Positions 1-64,000 of a stretch of 64,000 bases of DNA are shown one piece after another. Below the pieces are notes generated by a model that worked only from the letters and a program-made list of their open reading frames with translations, did not search any database and was not told the DNA's origin. Both the position numbers and the translations under genes were made by a program. The stretch lies in assembly GCA_965237415.1 (NCBI GenBank), contig CBDEFM010000002.1, positions 1,504,001 to 1,568,000 on the forward strand, in the 5' to 3' direction. The first letter of the stretch is position 1; every line of letters begins with the position of its first letter. The stretch comes from Alphaproteobacteria bacterium (lineage in GTDB: Bacteria; Pseudomonadota; Alphaproteobacteria; UBA828).

Positions 1-591
1 GACCCGTTCGGCATGCGTCATACCGGCCGCGCGCGCGGCCGGTCCGGCGTGCGCGGCGGCGGCATCGGCTGCCGCCTGCTCGCGCTTGATGCGGAGCCTG
101 TCGGCGCTTTCGATACGGTAGAGCGCGAGGGCGAGGCGGCCGAGGTCCTCGGTCGGCACCGGCTCCTCGTGCGCGCCGAGCTCGGCCATCGTGCGGAGCG
201 CCAGCGTTCGCAGGGTCTCGATCGCGATGAGGGCGCTAAGCCCCTCGGCGCGGGGGTCGCGGGCGCGCGTCCATTCCTCGGCAAAGCGAACGGTCTCGCG
301 CTGCAGGCAGATCAGGCCGTCCATGCGCTCGGCCCAGCGGCCCTCGGCGGGTCGCGCACGCGCGCAGCGTCGTGCGCGCGGGATCAAAGGCGAACGGTCA
401 CCGTCGCCCGCGCGGACGCGCGACACGATCTCGTCCATGGTGGCGCCGTCCTCGATGGCTGCGGCCACGGCGTCCTGGATCGAGGTCGGCAGCGGCTCGT
501 CCGCTGAGCCCCCGCCCAGCTCACCTGCCGTGCCCCGCGTGCTCTCGCACTGCGTCGCGCGGATACGCGCGCGGGAAGATGATCGACCCAT
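1..591 (-). CDS. Mu-like phage gp27 / DUF3486 family protein (runs off window edge)
   Basis: Open frame from ATG at 591 to position 1, absent from the ORF track. Translates MGRSSS...LPTSIQDAVAAAIEDGATMDEIVSRVRA...IETLRTLALRTMAEL...EDLGRLALALYRIESADRLRIKRE, matching the recalled DUF3486 pattern. Confidence 0.7.
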   Translation of the reverse strand, partial: MGRSSSRARIRATQCESTRGTAGELGGGSADEPLPTSIQDAVAAAIEDGATMDEIVSRVRAGDGDRSPLIPRARRCARARPAEGRWAERMDGLICLQRETVRFAEEWTRARDPRAEGLSALIAIETLRTLALRTMAELGAHEEPVPTEDLGRLALALYRIESADRLRIKREQAAADAAAAHAGPAARAAGMTHAERV

Positions 592-698
592 CGCGCGATC
601 CTGGCGCAGGCACCACGCGCGGTGCACCGCACCATGGTTCTGGGCGTTGAGCGGGGCGGGCCGTCAGGCTCCAACGACCCGCGCTAGCATTACACCGC

Positions 699-1886
699 TC
701 AGGCGAGAAGTTCGGCCAACAGGCTGTTGAGGAGCGGTCGGCCGGCGGCGGTCGCGCTGAGCCTCCCGTCCCGGCGCTCCAGATAGCCGGCGTCCATGAG
801 GCGGGCGAGGCCCGCGCGATCGATCACACGGTCGGGATCGCAGCCCGTGCGCTCCCTCAGATGCGTCTCCGACACGCCCTCGGCAAGGCGGAGGCCCATC
901 ATCAGCATCTCGCGCGCCTGTTCGTGCGTGTCGAGTGAGCGCGTCTCGGCGGTGCCGTGGCCGGCGCCTTCGACGGCAGCAAGCCAGGTTTCCGGCCCCG
1001 CGTGCTGGCGCACCGTCTGCCGCCCGCATCCTGCCGGCGCGACTCGGCCGTGGGCGCCCGGCCCGATGCCCACGTAGTCGTCGTAACGCCAGTAGGCCAG
1101 GTTATGGCGGCTGGCGTTCCCGCCGCGCTCGTGGTTGGAGACCTCGTAGGCCGCGAAACCCGCCGCCGCCGTCATCTCTTGGGTGAGGTCATAGAGCACG
1201 CGCGCCGTGTCGTCGTCGGGCAGCGCGAACGCGCCGTCCCGTTCCAGCCGCCAGAAGGGCGTGCCCTTCTCGACGGTGAGCTGATAGAGCGAGAGATGGT
1301 CGTCGGCGAACGCCAGCGCCTCGGCCAGCTCGGCACGCCAGGCATCGACGGTCTGGCCGGGCCTTGCGTAGATCAGGTCGAAGGAGCTTCGCGGCATGAT
1401 GCGCTGCGCCATTGCGACCGCTTGCCGCGCCTCCGCCGCGTCGTGCCCGCGCCCGAGGAAAGTGAGCGCGCGGTCGTCGAGCGCCTGCACGCCGAGCGAC
1501 ACCCGGTTCACGCCGGCCGCGCGGAAGTCTTCGAGGCGTGCTGCCTCGGTCGAGGTCGGGTTGGCTTCGAGGGTGATCTCGGCGCCCGCCGCGAGCGTCC
1601 ACCGCGCCGCCGCCCGGTCGATCACCGCGGCCGCGGTCTCGGGCGGCATCAGCGAGGGCGTGCCCCCGCCGAAGAACATGCTGGTGACCTGCGCCCCCGG
1701 CAGCAGCGCGGAAAAATGGTCGAGCTCGCGCAGCAGCGCGCCCCGCCACCGCGCCTGATCGACGCTCTCCCTGACATGGCTGTTGAAGTCGCAATAGGGG
1801 CACTTGGAGAGGCAGAACGGCCAGTGCACGTAGAGGGCGAGCCCGGTGGGCGCTCCAGGTGAAGACGGTTCGGGCTCGCCACTCAC
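699..1886 (-). CDS. hemW: Radical SAM heme chaperone HemW
   Basis: [18 protein letters not shown] (CxxxCxxC), [22 protein letters not shown] start overlaps rdgB stop (GTGA). Confidence 0.95.
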
Positions 1887-2500
1887 GACCGGGCCGGCCG
1901 TAAGGCCGCCGCCAGTTGCGCGAAGGCCCGCGCCCTGTGGGTCAGCGGCTGCTTCTCCTCCGGCAACATCTCGCCGAAGGTGCGCGCGTGGCCATCGGGG
2001 ACGAAGATCGGGTCGTAGCCGAAGCCGTGTCGGCCGCGGGGCGGAAAGGCGAGTGTCCCATCCACGCGCCCCTCGACCGTCTCGCAATGACCGTCCGGCC
2101 AGCCGAGAGAAAGCGCACAGACGAAATAGGCCGCCGCGCCAACGGTCTGGGATCCGCGCGCCGCAAGTTCCGTCTCGATACGGGCCATCGCCACGCGAAA
2201 ATCCTTCCCCGGCCCCGCCCAGCGGGCGGAATAGATGCCGGGCGCGCCATCGAGCGCAGGCACCACGAGGCCGGAATCGTCGGCAAGGGCCGGCTCGCCG
2301 CTGGCCTCAGCCGCGGCGCGGGCCTTGAGCGCCGCGTTCGCGCCGAACGTCTCCCCCGTCTCCTCGGGCTCCGCGAGGCCAAGCGCCGCGGCACCCACGG
2401 CCTCGATGCCGAGGGGCCTAAGCAACGCCGCGATTTCGCGGGCCTTGCCGGCGTTATGGCTCGCCACGATCAGGCGCGCCGCCGCGAGACGACGGGCCAT
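1883..2500 (-). CDS. rdgB: Non-canonical purine NTP pyrophosphatase (RdgB/HAM1)
   Basis: [39 protein letters not shown]; rph-rdgB-hemW order. Confidence 0.95.
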
Positions 2501-2505
2501 CGGGC

Positions 2506-3228
2506 CTAGCGTCCTCCGGCGAGGGCGTCCCGCTGCAGGGCGAACAGTCGCTCGGCGCCTGAGCGGGCGAGGCCCAGCATGGCGATCAGCTGCGCCTCGC
2601 TGAAGGGGTCGCCCTCCGCCGTGCCCTGGACCTCGACGATCCCGCCGCCGGCGGTGAGTACGAAGTTCGCGTCGGCGTCGGCCGTGCTGTCCTCGGCATA
2701 GTCGAGGTCGAGCACCGCCTCGCCGCCCACGATCCCGCAGCTCACGGCGGCGACCTGGTCGGTGAGCGGCAGGCTCCCGATGACGCCGCGTGCAACGAGG
2801 CCGTCGAGCGCCACGTGGAGCGCCACATAGGCGCCGGTGATGGCTGCCGTGCGGGTGCCGCCATCGGCCTGGATGACGTCGCAGTCGAGGGTGATCTGGC
2901 GCTCCCCGAGCGCTTCCAGGTCGGTCACGGCGCGGAGCGAGCGCCCGATGAGGCGCTGGATCTCCTGCGTGCGCCCGCCCTGGCGCCCGCGCGCGGCCTC
3001 GCGAGCGGTCCGCGACCCGGTCGAGCGCGGCAGCATGCCGTATTCGCCGGTCACCCAGCCCCGCCCCTTGTTGCGCAGGAAGGGCGGCACGCGATCCTCC
3101 AGGCTTGCCGTGCACAGCACCTGCGTGTCGCCGAAGCGAACCAGGCAGGAGCCCTCGGCGTGCTTGTTCACGCCCGGCTCCAGCTTTACCTCGCGCAACT
3201 CGTCGGCTGTACGGCCGGATGGTCGCAT
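2506..3228 (-). CDS. rph: Ribonuclease PH
   Basis: [49 protein letters not shown]. Confidence 0.97.
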
Positions 3229-3875
3229 GGAAAGGCCCTCCCCCGCTGGCGGCGCGACACTATCGCGGGTCCCGGAGGGCGTCCACTATTGTTCATATCC
3301 CCCAGGCGCCGGGCGCTCGCATTTCGCTCCCGCGCGCGTAACCGCACGACACTCGCTTGGCTACGCGCCTTATTCGATCCACTCCGATACACCAGTCTAA
3401 GAATTTGAAAAAAGGCATTAATTCATATGTCCAGTGATCCTTGCGCAGCATTCTCTGTTGTACTGTGAACACCGAGCCAGCACGGATGCAGTCGCGGCGT
3501 CCACTCCATCGGGGTGACCGTTCCGTGTATCTGTTCGGCCGAGTAAGCGGGGGCTGTTGTTCAGCGCGAGGTTTTGACGCCGATCGACGCGCTAACTGGT
3601 TGTTTTATTACGATTCATGGGGGTCAATATAGCGCGTGTAACAACACCATACGGGAACGGAGCCAAGCAGGGTTGGGACAAATCCGGCACGATAATTCCG
3701 GAAGTGGCGTCACGAGACCCGCAACAGCGCGGCGAGGCCGGAAGCAGCGCCACGCCGTTCCCGGCCTCGCCAAGTGGGTTCCACCGAGCGCGGGCGCATC
3801 GGTTCACCGGGCGCCCGCGCCCAAATTCAACGCTCTCGGCTTCCTGGTTGAGGTCCGGCCCTGCCGGTCGCCTCC

Positions 3876-5075
3876 CTACATCGCCGGGGTCCAGGTGCCG
3901 TCGTCCCCAACTACGTTGAGGGAGTAGATGCCGGCCACGTCGCCGTTCTCGTCGAACTCGATGGCGCCGGAGGCGCCCTCGTAGTTGATGTCCTCGCCGG
4001 CCGCGATGGCTTCCTTGGCCTTCGCCCACTCGCCGGGGCGAATGACCATGCCGGGGGCGTTGGCCACATCGCGAAGCGCCGCCGAGATCATGCCGCGGTC
4101 GGCCGAGCCTGCCTTCTCGATCGCGAGCGCGGCGAGGAAAGCGATATCGTAGCCGTGGGCGACGAAGGGGGCGTCCGGGCTGTTGCCGGCGGCCTCGAAG
4201 GCGGCGGCGAAGGCCTTGTACGACCCGCCCCCGGTGTCGGACGCGGGCTGCGAGAGCATGATGTTGCCGCGCAGGTTGTCGGCGCCGATCTGCTCGATGA
4301 CGGAGTTGTCCATCATGCCGTCCGCCCCGAGGAACTTGCCGAAGAGCTCGTTCTCGAGGCTGTTGCGCAGGATGGTGATGCCGCTCGAGCCGAAGTAGGC
4401 GAAGAGGGCGAGCCCTTCCGCCTCGCCGGCCGCGAGCGTCGCGAGCTCGGCGCGGTACGATGCCTTGTTCGGCTCGTGCGCCTCGTTGCCGGCGATCATG
4501 CCGCCGAGCTCGGTGAAGGCGGTCGCGAACACGCCGGCAAGGCCCGAGTTGTAGTCGTCGTTGGAGTAGGTGACCGCAAGCTTGCGGTAGCCGTGCTCCC
4601 AGGCGAGCGCGGCGAGGGATCGTCCCTGGTAGGCGTCGGAGGGCGCGACCCGGAACACGAGGTCGTTGTCGTCGAGGTCCGAGATCGTGGGCGCGGTCGC
4701 GGTGTCGGAAAGCATCACCACGCCGGCCGGGATGGTGACGGACTGGGCCATGCCGTTGGTGGCGCCCGAGCAGTTGGGGCCGATGACCGCCACTGCCTGC
4801 TCGACGTTGACGAGCTTCGCGCCCACGTCGACCGCGGCCTTCGGGTCGCACTGCGAATCGCCCAGCACGAGCCGGTAGGTGTCTCCGCCGAGCAGGCCGC
4901 CCTGCTCATTCACGTGGCTCGCGGCGAGGTTGCGGGCATTGACGATGGCTACCACCAGCTCCGCGATGGGACCGGTAACGGCCGCCGCGGAACCCACATT
5001 GATTTCGCCCGCGGTGGCGGCGGCGCCGTTCATGGCGAGCGCGACCGCGGCTCCGGCTAACATCATTCTCTTCAT
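3876..5075 (-). CDS. Liv-type ABC transporter substrate-binding protein
   Basis: Signal peptide MKRMMLAGAAVALA; DSQCDP, FRVAPSD, YEGASGAIEFDENGD. Confidence 0.9.
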   Translation of the reverse strand: MKRMMLAGAAVALAMNGAAATAGEINVGSAAAVTGPIAELVVAIVNARNLAASHVNEQGGLLGGDTYRLVLGDSQCDPKAAVDVGAKLVNVEQAVAVIGPNCSGATNGMAQSVTIPAGVVMLSDTATAPTISDLDDNDLVFRVAPSDAYQGRSLAALAWEHGYRKLAVTYSNDDYNSGLAGVFATAFTELGGMIAGNEAHEPNKASYRAELATLAAGEAEGLALFAYFGSSGITILRNSLENELFGKFLGADGMMDNSVIEQIGADNLRGNIMLSQPASDTGGGSYKAFAAAFEAAGNSPDAPFVAHGYDIAFLAALAIEKAGSADRGMISAALRDVANAPGMVIRPGEWAKAKEAIAAGEDINYEGASGAIEFDENGDVAGIYSLNVVGDDGTWTPAM

Positions 5076-6040
5076 GGCGGTTGCTCCCTGGTTGAAGATG
5101 AAGGAGCGGAGCGGAAGCGGCGCTCGCGGAAGATGCCGCCCGGGTAACGCTGTAGGATGAACTGCAATGCAAGGCCCACAAGAAAGATCCGCAGGTAAGC
5201 CGACTTGACCGCCCACTCCGGGGGTAGTCGCGCGCTTAGTATTTCGGTTGTTGACCAGATAGTCCAGATCAGGATGGCGCCGAAGACCGCGCCCCGATTG
5301 TTCCCGGCGCCGCCCACGACGAGCATGACCCAGACCAGGAAGGTGGCGGAGATCGGCTCCGCCGCGTTCGGCTCGATGAACTTGATGTGGTGCGCCATCA
5401 GCGCCCCGCCGAGGCCCATGAGAGCGGCGCCGAGGACGAAGGCTTCAATTCGCAGGCGCTCGACGTCCTTTCCCGCCGCGCGCGCCGCCGCCTCGTTTTC
5501 GCGGATCGCGGCCATCACCCGTCCCCAGGGGGAACGCCGCGCCCGTTCGAGCAGGACGTAGAGCACGGCGACCACCGCGAAGACCAGCAGCAGCATCCCG
5601 ACTTGGTTCCACGGCTGGGGGAGGTGCTCGAAGGGCTTCGGGATGAGGGAGATCCCGCGCGGGCCGTTGGTCGCCCACACTTCGTTCTTGAGGACGAGCC
5701 GGAAGATCTCGGCGATTCCGAGGGTGGCGATCGCGAGGTAGTCGGCGCGGAGCCGAATGCAGATCCGGCCCACGCCCCAGGCGATGATCGCGCTCGCAAT
5801 CATCGCGGCGACCATGCCCGCCGCCGCCGGCAGGCCGAAGCCGCCCAAGTGCCGCTCGGAGGCAGCGGAGGTCACGATGGCGGTGGTGTAGGCGCCGATC
5901 GCGAAGAAGCCCGCCACCCCGGCGTTGAAGAGCCCCGTGAAGCCCCACTGGATGTTGAGCCCGAGGGTGAGCACCGCGTAGATCCCGCCCATCGTGAGCA
6001 GGAACACGCCGTAGAGGAAGATGCCGTAGAGCTGTTCCAT
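5072..6040 (-). CDS. Liv-type ABC permease (LivM-like)
   Basis: LGLNIQWGFTGLFNAG, LRADYLAIATLG, AIRENEAAA, GGAGNNRGA. Confidence 0.9.
   Translation of the reverse strand: MEQLYGIFLYGVFLLTMGGIYAVLTLGLNIQWGFTGLFNAGVAGFFAIGAYTTAIVTSAASERHLGGFGLPAAAGMVAAMIASAIIAWGVGRICIRLRADYLAIATLGIAEIFRLVLKNEVWATNGPRGISLIPKPFEHLPQPWNQVGMLLLVFAVVAVLYVLLERARRSPWGRVMAAIRENEAAARAAGKDVERLRIEAFVLGAALMGLGGALMAHHIKFIEPNAAEPISATFLVWVMLVVGGAGNNRGAVFGAILIWTIWSTTEILSARLPPEWAVKSAYLRIFLVGLALQFILQRYPGGIFRERRFRSAPSSSTREQPP
5163..5178 (-). promoter_or_regulatory. Candidate sigma54 -24/-12 promoter inside livM, upstream of the SBP gene
   Basis: Minus strand TGGGCCTTGCATTGCA = GG-N10-GC with TTGCA, within a patch of A/T-ending codons about 90 nt before the SBP ATG. 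Confidence 0.4.
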
Positions 6041-6106
6041 CTACGCGGCCCGTCTCTTCCGCGAGGGGTGCGCACCGGGAGGTATAGGCATCGACCGCGT
6101 CATGTT

Positions 6107-6997
6107 CTAGAACACCCGACCCCGGAAGAGCCCGCTCGGGCGCCAGATCAGGATCGCGACCATGATCGCGAAGGCGACCCCGGTCTTGTAGCCGGGCGGG
6201 ACGAGCGACCCGGTGCCGATCCACGGATAGGTGGAGAGCTCCTCGACGAGGCCGATCACCAGCCCCCCCGCCATCGCGCCGTAGGGCCGCCCGATTCCCC
6301 CGAGCAGGGCGGCGGCGAAGATCGGCAGCAGCAGCTTGAAGCCCAGTTGCGACTCGACGTGGGTGTCGTAGGCGAGGAAGACCCCGGCCGCGGCCGCAAG
6401 CCCCGCGCCGACGATCCAGGTGGTGAGGATCACCCGCTCGGTGTCGATGCCGGTGAGCCGGGCGAGGTCGGGCGAGTCGGCCATTGCGCGCATCGCCTTG
6501 CCGGCCCGGGTGTGGCCGAGCAGCAGGTGCACCGCCAGCATCAGGACGAGGGCGGCGCAGATGATGGTGACATGCTTGGGGAAGACGCGCAGCGCGTCGA
6601 AGAGCAGCCAGGGAAGCTCGATGCCCTGGCCGAAGGAGCGGAGCCTCGCGCCCCAGATGAGCTGCACGAGGGAGCGCACCATCAGCATCAGCCCGAAGGA
6701 GGCGATCACGAGGATGATGGTCGAGCCGTGGCGGAGTGGCCGGAAGAAGAGCCGGTCCATGCCGAGCACCGCGAGCGCGGTGAACGCCATCGCCAGGGGA
6801 AGGACGGCGAAGGGGTGCCAGTCGGTGAAGGAGGCGAGTGAGAGGGCGAAGAAGGCGCCGAGCGTCATCGTCTCCCCGTGCGCGAAGTTCGCGAAGCGCA
6901 GGATCCCGAAGGTGAGGGTCACGCCGATCGCGCCGAGCGCGTAGATGCTGCCGAGCACCAGGCCCGGAATCAGGTAGAAGTTGAGGAACTCGATCAC
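6107..6997 (-). CDS. Liv-type ABC permease (LivH-like)
   Basis: GSIYALGAIGVTLTFGILRFANFAHGE, GKAMRAMADS, LGGIGRPYGA; GTG overlaps upstream stop. Confidence 0.9.
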   Translation of the reverse strand: MIEFLNFYLIPGLVLGSIYALGAIGVTLTFGILRFANFAHGETMTLGAFFALSLASFTDWHPFAVLPLAMAFTALAVLGMDRLFFRPLRHGSTIILVIASFGLMLMVRSLVQLIWGARLRSFGQGIELPWLLFDALRVFPKHVTIICAALVLMLAVHLLLGHTRAGKAMRAMADSPDLARLTGIDTERVILTTWIVGAGLAAAAGVFLAYDTHVESQLGFKLLLPIFAAALLGGIGRPYGAMAGGLVIGLVEELSTYPWIGTGSLVPPGYKTGVAFAIMVAILIWRPSGLFRGRVF

Positions 6998-7797
6998 GGC
7001 GCGGTCGCTCCCCGCGCGGGCCCGCCTTCGCCGGCGGCAGTGTCGTCTCCGCGCCCGCCGAGGAACATCGTGCCCACTGCAGGGTCCGCGAGAAGCGCAG
7101 CGCCGCTGCCGTCCAGGCGGTTGCGCCCGTCGACGAGGACGTAGCCGCGATCGGCGATGCCGAGGGCCTGGCGCGCGTTCTGCTCCACCATGAGGACGGG
7201 GACGCCGCGCGCGTTGATCTCCCGCACCACGCGGAAGATGTCGCGGCGGAAGCGCGGCGAGAGCCCCGCGGTCGGTTCGTCGAGGAGGAGGACGACCGGC
7301 TCCACCATGAGCGCCTTGGCTATCGCCACCATCTGGCGCTGGCCCCCCGAGAGGTTTCCGGCGGGGGTGCGCCGCCGCTCCGCGAGCGGCGGAAAGAGCT
7401 CGTACATCTCCTGCATGCGGGGGCGGAAGTCGTCGCGGCGGATGTAGGCCCCCATTTCCAGGTTCTCGTTCACGCTGAGGTTGGGGAACACGTTGGCGGT
7501 CTGGGGGACGTAGCACACGCCCTGGCGCACCACCCGGTCAGGGGCGGTACCGGTGATGTCCCGGCCGCGCAGGCTCACCCGCCCGCCCGCGAGCTCGAGG
7601 CGACCGAGCACCGCGTTCATCACCGTGGACTTGCCCGCCCCGTTGGGGCCGACGAGCACGACGATCTCGCCCGGACCGACGCTGATCGATACCTCGTGAA
7701 TGATCTCGGCCCCGCCGTAGCCCCCGGTCACGCGTTCGAGCGCGAGGACCGGCGTTCCCGCCCCTTCGTGCGGCGTTCCGGCGCATGCGTCGCTCAC
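6994..7797 (-). CDS. ABC ATP-binding protein (LivF-like)
   Basis: GPNGAGKST, LSGGQRQM, LLLDEP, VEQN. Confidence 0.92.
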   Translation of the reverse strand: MSDACAGTPHEGAGTPVLALERVTGGYGGAEIIHEVSISVGPGEIVVLVGPNGAGKSTVMNAVLGRLELAGGRVSLRGRDITGTAPDRVVRQGVCYVPQTANVFPNLSVNENLEMGAYIRRDDFRPRMQEMYELFPPLAERRRTPAGNLSGGQRQMVAIAKALMVEPVVLLLDEPTAGLSPRFRRDIFRVVREINARGVPVLMVEQNARQALGIADRGYVLVDGRNRLDGSGAALLADPAVGTMFLGGRGDDTAAGEGGPARGATAP

Positions 7798-8690
7798 GGA
7801 ACGTCTCCTCCCCCATCCGCTCCCGCCCCGCCGATGCCGTGCTCTCTTTCCCCTCCCGCCGCGGGTTCGGGGCCGGCACGACCCTCGTCCTCATCTCCGC
7901 CAAGGTAGGCGTCGAGCACCCGCGGGTCCCGGCGCACCTGCTCCATGGGGCCGTCGGTGAGGACCGCGCCCTGCGAGAGCACGATGACCCGCTCGCACAG
8001 GGAAGCGATGAAGTCCATGTCGTGCTCGATGACGACGAAGGTGTAGCCGCGCTCGCGGTTGAGCTCCAGGATCATCTCCCGGAGGCGGACGAGCAGGGTC
8101 GGGTTGACCCCCGCTCCCGGCTCGTCGAGGAGCACGAGCCGGGGCGAGGTCATCATCGCCCGTCCGAGCTCGAGCAGCTTCTTCTGGCCGCCCGAGAGGT
8201 TCATCGCGAGCTCGTCGCGCAGATCCCACAGGGTGAGGAAGCGGAGCGCGTCCTCCGCCCTTTCGCGCACCTCGCGTTCGCGCCGGGCGACCGCGCCCGG
8301 CGCGAGCCACACCGGCCACAGGCGTTCTCCGGGCTGGGCGGCGGGCACCGCCATCAGGTTCTCGAGCACCGTGAGGCGGCCGAACTCGTGCGGTATCTGG
8401 AAGGTGCGCACGATGCCCCGGTGGAAGAGCCGGTGAGTCGGGAGGCCGGTGATGTCCTCGCCGTCGAAGAGGATCCGGCCCGCGCTGGGGGTCAGCGCCC
8501 CCGCCACCATACTGAAGATGGTGGTCTTGCCCGCGCCGTTCGGCCCGATCATTCCGGTGATGCGGCCCGCCTCGATCGTGAAGGAGCAGCGGTCCACCGC
8601 GGTCAGGCCGCCGAAGCGGCGGGTCAGGCCTTCGAGCGCGAGGATCGGCTCCGGCGAGCGGCCGGGTTCGGGCTGCGGGGCGGCGTTCAT
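7794..8690 (-). CDS. ABC ATP-binding protein (LivG-like)
   Basis: GPNGAGKTT, RTFQ, LSGGQKKL, LLDEP, IEHDM, AYLG. Confidence 0.92.
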   Translation of the reverse strand: MNAAPQPEPGRSPEPILALEGLTRRFGGLTAVDRCSFTIEAGRITGMIGPNGAGKTTIFSMVAGALTPSAGRILFDGEDITGLPTHRLFHRGIVRTFQIPHEFGRLTVLENLMAVPAAQPGERLWPVWLAPGAVARREREVRERAEDALRFLTLWDLRDELAMNLSGGQKKLLELGRAMMTSPRLVLLDEPGAGVNPTLLVRLREMILELNRERGYTFVVIEHDMDFIASLCERVIVLSQGAVLTDGPMEQVRRDPRVLDAYLGGDEDEGRAGPEPAAGGEREHGIGGAGADGGGDVP

Positions 8691-8873
8691 GACGAGGCCA
8701 ATGGTAGCCTGCCTGCTTCAATGGGTGCGCCAAGAAAAATTTTCTGAAACGACAACGCCTGGGTACCCCCCCTTGGGGCTACAATGGTCGGGACGAGCCG
8801 GTGCGACGCGCGGCGAGGGGGGTTGCGTTGAACGACGAGTCGAGCCTGCATGCGGTCCGGGAATCCGGAGCGC

Positions 8874-10005
8874 ATGGTGGGGCGACGCGGAGTCCGCTCC
8901 GGGCGGAACGGCACGGGCCGAGCTGCTCCTGCCGAGTCGCGACCTGCACGCGGATCTCGCCTTCTTCCGCGAACGGCTCGGCTTCCGTCTCGATTCAATC
9001 TTTCCCGCCGACGACCCCGCGCAGGCGGTGCTGTCGGGCCACGGTGTGCGCATCCGGCTCGAACGCGACGCCGCCGAGGCCCCCGGCGCGATCCGGCTCC
9101 ACTGCGAGGACCCGGGCGCATTCGGAAATGGCGTGCAGGACCTCCACGCCCCCAACGGCACCCGCATCGAGCTCCGAGACCTCCATCCCCGCCTGCGGCG
9201 CCCGCCCACCCGCCACGCTCTGGTGGTGCAGCGCCAGGGCGCGATGGGCGGCGCGTGGGTGGTCGGCCGCGCCGGCATGCATTACCGGGACCTCATTCCG
9301 GGGCGCCTCGGCGGGGCGATCATCGCCTCGCACATCCGCATCCCGAAGGCGGGACCGGTCCCCGACGATGTGCACTACCACATCGCGGCGTTCCAGCTCA
9401 TCTTCTGCTACCGGGGCTGGGTGGACCTCGTGTACGAGGACCAGGGCCCGCCCTTCCGCCTCGAAGCCGGGGACTGTCTCATTCAGCCCCCGCAGATCCG
9501 CCACCGGGTGCTCGAGTCCTCCGCCGGCCTGGAAGTGATCGAGATTGCGGTGCCGGCGGAGCACCTCACCGCGCTCGACCACACGCTGGAGCTCCCCACC
9601 GGCCACCTGCGTCCGCATCGCGACTTCGGCGGCCAGCGCTTCTGCCGCCACACGGCGCGCGACGCGGTCTGGAACCCGGCCCGCCTTCCCGGGTTTTCCG
9701 CCTGCGACAGCGGAATCGCCGTCGCCACCGGCGGGGTGGCGAGCGCGCAGGTCGCGAGACGCACCGACGGCGGCAGCGACGCTGCGGAAACCAGCCATGA
9801 CGCGGACATCCTCTTCATCTTTGTCCTGGAAGGCGGAATGACATTGCGCGTGCCGGAGCGCGAGACCTGCGAGCTTCGGGCCGGAGACGCCTTCGTGCTG
9901 CCGCCGGGGCTTCGCAGCGCCTATGAGCGCTGCACGGACGACCTCGAGCTGCTGGAGGTGTCCCTGCCCGGCGCCTTCGTAACGACCATCCACCGGAGCC
10001 CGTGA
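8874..10005 (+). CDS. VOC-like N-terminus + double cupin protein (start uncertain; possible +1 slip in G run at 8879-8882)
   Basis: DLAFFRERLGFRL (VOC-like), then cupin motifs VHYH...FQLIFCYRGWV...AGDCLIQPPQIRHRVLE and HDADILFIFVLEG. No in-frame start near the domain start; ATG at 8874 is out of frame by one base. Confidence 0.7.
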
Positions 10006-10069
10006 TGGTGAATTCCGGCGCTCACGACCACGACGCCCTCCCCGCCCGCGACGCCCGCCGCCCCCGCCG

Positions 10070-11263
10070 ATGACCGACTTCGCGCGCACCAAGTCCCTCT
10101 TCCACCTCCCGGAAGGGGTCGTCTATCTCGACGGCAACTCGCTCGGCCCCCTGCCGCTCGCGGCGCGCGATCGCGTCGCCCGCCTGCTCAGCGACGAGTG
10201 GGGCGAGATGCTGATCCGGGGCTGGAACGAGGCGGGCTGGATGGACGCACCGGCGCGCATCGGCGACCGGGTCGGCTGCCTCATCGGCGCTGCGCCCGGC
10301 ACGGTGGTGATGGGCGACACGCTTTCCATCAAGGTGTACCAGGCGCTCGCCGCCGCGCTCGAGCTCCGGCCCGGGCGGCAGGTCGTCCTCTCCGACTACG
10401 GTAACTTCCCTTCCGACCTCCACATGGCCAAGGGCCTCATGCACTCCCTCGGCCGCGGCCACGAGCTGCGTCTGGTGGCGCCGGAAGCAGTCGCCGAGGC
10501 CCTGGACGAGAGTGTCGCGGTGCTGATGCTGACCGAGGTGGACTACCGCACCGGGCGCCTTCACGACATGGCGGGCCTGACGCGAGCCGCGCACGCGGCC
10601 GGCGCGCTCACGGTATGGGACCTCTCGCATTCCGCGGGCGCGCTCCCCATCGACCTCGAAGCGGCCGGGGCCGACTTCGCGGTCGGCAGCACCTACAAGT
10701 TCCTGAACGGTGGACCCGGCGCGCCTGCCTTTATCTACGTCGCCTCCCGGCACATCGAGCGGGTGCGGCCCGCCCTCTCCGGGTGGCTCGGCCACGAAGC
10801 CCCCTTCGCCTTCGACCTCGACTACCGCCCCGCCCCCGGCATCGCCCGCATGCGGATAGGCACGCCGTCCATACTCGGCCTCGCCGCCCTCGACGCCGCC
10901 CTCGACGCCTGGGAGGGGGTGTCGATCGAAGACGTGAGGGCGCAATCGGTGGAGCTCTCCGAGCTCTTCATCAGGGAAGTCGAGCGGCGCTGCCCGGAGC
11001 TCGAGCTGGTGAGCCCCCGGAGCGCGCTCGAGCGGGGCTCGCAGGTATCGTTGCGCTTCGCGGGCGCCTATCCCTTCATGCAGGCGCTCATCGACCGGGG
11101 CGTCATCGGAGACTTTCGCCCCCCGGACGTGATGCGCTTCGGGATCGCTCCGCTCTATCTCGACGCCGGCGACATCGTTCGGGCCGCCGGCGTTATGGAG
11201 GACGTGCTTGCGGAACGGAGCTGGGACCGGCCGCGGTATCGCCAGTTGAAGGCGGTGACCTGA
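10070..11263 (+). CDS. kynU: Kynureninase
   Basis: YLDGNSLG, NFPSD, WDLSHSAG, GSTYKFLNGGPG, RGSQVS, GVIGDFRPP. Confidence 0.93.
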   Translation: MTDFARTKSLFHLPEGVVYLDGNSLGPLPLAARDRVARLLSDEWGEMLIRGWNEAGWMDAPARIGDRVGCLIGAAPGTVVMGDTLSIKVYQALAAALELRPGRQVVLSDYGNFPSDLHMAKGLMHSLGRGHELRLVAPEAVAEALDESVAVLMLTEVDYRTGRLHDMAGLTRAAHAAGALTVWDLSHSAGALPIDLEAAGADFAVGSTYKFLNGGPGAPAFIYVASRHIERVRPALSGWLGHEAPFAFDLDYRPAPGIARMRIGTPSILGLAALDAALDAWEGVSIEDVRAQSVELSELFIREVERRCPELELVSPRSALERGSQVSLRFAGAYPFMQALIDRGVIGDFRPPDVMRFGIAPLYLDAGDIVRAAGVMEDVLAERSWDRPRYRQLKAVT

Positions 11264-11266
11264 CGA

Positions 11267-11297
11267 GGCCCGCCGGCTACGGGTCCGTTTTCTTTTC
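11267..11297 (+). terminator. Probable intrinsic terminator after kynU
   Basis: GGCCCG...CGGGTC stem followed by GTTTTCTTTTC. Confidence 0.5.
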
Positions 11298-11876
11298 GGG
11301 CTGTTCGTGTTGGCCATGACCCCGCGGCGGGTAGGGACCCGCCCAACCTATTGGTGCCACGCAACTTTTTCCCATATCACGCCGCAGCCAGTGTGGCGCT
11401 TACAAACCGGCCGCAAGCAGTTCGTATGCGCCGCAAATCCAATGCGTGCGCGTCCCTGACTGTCGAAATCTTATGTGGTGGCATCCGAAACGGCATTCGC
11501 AGTTGAGCGTTCGGTCGCGGGGTGATGGCTGAACCCTCAGAGGCGTCCCGACGGCAAGTGAGATCGTCGACTGGGCCAGCGCCCACCCATTCCTATTGTC
11601 AGACGTACGTGACCACCTCGCTGAGCGGCTTTCGCCCGATGTCGGGCACCTGACGCAGCAGGCTGCCGGTCTATGACACGGATGCGCACGAGTGCGCGGG
11701 GCAAACCTTCCACTATGACAAATCCCACGAATTCACAGCCCTGACGTGCCGGGAAAAGTGCGTCCACTTTGGACGCTCACCTTGTCGCGGAGTTACACGC
11801 CAGCAATATCAATGCATTAGGAGAAATTGGAGCGTCTCACGGACCGCCTCCGCCTGAGATGGAAAATAGCCATTCC

Positions 11877-11946
11877 ATGACGAGCGCCCAGAATGGGCGC
11901 TCCTGAACTTGTGACACGGGATGACAGCGCCCATTCTGGGCGCTCC
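11877..11946. repeat. Pair of palindromic 20-bp sites, inverted relative to each other
   Basis: GAGCGCCCAGAATGGGCGCTC (11882-11902) and AGCGCCCATTCTGGGCGCTC (11926-11945); each preceded by ATGAC. Confidence 0.85.
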
Positions 11947-12085
11947 CCAAATCGTGCGTCATGGGGCGATCGATGGCGGTGCACGGCCATGCACCCTCGC
12001 TAAATCGGAGCCGGTCTTGCGAACATGGCGCGCGAAAAGGCTGCTGCCTCGTGCGCCGAAGACCAGGAGATGGAGGTGATGTGGC

Positions 12086-12382
12086 ATGGCGAGGACCATA
12101 GACAGGCACATACGGGTCGAACCCGAGCAGTGGAATCGCATCGAAGCAGCAGCATCCGAGCGTCGCGTAACGGCTAACCAGCTCGTCGTCAAGCTCGCCA
12201 TGGAGGCTCTCGACCGCCGCGAATGGCCGCGGACCGATCTCGAAATCCTCATGTAGCGCTCGTGCGTGTTCACTGCCCAGGCCATCGCGCGCGACATGAT
12301 CGCTGCCGGGCGGGAGAACGAGATCAAGGATATCGAGCGGGCCATCTCCACAGTCGCCCCGGGTCAGCCCGGGGACCTGTGA
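12086..12382 (+). pseudogene. Small ribbon-helix-helix-like protein with internal TAG
   Basis: GGAGG RBS; MARTIDRHIRVEPEQWNRIEAAASERRVTANQLVVKLAMEAL...LM*RSCVFTAQAIARDMIAAGRE; stop at 12254-12256, frame continues to 12382. Confidence 0.6.
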
Positions 12383-12472
12383 CGCCGGCACCGGATGCCC
12401 GCGGACTCGGCAGCAGCCGCAACCGACAACGCGCGGCTTTCTCCTTAAATCCCGGTCATTGCGGAGTGAGTC

Positions 12473-13249
12473 ATGGCGACAAATGAGCAATCGCAGAGCC
12501 TGGCGGTCCTGATCGATGCCGACAACACCAGCGCACGCTATGCTCAGGCGATCTTCGAGGAGATCGTCAAGCTAGGCGCAGCCAACGTCCGGCGTATTTA
12601 TGGCGACTTCTCCGGGGCTCGTCTCGGCGGATGGGACAAGGCCATCCAGTCGCTGGCGATCCTGCAGCATCAGCAGCGCAGCAACACCACGGGCAAGAAC
12701 GCCGCCGACATCGCGCTGGTGATCGACGCCATGGACCTCATGCACAAGGGCAAGCTCGACGGCTTCTGCCTCATCAGTTCGGACAGCGACTTCACCCGGC
12801 TCGCACAGCGGCTGCGGGAGGACGGGCTCGTGGTCTACGGCTTCGGCGAGCGCAAGACGCCGGAGGCGTTCCGTAGCGCCTGCAATCGGTTCTTCTATGT
12901 CGACAATCTGATCGAGACGGGAGCGGAGAGGGAGAGCGGCACGACCCCCGCAGCCCCGGCGGCGGCAAAGAAGGCATCTCCATCGAAGGCCGTGAAGATT
13001 ATCGCCAAGGCAATGGAGGAATCGGACGACGACGATGGCTGGGCGAACCTTGGCGGCATCGGCAGCCGGATACTGGGGACCTCGCCGGATTTCGATCCGC
13101 GCACCTACGGTTGTCCCAACCTGAGCACTCTGGCCACAAAGTCCGGCGGATTCGAACTGCGCAAGGGGCCGGGCACCGCGGTTCATATCCGCCGCAAGGT
13201 TTCAGGCCGTGGAGCGCCGGGCAAATCACGCGTTGGCAAGACCAAGTGA
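12473..13249 (+). CDS. NYN (LabA/DUF88) domain protein with C-terminal OST-HTH/LOTUS
   Basis: LAVLIDADN, RRIYGD, GKNAADIALVIDAMD, SSDSDFTRLA, FDPRTYGCPNLS. Confidence 0.9.
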   Translation: MATNEQSQSLAVLIDADNTSARYAQAIFEEIVKLGAANVRRIYGDFSGARLGGWDKAIQSLAILQHQQRSNTTGKNAADIALVIDAMDLMHKGKLDGFCLISSDSDFTRLAQRLREDGLVVYGFGERKTPEAFRSACNRFFYVDNLIETGAERESGTTPAAPAAAKKASPSKAVKIIAKAMEESDDDDGWANLGGIGSRILGTSPDFDPRTYGCPNLSTLATKSGGFELRKGPGTAVHIRRKVSGRGAPGKSRVGKTK

Positions 13250-13451
13250 AACACGGCCTGTATTGGGCGCGGGCGACGGCGACGGCGAGATGCGTCTTGC
13301 CGGTGGATCGAATAACGGGGCCGACATCGACCGATTTCTTCCTGACACATAACTCTTCACGTTAGCCGTGGCATGCGATGATTGCCCTCGAAACGAGCGG
13401 GTTCCATAGTGTCGTGGCGGCGAGGAAGCGCCGGACGAGTGCGGGGAGACT

Positions 13452-13826
13452 ATGACGACGTCAAACGAAACATACGAAAAGGGACTTCAGATCCGGCGCG
13501 AGGTGATCGGTGCGGACTACGTTGACGAGCAGAGCGCCGACGACTTCAGCCGGGAATACCGCGATATCGTCAACGAGCAATTCTGGGGTGCTGTCTGGGG
13601 TCGCCCCGGTTTGAGCCGGAAGCAGCGCGTCCTCATCAGCCTCGGCATGCTCGCGGCGCTCAAGCGGGATCTCGAGTTCGAGTTGCACCTCACGCATGCG
13701 CTCGACAACGGCGTATCCCCTGAGGAGATCAAGGAACCCCTGATTCATATCGGCGCCTATTGCGGCGCGCCGACAGGCGCGGCGATGTTTCGTATCGCAG
13801 GACGCATCATCGGCGAACGGAAATAG
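13452..13826 (+). CDS. Carboxymuconolactone decarboxylase family protein (PcaC-like)
   Basis: YEKGLQIRREVIG, WGAVWGRPGL, LHLTHALDNG, AYCGAP. Confidence 0.85.
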   Translation: MTTSNETYEKGLQIRREVIGADYVDEQSADDFSREYRDIVNEQFWGAVWGRPGLSRKQRVLISLGMLAALKRDLEFELHLTHALDNGVSPEEIKEPLIHIGAYCGAPTGAAMFRIAGRIIGERK

Positions 13827-13911
13827 CCGGAGACGGACCGATCGCCGCCCTTAGGCTTGGCGGACGACGGCTATTCGCTCCGGCCGTATAAGGGAGACGC
13901 CGGCGTCCATA

Positions 13912-16146
13912 GTGCTTGGACTCGCTTCGGAGCTGCGCGCCGACGCCGCGTCGGCCAAGCTCCCGGCCGCGCTCTCCACCGGCCTTGTGATCGCCGTGCT
14001 GATGGTGGTCGTTCAGACCTCTGTCGCCGCCATCATATTCTCAGGCCCCTTGGCCCCCTTCGTCAGCCAGGGTACGGGAGCGATACTCTTCGGCGCATTC
14101 GCCATGTGCCTGATCGTCGCTCTATCGGGCACCTACAAGGGCACCATATCCGTACCCCACTTCGCGCCGGCGGCGGCGCTGTTCGGGGTGGGGGGCGGGG
14201 TGGCGGCGAGCATGACGGCAGCGCCGCAAGAGGCGGTGTTCGCGACCATGGTTGTGATCATCGCACTCTCGGCCCTGACGACCGCGCTCTTGTTCGGGCT
14301 CGTCGGGTGGTTCCGCTTGGCCAACCTGTCCCGCTTCATGCCCTATCCCCTGGTCGGCGGATTTCTTGGGGGATTGGGTTGGTTCCTTGTCCTGAGCGGC
14401 GTCTCCATCACGTGCGGAATCACGCTGAATTGGGAGACGTTTCCCGAACTGCTCGAGTCCGACATGGTCTGGAGGTGGGGACCCAGCCTGGCCTTTGCCC
14501 TTGCGCTGCTGGTGGTCACGAAGCTCAGGCCCCACTATCTCATCCTGCCTGCATCGGTGGTGCTCGCCGTCGGACTGTGTCACGCGGTGCTCTTCTTGTT
14601 TGGAATCTCCGTGGAAGAGGCCCGCGCGGCCGGCATTCTGTTCGTCGGCCTGCCGGCGGACGCCTCTTGGCCGCCCCTTCAACCCGGCGACCTCGGTCAT
14701 GTGAACTGGGGTGTCGTGGCGTCCCAGTTCCCTGGCATCCTGGGTGTGACCCTCATTGCCTTGATGTGCATCGTGCTGAACGCGGGCGCGCTGGAACTGG
14801 GCAGTGGCGCTGAGCTCGACATGAACAGGGAGTTTCGGGTCGAGGGCGCTGCCAACCTGGTTGCCGGCTTGGGCGGAAGCGCCCCCGGCTGCAACTCGGC
14901 CGTCATGTCCCTGGTGAGCCATGCGACCGGTGCTGAAACGCGCCTTACCGGGGTCGTCACGGCTTTCGCGCTGGGCGTGGTGCTGTTTTTCGGCGGCGAC
15001 GCGCTGGCGATACTGCCAAAGCCGCTGCTCGGCGGTCTGGTGCTGTTCCTCGGGCTCGGCCTGCTGAACGACTGGCTGGTGGCAAGCCGCAAGACACTGC
15101 CTTGGACGGACTACGCCATCGTCCTTGTCGTCTCCATCGTCATCGGCGTCTTCGGGTTTCTCGAAGGTGTGGCCGTGGGGCTGGTGGCGGCGGTGATCTT
15201 CTTCGTGGTGCGTTTCAGCGGGGTGGATGTGATCGGCGCCTCGTTCACGGCCCGCGATCGTCAGAGCAAGAGAGCCCGCTCCGCGACCCACCGCGCCATT
15301 CTTCGACACCACGGCGAGCGCGTGCGCGCTTACAGGCTGCGCGGTTACATCATCTTCGGCAACGCCTCCCCCATGGGGCATCGTCTCAAGCAGGCCCTCA
15401 GTGCCGACCCGGCCCCGCTGTGCCTGCTGCTGGACTTCGCCGCGGTCTCCGGCTTCGATGTTTCGGCCGCGAATATCGTTTTCCGCTCCGTCCGGACGGC
15501 GGGCGCCCAGGGGACGCACATTGTCCTGAGCGCAGTGGCGGAGCATGTCCGTTCAATCCTGCGGCGCGGCCTCCCCGAGGGCGAGTGGCGTAGTCTGATC
15601 TTCGAAGAGGACCTCGACCGTGGCCTGGAGCGGTGCGAGGACCTCGTCATCGCCGAGTGGGATCGGGTGCACGCCGGGTCGGACGACGCGAGGGACGTCT
15701 TGTTCGGTCTTTCCATCGATCACGCGTTGCGCGAAGTGGAGAGGCAGGCCCGTTTCGAGGCCCTGACGGAACGGCTCAAGCCTTGGCTACAGAGTCGCGC
15801 GTATGAGGCCGGCGAAACCATCGTGGCGCGAGGCGAGGAGCAGGAGGGCATACAGTTTCTGACCCAGGGCCGGGCCATGGCGCGCGAGGAGGACGCCGGG
15901 GCGCGAATGGACGAGTACGGCCCCGGCGATGCATTGGCGGCCGAGGCTGCTTTCGCAGATCATGCGGCCGAGATGACGGTCTTGGCGGTTGAGCCTTGCC
16001 GGACCGCGCTGATGACGCCGTCTGCCCGCCGATCGCTGGAGCGGGACAACCTTGGGCTGACCGTGGAACTGGACAGATATCTCATCGAGACGATCCTGGA
16101 GTATCGGGCAAGGCTGCTGTCCGTCGCGCCGAACGCGCCCGAATAG
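13912..16146 (+). CDS. SulP family anion transporter with STAS and cNMP-binding domains
   Basis: Many TM helices, RFMPYPLVGGFLGG, LRGYIIFG, LLDFAAVSGFDVSA (STAS), YEAGETIVARGE (cNMP). Confidence 0.88.
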   Translation: MLGLASELRADAASAKLPAALSTGLVIAVLMVVVQTSVAAIIFSGPLAPFVSQGTGAILFGAFAMCLIVALSGTYKGTISVPHFAPAAALFGVGGGVAASMTAAPQEAVFATMVVIIALSALTTALLFGLVGWFRLANLSRFMPYPLVGGFLGGLGWFLVLSGVSITCGITLNWETFPELLESDMVWRWGPSLAFALALLVVTKLRPHYLILPASVVLAVGLCHAVLFLFGISVEEARAAGILFVGLPADASWPPLQPGDLGHVNWGVVASQFPGILGVTLIALMCIVLNAGALELGSGAELDMNREFRVEGAANLVAGLGGSAPGCNSAVMSLVSHATGAETRLTGVVTAFALGVVLFFGGDALAILPKPLLGGLVLFLGLGLLNDWLVASRKTLPWTDYAIVLVVSIVIGVFGFLEGVAVGLVAAVIFFVVRFSGVDVIGASFTARDRQSKRARSATHRAILRHHGERVRAYRLRGYIIFGNASPMGHRLKQALSADPAPLCLLLDFAAVSGFDVSAANIVFRSVRTAGAQGTHIVLSAVAEHVRSILRRGLPEGEWRSLIFEEDLDRGLERCEDLVIAEWDRVHAGSDDARDVLFGLSIDHALREVERQARFEALTERLKPWLQSRAYEAGETIVARGEEQEGIQFLTQGRAMAREEDAGARMDEYGPGDALAAEAAFADHAAEMTVLAVEPCRTALMTPSARRSLERDNLGLTVELDRYLIETILEYRARLLSVAPNAPE

Positions 16147-16405
16147 GGCGACTTCGTTGGTGCTTGGCGTCGCGGAGAAGTGGCGACCAGGCATCTCTTT
16201 CCGGTCTTCGATAGCCACGGCCTGCCGGAGAGCCACGGCAAGATTTCGCGCTACAGACCGGCCGCGATCACCGCCAGGGGTGAGCCGGCAATGTGCCGAT
16301 GACCGCTCCCTGCACGACGAAGCCGCTCCCCATGGCGACGAGCGGCCCGGCAATAGCCCCTTCATTGTCTCTTGGCCCTTGCATCCGGGTGCAGTGTCTT
16401 TGCCC

Positions 16406-16655
16406 TGGAGTGGGCCCCCTGGGTCGGACAGGCGGACTGAAATGATTTGACCGGTGCGTCGGGCATTCGAAGGATCGACGCCCATAGCACCGCACCGCAC
16501 CGACAGCATCGCCTTCAAGCGCCAGGTCGTTCAGGAATATCTAGCGGGCGAGACCCTCCACGATCTGGCACGTCGCCACGACCTCTCCCGCACCCTGATC
16601 CGGCTCTGGGTCGACAAGTACGAGGCCGGCACCTTCGACGAGGACGCCGAGGCGG
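16406..16655 (+). mobile_element. IS3-family left end and OrfA remnant
   Basis: TG-starting end TGGAGTGGGCCCCCTGGGTCGGACA; HRTDSIAFKRQVVQEYLAGETLHDLARRHDLSRTLIRLWVDKYEAG HTH; start appears mutated to ATA (16484); truncated. Confidence 0.75.
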
Positions 16656-17081
16656 ACAGCACGACATTGCGTTCCAGCGCGGCGATGCTGCGCTCGACCC
16701 TGCCCATCGCGTCGAGGTAAGCGCACATCGTCGTCACGGGTTTGTCGTCGTCGTGGCCACAGAAGCTCTCAGCGAGCGTAACGCGTGAGACGCCAAGCCC
16801 GAGGATGAAGCGGCTATCATAGAAATTGCTCAGCGAATCATGCCCGGAGATGGTGGTGAGGGCATCGCGCGCACAAATGTTCGCAATGCCGGCTGCCGCG
16901 CGCAATCGATCGGTTTCCGCCAGGATGAAGCCGCTGTAATTGAAGGTCTCGTAGCCAATTCCTTTCGGGTACCGGAGCATATCGTAGCCGAGACGCTCGA
17001 CGCCCTGCGCCAGTTCCGCGACATCGCTTCCGGAGAGCACGTCAGGTAAGAACCGAACGCCGGTCTGTCGATCTCCTTCAT
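16655..17081 (-). pseudogene. LLM-class (F420-type) oxidoreductase, 5' fragment
   Basis: AQGVERLGY...AGIANICARD...RFILGLGVS...KPVTTMCAYLDAM; early frameshift and truncation against the IS3 remnant. Confidence 0.75.
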
Positions 17082-17251
17082 GCGCTTACCGTCTCCCGTT
17101 TCCGACGTATCGCCGGAGCCATCGGACGGGAGACTAGCCGCCACTATTCCGGACCCGCCCCGTGTCGTTGCCGGCATCGCCGCCTTGAGGCAGAGAGCCG
17201 CGGCGAGCAGGCGCTGGGCGCCGGTCACGAAGCGATTGGAGAGACACGCCT

Positions 17252-18157
17252 ATGTATGCCGGCAGGCTCGTTTACATTCCCGCCCTGGCGGCGCTCGGGG
17301 TGATTTACGGCGCCCTCTTCCCGGTCAACAAGATGAGTGCGGAAGCCGAGCTTCCCTATATCGGCTATGTCTTCTGGTTCTCGCTGATCGCCACGATCGG
17401 GCTCGCGATCCCGGCCGCGCTGAGGGGCGAGCTGCCGAAGCTCACCGCTCCCCACCTGCGGGTCTATGCCGTCCTGGGCGGACTCGGCGTCGCGATACCG
17501 GTGCCGCTGCTCACATTCGTGGCGCCGAAGCTTCCGGTCGGCATCATCACGCTGCTGATGATCCTGGTGCCGCTGCTCACCTATCTCCTGTCCTACCTGG
17601 CCCGCATCGAGCGGTTTCGCCTGTCCGGGGTCGTCGGGGTGCTGTTCGGCCTTGGGGGCCTGCTGCTGATCCTGATCCCCGACGTCAGCCTGCCGTCGCG
17701 GGATATGGTGGGCTGGGTGCTGCTGGGGCTGGTGGCGCCGGTCTGTTTCGCCGCCACCAACACGCTGGCGGTCTACCTCCGGCCTCCGGCATCGCCGGCG
17801 CTGACGATGGCGACGGGCATGTCGGCTTGCGCCACGGTGATGCTGGCGCCGGTCATGGTCGGCACCGGGCATGCCTACCTGTTTCCCGGACCCAGCACCG
17901 CGGGCATGCTGGTTGTGCTCTACGCTGCAGCGATCACGGCGGTGACGATGGTCGGCTGGTTCGTGCTGGTGCGCATCATCGGCGCGGTCTTCTTCTCGCA
18001 GTTCAACTACTTCATCGTTCTGAGCGGCTTCGGCTGGGGCGTTCTGCTATTCGACGAACATCACGGCGCCTATGTCTGGGCGGCCACCGGCCTGACCTTC
18101 ATCGGCCTCGCCGTCTTCACCCGCGGCGCGCACATCGCGGGCCGCGCAGACGCGTAG
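17252..18157 (+). CDS. DMT/EamA family transporter
   Basis: About 10 hydrophobic segments in two repeats; LPVGIITLLMILVPLLTY, IGAVFFSQFNY. Confidence 0.85.
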   Translation: MYAGRLVYIPALAALGVIYGALFPVNKMSAEAELPYIGYVFWFSLIATIGLAIPAALRGELPKLTAPHLRVYAVLGGLGVAIPVPLLTFVAPKLPVGIITLLMILVPLLTYLLSYLARIERFRLSGVVGVLFGLGGLLLILIPDVSLPSRDMVGWVLLGLVAPVCFAATNTLAVYLRPPASPALTMATGMSACATVMLAPVMVGTGHAYLFPGPSTAGMLVVLYAAAITAVTMVGWFVLVRIIGAVFFSQFNYFIVLSGFGWGVLLFDEHHGAYVWAATGLTFIGLAVFTRGAHIAGRADA

Positions 18158-18353
18158 ATCGCAGGAGGCGCCTGTCCCGTTCGGGGCACGTCCTCGATCC
18201 GCTTGACCTCGGAGCCGACGCCGCACCGCAGCACCGCCGTCTCGCCGGCGGAGTGTCCGCAGTCCACCGATTCTTGCGGAGCCGTTCAGCGTCCGATACG
18301 TTGATCCGAAGACTGGACGACGAGAGCTTCGACATGTTCCACGGAGGCGCCTC

Positions 18354-18731
18354 ATGATCGGCTATGTAACCCTTGGCTCGAACGACATTGCCCGCACCGG
18401 TGAGTTCTACGACGCGCTGCTCGGTGAAATCGGCGCGACGCGGCAGACAGACGGAGAGACCTTTGTTGCTTGGTCGGTGACCCCCGGCACTCCGATGCTG
18501 TGGGTCATCAAACCCTTCGACGGCGCGCCGGCGACTGTCGGCAACGGCGTCATGGTGGCCCTCGCGGTCGACTCGAAGGATCATGTGGAGCGCCTGCACG
18601 CGAAGGCGATAAGTCTGGGCGCCAGTGACGAAGGCGCCCCTGGGCTGCGCGGCGATACGTTCTACGGCGCCTACTTCCGCGACCCTGATGGGAACAAGCT
18701 GGCGGTGTTCGACAAAGCATATATGAGCTGA
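18354..18731 (+). CDS. VOC (glyoxalase) family protein
   Basis: MIGYVTLGSND, PFDGAPATVGNG, DEGAPGLR, FYGAYFRDPDGNKL. Confidence 0.92.
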   Translation: MIGYVTLGSNDIARTGEFYDALLGEIGATRQTDGETFVAWSVTPGTPMLWVIKPFDGAPATVGNGVMVALAVDSKDHVERLHAKAISLGASDEGAPGLRGDTFYGAYFRDPDGNKLAVFDKAYMS

Positions 18732-19229
18732 GCCGGCCGCGCTCCGGCGGAGCCTGCGAGGGCGCCCGCGGCGAGACCCGGCTCTTCATCAAGAAGGTCT
18801 TGGCCGAGGCCCGGCGCGTCGGCCATGGCGGGTTGGCACGGGCGATCGGAACCCGGTAGGAGACATCGACCACGATCCTGTCGCCCTCGGCCATGACTGG
18901 CGCTACGACGCCGAGACCGGGCGCATCAAGATCCTTCGTTCAGTCCTCGCGGTGTTCCGGGTCACTGTGAAGGATCGCCAGAACCCGTCCTCGGCGACGA
19001 ACTTGCGCACATGCGCTCCCCTCGGCACGAGAAGCGCCCAGTCGGCCGTGTGCATGGCGATGCGGACGACGGTCTCGGCGAGCGACAGCTCGCTCCCGGC
19101 CGCGCCGTTGTCGATCACGCGGCTCCAGCCGGTTCAAGACGCGAGCCGGATGGGCGAGATGCCCCGCCCGCCTTGACAAGCCGGCACACCGCGAACAGCG
19201 TGCGCCACGCCACGCGGAGAAACGCGCCC

Positions 19230-19775
19230 ATGGCCCGATTGCCCTATCTCGACGCGGCTGACCTCGCCGCCGAGCACCGTGGTTTGCTGGACTCGCCGAT
19301 CAACATTCGGCGCGCGCTCGCCCATAGCCCGGGCGCCTTGCAGGGATTTATCGCGCTTGCGCTCTACCTTCGCCACGAGAGCCCGCTCGACCCGCGGCTC
19401 CGCGAGCTCGCGATCATTCAGGTCGGCTACGTCAGCGGCGCCGCCTATGAATACGGCCATCACATCGAGATCGGCGCCCGCGTCGGGGTCACCGATGACG
19501 ACCTTCGGGCGATCGCGCGGGAAACGGCGGGAGAGAGCAGCGACCTCCCGCCCCTCGATCGGGCGGTGCTGCGCGCCGCGCGCGAGATGACCGACGGGCG
19601 CGCTATCTCGGACGAGACCTGGTCGCGCCTCGAGGCGGCGTTGGATCGGACAGCGCTGGTCGACCTCGTGATGGCGATCGCCACTTATAACGGGGTGGTG
19701 CGCATCCTGGGCGCGCTCGAGATCGACATCGAGCCGGGCTATGAGAGCTATCTCGAAAGGTTCCCACTGCCTTGA
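19230..19775 (+). CDS. Carboxymuconolactone decarboxylase/AhpD-like protein
   Basis: MARLPYL, NIRRALAHSP, LDPRLRELAIIQVG, YEYGHH. Confidence 0.85.
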   Translation: MARLPYLDAADLAAEHRGLLDSPINIRRALAHSPGALQGFIALALYLRHESPLDPRLRELAIIQVGYVSGAAYEYGHHIEIGARVGVTDDDLRAIARETAGESSDLPPLDRAVLRAAREMTDGRAISDETWSRLEAALDRTALVDLVMAIATYNGVVRILGALEIDIEPGYESYLERFPLP

Positions 19776-19864
19776 CCCCGCAACCCTCGCAAGGCCCGCG
19801 TCTGAGCCTTGCCGACCGCGTAGCGCTCGTGGTCGCGCAGGCCATGCGCGGTTTCGTCGGCGAA

Positions 19865-20529
19865 CTATAGCCCGAGATCGAGTTCGAGCTCAGGTCCCTC
19901 GCGGACTTTCTCCGGCTTCGGCTTCCGTTCCCGCGGAGCCTGCTCCCGTTCCGGCACTTGCGGCACTGGTTTCGGTATCGGCGGCCGAGCTTCCTGCACG
20001 CTCGGTCCGCGCTCCCGCTCGCGTGTCTTGTCCGCACCGGCTTCCGCCGCCTTTCCACGCTCGGGCTCGATCGCTTCGAGCGCCGCGACATGCTCCCCGG
20101 TGACGGCCTCCAGCCGCTCTCGCAACGCGCCCCGGTCGTCGGTCACCAGTTCGGCGCGGTGGCAGGCGCGGCTGATCTCGACGTAGAGGGTCTTCTGTGT
20201 GGTTAGATGAGGGTGGTTGGCCTCCATCGCCGCCATCACGGTATCGACGGTGCGTCCTTGAAAAGCATGCGCGGTCGACGCCCATGCCCTGTCGATACGG
20301 CGCAACTGCGGATCGTCCCGGCGCATCTCCAGCCCCCGTCCGTCTTCCAGACGGAAAGCGACCTTGCCGTCCTTCACCGCGGTCACCTCGGCCTTACCGC
20401 TGTTGACCAGCCCATGCATGGCGTCGTTCCGGGTCCAGCGCACGCGGGCGCCCCGGCGCAGCTCGATGATGTCGACGCCATAGACTTCGTCTCCGCCAGT
20501 CCTCGCCGCGAGACGGCCCGGCTCCCATC
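19865..20529 (-). pseudogene. C-terminal fragment of MOB-F (TrwC/TraI-like) relaxase-helicase
   Basis: RWTRND, LVNS, DPQLRRIDRAWASTAHAFQGRTVD, QKTLYVEISRA, charged low-complexity tail ending ELDLGL; no N-terminus. Confidence 0.85.
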
Positions 20530-22373
20530 CTCCGGCGTCAGCAGCGCGCCGCCCGCGCCCAGCGCCGCCATCCACATCCCGATATGGGCATGCCGCCGGG
20601 GCGGCCGGCCGTCGTGGACATCGCCGCCGTTCCAGCTCATCTCGCCGGCGCCGTAGCCGAGCGCGCTCCACACCGAGAACCGGTCGCTCAGCGCCAACCG
20701 CAGATAGGGATGCACGCCGTTCACCGACGCTTCGTTTCCCGCGTTCCCGCCCGGCCCGTGGCCGCCTCGGCCGGCGCCGTGGGACAGCGCCACACCGGCC
20801 CTGAGGCGGCCGCACTCGACATCGGCCCCGATCAGGCCCGCCAGGCCCTCGCCGACGGCCCCGTCGCCGACCCCGAATTGCAGCGGTGCCGTGCCGCCCC
20901 AGACCGACCGGCGTCCCGTCGAACTGACGGCGTCCCCGTCCGTCAACAGGAATGCGCTGTATGAGAGGAGGCCGCGCCCGGACATGCCCTGCGAAGGCCG
21001 ATGCACGCCGCCATCGTCGCCGACGCCGTGTCCGTAGCGGTCGGGGCCGCCCGCGATCCCGTGCCGCCATTGCTCGCCGGCCGTGTCCGCCATCTCCGGC
21101 GCGGGCCAGGCTTCCCCTGCCGCCGGAACCGGCGCCGGACCGATGCGCTGCCCGCCCAGCGCCAGGTACGGATCCCGGTCTCCCGCCGTCAGCCGCTCGC
21201 CAAGCCGGTCCACCAGCCCCGACGCCAGCGCGCGCCCGAAGCCGATGATCCATGCCCTGGACAAGGGATCGACGTCGACGATGGTCCCGGTCGCGGCGGG
21301 GTCGGCGATCCGCACACCGCGCGGGTTCGACAGCATCAGTGTCAGCGTCTCGATACCCTCGTCATGCCGGTCGTCGAGCACCGTCACGGAGACCGTCTTC
21401 TCCGTCTCGCCCGGCGCCAGGGCGAGCGTGCCGCGCGTGGCCCTGTAGTCGGACCCCGCCGTTGCGGTCCCGTCCGAAGTGGCATAGTCCACCGTCACTG
21501 CCGCCGCCGCTGCAGCGCCCAGCGTCCCCCGGAAGACGAGCGATGCGCCCGGACCCTCGCGCACCCGGGCATCGGCCACCGACAGTCCCGGCGGCGCCGT
21601 CTGCCTCGACGAGCAGGATCCCAGGGTCAGCGTGCCGTCGCAGTTGGCAACGTCGTCCAGGTCCGTCCAGGGCACGGTGATGCTCGAATACACCCAGGGC
21701 AGTTGCCCGGGGACATGGTGGGCAATGCGTTCGCAATGCGCACGGTACAGCTGCGGACCCCGCCGACCGGGGTCGCCGAGGCAGTCGCGTGCACACAGGT
21801 CTGGGCGGCCGAGCTCATGCGCTCGAACCGCGCCAGACACCCCGCGTCCGTGTCCATGTCCCGCCGGTTGCACAGCCCGCCCACATCCGAGCAGCAGTAG
21901 ATCCACCCGATCCGGTGCAGGCTCGACCCGGTGCGCCGGCCGCCGTCGTCGAGATGCAGGGTCCGGTCCATGGCCCCGTCCAGGTCGACCTTCGCAATCA
22001 CGGTCCCGTATTCCGGGCACAGGTTCCGCACCTCGAACGTGTTCCGCTGGAACGGATCCCGGTTGTTCCACCGGGCATCCATGCAGGCGGCGTCCCGGTG
22101 ACTGATCCTGTCGTTGACGCCGCAGGCCGCATCGACCGGCGCCGGAGACACAGCCCAAACCGAAACCGAAAGCAGCGCAGCCGCAATCCGTGGCCCGCAC
22201 CGCCTGGCGCGGCCCGGCAGCACCGGGCCAGCCGGAGCCAGGCGGATGCCCGTCGGAATAAGCTGCGATGGAAGGGGTGTATACCGGTCGAAGCTGGCCG
22301 AAGCGCACGCATGCAACCGGTTCCCCGCCGATCCCGGCAAGGGACGGATCCGTTCGACTGGTTCGTCGAACAT
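20530..22373 (-). pseudogene. Cys-rich secreted domain + Calx-beta + truncated autotransporter-like beta domain (copy 1)
   Basis: Signal-like RIAAALLSVSVWAVSPAPVDA; Cys-rich domain; frameshift near 21740; VTVDYATSDGTATAGSDY...LDDRHDEGIETLTL; HPYLR...WSALGYGAGE; truncated at relaxase junction. Confidence 0.8.
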
Positions 22374-22796
22374 CGCGGCGTTCCCCTTGTTCGGGGCGGC
22401 CGGCCGCGTGCTCTTCAGTCTTGTATGTTGGGGCTGTGGCGGGAAAATTCCAGTACTGTGCGGCAGACGCTAGACTGGTCACGGATTCGCGGGCGCGCCA
22501 ATTTGGCGACAGCCTGACCCTGGCACGGTCCGCCTCGCGTACCCCACAGCCACGACTCTTTCTTGCCGCCAGATTCCCCGGGATTTAAGCGGACCGCGAT
22601 ATCGTTGTCTGAATCGTGCAAGAGCTGAATAACCTGGCTTCAGGGCATTTGCAGGAGCCCGGTTGCGACCGGCACAGGCGATGTAGAGGTTCCGCATGGG
22701 TACCCATAGGATACCAGGCAGAGCATATCGTTGGCGGCACTTGCGCGGTCTGGAAGACCCTGACGCCTTGAGATATCGTAACTGTCATTCGGCAAG

Positions 22797-22863
22797 CGTG
22801 CCCTTGTCACTCGTGCCCTTGTCACTCGTGCCCTTGTCACTCGTGCCCTTGTCACTCGTGCCC
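22797..22863. repeat. Perfect 15-bp tandem repeat (CGTGCCCTTGTCACT) x4.5
   Basis: Four exact units plus CGTGCCC, intergenic. Confidence 0.95.
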
Positions 22864-23157
22864 AAGATGACGGCAGATCATCACAGGCCGAGCGCTGGCC
22901 TTTGCTATCGCCTTGAGGACAGCACCCTCTGTCGGGGGCCCCGGTCGACGTTTTACGCAGCCGGGGGCTGTGGCTATTCGAGCGGGTTTTCCCGAGTGCG
23001 CCGGCTGCGGCGCCGAGCAGGGCAGCAAGGCTTTCTTCCGCCGACGGTCGGGTTGTCACCACTCGGAGGCTCAAGTAGCATTCTTGCGGCCTCGCCCGAA
23101 GGCTTCGCTCCGCTCCGGGATGGCCCAACTAAAGCAAAACGAGAGGGAGGTTTCGCG

Positions 23158-24381
23158 ATGCGGTTTCATCGAAACATGGTGCTCGCTGCCGTAGGCGCAC
23201 TGTTGGTCCTGTGCGCCGGAACGCAAGCACGCGCTGAAGACCCGCTCGTCATCGGCATTGCGAAGTCCAGCACGGGCTTCATGTCGGCCTACGACCTGCC
23301 GGCCAAGCTCGGTATCGAACTCGCCATCGAGGACATCAATGCCGAAGGCGGGTTGCTCGGCCGTAAACTTACGTCGATGACGACGACGGCGGCCAACGCA
23401 AGCGACTGACGCAGGCGGGATCGCGACACCAAGACCGACAAGGCTCAGGCCGTCATAGCGGCGCAAGAGCTGATCGACGAGGGCGCACATGTGCTAAGTG
23501 TCAGCTGCGACTTCGACTATGGCGGCCCGGCGGCCTCGGTCGCCCAGGAGAACGACCTCATCGGGCTCGGATGCGCGGGCTCCCCCCGTTTCGGCAAGCA
23601 GGGTGTCGGCCCCAACGCCTTCAGTCTCGATACGCAGACGCCCGACGAGTGCGGCTCGCTCGCCGAGTGGTCGTCGATGAGCCGAGGCTGGAAGACGGTC
23701 TATCTGCTCACCGATACCTTCATCGACTACACCAAGACCTGCTCGCAGTATTTCGAGACGCGCTGGATCGAGCTCGAAGGCGAGGAGAGCGTCGTCGGGC
23801 GGGATACCTTCCTGCTGACCGATACGAGCATCGCCTCCCAAGTGAGCCGCATCAGGGGTCTCGAGACGCCGCCCGATTTCCTGTTCGTGCCGAGCTGCAA
23901 TCCCGGGCTCGGCGTCGCGGCCCGCCAGATCAGGGCCGCCGGAATCGACGCGCCTATCGTGACCGGCGTGTGCGGTGACGGCGACTACTGGCTCGAGTCC
24001 GCGCCGGGCCTCGATAACTTCTACAACGCGGCGTATATCTCGACCTATCTCGATGATCCCTGGGAGGATGTGAACGCATTCGTCCGGCGGCAGATCGAGG
24101 CCGATCCGGACATCACGCAACGCGCCTTCGCAGTGATCGGCTACAGCGAGATCCAGGCTTATGCCGAGGCCGTGAAGAGGGCCGGCAGCTTCGATGCGGC
24201 GGCGGTGCGCGAAGCCCTTGAGAACTTCAAGGAAGTTCCGCTGCTGGTCGGTCCGACCACCTTCACGAGCGAGCGCCATGGCGACATCTGGCGGCCGATA
24301 GTGATCGTAGAAGTGAAGGACGGGAAGCATCGGTTCGTCGAGCGGTGGAAGATTCAAAAGCCTCCGCCAGTGAAGTTTTAG
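23158..24381 (+). pseudogene. Liv-type ABC substrate-binding protein interrupted by in-frame TGA
   Basis: GGAGG RBS, signal peptide, INAEGGLLGRKL, TGA at 23407-23409, then DRDTKTD...SCDFDYGGPAA in the same frame. Confidence 0.8.
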
Positions 24382-24494
24382 ATTCCGAGCTTGCGATGGG
24401 TGCTGGCTGCCTATCGCGCAGCCGGCGTCCACGCGCCTAAATATCGGGTTATCGTCGACGCCGAACGGCATTCAACCCGGAACTGCGGGAACTC

Positions 24495-26012
24495 ATGAGC
24501 CTGAGAGGCGAGGGCCTTCGAGTCTATTTCGAGGGCGTCAAGGCCGTAGACGGCGTTGATATCAAGCTGGACCCAGGCGAGATTCTGGGCCTGATTGGCC
24601 CGAACGGCGCGGGCAAGACAACGCTCATGAATGCGCTGAGCGGCTTCGTTCCGCTCAGGAGCGGAAGGGTCACGCTCGGCGAGGAAACCGTTACCGTATG
24701 GCCACCCAATCGGCTTGCGAAGAGCGGATTGGCGCGGACGTTCCAGAATGTTCGCCTTTTTCGCGGCCTCACGGTCTCCGAGAACGTCGAGGTCGCAGCC
24801 GTCGGTGTCGGCCTCGGGCGACGGGAGGCCAAGCGCCGGGCCTCCGAAGTGCTCGAGTGGGTCGGCCTCCTGCCGAGAGCGCATCTGCCCACCGAGAAGC
24901 TCTCATTCGGGGAGGAACAGCGTGTGGGCATCGCCCGCGCCATCGCGACGCGCCCGCAGTTTCTCCTCCTCGATGAACCAGCGGCAGGTTTGAATGAAGC
25001 GGAAGGCGACGAACTGGTGACCCTGATCTCGCGGATCAGGGAGAGTGAGGGCTGCGGGGTCCTGATCATCGAACACGATATGCGGCTCGTGATGAACCTT
25101 TGCGACAGCATTCACGTGCTCGACAACGGCAAGACGATCGCCACCGGCCCGCCCGAAGAGATCCAGAGAAATGACGCGGTCATCACCGCATATCTGGGCA
25201 CCAGAAAGCTCGGGGCGAAGGCCGTCGGCGAAGATGAGGCCCCTCCCCCAACCGGCCGCGAGCAGGCGCAGGAGCTTCTCTCCGTCACCGATCTGCATGT
25301 GAGCTACGGCCGGGTGCCGGCGCTCAGAGGCGTATCGCTCAAGGTCCGCCGTGGAGAGATGGTCGGAGTCGTTGGACCGAACGGCGCAGGAAAGTCGACC
25401 CTGTTGCTCACGATCGCCGGTGTGTTTCGGCCGATACAGGGAAGCGTACAGCTTGGCGATGACTCGCTGGTGCGTCAGGCACCGGAAGACATCGTGCGCA
25501 AAGGCGTTTCCTTGGTGCCGGAGCGACGACACATATTCGCGCAGCTCACGGTCGAAGAGAACCTGAGGGTGGCGGCTGCTACCCGAACCGAAAAGCAGCA
25601 AACGACGCGCGATCTGGAGGAGCTCTACGAGCGCTTTCCGATTCTCGGTGAGCGCCGCGCCTCACGCGGCGGCAACCTGTCGGGCGGTCAGCAGCAGCAG
25701 CTTGCGATCGCCCGCGCCCTTCTCACCCGCCCGCAACTCCTGCTTGTGGACGAACCCTCCCTCGGCCTCGCGCCGATACTCGTCGAGCGGGTCTTCGATT
25801 CCCTTGCAGCGTTGCGGGACGAAGGTGTTTCTATCCTCCTCGTCGAGCAAAATGCACTGGCGACCATCGAGATGAGCGATCGCATCTATGTGCTCCGCCG
25901 CGGCGAAATCGCGCTTGAGGGCGAGGGGACCGATGCGACGATCCGCGCCGATATCGTCAAGTCCTATATCGATCAGCTCGGTCTCGACGTGCAAACCACG
26001 TCAGCAGCGTAG
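24495..26012 (+). CDS. Fused double ABC ATPase (LivG-LivF)
   Basis: Two Walker A motifs (GPNGAGKTT, GPNGAGKST), two LDEP/VDEP motifs, LSFGE and LSGGQ. Confidence 0.92.
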   Translation: MSLRGEGLRVYFEGVKAVDGVDIKLDPGEILGLIGPNGAGKTTLMNALSGFVPLRSGRVTLGEETVTVWPPNRLAKSGLARTFQNVRLFRGLTVSENVEVAAVGVGLGRREAKRRASEVLEWVGLLPRAHLPTEKLSFGEEQRVGIARAIATRPQFLLLDEPAAGLNEAEGDELVTLISRIRESEGCGVLIIEHDMRLVMNLCDSIHVLDNGKTIATGPPEEIQRNDAVITAYLGTRKLGAKAVGEDEAPPPTGREQAQELLSVTDLHVSYGRVPALRGVSLKVRRGEMVGVVGPNGAGKSTLLLTIAGVFRPIQGSVQLGDDSLVRQAPEDIVRKGVSLVPERRHIFAQLTVEENLRVAAATRTEKQQTTRDLEELYERFPILGERRASRGGNLSGGQQQQLAIARALLTRPQLLLVDEPSLGLAPILVERVFDSLAALRDEGVSILLVEQNALATIEMSDRIYVLRRGEIALEGEGTDATIRADIVKSYIDQLGLDVQTTSAA

Positions 26013-26032
26013 GTGTCTCCAGGCGTCGCGCG

Positions 26033-26911
26033 ATGGTCGTTCAGCACCTAGTCGATGCGATCAGCCTTGGCAGTCTCTACGCGCTCGCCGTGCTCGGCAT
26101 CGCCCTGATCCTCGGCGTGATGAAGCTGATCAACTTCGCCCACGGGGATCTGATCATGGTGGGGGGCTATTCGATGGCAGCCCTCAGCCCCTATCCATGG
26201 CCGCTCCTGATTCTCGGCACGCTCGCCACCACGACCCTGCTTGCGCTGCTCATGGAGCGCACGGCGTTTCGACCCGTGCGAGGCGCCAGTGCGGCAACCC
26301 TGCTGATCACGTCCTTCACCGTGAGCTATCTGCTGCAGAACATCGTGTCGGCAACGCTCACCTCGAATGCGCGGCCGGTGATGATGCCGATGTTCGTGCT
26401 CGAGTTGATCGAGATCGGCGACGTGCGGATTCAGAAGCTCGGCGTCGTCACCGTTGCGGTTACCGTCCTGCTCGTCGCGGCCCTGGCGATCGGCCTGAAA
26501 TGGACCTCGATCGGGCTTCACATGCGCTCGGCGGCCGAGGACTTCCGCATGGCCCGGCTGCTCGGCGTGCGCGCCAACAGGGTGATCGCCGTCTCCTTCG
26601 CGGTCAGCGGCTTCCTCGCGGGCACCGTGTCGCTGATCTTCATGTCGCAGATCGGCGCCGTCGTGCCGACGACGGGCATCAGCATCACCCTCGTCGCCTT
26701 CGTCGGCACCGTCGTGGGCGGCATGGGCAACCTGACGGCGGCGACCGCCGGCGGATTCCTCCTCGGCGTGATGACCGTCGTGCTGCAGGTTGCATTGCCT
26801 CTGGAGCTTTCGCCGTTCCGGGACGCCTTCGTCTTCACGCTGGTCATAGTGATCCTGCTGCTCCGCCCGCAGGGTCTGCTGCAGCGCCACAGCCGACGGC
26901 AGATTCTCTGA
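26033..26911 (+). CDS. Liv-type ABC permease (LivH-like)
   Basis: GSLYAL...INFAHGD, MRSAAEDFRMARLLGV, GGMGNL. Confidence 0.9.
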   Translation: MVVQHLVDAISLGSLYALAVLGIALILGVMKLINFAHGDLIMVGGYSMAALSPYPWPLLILGTLATTTLLALLMERTAFRPVRGASAATLLITSFTVSYLLQNIVSATLTSNARPVMMPMFVLELIEIGDVRIQKLGVVTVAVTVLLVAALAIGLKWTSIGLHMRSAAEDFRMARLLGVRANRVIAVSFAVSGFLAGTVSLIFMSQIGAVVPTTGISITLVAFVGTVVGGMGNLTAATAGGFLLGVMTVVLQVALPLELSPFRDAFVFTLVIVILLLRPQGLLQRHSRRQIL

Positions 26912-27981
26912 TGGCTTTGCGCCCCCGCGACGACGTCTTGACGGCCCTCTCGCCGGTGGCGGGCCCGAGCCTGCTGATTGTCGTCATCGTGGCTATCTTG
27001 GCCGGGATCGGCGATGCCGGTCTCAACCGAATCGCCACGCTCGGTCTGGTTAACCTCATTCTGGTGGTGGGTCTGTACATCTTCGTGGGCAATTCGGGCA
27101 TTTTGTCCTTCGGGCAGATGAGCTTCATGGCGGTGGGCGCCTATATCTCGGGCGCGTTGACCATCCCGCTGGCCATGCGGAACGTGCTGCTTCCCAACCT
27201 GCCGGGGCCTCTCGGGACCGAGCTGCTGCCCACCGTGCTCGCCATCGTCCTGGGCGCCGCGGTGGCGGCGGTGGTCGCGTTCATCGTTGCGGTTCCGCTT
27301 ATGCAGCTTTCCGGGCTCGCTGCCGGCATCGCCTCGCTGGCGGTGCTGCAGATCACCTATGTCGTCGCCAGCAATTGGAACGACGTGACCGGCGGGGCGG
27401 CCTCGATGCCAGGTGTGCCGCGCACGACCGGTCTCTGGTCGACGCTGTTCTGGGCGCTGGCGGCCATCGCCGTCGCCTACCTCTTCCAGATATCGCGCTT
27501 CGGGCTGAGGCTCAGGGCCGCGCGGGAAGACCGCGGCGCGGCCGCGTCGATCGGCGTCAATGTGGTCTGGCACCGGGTCTTCGCCTTTTGCCTCAGCGCC
27601 TTCGTCGTCGGCGCGGGCGGCGGTCTGCACATTCACTTTCTGGGGATCGGCAGTCCGGAGAGCTTCTATCTCGGGATCACGTTCATGACGCTCGCCATGC
27701 TCGTGGTGGGCGGCATGAACAGCCTGTGGGGAGCGGTCCTCGGGACGCTCGTCGTCACGACGATCGGGGAGCTCCTGCTCCGCATCGAACTCGCGAGCGG
27801 CGTTCTCAACCTCCGCGAGGTGGGGCTTGCGCTCGTCATGCTGGCGATCCTGATTCTCAGGCCGCGCGGCATCACGGGCGGGCTGGAGCTAGAATGGTAC
27901 CGGGTGAGAGAGTGGGCAGGGTGGCGTCTCGTGAGAGGGCTGCCGGCCGGGTCTCACCCCTCAAAGCCGGGGAAGCGCTGA
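26911..27981 (+). CDS. Liv-type ABC permease (LivM-like)
   Basis: GNSGILSFGQ, GLRLRAARED, VVGGMNSLWGA, RPRGITG. Confidence 0.9.
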   Translation: MALRPRDDVLTALSPVAGPSLLIVVIVAILAGIGDAGLNRIATLGLVNLILVVGLYIFVGNSGILSFGQMSFMAVGAYISGALTIPLAMRNVLLPNLPGPLGTELLPTVLAIVLGAAVAAVVAFIVAVPLMQLSGLAAGIASLAVLQITYVVASNWNDVTGGAASMPGVPRTTGLWSTLFWALAAIAVAYLFQISRFGLRLRAAREDRGAAASIGVNVVWHRVFAFCLSAFVVGAGGGLHIHFLGIGSPESFYLGITFMTLAMLVVGGMNSLWGAVLGTLVVTTIGELLLRIELASGVLNLREVGLALVMLAILILRPRGITGGLELEWYRVREWAGWRLVRGLPAGSHPSKPGKR

Positions 27982-30044
27982 TGAGCACGCGACATCGAGT
28001 GGCCGTGGACGTAGGCGGAACCTTCACTGATCTCGTGGCGGTCGCCGCCGACGGGAATTTTCGATTCACGAAGGTGCCGACCACCTATCCCGACTACCAG
28101 CGAGGCGTAATCGATGCCGTGCGGGCGGCCGATGTCCCCTTCGAGGATATGGAGATATTCCTCCACGGGCTGACGATCGCGACGAACGCCGTGGTCGCGC
28201 GCACCGGCGCAAGAACGGGCCTCGTCGGCACCAAGGGCTTTCGCGATCTCATCGAGATCAGACGGGCCAACCGTCCCCGCGAGGGCATGTATGACGTATC
28301 CTGGGAGCCGTCGCCGCCGCTGGTGCCGCGCCGGGATCGCCTCACCGTCACCGAGCGTGTCGACTATCTCGGGAACGTGCTGACACCCGTGGACGAGGGC
28401 GAGGCGCGGGCGGTGGGGCGGGCCTTCCGGAAGCGCGGCATCGAATCCATCGCGGTCAGCTTCCTCAACGCCTTCCTGAATCCGGAGAACGAGCGCGAGA
28501 TGGCGCGGATACTTCGGGAAGAATGCCCGGACGCGTCGATCACGCTCTCGTCCGAGCTGATCCCCGTGATTCTCGAGTTCGAGCGTACGTCGACGGCGGT
28601 GGTCAACGCCTATCTGGAGCCGATCGTCCGACGCTACATGGATCAGCTCACCAAGGGCTTCCATGACGAGCGCTACGCCGGCGAGATTCTCGTCATGCAA
28701 TCCTCGGGCGGAGTCACCACGCCCGAGGGCGCCGGGCGCAACGCGGCGCGGACGATCATGTCCGGCCCGGCTGCCGGTGTCATTGCCGCCAAGGCGCTGG
28801 GCGAGTTCGCCGGCGTCCGCAACCTCATCAGTCTCGACATGGGCGGCACGAGTGCGGACATCGCGACGATCTTCGAGGGAGAGATCCGCACGACCGAGGA
28901 GTCGAAAATCGATTTCGGCATACCCGTGGTCTTTCCGTCGATCGATCTGATCACCATCGGTGCAGGTGGTGGCACCATCGCCTGGATCGACGAGGGCGGT
29001 GTGCTGAAGAGCGGGCCTGCCAGCGCAGGCTCGGCGCCCGGGCCGGCCTGCTACGGCGCGGGAGGGACCGAGGCGACGAACACCGACGCCAACATGGTCC
29101 TCGGTGCGCTCAGTCCGGAGGGGCTGGCCGGCGGCGCCATGAAGCTCAAGCCGGAACTCGCGCACGAGTCCGTAAAGCGGATCGCCGACCGCCTCGGCAT
29201 GGATGTCACCAAGGCTGCAAATGGTATCATCACGGTCTCCAACGCCAACATGGTCCAGGCCATGCGTCAGGTGACCACCGAGCGGGGCTATGATCCGCGC
29301 GAGTTCGCGTTGGTCGCATTCGGCGGCGCGGGACCGCTGCACTGCGCCGAGCTCGCCTTGCAGATGAGCATTCCCAAGGTCATCGTGCCACCGAATCCGG
29401 GGCTCACCTCGGCGCTCGGCCTGCTCTTTGCGGATGTTCGCTACGACTTCTCGCGAACGCGAATCCGCCGCGCCGATCAGTTGGATTGCGCCGAGATCGA
29501 AGCGGAATTCGCGGACCTGGAGACGACGGCGTGCGACATGCTGCGCGCATCGGGATTTGGCGAGGAGCGCATCCATCTGCAGCGGATCGCGAACTTCAAG
29601 TATTACGGCGGCTTCGAGGCAGTGTCGCTTTCCATCGTGATCGAGGGCCGGCCCTTCGATGAGGCCGCTCTCGATGCGGCGCTTGCCCGCTTCTCCTCGG
29701 AGCACGTGCGGGAATACAACTACGTGCTCGACGAGGTTCCGGTGGAACTGCAGCTCATCCGCCTTGTCGCCTACGGCCTGATCGACCGGCCTTCGCTGAG
29801 GCAGAGCGACAAGGAGGGGTCTGCCGCCGCGGCGGAGACCGGCAGGCGGGATGTCTTCTTCGAAGAGGAGGGCAGCTTTGTTCCGACGACGGTGTATGAC
29901 CGCGACAGGCTCCTGCCGGGAGCTCGGCTCGTGGGGCCTGCGATCGTCGAGCAGATGGATTCGACCGTGCTGATCAGGCCCGGCATGAGCGCGGACGTCG
30001 ACCGCTTCTTCAACCTCATCCTCGAGACAGGCGCAGCCCGCTAG
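27981..30044 (+). CDS. Hydantoinase/oxoprolinase subunit A (ATP-dependent amidohydrolase)
   Basis: DVGGTFTD, EFERTSTAVVNAY, SGPAAG, DMGGTSAD, GAGGG, FGGAGPLH. Confidence 0.93.
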   Translation: MSTRHRVAVDVGGTFTDLVAVAADGNFRFTKVPTTYPDYQRGVIDAVRAADVPFEDMEIFLHGLTIATNAVVARTGARTGLVGTKGFRDLIEIRRANRPREGMYDVSWEPSPPLVPRRDRLTVTERVDYLGNVLTPVDEGEARAVGRAFRKRGIESIAVSFLNAFLNPENEREMARILREECPDASITLSSELIPVILEFERTSTAVVNAYLEPIVRRYMDQLTKGFHDERYAGEILVMQSSGGVTTPEGAGRNAARTIMSGPAAGVIAAKALGEFAGVRNLISLDMGGTSADIATIFEGEIRTTEESKIDFGIPVVFPSIDLITIGAGGGTIAWIDEGGVLKSGPASAGSAPGPACYGAGGTEATNTDANMVLGALSPEGLAGGAMKLKPELAHESVKRIADRLGMDVTKAANGIITVSNANMVQAMRQVTTERGYDPREFALVAFGGAGPLHCAELALQMSIPKVIVPPNPGLTSALGLLFADVRYDFSRTRIRRADQLDCAEIEAEFADLETTACDMLRASGFGEERIHLQRIANFKYYGGFEAVSLSIVIEGRPFDEAALDAALARFSSEHVREYNYVLDEVPVELQLIRLVAYGLIDRPSLRQSDKEGSAAAAETGRRDVFFEEEGSFVPTTVYDRDRLLPGARLVGPAIVEQMDSTVLIRPGMSADVDRFFNLILETGAAR

Positions 30045-30157
30045 GAGCCTGCGCCGCAGAACGCTTTTGGGCACCTTCAGACACCATAGGTAGTAGTAAA
30101 GAATGATCTGATACCACTACATATAGTAGGCAATTTTCCTACGGCGCAGGCTCCTAG
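30041..30157. mobile_element. MITE-like element with CTAG ends at the hydantoinase A stop codon
   Basis: CTAGGAGCCTGCGCCG ... CGGCGCAGGCTCCTAG perfect 16-bp inverted repeat; AT-rich interior; no ORF. Confidence 0.8.
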
Positions 30158-30187
30158 GGCGCCCCAACCCCGTCAGGGAGAACTGAG

Positions 30188-32011
30188 ATGCAGGAGAAAA
30201 TCCAGTTCACGGAGGAGACCGTCGCAGCCGGCGTCGATCAAATCACGTTCGAGGTAATTCGTGGCGCCCTGCAGGCGGTGTGCAACGAGGCGGGCATCGT
30301 CCTTGCGAAGGGCGCCATGTCGATGGTCATCAATCAAGGGCGGGACTTCAGCGCTGCGGTGCTCACGCCGGACGGCGGTCTCGTGATGCAGGGCGAGGAG
30401 GACTTCCCCTGTTTCATCACCATGATGTCGCCGTCGACCAAGGCGATTGTCAAGGAATGCCCGAAGCAGGATATGCGTCCCGGCGACGTCTATATCTGCA
30501 ACGACCCCTACCGCGGCGGCACGCACAAGCCGGATGTCCGGATGCTTCGGCCCGTGTTCTGGGAAGACGAGATCGTGGCCTTCGTCAGCAACTCGGGCCA
30601 TTGGCCGGACGTGGGAGGGCAGACACCGGGGAGCTTCCCGGTGGATGCCTGCGATGCGATCGCCGAGGGCCTCTGCATCCCGCCGGTGAAGATCGCCTCC
30701 GACGATGCCATCGTCGACGACGTCGAGAAGCTTATTCTGGCCAATCTGCGTCTGCCGATGTCGTCGCGGGGCGACATCCGGGCGATGATTTCCTCGCTGC
30801 AGACCGGCGAGAAGCGGCTGCACGAGCTGTACGGCCGCTACGGCAAGCAAACCGTCGCCGCCGTCATGCGGGAGTACATTCGCTATTCGGAGCGGTTGCT
30901 GCGCTCCGCCATTCGCGCGTTGCCCGAGGGCAGCTTCACCTGGGCCGACTATATCGATGAGGACCCCGGCGTCGACGATGCCGACAAGAAGATGATCAAG
31001 GTGCAGCTCACCATCACGATCGAGAACGGCCGGCTGATCTACGACTTCAGCGAGTCGGACCCGCAGACCGCGGGCGGCGTCAACGCGCCCATTTCGATGA
31101 CGATGTCGGCATGCTTCATCGCCACCAAGGCAATGTTCCCCGAGATTCCGGTCAATGAAGGCGTCTACGACGCGATCGACATCATCGCGCCGGAGGGCAG
31201 CGTCGTGAATTGCCGCTACCCGGCGCCGGTCGTGGGCTGCCAGTCGGGGGCTTACCAGAAGATCGTGAACTGCGTGTTCGGGTGCTTCTCCCAGGTGACG
31301 CCGGAGCGGGTCATCGCCTCCTCCCCCAGCCTGATCAATGTCGTGCTTGGCGGTGTCGATACCAGGGAGAGCTCGCCGCTCAAGGGCACGCCCTACGTGT
31401 TCTATTGCTGGACCGAGGGCGGTTACGGCGCGCGCGCCGCACGCGACAACAAGACCTTCATTGCGCTCTATGCCTCGGGCACGCGCAACCAGCCGGTCGA
31501 GATGTTCGAGCAGCAATTCCCGATCACATGGGAAAAATACGAGCTCGCCGCGGATTCGGGCGGGCCGGGCAAATATCGGGGCGGTCTGGGTGTCGAACGC
31601 GTCATCCACATGGATGGCGAGATCGGCACGGCCTCCGTCATGGGCGATGGCGAGCTCAATGCAGGCTGGGGGCTCTTCGGCGGTAAGGCCGGCCACGGCC
31701 AGAGGCTGGTACGCAACATGGGAAGCGCCGAGGAGTTCAATATCGGGATGTTCCGGTCAGGTGCCAAGGTCCGGCAGGGCGACAAGATCGACCTGTGGTC
31801 CGGCGGCGGTGGCGGCTACGGCGATCCGCTGGAACGAGACCCCGCCGCCGTCATGGAGGACGTGAAGGACGGCTATGTGAGCATCGATGGTGCGCTTCGG
31901 GACTACGGCGTTGTCGTCCGCGAAATCGACTGGGAGGCGCTCGAGTACGAGCTCGACCTCGATGCGACGCGCACGGCCCGCCGGGATATGAGAGCGGCGG
32001 CGGCCGAGTAG
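30188..32011 (+). CDS. Hydantoinase/oxoprolinase subunit B
   Basis: RDFSAA, NDPYRGGTHKPD, HWPDVGG, EGL, DSGGPGKYRGG, GGGGYGDPLER. Confidence 0.93.
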   Translation: MQEKIQFTEETVAAGVDQITFEVIRGALQAVCNEAGIVLAKGAMSMVINQGRDFSAAVLTPDGGLVMQGEEDFPCFITMMSPSTKAIVKECPKQDMRPGDVYICNDPYRGGTHKPDVRMLRPVFWEDEIVAFVSNSGHWPDVGGQTPGSFPVDACDAIAEGLCIPPVKIASDDAIVDDVEKLILANLRLPMSSRGDIRAMISSLQTGEKRLHELYGRYGKQTVAAVMREYIRYSERLLRSAIRALPEGSFTWADYIDEDPGVDDADKKMIKVQLTITIENGRLIYDFSESDPQTAGGVNAPISMTMSACFIATKAMFPEIPVNEGVYDAIDIIAPEGSVVNCRYPAPVVGCQSGAYQKIVNCVFGCFSQVTPERVIASSPSLINVVLGGVDTRESSPLKGTPYVFYCWTEGGYGARAARDNKTFIALYASGTRNQPVEMFEQQFPITWEKYELAADSGGPGKYRGGLGVERVIHMDGEIGTASVMGDGELNAGWGLFGGKAGHGQRLVRNMGSAEEFNIGMFRSGAKVRQGDKIDLWSGGGGGYGDPLERDPAAVMEDVKDGYVSIDGALRDYGVVVREIDWEALEYELDLDATRTARRDMRAAAAE

Positions 32012-32025
32012 GAAGGCGCGGCGCC

Positions 32026-32961
32026 ATGGCCGAGCACACCGGAATCGCTTTTCGCGACGGGGCGTATCTTCCGGTCGAGGATCTCTCGATCTCCGTTCTC
32101 GATCCCGCCTTCTGCCGCAGCGACGTCGTCTTCGACGTGGTCTCGGTGTCCGACCGCGCTTTCTTCCGCCTCGACGATCACATGGCCCGCTTTCGCGCGT
32201 CTTGCGATCACGTCTACATGGTCTCGCCCTATCCGGACGCCGAAATGGCGCACATCATGGCACAGTGCGTGGATCGCGCGGGTCTTTCCGACGCGCTCGT
32301 CTATGCGCTGTGCACCCGCGGCCGGTACAGCGACGGCCGCGCCCAGGGCGACCCCCGCTTCTGCGAGAACGAGTTCATCGCCTATGCGGTGCCCTACTAC
32401 ACGACGGTGCCGGAATCGTGCGCGCGGGGGGGTGTCCACCTCTGGGTCGCGGAAACACGCCGCGTGCCCGACGCCGCCATCGACCAGCGGGTGAAGAACT
32501 TCAACCGCATGGACCTGACACGCGCCCAGTTCGAGGCGTTGAACGCGGGAGCCGACGCTCCGCTACTCTGCTCGACCGAGGGGTACATTGCGGAGGGGCC
32601 AGGCTTCAACCTCTGGCTCTTGCGCGGGCGTACGGCATTCACGCCACGCGACAATCTGCTCGAGGGCATCACGCGCAAGACGGTGTTCGAGCTCTGCGCC
32701 GAAGCGGGTCTGGCGGCGGAGGCGACCGACCTGACGCCGGGCGATCTCGACGACGCCAACGAGATGTTCATCTGCTCATCGGCGGGCGGGCTGATGCCTG
32801 TTACCCGCCTCAACGGGAGAACCATCGGCAACGGCGCGCCCGGCATCACCACGAGCCAGCTTCGCGATCTCTATTGGCGCAAGCGTGCTCAGGGTTGGTA
32901 CGCAACCGATGTTGCTTACCTGCTAGAGCTGTCGCCGGCCAGGCGCGCGATCGCCGAGTAG
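32026..32961 (+). CDS. Aminotransferase class IV, (R)-amine transaminase-like
   Basis: SISVLDPAFCRSDVVFDV, FFRLDDH, VKNF (PLP Lys), EGPGFN, LEGITR, CSSAGG, GAPGITT. Confidence 0.85.
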   Translation: MAEHTGIAFRDGAYLPVEDLSISVLDPAFCRSDVVFDVVSVSDRAFFRLDDHMARFRASCDHVYMVSPYPDAEMAHIMAQCVDRAGLSDALVYALCTRGRYSDGRAQGDPRFCENEFIAYAVPYYTTVPESCARGGVHLWVAETRRVPDAAIDQRVKNFNRMDLTRAQFEALNAGADAPLLCSTEGYIAEGPGFNLWLLRGRTAFTPRDNLLEGITRKTVFELCAEAGLAAEATDLTPGDLDDANEMFICSSAGGLMPVTRLNGRTIGNGAPGITTSQLRDLYWRKRAQGWYATDVAYLLELSPARRAIAE

Positions 32962-33027
32962 GGCAGGAGTCCGCGGTGCGCTCCGGGCCCGGCATACCGG
33001 CCCTGAGGCCAAATGCCGGGATGGCTC

Positions 33028-33210
33028 TCAGCGCAACACAAACGGGTTGGGCACTTCGCTCGCGGTGCTGATCCAGACGCTCTTCGTCTGCAGGTACTCG
33101 CGGATTGCTTCTGCGCCGTTTTCCCGCCCCAGTCCGCTCATCTTGTAGCCGCCAAAGGGGGACATGAAGCTGATCGCCCGGTAGGTATTGACTACACGGT
33201 GCCAGCCTGG
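33028..33210 (-). pseudogene. Aldehyde dehydrogenase C-terminal remnant
   Basis: QAGTV*VNTYRAISFMSP/GGYKMSGLGRENGAEAIREYLQTKSVWI...NPFVLR; TAG in place of Trp and a frameshift. Confidence 0.85.
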
Positions 33211-33646
33211 AGGGGCGGGCAGTCGATCCAGTCGAGCTCGGCCAGGATCGTCTCCGGGTCAACGCCATGGACAAGGCCGTTGACGATGTCCGCGGGATGC
33301 TCGCCGGGTTCCGGCTGGCCGGAGCGGGGATCGAGGACGATCACGCGACAGCGGAAACGCGGCGGCCAGGTGTGGATTTCTGTGTGATTTCACGAGCGGG
33401 CGCTGAACTCTTGGCAGGCAGATTGTGGGTCAGTCGGTGTGACTGTCGCAATGGGCGGGCCGGCGATCGATCAGAATCGGGTTAATGCCGTTACGGTATT
33501 CGAATCTGCAATCTTCTCCCTGCGGCGTCGCGGGCCGCCCCGCCTCGTTCCGCGACCCCGCCGGGACCTGCGCCATGAGGCGTCGAGGAGGAACGTGCGG
33601 GTCGCGGCCGCTGCAGACTCCGGCAGGTCTTCGCAGTCGGATCCGG

Positions 33647-36272
33647 CTACCACCGGGCCGAGAGCCGGGCGCCGATGCGGTGCTCCGCCGGGCCGCCGCC
33701 GCCGGCCGTCTCGATCCGGCGCGCCTCGGTCGACAGCTGGAACCTGCCGGAGCCGCGGGACCCGTCGTCCGCCAGGCGCCAGCCCAGGATATACTCCCGG
33801 CCCGTGCCGGAGAGGCCGAGGCCGATCTCCGGGACAGAAGCGAAGCGGCCGCCCCAGGCCGGGAAACCATAGCCGAACCTTGCCTCCAGCCGGCTGTTCC
33901 GCAGGTCGCCATGATCGCCCGGCCCTGACCCGGAGCCGGGCTGCGCCGCCAGACCCGTCAGCGTACCGCGCGCCAGCAGTGCATCCGCTCCGCCCGAGGC
34001 CGGACCGCCGACCGTCCGGGTCAGGGACAGCGCCGGGCCGCGCGCCGAGGACGGTTTCGGGTCCCAGGCGAGCGAGCCGGAGAAGCCGCGCTGGCGGAAG
34101 CCCTTCGCCTCGTGGGTGAGCAGGCCGCGCCCGTGCAGCTCGATCTGCAGGCCGTGCTTCGCCACGGTCCAGGCGATGCCGCCGCCCATGTCGACGCCGA
34201 AACCGGTCTCGGCATCGGCGCCGTCGTGGCGCATGCCGATCTCGAAGGACGGCGTCAGGGCCCCTCCGGCGCCGAGGCTGAAGGGCCGCGCTCCTTCCAG
34301 GCCGAGGCGCAACCGGGTGACCGTGGCCCGGGCGGCGGCCAGGTTGCCGCCGTCGGACCCGGACGCCGCCCCCGACTCCGTCTGCACGATCAGCGCGTCG
34401 GTCTTGCCGGTCAGGGCGAAGCCGTTCCGACCGCCCTCGACCAGCTCGCGGCGAAGCCCGGCGGCTGCCATCCGCAGGTCCAGGTCCGTGCGGATCGTGG
34501 CGCCGTCCTCGTCCGTTCCCGGCTTTTTGGGCGTCACCGTGAGCTCGCCCGTGCCGTAGCCGGCGACGCCCCAGACATCGACCCCCTCGGAGAGCGCAAG
34601 CCGCCCCCAGGGCCAGAGGCCGGTGAGCGTCGCCTCGACGCGGCCCTGGCTGTTGCCGGCATAGTCGCCCTCGCCGACGCTGCGCGAGACGATCAGCCCG
34701 GCGGTCCAGGCGCCTGCCCCGGAGCCCGACCTGTCCCGGCCTCCGAGCCGGGATCCGGGATCCCGGGACCAGTCGAGGCCGACCATGCCGCTCGCGACCT
34801 CGCCGTCGAGCGACAGGCTGCCCTCGCGGCCGTCGAAGCGGGTAACGGCGCCTCGTCCCCACAGGGAGACGGTTTCGCGCGTCCGGGTTTCCATGGTGAG
34901 CGAGAAGGACGAACCGGCCGGCAGGTCGCGCCCGGCTCCCAACCGGTCCGACGGGCCCGCGGCCTCGCCCGAATCCCGATCTTTCCCGGATTCCGAACCG
35001 GCAACCGGACCCTGATTGCCGACCCGATGGCCGGCGAGCGGCAATTCGATGCCGGGCCGGCGCGCCGCCCGCAGCCGGTTGGCCAGGTCCTGCACCGTGC
35101 GTTGCGCCCCGGCCTCCGTTTCCCGTGTCCGGTCTTCCCCGGACGCCGCATCCCCGCCCGACCCCGCTCCGAACAGCGGCCCGAGCCCGATCCGCCGCCC
35201 GGCGAGGCGCGCCTCGCCGCCGGGCACCCGCGTCGCCCGCACCCGGGCGTCCGCCGCATCCAATACCTGCTCGGCCACCGTGCGCCCGAAGCGCGCGATC
35301 CACGCCGTCGGCATCTTGTCGGTGTTGGAGATCGTCCCGGTCGCGGTCGGGTCCGCCACGCTCATATGCAACGGGCTCAGGTTCCACACCGTCAGCGTCA
35401 GCGTCTCCGAGCCCTCGTCCAGCTCGTCGTCCAGCACCGGCACGGAGACCGTCTTCTCCGTCTGCCGGGGCGAGAAGGTCAGCCAGCCGGAAGTCTCCCT
35501 GTAGTCCGATCCGGCCCTGGCCGTGCCGTCCGAGGTCGCAAAGCGCACTGTCACCGTCTCCGAAAGCGCCCGGCTCAGCGTCACGGCGAAATCCAGAGAC
35601 GCGCCCCGGGCCTGTCCGGGCATCGTTGACCGACACCGCGGGCGCTGTGGTTCGGGCACGGCCACAAGGCCCGCGGGTCAGGTGCCCTGCGCAATTGCGC
35701 ACGTCGCCCAGATCGAGCCAGGGAACGGTAATCCTGGTCGGCATGTAGGGGTAAAACTCAGGGGGAGGAACGGTCATCCAGCATTCGGCGGAGATGGTGC
35801 AGTTGTAGTTTTCGCCGGAAATGGCGGCGATGGCTCTTGGGCGCGCGCAGGTCCGGGCCGCCGGACTCACTTGCATGAAACGCGCAAGGCAACCCGCATC
35901 GGTAACCACGTCGGACCTGTTGCAGAGCGCGCCGGTGTCGGAGCAGCAGGAGATACCCCGGATCCGGTGGCGGGTGTCGCCGTCCCTCGGAAGGCTGTCA
36001 TTCAGATGGAGCGTACGGTCCATGGCAGATTTCAGGTCGACCTTGGCCACGACCTTCCCGTATTCCGGGCACATGTTCCGGACATGGTACGGGCTCTTCT
36101 TGAGCAGGCCCCGGTTCTTCCACCAGGCGCTCAGGCATTCGGAGTCCCTGTGGTCCACCCTGTTCCCGGCGCTGCATGAAGCCTCCGCCGTCGTTGCCGG
36201 AAGCAACATGAACGCCGCGGCAAGAAGTGCGACCGCCAGGACTCCCGTGCGGAAGGTGCTTGCTTCGGCCAT
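33647..36272 (-). pseudogene. Cys-rich secreted domain + Calx-beta + autotransporter-like beta domain (copy 2, one frameshift)
   Basis: Signal peptide ending TAEA; Cys-rich domain; frameshift about 35605; FATSDGTARAGSDY...DDELDEGSETLTL; TRLRLGLEG, RHDGADAETGFG, terminal IGARLSARW. Confidence 0.85.
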
Positions 36273-36362
36273 TCCGGCGCTCCCCTGCGATCCAGGAGGC
36301 GCGTCCCAGAAGGATGCGCTACCTAATCAGGTGGGGAGGCCTGCCGGCGCAACCAGACGGAT

Positions 36363-36385
36363 TTTCCAATGGGGTCTATTGGAAA
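36363..36385. promoter_or_regulatory. Palindromic operator-like site upstream of copy 2
   Basis: TTTCCAAT-N7-ATTGGAAA. Confidence 0.45.
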
Positions 36386-36391
36386 TTAATA

Positions 36392-37421
36392 GGCTCAATT
36401 CGCAAACCGTAGGCACCGGCGGTAGAATGGTTCCCGATTCGCGTGGGAGGTCAGGCAGATGGATCACGAGCGGTTTCGGGACTGGTTCTCGCATGTTGAT
36501 GAGTTGACGGCGGCGCAGCGCAAGGAGGTCGCGACGGTGCTGTCGGACCCGCCGGAGGGCGCGGCCTCGCTGGCGGCGATCGAGTTGGGCGTGGATGACG
36601 AGCGGCGCTGTCCACATTGCGGCAGCGCCGGGGCGGTGTCGCGGGGCAAGGCGCGCGGTCTGCGCCGCTATCGGTGCAAGACCTGCGGTAAGACATTCGG
36701 CGCGCTCACGGGCACGGCGCTGTCGGGGCTGCACCACAAGGAGCGCTGGCTGGCCTTCGGCGCCTCGCTTGGCGAAGGCGAGACGATCCGAGAGGCAGCC
36801 GAGCGCTGCGGGATTGCGCCGAGCACGGCGTTTCGCTGGCGCCACCGCTTCCTGGCGGCGGTGCGCCAGGCGCCGGACCGGCTTGCCGGGATCGTCGAGG
36901 CGGACGAGACCTTCGTTCTCGAGAGCCGGAAGGGGGAGCGGAAGCTGGACCGCAAGCCGCGCCGGCGCGGCGGCAAGGCCCGCAAACGCGGTCTCTCGCG
37001 CGAGCAGGTGCCGGTTCTGGTCGCCGCCGACCGTGCCGGCGCGACCCTCAGCCAAACCCTGCCCGCTCTCAACGCAAAGAGCGTGAAGGAGGCGCTGGAG
37101 CCGGTCGTCGCCCGCGATGCCTTGCTCGTCTCCGACGCCAACCGCTGCTATCCGCCCGTCGCAGCGGCGCTCGACATCCCGCACGAGAGCATCAACGGCG
37201 CCGCCGGCGAGCGGGTTCGCGGCGCCCTGCACATCCAGACGGTCAACAGCCGCCACAGCCAGATCAAGGGCTTCCTGCGGGGCTTCCGCGGCATCGCCAC
37301 CGAGTACCTCGACAGCTATCTCAGGTGGTTCCATCTCATCGAACTCGGCGACCAGCCATCGCCCAGAGCGTGTCTCAAGGCGGCAATGGCCAGACCATGC
37401 CTACGCTTCGCTAATTGAGCC
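36392..37421 (+). mobile_element. IS1595-family insertion sequence, intact
   Basis: IRs GGCTCAATTCGCAAACCGTAGGCA / TGCCTACGCTTCGCTAATTGAGCC; 8-bp TSD AATTAATA at 36384-36391 and 37422-37429. Confidence 0.95.
36459..37418 (+). CDS. IS1595-family transposase
   Basis: CPHC...RYRCKTC zinc ribbon, HTH, VEADET, LVSD, HIQTVNS, FRGIAT. Confidence 0.93.
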   Translation: MDHERFRDWFSHVDELTAAQRKEVATVLSDPPEGAASLAAIELGVDDERRCPHCGSAGAVSRGKARGLRRYRCKTCGKTFGALTGTALSGLHHKERWLAFGASLGEGETIREAAERCGIAPSTAFRWRHRFLAAVRQAPDRLAGIVEADETFVLESRKGERKLDRKPRRRGGKARKRGLSREQVPVLVAADRAGATLSQTLPALNAKSVKEALEPVVARDALLVSDANRCYPPVAAALDIPHESINGAAGERVRGALHIQTVNSRHSQIKGFLRGFRGIATEYLDSYLRWFHLIELGDQPSPRACLKAAMARPCLRFAN

Positions 37422-37669
37422 AATTAATATGAGCAGCCCCGCGCCAGACCTGCCGACAACGGTCGAACTGAACAGCACCCGTCAGGTCGGTCCGTCCCCC
37501 GGACAAATCCAACGAACCCCGCCCCGCGTGGGACGCATTATGGAGTTACACCGATTCCCGGTACCCGGAACCACCCGGTCCAGCGGCTAAACGGCTCCTG
37601 CGCAGACTCAACGCTCGTGACGGCACGCGCCACCACCTCAATGCGGCGTTGCACTCATGAGCGTAGATT

Positions 37670-37921
37670 GTGGGTCTGAGGGTTTCGCTTCAGACCTCTG
37701 GATCGCCAGACTTGAGCAGGGAAGCCCTGGCCGAACAATGGAGCTTCGGGTTCGAGACGCCGATTACTAACTTCACCTTCGTCGACCTCAAGCCGGACAC
37801 CGAGTACGAGTTCCAGGTTCGCATCAGGACTGCAGCCGGCGAAGGCCCGCCCGCGCTCTTCAGGGTGCGCACCGGCCCGACGGGGAACAGCGGCAACGTG
37901 ATCCCGTTCCCGAAGCACTGA
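37670..37921 (+). pseudogene. Fibronectin type III domain fragment
   Basis: FTFVDLKPDTEYEFQVRIRTAAGEGPP, FN3 C-terminal strands only. Confidence 0.7.
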
Positions 37922-37994
37922 CCCCGCGGGCTCCGCGCCTGCCGATTCATCCCGCCGCAGGGCCGCCCGCCGGCCCCTGGCTCGGCGGAGAGCG

Positions 37995-38026
37995 GTTCGA
38001 ACGAACCCTCGTTCGAACGAACCCTC
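37995..38026. repeat. 16-bp tandem duplication GTTCGAACGAACCCTC x2
   Basis: Exact adjacent copies. Confidence 0.9.
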
Positions 38027-38085
38027 TGAGACGCTGCCGTGACAGCCAGGGTTGCTAAGGAACCGCGAGCCGAGACGGCCGGTGA

Positions 38086-38547
38086 TCAGCTCTTGAGAGC
38101 GACCACCGCTTCGATCTCGACCGGTATCTGGAACGGCAACGAGTTCATGCCGATCGCCGAGCGCGCGCACCGGCCCGGCTCCCCAAAGATATCGACCATC
38201 AGAGTCGAGAATCCGTCGATGACTTTCGGATGGTGCTCGAAGTCTGGCGCCGCGTTCACCATGCCGAGAACCTTGACAAAACGCTCCACCCGGTCGAGGT
38301 CGCCGATCACCGCCCTGAGGCTCGACAGAAGGTTCAGCCCGACCAGGCGGGCTGCCTCGACCGCCTCCTCGATGCTCACCTCGGTCGGGACCTTGCCGGT
38401 CAGATGGCCGCCGTCCGCGCGGCGCGGCCCATGCCCCGCGATGAACACGAGATTGCCGGTGACGACCGCACCGACGTAGGCGCCCAGGGGCGGAGGCGGC
38501 GCGGGCAATGTGATGGCAAGTTCCGTCAACCGTGCTTCGATGGTCAT
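38086..38547 (-). CDS. RidA/YjgF family protein
   Basis: PPLGAYV, FIAGHGP, HPKVIDGFS, ARSAIG, PVEIE. Confidence 0.9.
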   Translation of the reverse strand: MTIEARLTELAITLPAPPPPLGAYVGAVVTGNLVFIAGHGPRRADGGHLTGKVPTEVSIEEAVEAARLVGLNLLSSLRAVIGDLDRVERFVKVLGMVNAAPDFEHHPKVIDGFSTLMVDIFGEPGRCARSAIGMNSLPFQIPVEIEAVVALKS

Positions 38548-38706
38548 GTTGCCTCCTTTTTGTGACCGGCCGATCCCGGTCCGCCCTTATCCGACATTCC
38601 CCGAATACACGCTGGTTCCGACCGTCAGAACAGGCAACTTGAAGCAACAGCTTGAGAAAGTCCTGGTGAGGGCCGGGCGGACCCTCGGCGACGGGGCGGT
38701 GAAAGG

Positions 38707-40413
38707 CTAGTCCGGGTCTGCGGGCGGATTGGACAAGCGATCCAGAATGTCGGCGAGGCGGCTGGGATCGGCGCTTGGCATGCCGATCTCCTTGAGCAGC
38801 GCGTCAATGATCGGGGCCTGAGCCCGGTATCGTAGCGCGCTATCGGTCAGCTGCTCGGCGTAGTTGCCTGGGCCGCTGCCTTCGCCCCGGCTCCCGGTCG
38901 AGCCGGCACCGAGGCCATCGACGTGCACGATCTTGATCCCTTCGATCTTTTCGAGGGGCTTGACGGTCTCGCCGATAATCTCCTGCAGCCGCTCGATGAT
39001 CGCCATCTTGACCTTGAGCTCGATCAGTTCGGGCGTGAGCGCGGTATCGGCTTCGTGCATGGCGCGTTGGGCCTTGGCCTCTACCGCGCTGCGCACGTCC
39101 GCGGCATCGGCGCGCTGCTTCTCGGCGTCTGCCTCGGCCAGGGCAAGAAGGCGTACGCGGTTTGCCTCGCTCTCGGTCTGGATGTGGTTGGTCTCGGCCA
39201 ACTCCGCGGCCGCTTGGCGCCGGGCCTCGGCGGAGACCACGACGCCGATCGCGGTGCGTTCCGCCTCCTGTCGCGCCGCAACCAGCTCGATCTCCTTCTG
39301 CCGCTCGGCCCGTTCCACCTCGCGCACCGTGGCGACGGTCTCGCTCGCCCGAACCGCCTCTGAGCGGGCCGTCTCGGCCTCGGCCTGGGCGTGCGATTGA
39401 TCCTTCGATCGCTCCGCCACCGAGATATCTCGTTCGAACCGGGCCAGTTCGATCGTGGCGTCGCGGGCGATCTCGTGCTCACGCACCTTCTGCTCCGAAT
39501 CGAGACGCGCCTCGTTGACGATTCGCTCGGAGGTGATCTGGGTCAATTCGATCTGCTCGCGCGCATTGACCCGAGACTCTTCAATATGCCGGTCCCGCTC
39601 CGCCTCCTCCGCCGCGATCTCCGACTTCTGCTGCGCGCGCCGAATCGCGATCTCCTTCTGCTGCTGAAGGCGAGCATGCTCTTCCTGCTTGGTGATCTCG
39701 AGCTTGAGGCGCTCCGCTTGGAGGTTCTTCTCCTGGATCGCGACCTCGGCGTCCTGCTCGATCTCGTTGCGCGCCCGGCGCCGCGTCTCGATCTCCGCAG
39801 TCAGCTTGGTCAGGCCCTCCGCGTCGAACGCATTGTTGGGGTTGAAGTACTCGCGGCTCGCCTGATCGAGGCCCGTGAGCGAGATCGATTCGAGCTCCAG
39901 GCCGTTGTGCGCGATCTCCTCCGTCAACGTGGCCCGAACCGTCCGGACGAAGTCGATGCGCTGCTCGTGCAACTGCTGCATGTCCCGCTCGGCCGCGACC
40001 GAGCGCAGCGCGTCGACGAACTTCCCTTCCAGCAGCGGCCGCAGCTGCTCCGCATCGAGGGTCTTCGAGCCGAGGGTCTGCGCGGCAGCGCCGATGGCCT
40101 CTGCATTGGGACGGACTCGGACGAAGAACTCCGCCGTAACGTTAACCCGCATGCGATCACGGGTGATCAGCGCGTGCTCGTCCCCGCGCGCGAGGTCGAG
40201 CAGCAGGGTCTTCATGTTGACAGGGGTGGTGTTGTGTAGAACCGGCAGAACGAACGCGCCGCTGTTCATGACGATCTTCTCGCCGCCGAGCCCGGTACGC
40301 ACGAACGACATCTCCTTCGATGCGCGATCGTAGAGCCACCAGAACAAGAGCCACGCGATCCCGATGACGGCAAGGATCACCACGACTATCAGGACGATAC
40401 CGCCTGCACCCAT
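38707..40413 (-). CDS. Flotillin (SPFH) family protein
   Basis: N-terminal TM, FVRTGLGG, LITRDRMRV, LEGKFVDALRSVAA, NNAFDAEGL, coiled coil, VKPLEKIEGIKI. Confidence 0.92.
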   Translation of the reverse strand: MGAGGIVLIVVVILAVIGIAWLLFWWLYDRASKEMSFVRTGLGGEKIVMNSGAFVLPVLHNTTPVNMKTLLLDLARGDEHALITRDRMRVNVTAEFFVRVRPNAEAIGAAAQTLGSKTLDAEQLRPLLEGKFVDALRSVAAERDMQQLHEQRIDFVRTVRATLTEEIAHNGLELESISLTGLDQASREYFNPNNAFDAEGLTKLTAEIETRRRARNEIEQDAEVAIQEKNLQAERLKLEITKQEEHARLQQQKEIAIRRAQQKSEIAAEEAERDRHIEESRVNAREQIELTQITSERIVNEARLDSEQKVREHEIARDATIELARFERDISVAERSKDQSHAQAEAETARSEAVRASETVATVREVERAERQKEIELVAARQEAERTAIGVVVSAEARRQAAAELAETNHIQTESEANRVRLLALAEADAEKQRADAADVRSAVEAKAQRAMHEADTALTPELIELKVKMAIIERLQEIIGETVKPLEKIEGIKIVHVDGLGAGSTGSRGEGSGPGNYAEQLTDSALRYRAQAPIIDALLKEIGMPSADPSRLADILDRLSNPPADPD

Positions 40414-40581
40414 TGCTACGATCTCCCCTGTCGCGACCTTGGCCGCGTGGCTGGCGGTCGCCGAGCGTTGTCGAAACTATTACGGAACTTGTCTCGGCAT
40501 GCCAGCGTCAATACCCTGCCAGACCGAATGACGGCGCGCAGGCTCCAAGGATAGCCGCCGGACCAAACCGCGAAGGCAGGC

Positions 40582-42055
40582 ATGGCGACACCGGCGCGAG
40601 AGGTCGCTCCCGGGCTTAGAGAGCTGAGCAATTATGTCGGTGGCCGGTTCGAGGCGACCGGCTCGTTGTTCGATGACGTGACGCCGGTGAGCGGCGCAGT
40701 CGTCGCGCGAGTACATGAGGCCGACGCGGCGCTTATTGACGCCGCGGTCCACGCCGCGCGCGGCGCCTTCGAGAGTGCATGGCGGCCGCTGCCGATCGCC
40801 GAGCGTTGCGCCCTGCTTCACAAGGTCGCGGACGGCGTCGAGGAGCGTTTCGACGATTTCCTCGAGGCGGAAGTGGCTGATACCGGCAAGCCGGCGTCGA
40901 TCGCGCGTGAGATCGATATTCCGCGCGGCGCGGCCAACTTCCGGATGTTCGCCGATTTGATCAAGACAGCGGGCACAGATTGCTTCGAGATGGACACGCC
41001 CGATGGCCGCGGAGCCCTCAACTACTCGGTGCGAGAGCCCCATGGCGTGGTGGGCGTCATCGCGCCCTGGAACCTGCCGCTCCTCCTGCTCACCTGGAAG
41101 GTCGCGCCGGCGCTCGCGAGCGGGAACACGGTGATCGCCAAGCCGTCCGAGGAGACCCCGGCGACGGCGACCCTGCTCGCCGAGGTGATGGACGCGGCAG
41201 GCGTACCCCCCGGCGTGTTCAATGTTGTCCACGGCTTCGGGCCGAATTCGGCGGGCGAATGGCTCTCTCGTCACCCGGGGATCGATGCGCTCACCTTCAC
41301 GGGCGAGAGCAAGACTGGCGCTGCCATCATGAATGCCGCCGCCGATACCGTGAAGCCGCTCTCGTTCGAACTCGGCGGCAAGAATGCGGCCGTCATCTTC
41401 GCCGACGCGGATTTCGAGGCGGCGATCGAGGGCACAACACGGTCAGTGTTCGCAAATTGCGGGCAGGTTTGCCTCAACTCCGAGCGAGTCTATGTCGAGC
41501 GACCCATCTTCGAGCGCTTCGTCGCGGCCCTGAAGGAGCGGGCCGAAGCGTTGGTCCCGGCCGATCCCTGGGCCGACGACTGCACGTTGGGGCCACTCAT
41601 CTCGGCCGAGCATCGCACCAAGGTTCTCGGCTACTACGATCTCGCCAGAGACGAGGGCGCAGAGGTGGTGACCGGCGGGGGCGTGCCGGACTTCGGCGAC
41701 GCGCGCGACGGCGGCTCCTACGTGCAACCGACGATCTGGACCGGCCTCACCGACACCGCGCGCTCGGTGCGCGAGGAGATCTTCGGACCGGTCTGTCATA
41801 TTGCGCCGTTCGACAGCGAGGACGAGGCGATCGCCCGCGCCAACGACAGCGACTACGGCCTCGCAACCGCAATCTGGACCCGCGATCTGTCACGCGCGCA
41901 TCGCGTGGCGCGGCGGATCGCGGTTGGGATTTGCTGGGTCAATTGCTGGTTTCTGCGTGATCTCCGAACCCCGTTCGGCGGCGTCAAGCTCTCCGGAATC
42001 GGCCGGGAGGGTGGGCTCCACTCGCTCAACTTCTATGCCGAGCAGAAGAACATCT

Positions 42056-42069
<14 letters not shown>
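40582..42069 (+). CDS. amnC: 2-aminomuconic / 2-hydroxymuconic semialdehyde dehydrogenase
   Basis: IDIPRGAANF, PWNLPLLLLTWKVAPALA, FTGES, ELGGKN, GQVCL, WFLRDLRTPFGG; heads the amn operon. Confidence 0.88.
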
Positions 42070-43464
<1,395 letters not shown>

Positions 43465-43495
43465 CCATGGTTCCTGCGGGATCGGCCGCACGAAC

Positions 43496-44308
43496 ATGAC
43501 CCTCGCCGCCGCGTTCCTGGTTCCGGGTTCTCCTCTGCCCTATTTGCGCAAGGACAATCCGCCCTGGTCCGGTCTCGCCGCCGGCTACGAGAAGGCGGCG
43601 CGCGCGCTCTCCGCTGCCCGCCCCGACGTCGTGCTGCTCTACTCCACCCAATGGGTGGCGGTTCTGGACCAGCTCTGGCAGGAGCGGCCGCGATTGCAGG
43701 GACTGCATGTCGATGAGAATTGGTACGAGTTCGGCGAGTTGCCGTTCGACCTGGGCATCGACACCGCGCTCGCGCAGGCCTGTGTCGAGAATGCCAATGC
43801 GCTCGGGCTACACTCGAGGGGAATCGACTACGACGCCTTTCCGGTCGATACCGGAACCATCGTCGCCAGCAACAGCCTCGATCCCGAGGGTGCTCGACGT
43901 TTCGTGCTGGCCGCCAACAATCTCTACCACGACTTCGAGACCACCCGGCGCATCGCGACCATCGCGGGCGAGGCCGCGAGCGCGCAGGGCAAGCGCTTCG
44001 CCGTGGTCGGTGTCGGCGGACTTTCGGGCACGATATTCCGCGAAGAGATCGACATCGCCGACGATCGGATCGCGAGCGACGAGGACGATCGCTGGAACCG
44101 GCGTATGCTGAGCCTGCTGGAGAAGGGCGAGACGCAGCAGGTCGACCGGGAGTGCGCGGACTATGTGCAGGCGGCCAAGGTCGACATGGGCTTCAAGCAC
44201 CTCGCATGGATTCAGGGTGCGACGGGAGGACGCTATTACGGCGCGCGCATTCACGCCTACGGTCCGACTTATGGAGCCGGCGCGGCCGTCGTCGAGTTCA
44301 AGGTTTAG
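43496..44308 (+). CDS. amnA: 2-aminophenol 1,6-dioxygenase alpha subunit
   Basis: AFLVPGSPLP, YSTQW, LHVDENWYEFG, FPVDTGT, ANNLYH, DMGFKH, YGPTYGAGAAVVEF. Confidence 0.92.
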   Translation: MTLAAAFLVPGSPLPYLRKDNPPWSGLAAGYEKAARALSAARPDVVLLYSTQWVAVLDQLWQERPRLQGLHVDENWYEFGELPFDLGIDTALAQACVENANALGLHSRGIDYDAFPVDTGTIVASNSLDPEGARRFVLAANNLYHDFETTRRIATIAGEAASAQGKRFAVVGVGGLSGTIFREEIDIADDRIASDEDDRWNRRMLSLLEKGETQQVDRECADYVQAAKVDMGFKHLAWIQGATGGRYYGARIHAYGPTYGAGAAVVEFKV

Positions 44309-44336
44309 AGAATCGGATACAAACAGGGAGAAGACG

Positions 44337-45596
44337 ATGAGAAAGGTACTCTTGCTCGCGGCGTTCGCGATGGTCGCCGCGACTTCGTTCTGGCAAGCCG
44401 CGCCGGTGCAGGCGGCTGACGATTGCGTGGTCACGGTGGGCCGGGTCGTACCGCTCACGGGGCCCTTACTGGACATGGGCCGTGAAACGCCCTGGCTGGA
44501 CCACAACAAGGTCGATCCGATCAACGAGGCCGGAGGTCTGCAGGTCGGGGATCAGCAATGCAAGATCGAATTCAAGATCTTCGATTCGAAAGGCACGATG
44601 GCCGGTTCCGGCGAAGCTGCAACGCGGGCGATCTTGGGCGAGAAAGTCGACGTGGTCTTCGCGCAAGGCACGCCTGACACGACCAACGCTCCCTCGGACC
44701 TCTGCGAGCGCTACGAGGTGCCCTGCATCACCTCGAACACACCGGTCGAGGCATGGCTATTCGGTCCCGACGGCAAGCCGAAGACCTACACTCACACGTA
44801 CCATTTCTTCTTCGGCGTGCCGGACCTCGTCGCCAATCACGTTGGCATGATCAAATCGCTGCCGGGCGGCTTCAACGGGAAGATCGGCTACCTCTACCCG
44901 AACGATCCCGACGGCGTCGTCTTCGCAAGCCTGTTCGACCCGACCTTCAAGGGCGAGGGCTGGGAGCCCATCGATCCGGGCCGCTTCGAGCAAGGTATCC
45001 CCGATTTCTCCGCGATCATCAACAAGTTCAAGCGCGGTAGGGTCGAGGTCGTGACCGGCGTGCTGGCCCCGCCGGACCTGCAGAACTACCTGCAGCAAGC
45101 GGCGCAGGCAGGCTTCAAGCCGCGGATGTACATCATCGACAAGGCGACCGGCTATCCGGAGGCGATGCGGGCGCTCGGCAAATTCGGGATCGACATCCTG
45201 AGCGTGAATTTCTGGTCGCCGGCCTATCCGGGGTCGTCGAAATACGGCGGCTACACGGGTCAGGGTCTGGTCGATGCTTACGAGAGCGCCAACCCGGACA
45301 AGTACTATTCGCCGCCGCTGGCTTATACGGACGCCTCCTATGACGTCCTGTTCGACGCCCTGCAACGGGCCGGCACGACCGATCGTGTGGCGCTCCTCAA
45401 GGCGTTGGCCGAGACCGACTTGGACACCGTCGTCGGTCGCGTCAAATTCACCGAGCAACACTATTCGGTTCAGCCGCTCGGCGGGGCGCAGTGGCGCGTC
45501 GACGGCGAGACCAACCGCTGGGTCAAGGACAACGTCTACAACGCCGTCTATCCGGATGTGAAGAAAACCGCGGAGATGCGTCTCTACCAACAATAA
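44337..45596 (+). CDS. Liv-type ABC substrate-binding protein
   Basis: Signal peptide; VGRVVPLTGPL, INEAGGL, YPNDPDG, DFSAII. Confidence 0.88.
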   Translation: MRKVLLLAAFAMVAATSFWQAAPVQAADDCVVTVGRVVPLTGPLLDMGRETPWLDHNKVDPINEAGGLQVGDQQCKIEFKIFDSKGTMAGSGEAATRAILGEKVDVVFAQGTPDTTNAPSDLCERYEVPCITSNTPVEAWLFGPDGKPKTYTHTYHFFFGVPDLVANHVGMIKSLPGGFNGKIGYLYPNDPDGVVFASLFDPTFKGEGWEPIDPGRFEQGIPDFSAIINKFKRGRVEVVTGVLAPPDLQNYLQQAAQAGFKPRMYIIDKATGYPEAMRALGKFGIDILSVNFWSPAYPGSSKYGGYTGQGLVDAYESANPDKYYSPPLAYTDASYDVLFDALQRAGTTDRVALLKALAETDLDTVVGRVKFTEQHYSVQPLGGAQWRVDGETNRWVKDNVYNAVYPDVKKTAEMRLYQQ

Positions 45597-45601
45597 CGCA
45601 G

Positions 45602-45638
45602 TGGGACGGTGGCGGTCAGCGCGCCGCCGCCGTCCCAT
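45602..45638 (+). terminator. Strong intercistronic hairpin after SBP gene
   Basis: TGGGACGGTGGCGG...CCGCCGCCGTCCCA; no U-tract, so more likely an mRNA stabiliser or partial terminator. Confidence 0.6.
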
Positions 45639-45679
45639 CGCCGACGTTCTCCTCGCGGGTCTCAGACCGGTCCAGCACG

Positions 45680-46396
45680 ATGACCGAAATTCTGGTTGTA
45701 TCTGAGCTCTGCAAGTCATTCGGCGCGCTCCGGGTGGCCGACCGGATTTCCTTTGTCGTTCGGCAGGGAGAAATCCTCGGCATCATCGGGCCCAACGGGG
45801 CCGGCAAGACGACGCTGTTCGGCCTCCTCGCCGGCAATATCAGCGCCGATTCGGGGAACATCGAATTCGACGGTGCCGACGTAACCCGGTCGCCGGCGCA
45901 CGATCGCGCTCGTGGGGGCCTCGCCCGGACCTATCAGATTCCGCGCCCGTTCACGCACATGACGGTGTTCGACAATTTGCTGGTGGCCGCCCGTTTCGGT
46001 GGCAACATGGATGAAGCCGAAGCGGCGACCTGGGTCGAGCGCGTGATCGCGGCGCTGGGTCTGCGGGCCGAGCGCAATACCCTCGCGGGCCGATTGCCGT
46101 TGCTGATGCGCAAACGCCACGAGCTCGCGCGGGCTCTTGCCATGCGGCCGAAGCTCATTCTGGTAGACGAAGTGGCAGCTGGCCTGACCGATGCCGAAGT
46201 GGTGCAGTTCATCACGCTCATTCGCGGCATCCGTAATTCGGGCATCACGGTGGTGTGGATCGAGCACGTGATGAAGACCATGCTCACCGCGACCGATCGC
46301 CTCATCGTCTTGGATGCGGGGCGGCTCCTGGTCTCCGGTCCGCCACAGGAGGTGATCAACACATCGGAAGTTCGCCGTGTCTATCTTGGCGCCTGA
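45680..46396 (+). CDS. ABC ATP-binding protein (LivG-like)
   Basis: GPNGAGKTT, RTYQIPRPF, LVDEVAAGL, WIEH. Confidence 0.9.
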   Translation: MTEILVVSELCKSFGALRVADRISFVVRQGEILGIIGPNGAGKTTLFGLLAGNISADSGNIEFDGADVTRSPAHDRARGGLARTYQIPRPFTHMTVFDNLLVAARFGGNMDEAEAATWVERVIAALGLRAERNTLAGRLPLLMRKRHELARALAMRPKLILVDEVAAGLTDAEVVQFITLIRGIRNSGITVVWIEHVMKTMLTATDRLIVLDAGRLLVSGPPQEVINTSEVRRVYLGA

Positions 46397-47144
46397 GGAT
46401 GACGGGCCGCTTCTGAGGGTCGCGGGACTTTCCGCCTACTATGGCGAGCTTCGTGCGCTTACCAACATCGGCTTCGAGATCGAGCGCGGGGAGATTCTCT
46501 CGATCATCGGTGCCAACGGCGCTGGCAAGACAACCCTCTTGAAGTCTTTGGTGGGCTTGATGGGTCGCGGGCGCCTCGCCCGTATCGAAGGGCGGATCGA
46601 GTTCGAAGGCCGCGCCATCGAGCACCTGGCGACCGAGGACATCGTCAATGCCGGCATGGCGCTGGTACCCGAGGGCCGCCGCCTGTTCTCCCGGCTTTCG
46701 GTGCAGGAAAACCTCATGGCAGGCGCCTATCTGCCCCGCTGCCGAAGCACGCTGAAAGAGCGCCTCGACGAAATCTACGCGTTGTTTCCCGCGCTCGCCG
46801 AGCGGCGACGGCAGATCGTCTCGCAAATGTCCGGCGGTGAGCAGCAGATGGTGGCTATCGGGCGGGCGCTGATGTCGTCGCCGACGCTGATCCTGTTCGA
46901 CGAGTTATCGCTCGGCCTCGCCCCGTTCGTGGTCGACGACATCTACCGCAAGGTCAATCAAATTCACGAGCTGGGCGTGACCGCAATCGTAATCGAGCAG
47001 GACATGAGGCGCGCCCTGCGCGTCGCATCGCACGTGTTCGTCATGCTCGGGGGCCACGTCGTGCTGGAAGGCAAGCCCGAGTATCTCACCGAGGAGCAAG
47101 TCAGCGCCGCCTATTTCGGCGCCGGGATCGAAGGCCTCGGCTGA
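46377..47144 (+). CDS. ABC ATP-binding protein (LivF-like)
   Basis: GANGAGKTT, VPEGRRLF, MSGGEQQM, DELSLGLAP; start uncertain. Confidence 0.9.
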   Translation: MSILAPEDDGPLLRVAGLSAYYGELRALTNIGFEIERGEILSIIGANGAGKTTLLKSLVGLMGRGRLARIEGRIEFEGRAIEHLATEDIVNAGMALVPEGRRLFSRLSVQENLMAGAYLPRCRSTLKERLDEIYALFPALAERRRQIVSQMSGGEQQMVAIGRALMSSPTLILFDELSLGLAPFVVDDIYRKVNQIHELGVTAIVIEQDMRRALRVASHVFVMLGGHVVLEGKPEYLTEEQVSAAYFGAGIEGLG

Positions 47145-48061
47145 TGAGCGAGGATCTATACTGGACGCTCATCGACATCGCCAACGGCCTCCTCTCGGGC
47201 GCGATGCTCGGCGGCTACTACGCCATCATCAGCCTTGGTCTCGCACTGGTGTTCGGTGTCATGCGCCTGGTCAACCTGGCGCACGGCGATTGGCTTATCG
47301 TCGCCGCCTATATCGCGTCTGTGATCGTCCAGTTTCTCGGTTTCCCGCCCTTCGTGTCGTTGATCGTTGTCGTCCCCGCCATGTTCGCGATCGGCTACGC
47401 GCTGCAGCGCCAGGTGTTGAATCGGGTCTCGGTCCAGGCGATGGAAGAGAAGGGCATGTCGTCCAGTTTCGGGCTCATGTCCCCGATCCTGGTGACCTTC
47501 GGCCTGTCGATCGTGATCGCCCACGCGTTGCTCGGGATCTTCGCCTCGGACGCCACGGCCATCGAGAACGCGCTGAGCTATTCGGCGATCCGCCTGACGC
47601 AGGATCTCAGTATCTCGACCCTCCGCCTGATCTTCTTCGGAATTGCCAGCGTTATCCTGGTGAGCGTTCACCTGTTCCTGCATCGCACCCACGCGGGGCG
47701 GGCGATCCGCGCGGCATCGGACGATCCAGAGGTCGCCTCGCTCATGGGGATACGCACGGAGCGCATCTACGCGCTGGCGAGTGCGATCTCTCTCGCGGTC
47801 GCGGGCGTTGCCGGCGTCGCGGTCGGCATGTCGCGCACCTTTCAACCATTCGACGGGCCGCAGTTCCTGCTGATCGCGTTCGGCGTGGTGATCGTCGGCG
47901 GCCTCGGATCGATCGCCGGCAGCCTGGTCGGCGGCGTCCTGCTCGGCGTCACGCAGGTCCTGGCCGGGACCTATTTCGGCCCCTCCGCGCAACTCGTCGC
48001 CGGCTACATGCTGATCCTCTTCGTGCTCGCGGTACGCCCCCAAGGGCTCTTCTCGCGATGA
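47144..48061 (+). CDS. Liv-type ABC permease (LivH-like)
   Basis: GLALVFGVMRLVNLAHGD, GRAIRAASDD, GGLGSIAG. Confidence 0.9.
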   Translation: MSEDLYWTLIDIANGLLSGAMLGGYYAIISLGLALVFGVMRLVNLAHGDWLIVAAYIASVIVQFLGFPPFVSLIVVVPAMFAIGYALQRQVLNRVSVQAMEEKGMSSSFGLMSPILVTFGLSIVIAHALLGIFASDATAIENALSYSAIRLTQDLSISTLRLIFFGIASVILVSVHLFLHRTHAGRAIRAASDDPEVASLMGIRTERIYALASAISLAVAGVAGVAVGMSRTFQPFDGPQFLLIAFGVVIVGGLGSIAGSLVGGVLLGVTQVLAGTYFGPSAQLVAGYMLILFVLAVRPQGLFSR

Positions 48062-51000
48062 TCGCGCGTGGGCTCAACCTCTTGCTGACCGGCTGGTCGG
48101 GCCGGGGCTTGCTCGCCGTGCTGCTCGCCTTCGCCATCGCTATCCCGTGGCTGGTCGGCGATCGGAGCTACGTGACCTATTTGGTGTTCACGTTCTTCGT
48201 GTTTGCCGTGTTCGGCCACGCCTGGAACTTGCTGGCCGGCTACTGCGGTCTGCTCTCTTTCGGCAACCAGGTCTACGTCGGCATTGGCGGCTTCGCTCTG
48301 GCGATCATGTTCTACTACGGCGGCATCAACGTCTGGTTGGCGCTGCCAATCTCCGGAATTGTCACCGCGGCTTTCGCATTTCTGCTCGCGACACCGGTGC
48401 GGGAGAGCCTGGTCGGCATCGGGGTCTGGAAGCCCGTGGCAGTCGCCGGCGTGCTGTGGGCCGGCTACGAGGTCGCGCTTGGCTACTTTCCCGAGGCCGA
48501 CATCTTCGGCGAGGTCTATATCCGCCGCGTCATAATCCTCTTGCTGATCTTCCTCGGCGCCCTCCCCCTACTACGCCTGCAAGGCGCCTATTTCGCGGTC
48601 GCAAGCTGGTTGATCGCGGCCGCGGTGGGCTCGATCTTCAACGAGTGGAAAGTGGTCGGCGCCGGTGGTGGCATGCAGATCAAGACCGATGCCACACAGA
48701 TCGAGATGTATTACGCCGGCCTCGGGTTGCTTGTGTTCGCGACCGTGGTGATCGCGTGGCTTCTCAAGAGCCGGTACGGGCTCGCACTGACCGCGGTGCG
48801 CGACGATGAGGAAGCGGCGCGGACGGTCGGCATCGATATCCGCAAGGTGAAGCTGATCGTCTTCGTGGTCGCGGGCGGGCTCAGCGGCCTCGCGGCGGGT
48901 CTGTTCTATATCGACGCGGTGATCATCACGCCGCCGTCCGCGTTCACGATCTTCTGGTCGGCCTATTTCGTCTTCATCGTCGTCGCGGGCGGCATGGGCA
49001 CGCTGGCCGGCCCGATTATCGGTGCCGCAATCTTCGTCGTCGTCGACCGCGTGCTTTCCGGCTTCATCGAGTATCCGCTATTGGTCCTCGGAATCGCGGC
49101 CGTGGTCATCATCTTCGTGATGCCGCGTGGCGTCATGGGCATCATCAATGCGCTGCGGCATCTGGACGATTCGGCCACCGGCCGCAACGAATTGCTCGAA
49201 GCGCTCGGCATCGGCGACCGACTTCAACGCGCCCTGTTGTTCGCCAGACGGCGCGACACAACGCCGGGGGTGGTGGCGGCCTTCCTGGTTCCGGGCAGCC
49301 CCCTGCCGCTCCTCGCCCGCGACAATCCACCGTGGACCGAGATCGCGGACGGTTTCGAGGACGCGGCCGCTGCGCTGCGTGAGACGGAGCCCGACGTCAT
49401 CCTCATCTACTCGACTCAATGGCTCGCCGTTCTCGACCAGCCGTGGCAAACCCGGCCGCGCGTCCGCGGCCTCCATGTCGATGAAAACTGGTACGAGTAT
49501 GGCGAGATCGCCTACGACATCGAGATCGACACCGAGCTCGCAGAGGCGTGCATCAGCGCCTGCCGCACTCTCGGGATCAAGGCCCGCGGCGTCAACTATG
49601 ACGGCTTCCCGATCGATACGGGCAGCATCGTCGCCAACCGCTTCCTCAACGCGGACGGTGCCTGCGCGGTCGTCATGGCGGCGAACAACCTCTATCACGA
49701 TTGGGAGCAGACCCTGAAGCTCGGGGAGATGGCGGCGAACCAAGCGGTGCGCCTGGGCCGCCGGGTCGCCGTGATCGGCGTCGGCGGCCTGTCGGGCTCC
49801 ACGTTTCGACGCGAGATCGATCCTGCCGATGATCACATCGCAAGCGCGAGCGAAGATGCGTGGAACCGGCGGATGCTCGACACGATGGTCAGGGGCGATG
49901 CTTCGGCCATAAAGGCGCTGATCGCGGACTATGCGCGCGAAGCCCGCGCGGATATGGGTTTCAAGCATTTCGCCTGGGTGCTCGGCGCCATAGGAGGCCG
50001 CTTCCATAGCGCGACGGTTCACGCTTACGGCCCGACCTATGGAAGCGGCGCGGCGGTGGTGGAGTTTCACACCAGCGACGAGGCGGCGGTTCTCGCGGCG
50101 ACGCGGCGAAGGCGCCGGCAGCGGCGGGCTCTGCGGGAGCAGGCCGCGCAAAGCAGGTCACGGGACGACGACGGCGACGGCAGGCGAGCTCTCCTCCGTT
50201 GGCTCCCGGCGGGTTCGCGTCACTTGGCACCGACCGATCGCCCGTCGGCGACGCCGCCTGCCGCGCCTCCGTCGCTTCCTACCCGCCGGCAATCTGCCAC
50301 GCGGACCGGTCCCGCTCTCTATCGCTCGTTCCGCACTCAGGCCGAGATCGACACGCAATATGATGTCGAGAGCAGCGTGCCCGATTTCGGCCGACACGTG
50401 GATTTCTTCCTCTCCAGCAGCGCGCGCGTTCGCAAGAAGCTCGGGCCTCGGCTCGATGTGCCCTTCGGCCCGACCACCGCCGAGACCCTCGACATCTATC
50501 CGGCGGCCCGGTCCGATGCGCCGATTCACATGTTCATTCACGGCGGCTACTGGCACTCGTTGAGCAGTAAGGAGTTCAGCTTCGTCGCCGAGAGTCTGGT
50601 CGCGGCGGGCGTGACGGTGGTGATCAACAACTACGCGCTCTGCCCGGAGGTCACGATCACGGAGATCGTGCGGCAGAACCGTGCCGCGGTCGCATGGCTC
50701 TACCGCAATGCCGCAACCTTCGGCGGCAACCGGAGCCGCTTCTATGTATCGGGGCATTCGGCCGGCGGCCATCTGACGGCCATGTTGCTCGCGACCAATT
50801 GGGAGCGTGATTTCGGACTACCGCCCGACCTCGTCAAGGGCGGCACCGCGATCAGCGGCCTGTTCGACCTCGATCCCTTCGTTCATTCCTGGCTGCAGCC
50901 GAAGCTCCGCTTGACCGCCGAGGAGATCGATCGAATGAGCCCGATCCGACACGTCCCGGACCGCGCGTCTCCGCTGACCGTCACGCTCGGTGGCGATGAA

Positions 51001-51174
51001 TCCGCGGAGTTTCACCGCCAGTCCGAGACCTTCCTCGCCGCCTGGACCGAGAAGGGCCTCGACGGCCACTATCTCGACCTGCCCGGCCGCAACCATTTCA
51101 CGGTACTCGAGGACTACATGGACTCTGGTAGCCCGCTCTGCCGCTCGATCCTGCGGCAAATGGGGATTACTTGA
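48058..51174 (+). CDS. Fusion: LivM-type permease + aminophenol dioxygenase alpha-subunit domain + arylformamidase-type alpha/beta hydrolase
   Basis: One stop-free frame of 1038 aa from an ATG overlapping the livH stop. Permease about 48058-49145 (WNLLAGYCGLLSFG, AVRDDEEAA); AmnA-like about 49267-50067; hydrolase about 50317-51174 (HGGYW, GHSAG, NHF). Confidence 0.88.
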   Translation: MIARGLNLLLTGWSGRGLLAVLLAFAIAIPWLVGDRSYVTYLVFTFFVFAVFGHAWNLLAGYCGLLSFGNQVYVGIGGFALAIMFYYGGINVWLALPISGIVTAAFAFLLATPVRESLVGIGVWKPVAVAGVLWAGYEVALGYFPEADIFGEVYIRRVIILLLIFLGALPLLRLQGAYFAVASWLIAAAVGSIFNEWKVVGAGGGMQIKTDATQIEMYYAGLGLLVFATVVIAWLLKSRYGLALTAVRDDEEAARTVGIDIRKVKLIVFVVAGGLSGLAAGLFYIDAVIITPPSAFTIFWSAYFVFIVVAGGMGTLAGPIIGAAIFVVVDRVLSGFIEYPLLVLGIAAVVIIFVMPRGVMGIINALRHLDDSATGRNELLEALGIGDRLQRALLFARRRDTTPGVVAAFLVPGSPLPLLARDNPPWTEIADGFEDAAAALRETEPDVILIYSTQWLAVLDQPWQTRPRVRGLHVDENWYEYGEIAYDIEIDTELAEACISACRTLGIKARGVNYDGFPIDTGSIVANRFLNADGACAVVMAANNLYHDWEQTLKLGEMAANQAVRLGRRVAVIGVGGLSGSTFRREIDPADDHIASASEDAWNRRMLDTMVRGDASAIKALIADYAREARADMGFKHFAWVLGAIGGRFHSATVHAYGPTYGSGAAVVEFHTSDEAAVLAATRRRRRQRRALREQAAQSRSRDDDGDGRRALLRWLPAGSRHLAPTDRPSATPPAAPPSLPTRRQSATRTGPALYRSFRTQAEIDTQYDVESSVPDFGRHVDFFLSSSARVRKKLGPRLDVPFGPTTAETLDIYPAARSDAPIHMFIHGGYWHSLSSKEFSFVAESLVAAGVTVVINNYALCPEVTITEIVRQNRAAVAWLYRNAATFGGNRSRFYVSGHSAGGHLTAMLLATNWERDFGLPPDLVKGGTAISGLFDLDPFVHSWLQPKLRLTAEEIDRMSPIRHVPDRASPLTVTLGGDESAEFHRQSETFLAAWTEKGLDGHYLDLPGRNHFTVLEDYMDSGSPLCRSILRQMGIT

Positions 51175-51591
51175 GAGCAGGCGTATTGTCGGAACGGAGT
51201 GGGACGCCCCTCTGCCTGTGCCGCCAGGCTGCGCAAGAACATGGCCGAAGTCTATGGCAGGCTGAGGAAATGCGCGACGGAGCTTGAAGAGTACTACCCT
51301 GCGGCGGACGTGCTGTCGTTTCTGCTCCTCGACCTCGAAATGTACCCCGACGAGCTCGGCTGCGCGGAAGGACGCCCTCGCCTGTTGCCGCCATGTCGCA
51401 CTACGCCTTCTCTTCGAAGGAATCTTGGATGCAATGGGGCAAACGAGGTTTGCGGAAGAAAAGGATTCGCTCAGGGGCCGGGTGGAAACGATTATGCGCG
51501 GGGGCGTCCCGCCGCTACGCAGCTTGCTGACCGCGCTGCGCCCAGTTTTCAGCTTCTTGTAGGCGTGCTTGTTCTTTCCTTTACCACCTAC

Positions 51592-51787
51592 TACTTCGCC
51601 ATCCTTCGCGCCGTCATCGCCACCGTCCGAAAGCAAGGCTGGAATGTCCTCCAAACCCTGGCTGATCTCGATCCGATGCAAATGATCAGACAACTGCGCC
51701 TCTGAGAACCCAGCCCCGGTGACAGACCGGATCGCCACGATCCCGTCGCATCTGAACACTCGATCCAATCAGACCTGGGCAGTTGCC
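51592..51787 (+). mobile_element. IS66-family right-end remnant
   Basis: FAILRAVIATVRKQGWNVLQTL (TnpC C-terminus) and end sequence CCTGGGCAGTTGC resembling the IS66 IR. Confidence 0.7.
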
Positions 51788-52117
51788 CGATGGGACTGGA
51801 TATCGGGAACAATGGCGGACACGCCCTGACGGCTTTCCTGGACTTCGTCACCCTGACCTCCCGTCCCTACGCGCCGGCGCGTGCGCGCACCGCCCCCGCG
51901 TAATCCATCCCTCTATCGCCGCTCACGACGCGGAGGCGGGGTCGCCGGTCGCCGACGGCCTTCAACTTACGCCGCTCCGCTTCCGACAAGGTGATCGCTA
52001 CCGCTGCTCTGCCCACCAGTCATCCCTCCAACACAACCGATGAATTTATTCTAATAGACTTCTCGATCGCGACACTAGTTTGAGAACCTAACATGGTAGA
52101 AAGTTGTCATTCGCTCG

Positions 52118-53511
52118 GGAGCTATAGCCGAATCTTGGTGACGGTTTGGGTCAGGCGGCGGCTTGAGGTTGTTGCCTGACGGCTTCGATTCCGTCGATGA
52201 ACTTTACGCCGACGATCAGCTTGGGCAACTGGTTGTGTCCGTCGAGGCGGCGCCAACTGTCCTGTGCCGCCTGGGCGAGTTTTAAGACCATGGCGAGCGC
52301 CGTCTTGTTGGAGAGGCATCCCTTGGATCGCACGGTACGGTGTCGCACGGTGGCGACTGTGCTTTCGATGGGGTTGGTGGTGCGCAGATGCTTCCAATGC
52401 TCGGCGGGAAAGTCGTAGAACGCCAGCATCGTCGCGCGATCCTTGACCAGGCAGGCGGCCGCCTTGTCGTATTTGACGGCGTCGGTCTCGATGAAGGCGT
52501 CGAAGGCGCTGTCTGCGTCGTTCCTGGTCTCGGCCATCCAGATTTCCTGGAGAGCACGCTTTGCCTTCGAGTGCTGGCTCTTGGGCAGCTTGTTGAGCAC
52601 GTTGGCGGTCTTGTGCATCCAACAGCGCTGGCTGCGGGTCCGGGGCCACACCTCCTCGATCGCCTTCCAGAAGCCGAGCGCGCCGTCGGCGATGGCGAGT
52701 TCGGGCGCGACCGCAAGCCCGCGCCGTTTGAGGTCAAGTAGCAGCTCGCGCCACGATTGGGCGCTCTCGCGCACCCCGTCGATGAGGCCTACGAGTTCCT
52801 TCTTACCCTCCGGCGTCGCGCCGATGATGACCAGCAGGCATTGCGCATCGTCCTCGAGCCGGGCCTGCACATGGATGCCGTCGGCCCAGAAGTAAACATA
52901 GTGCCTGGCCGACAGATCCCGCTTCAGCCAGTGCGCGTGCTGGTCCGCCCAAACCTCGGTGAGCCGCGCCACGGTCGAGGCCGACAGGCCGCCGGCGTCC
53001 GGCCCGAGCAAGGCCGCCAGCGCCACGGCGAAGTCGCCCGTGGAGATGCCCTTGAGGTAGAGCACGGGGATCGGGACTTCGAGGCTCGTCGAGCGCCGCG
53101 CATAAGGCGGCAGGAGCGCGGAGCTGAACCGGATGCGCTCGGCGCCCTGGCCCGTGCGGTCGCGAACGCGTGGCGCGCGAACCGCAACCGGGCCGATGCC
53201 GGTCATGATCTCGCGTTCGGGCAGGTGGCCGTGGCGCACCAGCCGTCGGCGGCCTTCTTCGGTGCGCGCCTCGGAGTGGCCATCAAGGAACCCGGCAACC
53301 TCCGCCTCGACCGCCCGCGCCAGCAGGGACCGGGCGCCGCTGCGCAGCACCTCGGTCAACGGATCGGAAAACGTCGATGGCTGGGAAAGCTTCAAAACGG
53401 TATTGTCACTCACGGCGTATCACTCCTTCGTTGGAGAAGTGGAGGCTCGATTACCCCCACGATACGCCGCCTTAACCCTTCACCCCGTCACCAACTTCTG
53501 GCCATAGCTCC
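52118..53511 (-). mobile_element. IS256-family insertion sequence
   Basis: IRs GGAGCTATAGCCGAATCTTGGTGACGG / CCGTCACCAACTTCTGGCCATAGCTCC; no matching TSD seen. Confidence 0.9.
52151..53413 (-). CDS. IS256-family transposase
   Basis: YLKGISTGDF, WADGI, IADGALGFW, QRCWMH, LRTTNPIES. Confidence 0.93.
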   Translation of the reverse strand: MSDNTVLKLSQPSTFSDPLTEVLRSGARSLLARAVEAEVAGFLDGHSEARTEEGRRRLVRHGHLPEREIMTGIGPVAVRAPRVRDRTGQGAERIRFSSALLPPYARRSTSLEVPIPVLYLKGISTGDFAVALAALLGPDAGGLSASTVARLTEVWADQHAHWLKRDLSARHYVYFWADGIHVQARLEDDAQCLLVIIGATPEGKKELVGLIDGVRESAQSWRELLLDLKRRGLAVAPELAIADGALGFWKAIEEVWPRTRSQRCWMHKTANVLNKLPKSQHSKAKRALQEIWMAETRNDADSAFDAFIETDAVKYDKAAACLVKDRATMLAFYDFPAEHWKHLRTTNPIESTVATVRHRTVRSKGCLSNKTALAMVLKLAQAAQDSWRRLDGHNQLPKLIVGVKFIDGIEAVRQQPQAAA

Positions 53512-53533
53512 GGCGCGATGCAGGGCAGGCGCA

Positions 53534-54823
53534 ATGACCGACATTAGCCTCTTCACGGCCATCGGTGCGGTGATCACCCTGGCCGCGGTGTTCGGCTATC
53601 TCAACCATCGCTTCCTCCGCCTGCCGCCGACGATTGGGGTCGTCGTTATCGCGCTCGTGGCGTCGCTCGGCACGAACGGGATCGATGCCGTCGTGCCCTC
53701 GCTCGGTATCGGCGGGGCAGTCCGCACCGCGATCCTCGGCATCGATTTCCACGAAGTGCTGATGAAGGGCATGCTGAGTTTCCTGCTCTTCGCCGGCGCG
53801 CTTCACGTCAACCTCGGGGATCTCCTAAGCCGCAAATGGGCAATCGGCTCGATGGCCACAGTCGGCGTCGTGCTCTCCACGTTGCTGGTGGGCTTGGCTG
53901 TCTACGGCATCACCCAAGCATTGGGCCTGCCCCTGGCGCTTATCTATTGCCTGGTATTCGGTGCCCTCATCGCGCCGACCGATTCGGTCGCCGTGTTGGG
54001 AATTCTCAAGACAGTCAAAGTGCCGTCATCGCTTCAGGCCAAAATCGCCGGCGAGAGCCTGTTCAACGACGGTGTCGGTATCGTGGTGTTCATCATCATG
54101 ACGGCTATCGCCGTCGGCAGCGCGCACGGCGGGAGCATCACGGCGCTCGACGTCGTGATCCTCTTCGTGCGGGAGACGCTTGGCGGCGCGGCTCTCGGGC
54201 TCGCCACCGGATTCCTCGCCTACTACGCAATGAAGTCGATCGACGATCACAACGTCGAGGTCATGATCACCCTCGCGCTGGTGATGGCGACCTATGGCAT
54301 CGCGAGTGCGCTCCATCTTTCCGGCCCGATCGCCGTCGTCCTGGCAGGGATCCTGATCGGCAACCGCGGCTCCCGGTTCGCGATGAGCGAGACCACGCGC
54401 GAACACGTGCACACGTTCTGGTCCGTACTCGACGAGATGATGAATGCGGCGCTCTTCCTCCTCATCGGCTTCGAGGTGGTGGCGCTCAGTCTTACCGGCG
54501 AGGTCGGTATCCTGATGGCGCTGGCGATCCCGATCGTGCTCGCGGCGCGCTTCGTCAGCGTCGGCACTCCGCTCACTCTGCTCGGCCTCCGGCGGGAATA
54601 CACCAAGGGCGCGATTCCGGTCCTCACCTGGGGCGGCCTTCGCGGCGGCATCTCGGTCGCGCTCGCCCTCTCACTCCCTGCCGGACCGGAGCGCGACATT
54701 ATCCTTGCCGTCACTTACGCGGCAGTGATCTTCTCCATTGTGGTCCAGGGCCTTACCGTGCGCGCGCTCGTCGAACGCGTGATCTCGCCGGACGTGACCA
54801 AGGCGGACGACAAACGACACTGA
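53534..54823 (+). CDS. CPA1 family Na+/H+ antiporter (NhaP-like)
   Basis: FLLFAGALHV, PTDSVAV, GESLFNDG, WGGLRGGISVALALSLP, SIVVQGLT. Confidence 0.92.
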   Translation: MTDISLFTAIGAVITLAAVFGYLNHRFLRLPPTIGVVVIALVASLGTNGIDAVVPSLGIGGAVRTAILGIDFHEVLMKGMLSFLLFAGALHVNLGDLLSRKWAIGSMATVGVVLSTLLVGLAVYGITQALGLPLALIYCLVFGALIAPTDSVAVLGILKTVKVPSSLQAKIAGESLFNDGVGIVVFIIMTAIAVGSAHGGSITALDVVILFVRETLGGAALGLATGFLAYYAMKSIDDHNVEVMITLALVMATYGIASALHLSGPIAVVLAGILIGNRGSRFAMSETTREHVHTFWSVLDEMMNAALFLLIGFEVVALSLTGEVGILMALAIPIVLAARFVSVGTPLTLLGLRREYTKGAIPVLTWGGLRGGISVALALSLPAGPERDIILAVTYAAVIFSIVVQGLTVRALVERVISPDVTKADDKRH

Positions 54824-54899
54824 GAGCGGTTTCTCGGCACGCTACAATACAGCACTCCCTCGCCCTTAATTGCGATGGGTGGCGCATCTGTGGACGCCT

Positions 54900-55844
54900 C
54901 TAGTCGCGAAACTCGCGAATTGCGCCGCGCTGCACCACCAGGCTCGCGAGCAGAACGATGGCGAGGCCGGGGACGGTCATCAGCGGCGGCGCGGGCTTGC
55001 CTGCGGCGAGGTCGATGAGGAGCACCAACGCCGGGAATCCGTAGCCGTAGGCCTGCACCCGCGTCGCGCCGAGGCGCAGCGTCGTGTACTGGGTGAGGAA
55101 GAAGGTGACGATCGTCGGCAGGATCGCGAGGTAGACGATGCCGCCCAGCACCACCGGCTCGACCTCGGACCAGTCGGTGCGCCAGAGCTTGACGTTGCTC
55201 GCCGCCACCAGCCAGATCGCTGCCGCCACCAGAGTCCAGAAGGTGAGCACCAGGACCGGCTCGTCCCGGTGCAGGCGCTTGATGAGCGGACCGTAGAGGC
55301 TGAAGCCGAAGCAGCCGGCGAAGAAAATCCCGTCGCCGATATTGACCTCGAGATCGATTAGGCGTGCCGGATCGCCCCGGAAGATGATCCAGAGCGCTCC
55401 GATCATGCCGAGGAAGAGAGCTACCAGCCGATGAGGGCCTAGCCGCTCGCCGACCAGCACCGCTCCGAACAGCGCGGAGAAGCCGGGCACGATCGTGAAC
55501 ACCGCGCTCGTGTTGAGTGCGCTGGTGTAGCGCAGCGCCTCGAACATGCACCAGAAGAAGAAGGCGAGCAGCGCGCCAAGCGTGAAATAGCGCACGAACG
55601 CTCTCGGCGGCGGCAGCCGCAACCCTTCGCGCCAGGCGACGATCGGCGCCATGAGGAGCGCCGCGAGCACAAAGCGGATGCACATCAACACCGCCGGATC
55701 GAGACCGTGGGTGATGTGCTCGCCCAGAGGAAACGATGTGGAGATGATAACGGTCAGCAGGAAGGCGAGCGCGTGCGCATGCGCCTGGCCCGTGCCCGCC
55801 GGCCCGCCTGGCCGTGGCACCGGCTGTGCAGCCTCCTTCGCCAT
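54900..55844 (-). CDS. DMT/EamA family exporter, probably SoxR-controlled
   Basis: About 10 TM segments, FEALRYTSALNT; downstream of the SoxR-type promoter. Confidence 0.85.
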   Translation of the reverse strand: MAKEAAQPVPRPGGPAGTGQAHAHALAFLLTVIISTSFPLGEHITHGLDPAVLMCIRFVLAALLMAPIVAWREGLRLPPPRAFVRYFTLGALLAFFFWCMFEALRYTSALNTSAVFTIVPGFSALFGAVLVGERLGPHRLVALFLGMIGALWIIFRGDPARLIDLEVNIGDGIFFAGCFGFSLYGPLIKRLHRDEPVLVLTFWTLVAAAIWLVAASNVKLWRTDWSEVEPVVLGGIVYLAILPTIVTFFLTQYTTLRLGATRVQAYGYGFPALVLLIDLAAGKPAPPLMTVPGLAIVLLASLVVQRGAIREFRD

Positions 55845-55884
55845 GTCTCACATTCTCCCCTGCGCCTCGGCCGAAACAGCCGCT

Positions 55885-55970
55885 TGTCGCTCGAACAGCG
55901 AGACGCCAAGCGCGTCCTCCAGTTTCTGAGTTCGTCGTGCGACGACCGATTGGCTCACCAGTAAGCACTG
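55885..55970 (-). pseudogene. LysR-type HTH remnant
   Basis: LLVSQSVVARRTQKLEDALGVSLFER matches the LysR HTH/wing; no full gene. Confidence 0.65.
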
Positions 55971-56223
55971 ACCCGCCTTCCCTCGGGAACAAGAACGGCG
56001 AGCAACGCCATACCGGCCACACCCACGACGGGCGCAGAGATGATCGCCCGTCGTGCCATGCAACCCTCCGCGCCGGAGCTGAGAATGGAGCCGATCGCCC
56101 AGCCACCGGTCATGGAGGCTGCCAAATGGCCCGCGATCAGTGGCGTCTGGGAGGTCCATGTCGGCGTCCTTCTTGCGTTTCACTGCCTCTGCCTGAGGCC
56201 ATTGCAAGGGCGAGCCGACATAG

Positions 56224-56254
56224 GTTATAGAACCTCAACCATTGTTGAGGTCAA
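56224..56254 (-). promoter_or_regulatory. SoxR box within a 19-bp-spacer promoter
   Basis: ACCTCAAC-CATT-GTTGAGGT palindrome (56232-56251); minus strand -35 TTGACC (56254-56249), 19-bp spacer, -10 TATAAC (56229-56224). Confidence 0.9.
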
Positions 56255-56266
56255 GGCATTTCTTCA

Positions 56267-56746
56267 ATGACCGGATACATCGATACGAAACGACCGCTGT
56301 CGGTTGGCGAAGTCGCCAGCAGGAGCGGCGTCGCCGTCTCGACGCTGCACTTCTATGAGCGAGAGGGTCTGATTGAGAGCTGGCGCACCAATGGCAACCA
56401 ACGGCGCTATAGCCGCGACGCGCTGCGCCGGATCGCAATCGTCCGCGTGGCCCAGCAAACCGGCGTGCCGCTTGCAGAGATCAGAGACGCGCTCGCCGCC
56501 GTCCCGTCGAAGCGAACCCCTGCAGCTGAGGACTGGCGGCGGTTGTCAACAATCTGGAAAGCGCGTTTGGAAGGAAGAATTCGGGCCCTGACCCAATTGC
56601 GGGATGAGCTGGAAGGGTGCATCGGCTGCGGGTGTCTTTCCATGACAGACTGTCCGCTACGCAATCCTGGCGACCGCCTTGGTCAGCACGGCTCCGGCCC
56701 GGTCCTTCTTCTTCAAAGTCGCAACACCGATGCCGAACTTTCGTAG
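56267..56746 (+). CDS. soxR: Redox-sensitive transcriptional activator SoxR
   Basis: [28 protein letters not shown]...CPLRNP. Confidence 0.96.
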
Positions 56747-56766
56747 TCCGACACCCTGAAGGGTGA

Positions 56767-57897
<1,131 letters not shown>

Positions 57898-58023
57898 CAG
57901 ACAAGACAGTCGCTCACCCATCTCCATTTCCCCCTCCGTCGGAGTTTCCGTTCCACGCCGCATTCGTTCCATCGACCTCATGGGCTCCGCACGACCGGCG
58001 GACAATTCACCTCGGCGTCCTTT

Positions 58024-58360
58024 CGCGTCTGGGCGCTGATGACGACGAAGGAGACCTACCGGGATCCCGTGACGGCCTTCGCCTGAGCGGCTGGAGCCTA
58101 CCGGGATCACGTCGGGGATGTGAGCAGGACGGAGGACGGGTAAGGGCAAACAATCAATGATACGGGATCTGAAAAACCAGTTCTATGGACCGAGCACAAG
58201 AACTCACGGAGGCGATATTAGATCCGATCCGCGCATCTCCATACTGGCCCGCGGCGCATCAATGCCGCCCTATTGAGGCCGGTCATACGTCACAACCTGG
58301 CCACATGCCAAACCTACCTGACCGAAAAGCGCTTGCATCCGAAGGGGCGTCCACATACGT
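58024..58360 (+). mobile_element. IS1111-group (IS110 family) 3' remnant
   Basis: RVWALMTTKETYRDPVTAFA* transposase tail, then about 270 nt non-coding ending GCTTGCATCCGAAGGGGCGTCCACATAC, as recalled for IS1111-type right ends. Confidence 0.6.
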
Positions 58361-58425
58361 CCACAGATGCTCCACGCGATGCCTATGCCTCGGCGCGGCG
58401 GCAACCGCATGCGAAGGAGAGGTCA

Positions 58426-59374
58426 ATGACTGCCTGCAACGCTCGATACCGTTGCCGTCGTTGGCAACGGCCGCGTCGGCCACGGAATGGCCCAGATTTT
58501 CGCGGCTGCGGGCCACCGGGTCGTCATGATCGGCCGGCGCGAGGAGAGCCTCGCCGCAGCGACGGACAGGATTGCGAAGAGCCTCGCCGCCTTCGAAGCG
58601 CACGGGCTCGTCACTTCCGGCGAAGTGAGCGCCGCCCTTGGGCGCATCCGCGCCTCGACCGAACTCGAGGACGCGGCGGATGCGCAGCTCGTCCTCGAGG
58701 CGGTTCCGGCCGATCGGGCTGTCCAGGACGAGGTGTACGGGCGGCTGGACGCAATTTGCGCGCCGCCGGCGGTCTTCGCCTCCGGGAGCGGGCAGCCCGC
58801 GAGCGAGCTCGTGTCGAACGTCACGCACCGCGGGCGCGTGGTCGCCGCCCACTTCTGGTACCCGCCGCAGCTAATTCCCCTCGTCGAAGTCTGCGCCGGA
58901 CCGGAGAGCGACCCGGACGTGGCGCCGTGGCTCTGCGACGTCCTCCGGGCAGCGGGCAAGGAGCCGGTGATCGTCGACAAGGAGGTTCCGGGCTTCATCG
59001 GCAACCGGCTTCAGTACGCGATCCTGCGCGAGGCTTGGGCACTGTGGGCGGAGGGGGCGGCGTCGGCCGAGGCGATCGACACGGTGGTCAAGGCGTCCCT
59101 CGGGCGGCGTCTCGCGATCACCGGACCCATCGAGTCGGCCGACATCGGGGGCCTTGATACGCTGCACGCGTTCGGAGCGTACCTCATCCCGCACCTGAAG
59201 ACGGGTTCCCAACCCGCTTCGGCGGTTACCGAGCTGGTCGATGCGGGGCATCGCGGTCTGCCCTCGGGGCGGGGCGTATATGACTGGAGCGCTCGCGACG
59301 GCGCGGCGCTGCTCGAGCAACGCGAGGAGGAGCTGTTCCGTCACCTCGCCCGAGACAAGGCCGAGCACCGATAA
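58426..59374 (+). CDS. 3-hydroxyacyl-CoA dehydrogenase family protein (5' frameshift)
   Basis: VAVVGNGRVGHG, EAVP, AHFWYPP.LIPLVEV, PGFIGNRLQ; CTGC duplication at 58430-58437 puts the RBS-linked ATG out of frame. Confidence 0.85.
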
Positions 59375-59790
59375 CCGCGCGGCACCTCGAATGGGAGCTT
59401 ATGAGCGTAGATAATCGAGCCCCCTTGGTTTGTGTCCATGAACACGCCCCGTCATTGGACGGACGGGGCGGGATTCCGTGCTCTCCGATAACCTATTGTA
59501 GCTGTGTATCCTTTTGGGCCCTCTATTTCGTCAGCCCCACACCCCGCCCAACACAGCCAACCTGACCATAGGGGTCATCCCGGGCCGACTCCGCACCACA
59601 CCGTGATGCAGCCCGCAACGCGGATCTGGACTTCATGGCCATGCGCCGGGAGATCGTGGGTACCGCCACCGGCATCCTCGTCATCACGGCCGCGACGTCG
59701 TCCGGCCCGTCGAGCGAAACCTTACCCGCTCCAAACCCTTTGTCGGCAACGCGGTGACAAATGCAACCATTCGGGCGGCGGCGTAGCGCC

Positions 59791-60570
59791 TCACCCGTCG
59801 AAAATGGCGACCGCGCGGGTCCAGCCCGCCGAGGCGCCGCGGATCTTCACCGGGAAGCAGCACACCGTGAAGCCGTCGCCCGGCAGCACCTCCAGATTGT
59901 GCAGTTTCTCGAGATGGCAATAGCCGATGTCGCGACCGGCCTTGTGCCCTTCCCAGATGATCGAGGCATCGCGGTTCTCGGCATAGCGCTTGGCCGTGTG
60001 GCTAAAGGGCGCGTCCCAACTCCAGGCGTCGGTGCCGGTCAGGCGCACGCCGCGCTCGAGCAGACACATGGTGGCGTCGTAGCCCATCCCGCATCCGGCA
60101 TCGACATAGTCGTCATCGCCGTAGGCCGACCCGGCGCGGGTGTTGACCACGACGATATCCAGCGGCCGGAGGTCGTGGCCGATCCGCGTCAGTTCCGCGG
60201 CGACATCGTCGGCGGTCGCGACGTAGCCGTCGTCGAAATGGCGGAAGTCCAGTTTCACGCCGGGCTGCATGCACCAGTCGAGCGGCACTTCGTCGATGGT
60301 GATGGCGCGCTCGCCGCGGTTCATGGTCGAGGCGAAGTGATAGGGCGCATCGAGATGGGTGCCGTTATGGGTGATGAGCTGCACCATCTCCACCGCCCAG
60401 GCCTCGCCGTCGGGAAGATCCTCCTTCTTCAGGCCGGGGAAGAAGGGCGCCATCTGCTCGTAGGATTGATGGTGGTCGAAATAGGTGATCTTCGGGCTGT
60501 ATGGCTGCGGATCGGAGATCACATCATTCTCCAGCGGCATCGAGATATCGACAATCCTGCGTGTCATCAT
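59791..60570 (-). CDS. Cyclase-family (KynB-like) metal hydrolase
   Basis: HNGTHLDAPYH motif, GTDAWSWD, WEGH, HLEKL, GASAGWTRAVA. Confidence 0.9.
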   Translation of the reverse strand: MMTRRIVDISMPLENDVISDPQPYSPKITYFDHHQSYEQMAPFFPGLKKEDLPDGEAWAVEMVQLITHNGTHLDAPYHFASTMNRGERAITIDEVPLDWCMQPGVKLDFRHFDDGYVATADDVAAELTRIGHDLRPLDIVVVNTRAGSAYGDDDYVDAGCGMGYDATMCLLERGVRLTGTDAWSWDAPFSHTAKRYAENRDASIIWEGHKAGRDIGYCHLEKLHNLEVLPGDGFTVCCFPVKIRGASAGWTRAVAIFDG

Positions 60571-60597
60571 TCGGATCCTCCGGAGAAGCGGGCGGGC

Positions 60598-61923
60598 TCA
60601 GAGCAGCGCCAGGCTGAGCCAGGGAAAAAGGATGATCAGCAGCAGAACGACCAGCATGATCGCGGCGAAGGGCGCGGCGCCGGCAAAAATATCCCCGAGC
60701 CGGACCGACGGATCGTCCAGGGTGGATTTGATCACATAGACCGCGATGCCCAGCGGCGGGGTCAGCAGGCCGATTTCCACCGCGATCACCGTTACGATGC
60801 CGAACCAGACCAGGTCCACGCCGAAAGACTGGACGATCGGCAGGACCAGCGGCAGCACCACCAGCATGATCGAGGTGGAATCCAGGACGGTCCCCATGAC
60901 CAGGATCAGCACCACATAGAGTGCGATGAAGGCAGCGAAGCCGAGTTCCGCCGACTCCACCAGGCCGACCAGATGCTGCGGAATGCCGGCCAGGCCGAGC
61001 ATGCGCGTGTAGATGCTTGCCGCGATCAGCAGGAAGCAGATCGACACGGTGACGTGTCCGGTTTCGATCAGGACGCGCCAGTAGTCCTTCACGCCGGCCC
61101 GCGCCGCCCTTCTCCGCCCGCGGGCGAGGGCAAGCAGCAGGGCGCCCAGCGCACCGACCGCACCGGCTTCCGTCGGCGTGAAGAACCCGCCGTAAATCCC
61201 GCCGAGCACCAGAACGATCAGGCCGACGACCGGCGCCATCGACAAGTAGCCGACCGGCGGTCCGCCATCGGTGACACCGCCGGCCACAACCTTCGGCGCG
61301 CCGACGAAAGCGGGAAAGCGCGTCGCCAGCACGAATATCAGCAGCGCAAAGGCCAGGCTGAGCAGCAATCCCGGAATGATGCCCGCGATGAACAACGCCC
61401 CGATCGAGGTTTCGGCCAGAAACCCGTAGACGATGAGGAGAAGGCTGGGCGGAATCAGCATGCCGAGCACGCTCGAGCCGGCGACGACACCCGTCGCGAA
61501 CCGGGCCGTGTAGCCGAGCTTCAGCATCTCGGGGATGGCGACCTTGGTAAACACCGCGGCCGATGCGATGGAAATGCCGGTGATCGCCGCGAAGACCGCG
61601 TTCGCCGCCACGGTCGCCACCCCGAGACCGCCGGGGATCCGGCGCAGCGGGCGGTTCGCCACCTGGAACATGTCGCGACCGATACCCGACATGCTGATGA
61701 GCAGCCCCATCAAGACAAACAAGGGCACGACGCCGAAAATATGGTTGGCGATGGCGTCATAGGCCGAGAGCGCCAGGAACTTGGTCGCGAGCACGAAATT
61801 GTCCCGCATCAGCCAGACGCCGACGACCGACAGCAGGGAAAGCGCCACGCCGACATGCATGCCCAGCCAGATCAGCAGCAGCATGGCGGCCAGCATGATC
61901 CAGCCGATATCCAGCGCCGTCAC
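60598..61923 (-). CDS. dctM: TRAP transporter large permease DctM
   Basis: VPLFVLMG, LGMLIPPS, GFFTPTEAGA, EIGLLTPPLG. Confidence 0.92.
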   Translation of the reverse strand: MTALDIGWIMLAAMLLLIWLGMHVGVALSLLSVVGVWLMRDNFVLATKFLALSAYDAIANHIFGVVPLFVLMGLLISMSGIGRDMFQVANRPLRRIPGGLGVATVAANAVFAAITGISIASAAVFTKVAIPEMLKLGYTARFATGVVAGSSVLGMLIPPSLLLIVYGFLAETSIGALFIAGIIPGLLLSLAFALLIFVLATRFPAFVGAPKVVAGGVTDGGPPVGYLSMAPVVGLIVLVLGGIYGGFFTPTEAGAVGALGALLLALARGRRRAARAGVKDYWRVLIETGHVTVSICFLLIAASIYTRMLGLAGIPQHLVGLVESAELGFAAFIALYVVLILVMGTVLDSTSIMLVVLPLVLPIVQSFGVDLVWFGIVTVIAVEIGLLTPPLGIAVYVIKSTLDDPSVRLGDIFAGAAPFAAIMLVVLLLIILFPWLSLALL

Positions 61924-62483
61924 GGCAGACTCCGCCGGAAGGCACGGCTGGCGGCGCGGCCCGTGAGCGCAAGGAAGGTGAGGCCGGTCGCGCCGCTGCC
62001 AATCAGGATGATCAGCCGGACGGGCCAGGTCGGTGCGGTGAAATCGCCGAGGGCGCCGACATAGTCCCCTTCGTCGAACGCGCGCCGGAAGTAGGGCAGG
62101 CTCGCCCAGAACAGGACCGCCATGACAGCAGCTCCGGCAAGATGGAACAGCGCGTCCAGGCCGTGGCCGATCGCTGGCTGCGCCCGCATCAGCCGGCCGA
62201 GCAGCGCATCGGAACGGGTGATCCGCCCGGACCACAGCGTGTGCGCGAGCTGGAGAAAAACGATCCCGACGATCGAAAGTGCGACCAGCTCGGGCACGCC
62301 GCGAATTGGGGCCGTCAATGCCTCTCGCGAGATGACGTCGGCATTGATCAGCACCATCAGGGCGGCGATCCACACGCCGCCCAACGCGTTCAGTACGACG
62401 ATCGCGCGCAACAGGCCGCGTGCGACCCGGTCCGCAGCTCTGCTTCCCGTGCCTCCCGGCGGCGGCCGACCCTCCGGGGCCAT
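61920..62483 (-). CDS. dctQ: TRAP transporter small permease DctQ
   Basis: Four TM segments, NADVISR, PIRGVPEL, PTWP. Confidence 0.85.
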   Translation of the reverse strand: MAPEGRPPPGGTGSRAADRVARGLLRAIVVLNALGGVWIAALMVLINADVISREALTAPIRGVPELVALSIVGIVFLQLAHTLWSGRITRSDALLGRLMRAQPAIGHGLDALFHLAGAAVMAVLFWASLPYFRRAFDEGDYVGALGDFTAPTWPVRLIILIGSGATGLTFLALTGRAASRAFRRSLP

Positions 62484-62504
62484 CGTCCCCCTGTTGGCCC
62501 CCGG

Positions 62505-63581
62505 CTATTCGGCCGACCAGTCGCGCGGGATATCGGCGCCAGCCCCCTTGAGCTTGTCGATAAAGCCTTTCAGCACCGCGTTGCCCGGCACGCCCTTCTC
62601 CTCCAGCCCGGCCGCCCACAACTGTGCGACGTTCGGAATGGCCTCTGCCCATTGCTTGCGCAGCGCCGGATCAATGGCGACCCGCTCGGCCCCGGCCTCG
62701 ACCATGCGCTCTTCCAGCGCTGCCGCGGCGCCGCCCTGGGCCGCGGCGAAACGCTTGCCGTATTCAGCGCTGACGTCCGTAAGGACAGACTGCACTTCCG
62801 CCGGCATGCCGTTCCAGGCGTCCAGGTTGACCGACAGGCCTCCGGCAAACTGGGCGCCGAAGTTGCACTTGTTGATGTAGGGCGCGACCTCGAACACCTT
62901 GGAGCCCCAGGCTCCTGTGGTGAACACCACAACGCCGTCCGCAACGCCGGTGCTGATATCGTTGTAGTAGGTCTGCAGATTGCCGGCGACGGCAACCGCG
63001 CCGGTTCCCTTGATCCAGTTTGCCGCCGGTCCCGGCGCGAGGATCTTCTTGCCGTTCAGGTCGTCCAGGCTGTTGATCGGGAACTTGGCCCACAAATGGT
63101 AGGTGTCCAGCGCCGCCCCGGCCAGATAGCGCTGGTTGCGCGCCTTCCAGGCCTCGCCCATCGCCGGGATCTCTTGCTGCAGGGCCCCGATCGCGCCGGT
63201 CACGGTGCCGATGTCGGCTGAGCCGAACGGGCAAACATAGCTGACGTTCTGCAAGGGCATCTTGGCGGCTTCGAAGATAGTGCCGACAAAGCCCATCTCG
63301 ACCAGGCCTTCCTCGATCGCTTCCAGGACGCCGCCGATCTTGGCGATCGTGCCGCCGTAACCCTGGGTCCAGGCGATGCTGTGCGCGCCGGCGGCCTTCA
63401 GACGTTCATCCACCTCCGGGATGAAATAGTCCTGCAGCAGCTTGACCCACAGGAAGTGCTGCGGGTGGCCGGCCGCGACGGTAATTTTGAACGCGGCACC
63501 CCAGGAGGGCGTCGCCGTGACGGTAACCGCGCCGGCAGCGACGGCCGCCGCCAGCAATTGTCGTCTCGATATGCGTTCCAT
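62505..63581 (-). CDS. dctP: TRAP substrate-binding protein DctP (Tat signal)
   Basis: SRRQLL twin-arginine leader; YFIPEVD, YGGTI, DLNGKKI, GVADG. Confidence 0.9.
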   Translation of the reverse strand: MERISRRQLLAAAVAAGAVTVTATPSWGAAFKITVAAGHPQHFLWVKLLQDYFIPEVDERLKAAGAHSIAWTQGYGGTIAKIGGVLEAIEEGLVEMGFVGTIFEAAKMPLQNVSYVCPFGSADIGTVTGAIGALQQEIPAMGEAWKARNQRYLAGAALDTYHLWAKFPINSLDDLNGKKILAPGPAANWIKGTGAVAVAGNLQTYYNDISTGVADGVVVFTTGAWGSKVFEVAPYINKCNFGAQFAGGLSVNLDAWNGMPAEVQSVLTDVSAEYGKRFAAAQGGAAAALEERMVEAGAERVAIDPALRKQWAEAIPNVAQLWAAGLEEKGVPGNAVLKGFIDKLKGAGADIPRDWSAE

Positions 63582-64000
63582 GGATCTGTCTTCCCCGATG
63601 CCGGTTTGCGATGATGCGGAAACGGCCATTCGCCAGCCGATCCTGTCAGCCCAAACGGACTCCCGATGGTCGCTCCGCTCGCGCGCTCCTGATGCATGCC
63701 GCTTCGTACGGCGACGACAACGACGACCCTCCGGGTCGCTGGCGCTTCGGCCGAGCGATCACTTTGGACGATCGACGCTTGCATGCATGCTAGTCATCTG
63801 AATCCAAAGTGCGCCACATAAAGACAGCTATATTGGACGACCATATTCTTCGACAATAGAGCGACTTAGTGTGACGACACTGCCAATTTATAATGATCTC
63901 AACTTCAGTGTCAGGTGACTAGGGGTCGATTAAAAATATGTAAAGCACCAAGATAGTGGTAAAATATATAAATATCGATTTTATTGCCTGACCAAGAACC

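Follow-up and report, generated by a model that had tools for sequence, protein, structure and literature searches.

The locus reported here bears on pathways built around 2-aminophenol 1,6-dioxygenase, with its catalytic beta subunit (AmnB) and non-catalytic alpha subunit (AmnA). According to PMC10470539, the alpha/beta heterodimers of this enzyme dimerise via their beta subunits, and either subunit alone is insoluble on expression. That text also describes Actinobacteria that enclose the same pathway in a microcompartment, and its authors discuss the containment of toxic or dead-end intermediates. The canonical gene order is amnJBAC, with amnJ next to amnB, as given in PMC3790839. We analysed a 64,000-nucleotide stretch of alphaproteobacterial DNA (the window) in which an AmnA-like domain lies within a single gene between a LivM-type ABC permease and an alpha/beta hydrolase.

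Organization of the fusion gene and its operon

A sequence-only reading of the window had described a single 1038-aa frame containing a permease, an AmnA-like domain and a hydrolase, alongside catalytic AmnB and free AmnA. The frame, the three Pfam domains and, in the same operon, both subunit genes are all found (Table 1). The gene translates without interruption to 1038 residues and one terminal stop, and its ATG shares bases with the TGA that closes the LivH-type gene before it (ATGA); the open frame extends upstream as far as 47290, and relatives also begin at MIA. The permease domain scores 97.4 bits against Pfam BPD_transp_2 (cut-off 26.8), with the match reaching residue 355 and hydrophobic segments residue 354. 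Its NCBIfam LivM and UrtC scores (99.3 and 97.1 bits) are both under cut-off, and a sequence search for a solved homologue of this domain found none. The middle domain matches Pfam LigB (57.6 bits, residues 422-657) and the C-terminal domain matches BD-FAE and Abhydrolase_3 (residues 811-938). Judged from charge and the count of hydrophobic segments only, the fused C-terminal domains would lie on the cytoplasmic side of the membrane.

Table 1. Features of the fusion gene and its neighbours, by position in the window.
Feature	Position	Strand	Basis or remark
Flotillin-like gene, divergent from operon	38707..40413	-	Pfam Flot and Band_7
AmnC-like muconic semialdehyde dehydrogenase	40582..42069	+	Pfam Aldedh 524.9 bits
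amnJ-like RidA/YjgF-family gene, between amnC and amnB	42083..42460	+	Start not fixed; NCBIfam Rid 61.7 bits, under cut-off
AmnB, catalytic beta subunit	42550..43464	+	3vsg_B, E 9.3e-166, residues 145-442 of long ORF
Stand-alone AmnA (alpha subunit)	43496..44308	+	Pfam LigB
Periplasmic substrate-binding protein (SBP)	44337..45596	+	Pfam Peripla_BP_6 112.9 bits
ABC ATPase 1	45491..46396	+	Pfam ABC_tran 93.2 bits, from ORF residue 84
ABC ATPase 2	46377..47144	+	Pfam ABC_tran 99.5 bits
LivH/UrtB-type permease	47144..48061	+	BPD_transp_2 115 bits; stop overlaps fusion-gene start
LivM-type permease::AmnA-like domain::alpha/beta hydrolase, single gene	48058..51174	+	Translation, three Pfam domains, full-length relatives
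LivM/UrtC-type ABC permease domain	48058..49140	+	Ends ...VMPRGVMG; Pfam BPD_transp_2
Linker 1, ~43 aa, Arg-rich	49141..49269	+	No in-frame ATG; in-frame TTG and GTG present
AmnA' domain, non-catalytic alpha-type subunit of 2-aminophenol 1,6-dioxygenase	49270..50080	+	3vsg_A and 8ihg_B matches
Linker 2, ~78 aa, low-complexity Arg/Pro/Ala-rich	50081..50313	+	Varies among relatives
Alpha/beta hydrolase domain, HSL / kynurenine-formamidase-like group	50314..51171	+	Pfam BD-FAE, Abhydrolase_3; HGGYW, GHSAG, NHF

Across relatives the conserved cluster order is flotillin / amnJ-amnB-amnA-SBP-(hydrolase)-2 ATPases-livH-livM::amnA'(::hydrolase)-amnC. AmnC exceeds the cut-off of the NCBIfam equivalog TIGR03216 (855.5 against 693.25 bits), and two homologues of the amnJ-like gene (L002:3978-4403 and L006:3937-4485) score 80 and 98 bits against Pfam Ribonuc_L-PSP. 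AmnB begins at GTG 42550 or, a few codons earlier, at an ATG; the 446-aa open reading frame from 42124 is an over-extension, with the 3vsg_B match confined to its residues 145-442. The AmnB residues H14, H63 and E252 are invariant among 51 sequences. ABC ATPase 1 probably starts later than 45491, and the LivH/UrtB-type permease scores 147.7 bits against NCBIfam UrtB (cut-off 250.3) and 99 bits against LivH. The SBP has a signal-peptide-like N-terminus (MRKVLLLAAFAMVAATSFWQAAPVQA/ADD) and a mean pairwise identity of 0.78 over 51 loci; a search for a close solved relative of the SBP found none, the best match (E 1.1e-05) being uninformative.

Of the 120 relatives listed, 51 are three-domain proteins, the most distant at 58% identity, and the remaining 69 have the commoner two-domain form with permease and AmnA-like domain only, so that the parts are not always encoded as three separate genes. 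The suggestion that this architecture was undescribed holds in that our literature search found no description of it, although it is not unique to this genome and belongs to a widespread family; JGI already names some members automatically as permease/ring-opening dioxygenase. The sequence-only reading had overlooked two genes, the conserved flotillin and the amnJ-like one, as well as the two-domain form and a lineage whose fused domain has decayed.

Integrity of the two junctions

At junction 1, 73 of 74 genomic loci are in frame and free of stops, as are 18 of 18 at junction 2. Junction 1 is open across Alpha- and Betaproteobacteria and one gammaproteobacterial record, although the linkers differ from locus to locus in both length and sequence: the gap between tblastn matches at linker 1 is 28-90 aa (median 42), and linker 2 is 52-83 aa long in 18 three-domain loci. 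Contigs from three other studies (runs X2, X3 and X11) have 0 gaps over 49085-49328 and 49917-50402; in one minor contig of X2, a +1 and a -1 at 49381/49384 compensate for each other. An RNA library (X18), in which DNA may be present, also has contigs on 49138-49447 and 50010-50234.

That three genes were joined through indel errors in assembly or sequencing is hardly conceivable. The window lies in a genome assembled into 2 contigs, and a close relative, P0023, changes to another reading frame after residue 722, within the GC-rich linker 2 (P0021 and P0028 resemble it in the table of relatives). Both would suit such an error, but the same open frame recurs, at 58-99% identity, among the relatives listed from dozens of independent assemblies. 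This and the intact junctions, in genomic loci as in the gap-free short-read-type contigs, refute an artefact as far as sequence data can do so. The fusion gene is real and is evolutionarily maintained under selection.

As had been claimed, neither linker contains an in-frame ATG, there being no methionine in either stretch. Both do contain in-frame GTG or TTG codons, which had gone unmentioned: GTG GTG stands immediately 5' of AAFLVPG in linker 1, and linker 2 has one TTG at 50224. Internal initiation is thus possible, but with no stop in the permease frame, read-through into the following domain is unavoidable whether or not it occurs.

The fused AmnA' domain and its predicted contact with AmnB

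The AmnA' domain matches the solved structures 3vsg_A (E 7.7e-100) and 8ihg_B (1.9e-89) and aligns with the stand-alone AmnA without gaps at 58% identity (156/268, E 3e-123), the alignment containing all six blocks previously said to be common to the two. The AmnB ligand positions H14, H63 and E252 are G, Q and D in the fused domain, as in free AmnA, and LSG stands at the site of the AmnB LSH; in stand-alone AmnA two of AmnB's three ligand residues are missing. Without the iron ligands of AmnB, the domain is on sequence grounds of the alpha type and non-catalytic, in agreement with the identity first proposed for it.

Free AmnA was found in every locus with sufficient upstream sequence, and the fused copy is therefore not required for building the enzyme. 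The fused copy also evolves faster, with a mean pairwise identity of 0.48 compared to 0.61 for free AmnA (0.56 and 0.62 when a degenerate lineage is left out). In the nine loci of that lineage the fused domain is down to about 30% identity, with lower conservation at the predicted AmnB interface (0.37) than elsewhere in the domain (0.55); these loci retain AmnB, AmnA and the hydrolase, and most of them flotillin. Tethering of AmnB would thus be dispensable in some lineages.

The predicted complex of AmnB with the fused domain, a prediction that the sequence-only reading had called for, scores 0.87 against 0.00 for the best of three controls, although it was made without alignments and the score may reflect the model's memory of solved AmnAB-type structures. 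Three runs share at least 95% of contacts, the partner pLDDT is at least 86, and in calibration 51 of 78 solved complexes attained this mark, as did 2 of 108 mismatched pairs. Over 61 fused domains the 29 predicted interface positions have a mean top-residue frequency of 0.78 versus 0.64 for the other 241, and 14/29 versus 61/241 positions reach at least 0.9 (Fisher p 0.015, Mann-Whitney p 0.0013), a test that is built on the same complex model and a difference that conserved fold motifs may inflate. Free AmnA shows a similar pattern (0.79 versus 0.70). The modelled complex suggests that AmnB may dock on the transporter-borne AmnA' domain.

A domain that has kept its fold and lost its catalytic residues, and that is joined to a transporter rather than to an enzyme already served by free AmnA, could also be a regulatory pseudo-enzyme. 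The dead LigB domain would sense cytoplasmic aminophenol, or AmnB as a signal, and throttle the importer to keep the entry of a toxic substrate from outpacing its breakdown; a regulatory role that changes would agree with the faster, lineage-specific divergence, and other ABC importers do carry trans-inhibition domains. We regard this as distinctly unlikely, as conservation is highest on the surface predicted to contact AmnB, alpha subunits are not known to bind ligand, the catalytically intact hydrolase fused behind the domain is left unexplained, and the regulatory domains known from ABC importers belong to the ATPases and not to the permease.

The hydrolase and the flotillin

The hydrolase motifs HGGYW, GHSAG and NHF, reported earlier and seen in the translation, are nearly invariant: at least 97% of the 62 homologues have them. 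The more specific name of arylformamidase is weakly supported: in its favour are the motifs and a remote similarity to Drosophila kynurenine formamidase (4e11_A, E 1.7e-15), but esterases and lipases are closer (9n8r_A, 9.6e-44; 2pbl_A matches at 1.1e-20) and NCBIfam HaHSL_fam (residues 764-1032, 155 bits) is under its cut-off of 320. Of 59 assessable loci, 39 have the hydrolase as its own gene, placed between those for the SBP and the ATPases, 17 have it fused, none has both arrangements, and 3 lack it. By eye, no hydrolase of at least 40% identity was counted in the layouts of 35 amnBA loci lacking the transporter. The constancy of the hydrolase in the transporter operon of relatives is consistent with a role in processing the imported compound.

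The flotillin gene was found in 52 of 55 loci, with the domain call confirmed by Pfam in four of four distant homologues. Among amnBA loci it accompanies 18 of the 19 that have the transporter and none of the 35 that lack it (Fisher p 2e-13, for loci that are not phylogenetically independent), and is the sole Flot match in its own genome and likewise in three of five other carrier genomes checked.

Could AmnA' mainly dock the hydrolase, or flotillin, at the transporter, with the three-domain form fixing a contact that is elsewhere non-covalent? Interacting partners are often found fused, the fused hydrolases form one clade (19/19, SH-aLRT 100) and go back to a single event, and both the either-or placement of the hydrolase and the co-occurrence of flotillin with the transporter-type cluster would agree. 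We nonetheless consider it very improbable: the variable 52-83-aa linker argues for a loose tether over a fixed interface, and in locus L076, where LivM ends with a stop and the AmnA' domain is absent, a separate hydrolase gene still lies just downstream.

The same locus bears on the view that the fusion is tolerated and has no channelling role. An ancestral livM-amnA-amnC would have lost the livM stop, with the hydrolase tethered later, and the tethered parts would act as if free, near the membrane but without particular benefit. Not only the missing AmnA' domain of L076 but also the faster evolution of the fused copy, its decay in one lineage, the linker 2 frameshift in at least one close relative (P0023) and the position of the fused domain directly 5' of amnC in two-domain loci, like that of amnA in amnBAC clusters, can be read in this way. 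We think it unlikely, since junction 1 stays open in all but one locus despite freely varying linkers, a second enzyme joined the polypeptide in one clade and has been kept there in every locus, the hydrolase gene otherwise lies within the transporter operon, flotillin occurs only with the transporter-type cluster, and the predicted AmnB interface is selectively conserved.

A proposed membrane-anchored module

The interpretation that we prefer, and hold with about even confidence, is a membrane-anchored module for the uptake, deacylation and ring cleavage of an o-aminophenol-type compound. The ABC importer (SBP, two ATPases, and LivH- and LivM-type permeases) would import the substrate, and the dead AmnA-like domain at the cytoplasmic C-terminus of the LivM-type permease would dock catalytic AmnB. 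With the alpha-beta:beta-alpha build of AmnAB, one transporter-borne alpha' could hold a beta2 dimer with free AmnA capping the second beta, which would explain the retention of both copies. The hydrolase, tethered by a presumably disordered linker in this lineage and elsewhere encoded by its own gene within the transporter operon, would strip an N-acyl, formyl or carbamoyl-type group off the imported compound. The freed, autoxidisable aminophenol would be cleaved at the membrane, AmnC and RidA-type proteins would then handle the unstable semialdehyde and enamine products, and the cluster-specific flotillin would probably serve to arrange the assembly within the membrane. In this scheme we infer the cytoplasmic position of the fused domains, the docking of AmnB, the stoichiometry, the substrate of the hydrolase and its place in the pathway, any benefit of channelling and the role of flotillin.

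The enclosure of the same pathway in an actinobacterial microcompartment is a conceptual parallel to the possible module anchored in the membrane to which the genes here point. If this is true, a reactive compound would probably be degraded at its point of entry into the cell.

A permease, an AmnA-like domain and a hydrolase in one reading frame

Translation of the fusion gene yields 1038 residues with a single stop codon, at its end, and its ATG overlaps the stop codon of the preceding LivH-type gene. As proposed in an earlier inspection made without database searches (the sequence-only reading), this one frame contains a permease, an AmnA-like domain (AmnA', spanning residues ∼405–675 of this membrane protein) and an alpha/beta hydrolase, and translation and Pfam matches agree on all three. 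The motifs and shared sequence blocks cited in that reading were all found, and neither linker has an in-frame ATG; in-frame GTG and TTG codons, which it did not mention, do occur in the linkers.

Features of the fusion gene and its surroundings (window coordinates, or residues of the fusion protein for domains)
Feature	Position	Strand	Placement	Evidence
Hydantoinase_B/oxoprolinase gene; Calx-beta domain protein gene	30188-32011; 33647-35665	+; -	upstream, unrelated to the cluster	
Transposase genes (IS1595, Mutator and IS110 families)	36459-37418; 52151-53413; 56923-57696	+; -; +	flanking the cluster	
Second RidA-family gene	38086-38547	-	behind the flotillin gene	
Flotillin gene	38707-40413	-	divergent, upstream of the operon	Pfam Flot 126.8 bits, Band_7 43.9 bits
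AmnC-type dehydrogenase		+	upstream	NCBIfam TIGR03216 855.5 bits, above cut-off
amnJ-like RidA/YjgF gene	about 42083-42460	+	between amnC and amnB; previously unlisted	
AmnB	true start near 42550	+		3vsg_B, E 9.3e-166
Free AmnA	43496-44308	+	upstream of the fusion gene	
Periplasmic substrate-binding protein (SBP), two ATPases, LivH/UrtB-type permease		+	upstream of the fusion gene	
Fusion gene	48058-51174	+		
BPD_transp_2 domain	up to residue 355		fusion protein	Pfam 97.4 bits, cut-off 26.8
Linker 1	49141-49269	+	between permease and AmnA'	
LigB domain	residues 422-657		fusion protein	Pfam 57.6 bits
Linker 2	50081-50313	+	between AmnA' and hydrolase	
BD-FAE and Abhydrolase_3	residues 811-938		fusion protein	Pfam
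Cyclase-family gene	59791-60570	-	9 kb downstream, past IS elements; outside the conserved cluster	

Relatives do not always encode the three parts as separate genes. When 5.8 billion proteins were searched under a length restriction, 7,999 candidates were scored, 329 of them at E 0.001 or better; among the 120 relatives listed of these 329, permease, LigB and hydrolase occur together in 51 (1010–1043 aa, 99% to 58% identity), and permease and LigB without a hydrolase in 69 (mostly 665–700 aa). Eighty genomic loci were then fetched by alignment of the two- and three-domain forms. The permease/AmnA-like junction is in the same frame and stop-free in 73 of 74 loci, the exception being L071, and the AmnA-like/hydrolase junction is so in all 18 of 18. 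Linker length and sequence vary among relatives (linker 2 is 52–83 aa) yet the frame stays open, as predicted by selection for a single polypeptide. Contigs from three other studies span both junctions with zero gaps. Those of an RNA-library run (X18) also cover both junction regions, with DNA possibly present in the library; coverage is 23 of 30 bins, and the uncovered bins carry no evidential weight. An assembly artefact is ruled out by the three-domain relatives, the open junctions across loci and the gap-free contigs of other studies. The fusion is real, and the architecture is widespread.

A hidden gene beneath linker 2, in another frame or strand, was considered and rejected: the three forward frames contain nothing protein-like, and the fusion frame of the relatives stays open. 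One 983-aa relative (P0023) is 92% identical over residues 1–722 and then changes frame inside the GC-rich linker 2, leaving its hydrolase part out of frame, which may reflect an error in sequencing or a genuine split. Two others (P0021 and P0028) resemble it, as read from the table of listed relatives rather than from an alignment. On a 2.9 kb Lichenihabitans contig (L076:1170-2878), LivM ends with a stop without an AmnA-like domain and a separate hydrolase gene lies directly behind it, a third architecture of the transporter-hydrolase pairing.

Organization of the cluster

By tblastn across the 80 loci, the cluster order is flotillin, (MarR), amnJ-amnB-amnA-SBP-(hydrolase)-ATPase-ATPase-livH-livM::amnA'-(hydrolase or amnC). 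The cluster is conserved across Alpha-, Beta- and one Gammaproteobacterial record, with the same transporter gene order in 61 related loci. The canonical order is amnRJBAC (PMC3790839), whereas the cluster here is interrupted by transporter genes. The amnJ-like gene had been hidden because the amnB frame is open upstream to 42124. Scans of 40300–52200 returned 0 promoter-like sites (shuffles, mean 2.0) and 8 terminator-like sites (7.7 in shuffles), nothing usable. The Mutator-type transposase gene begins ∼1 kb past the fusion-gene stop.

The transporter

Like those of the LivHMGF/UrtABCDE (HAAT) importers, the transporter genes encode an SBP whose N-terminus resembles a signal peptide, two ATPases and two BPD_transp_2 permeases, the stop codon of one permease gene overlapping the start of the next. 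The transporter differs from these importers in that its LivM-type subunit carries 680 extra residues of enzyme-derived domains, predicted to be cytoplasmic, its NCBIfam scores are sub-cut-off, and its SBP lacks a close solved relative. The best NCBIfam models for the permeases are LivM/UrtC and UrtB/LivH, all below equivalog level (LivM 99.3 bits against a cut-off of 366; UrtC 97.1 against 296.2). No solved homologue of the permease was found at E 0.01 or better, and its topology remains an inference from a crude hydropathy scan in which segments overlap. The best solved matches of the SBP are Leu-binding proteins (E 1e-05) and are uninformative for its ligand. The presence of urea-transporter models among those nearest to the permeases is weak evidence, compatible with an uncharged, amide-type cargo. 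We note that one locus (L075) has a related transporter that is unfused and without amn genes.

AmnA' is a non-catalytic alpha-type domain

AmnA' aligns with free AmnA without gaps at 58% identity, and matches solved alpha subunits (PDB 3VSG/3VSH, 8IHG, 7TXY) at E 7.7e-100, 1.9e-89 and 2.4e-57, the best of these matches (3vsg_A) covering domain residues 8–274; solved beta subunits match it at 1e-19 to 1e-22. In 51 AmnB sequences H14, H63, E252 and the histidine of the LSH motif are invariant, the first three being residues that we take to be iron ligands from structural work on CnbC and the last the catalytic histidine. The corresponding positions are G, Q, D and G in free AmnA and AmnA' alike, and because of these replacements AmnA' is considered alpha-type and non-catalytic. 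An alpha-type middle domain lacking the beta ligand residues, with AmnB, AmnC and an amnJ-like gene adjacent, is shared with the AmnAB (CnbCaCb) systems. Known AmnA alpha subunits, however, are free proteins of ∼270 aa, whereas AmnA' is a C-terminal extension of an ABC permease and not the free, soluble subunit by which AmnA is defined. It also differs from the CnbCaCb-type alpha subunits in occurring alongside a free AmnA, in diverging more quickly than that copy and in having degenerated in one lineage.

Mean pairwise identities over 51 loci are 0.79 for AmnB and 0.78 for the SBP, which is thus about as conserved as AmnB, 0.70 for LivH, 0.63 for LivM, 0.61 for free AmnA, 0.57 for the hydrolase and 0.48 for AmnA', the last rising to 0.56 when a degenerate lineage is left out. 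AmnA' is under constraint, albeit weaker than that on free AmnA. In the degenerate lineage (L056, L057, L059, L061, L062, L063, L067, L068 and L074) AmnA' has ∼30% identity and lies at about 11100–12000 in most of the nine loci, with AmnB, free AmnA and the hydrolase retained; there, AmnA' may be vestigial or re-purposed.

In a tree of 144 LigB rows, free and fused copies diverge in parallel across taxa. They do not form two clean free and fused clades in this tree, which shows 5 and 4 label changes, leaves many forks open and carries long-branch warnings, and in which the L071 row is wrongly labelled 'free' through a distance rule. The pattern is that expected of parallel, ancient paralogues, and we do not claim a single origin.

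Predicted docking of AmnB

The complex of AmnA' with AmnB was predicted on single sequences, without alignments. It scored 0.87, with the best control at 0.00; the runs share at least 95% of contacts and partner pLDDT is at least 86. In calibration of the tool, 51 of 78 solved complexes and 2 of 108 mismatched pairs reached this mark. The prediction supports binding of AmnB to AmnA', although solved AmnAB complexes exist and the score may reflect only likeness to those.

Conservation of the modeled surface was compared in 61 fused domains. The 29 predicted interface positions have a mean top-residue frequency of 0.78 against 0.64 for the other 241, and 14 of the 29 reach 0.9 or above compared to 61 of the 241 (Fisher p 0.015; Mann-Whitney p 0.0013). 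Free AmnA shows a similar pattern (0.79 interface, 0.70 rest), whereas in the nine diverged loci the predicted interface is less conserved than the rest (0.37 versus 0.55). The main lineage, which includes the window, thus retains a surface predicted to receive a beta subunit, and one lineage has given it up.

For a related enzyme, PMC10470539 describes alpha/beta heterodimers that pair via their beta subunits, with neither subunit soluble alone. Pairing of this kind would permit an assembly of permease-alpha':beta:beta:free alpha, a stoichiometry that we infer.

The hydrolase

The sequence-only reading called the hydrolase an arylformamidase. The HGGxW oxyanion motif, the GxSxG nucleophile and the catalytic His of such enzymes are present, but formamidases are not the closest characterized relatives. 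Among solved structures the best match is 9n8r_A, 'Lipase 1' (9.6e-44), followed by esterase 2pbl_A (1.1e-20) and the Drosophila kynurenine formamidase 4e11_A (1.7e-15), and the best NCBIfam model is the hormone-sensitive-lipase family HaHSL_fam (155 bits, below the cut-off of 320). The arylformamidase label is therefore not established. The fusion gene encodes HGGYW, GHSAG and NHF, which are conserved to at least 97% across 62 homologues (W and Y to at least 80%); the three, respectively an oxyanion motif, a nucleophile elbow and a C-terminal histidine motif, are common to 4E11 and to the family IV/HSL esterases 9N8R and 2PBL. From our reading of the alignment, a conserved Glu occupies the position of the acid residue of the fly formamidase, given the number that we presume that residue to have. 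Unlike these enzymes, the hydrolase here is either part of a transporter protein or the product of a gene within a transporter operon.

Among 61 loci with an SBP, the first ATPase and a fused permease, 39 have the hydrolase as a gene of its own, placed between those for the SBP and first ATPase, and 17 have it fused; none has both, 3 have no hydrolase and 2 could not be assessed. All of the fused hydrolases (19 of 19) group in a single clade with SH-aLRT 100, consistent with a single hydrolase fusion event in the alphaproteobacterial lineage of the window. No hydrolase match of at least 40% identity was seen in 35 amnBA loci without the transporter, as read from their layouts rather than by a scripted count. 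In a Rhizobium sp. locus (L087:10007-12824) amnB and amnA are followed directly by a hydrolase gene whose product shares 76% identity with the fused hydrolase; no transporter gene intervenes, and the contig ends shortly after. The window also contains a Cyclase-family gene outside the cluster (see table); we take this family to be that of the bacterial KynB-type kynurenine formamidases.

A flotillin gene accompanies the transporter

The flotillin gene is an additional, independent lead. Its product has a Band_7/SPFH domain and, after it, a Flot domain. Flot and Band_7 are also matched by 4 of 4 distant cluster homologues, and the NCBIfam FloT match is weak (44 bits; cut-off 700). A flotillin homologue is found in 52 of the 55 loci whose sequence reaches 3 kb or more upstream of amnB. 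A control set of 80 AmnB-anchored loci was reduced to 54 by setting aside 26 whose flanks were too short. Of the 19 amnBA loci in this set that include the transporter, 18 carry flotillin, as against 0 of the 35 that lack it; because these loci are related to one another, the Fisher p of 2e-13 makes them look more independent than they are. The cluster flotillin is the sole Flot match in the genome of the window and in 3 of 5 other carrier genomes (4 of 6 checked). In contrast to other bacterial flotillins (FloT; YqiK-type SPFH), it is linked genetically to a single catabolic transporter cluster, and we know of no flotillin client relationship of this kind.

In 22 of the 55 loci tallied, a MarR-type regulator gene lies between flotillin and amnJ (e.g. 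L033:2130-2816, reverse strand). It overlaps the flotillin start, so there flotillin is probably co-transcribed with the cluster regulator, divergent from the amn operon. The lineage of the window is without the MarR-type gene at flotillin.

A possible transporter-anchored metabolon

The sequence-only reading proposed a transporter-anchored catabolic metabolon, in which a permease is fused to an aminophenol-dioxygenase alpha subunit and an arylformamidase. Its observation stands, with the frame, relatives and junctions confirmed, and its interpretation is borne out in part. AmnB is very similar to solved 2-aminophenol and 2-amino-5-chlorophenol enzymes, which points to a simple aminophenol as the compound whose ring is cleaved. 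In the scheme that the evidence favors, a binding-protein-dependent importer would bring in a masked o-aminophenol, the hydrolase, a regular companion of the transporter with its motifs intact, would unmask it, and AmnB, tethered to the permease via the dead alpha' domain, would cleave the ring; AmnC and the RidA-type proteins would handle the unstable products, and flotillin would arrange the assembly. We regard such a flotillin-organized metabolon, acting where the transporter opens into the cytoplasm, with a dead subunit that recruits AmnB and a tethered hydrolase, and bypassing a free pool, as a tentative reading, possible but somewhat short of probable.

The closest published concept comes from Actinobacteria, where the ARO microcompartment confines AmnAB together with the aldehyde dehydrogenase of 2-aminophenol meta-cleavage; its authors argue for a precursor upstream of 2-aminophenol as the true substrate (PMC10470539). 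ARO has a protein shell and a targeting extension on AmnB; here there are no shell genes, and confinement would come instead from covalent tethering to the importer and from flotillin. In openly licensed PMC and bioRxiv full text we found no description of a permease-LigB/AmnA fusion, of the cluster or of a comparable ABC-importer metabolon; JGI automatic annotation already gives family members a composite name. The parts thus come from known families (ABC importer, AmnAB dioxygenase, HSL-type hydrolase, flotillin), and it is their physical and genetic coupling that is undescribed.

The architecture merits experimental follow-up, and the hypothesis is directly testable since the cluster occurs in cultured strains, by record titles Mesorhizobium sp. 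ANAO-SY3R2, Xenophilus sp. L33, Phaeobacter sp. 11ANDIMAR09 and Neopusillimonas aromaticivorans CC-YST667. The cluster points to a natural substrate whose SBP matches AmnB in conservation. If AmnA' docks AmnB, it would be an example of a dead paralogue reused as a membrane anchor, and of a natural design that couples import to destruction of a reactive, self-oxidizing intermediate, in parallel to the actinobacterial microcompartment solution. The functions of proteobacterial flotillins are poorly defined, and the cluster offers them a concrete, testable client. If the metabolon reading is true, it would be a first example of a bacterial ABC importer joined covalently to catabolic enzymes, and would give a proteobacterial flotillin a first client complex that is defined genetically.
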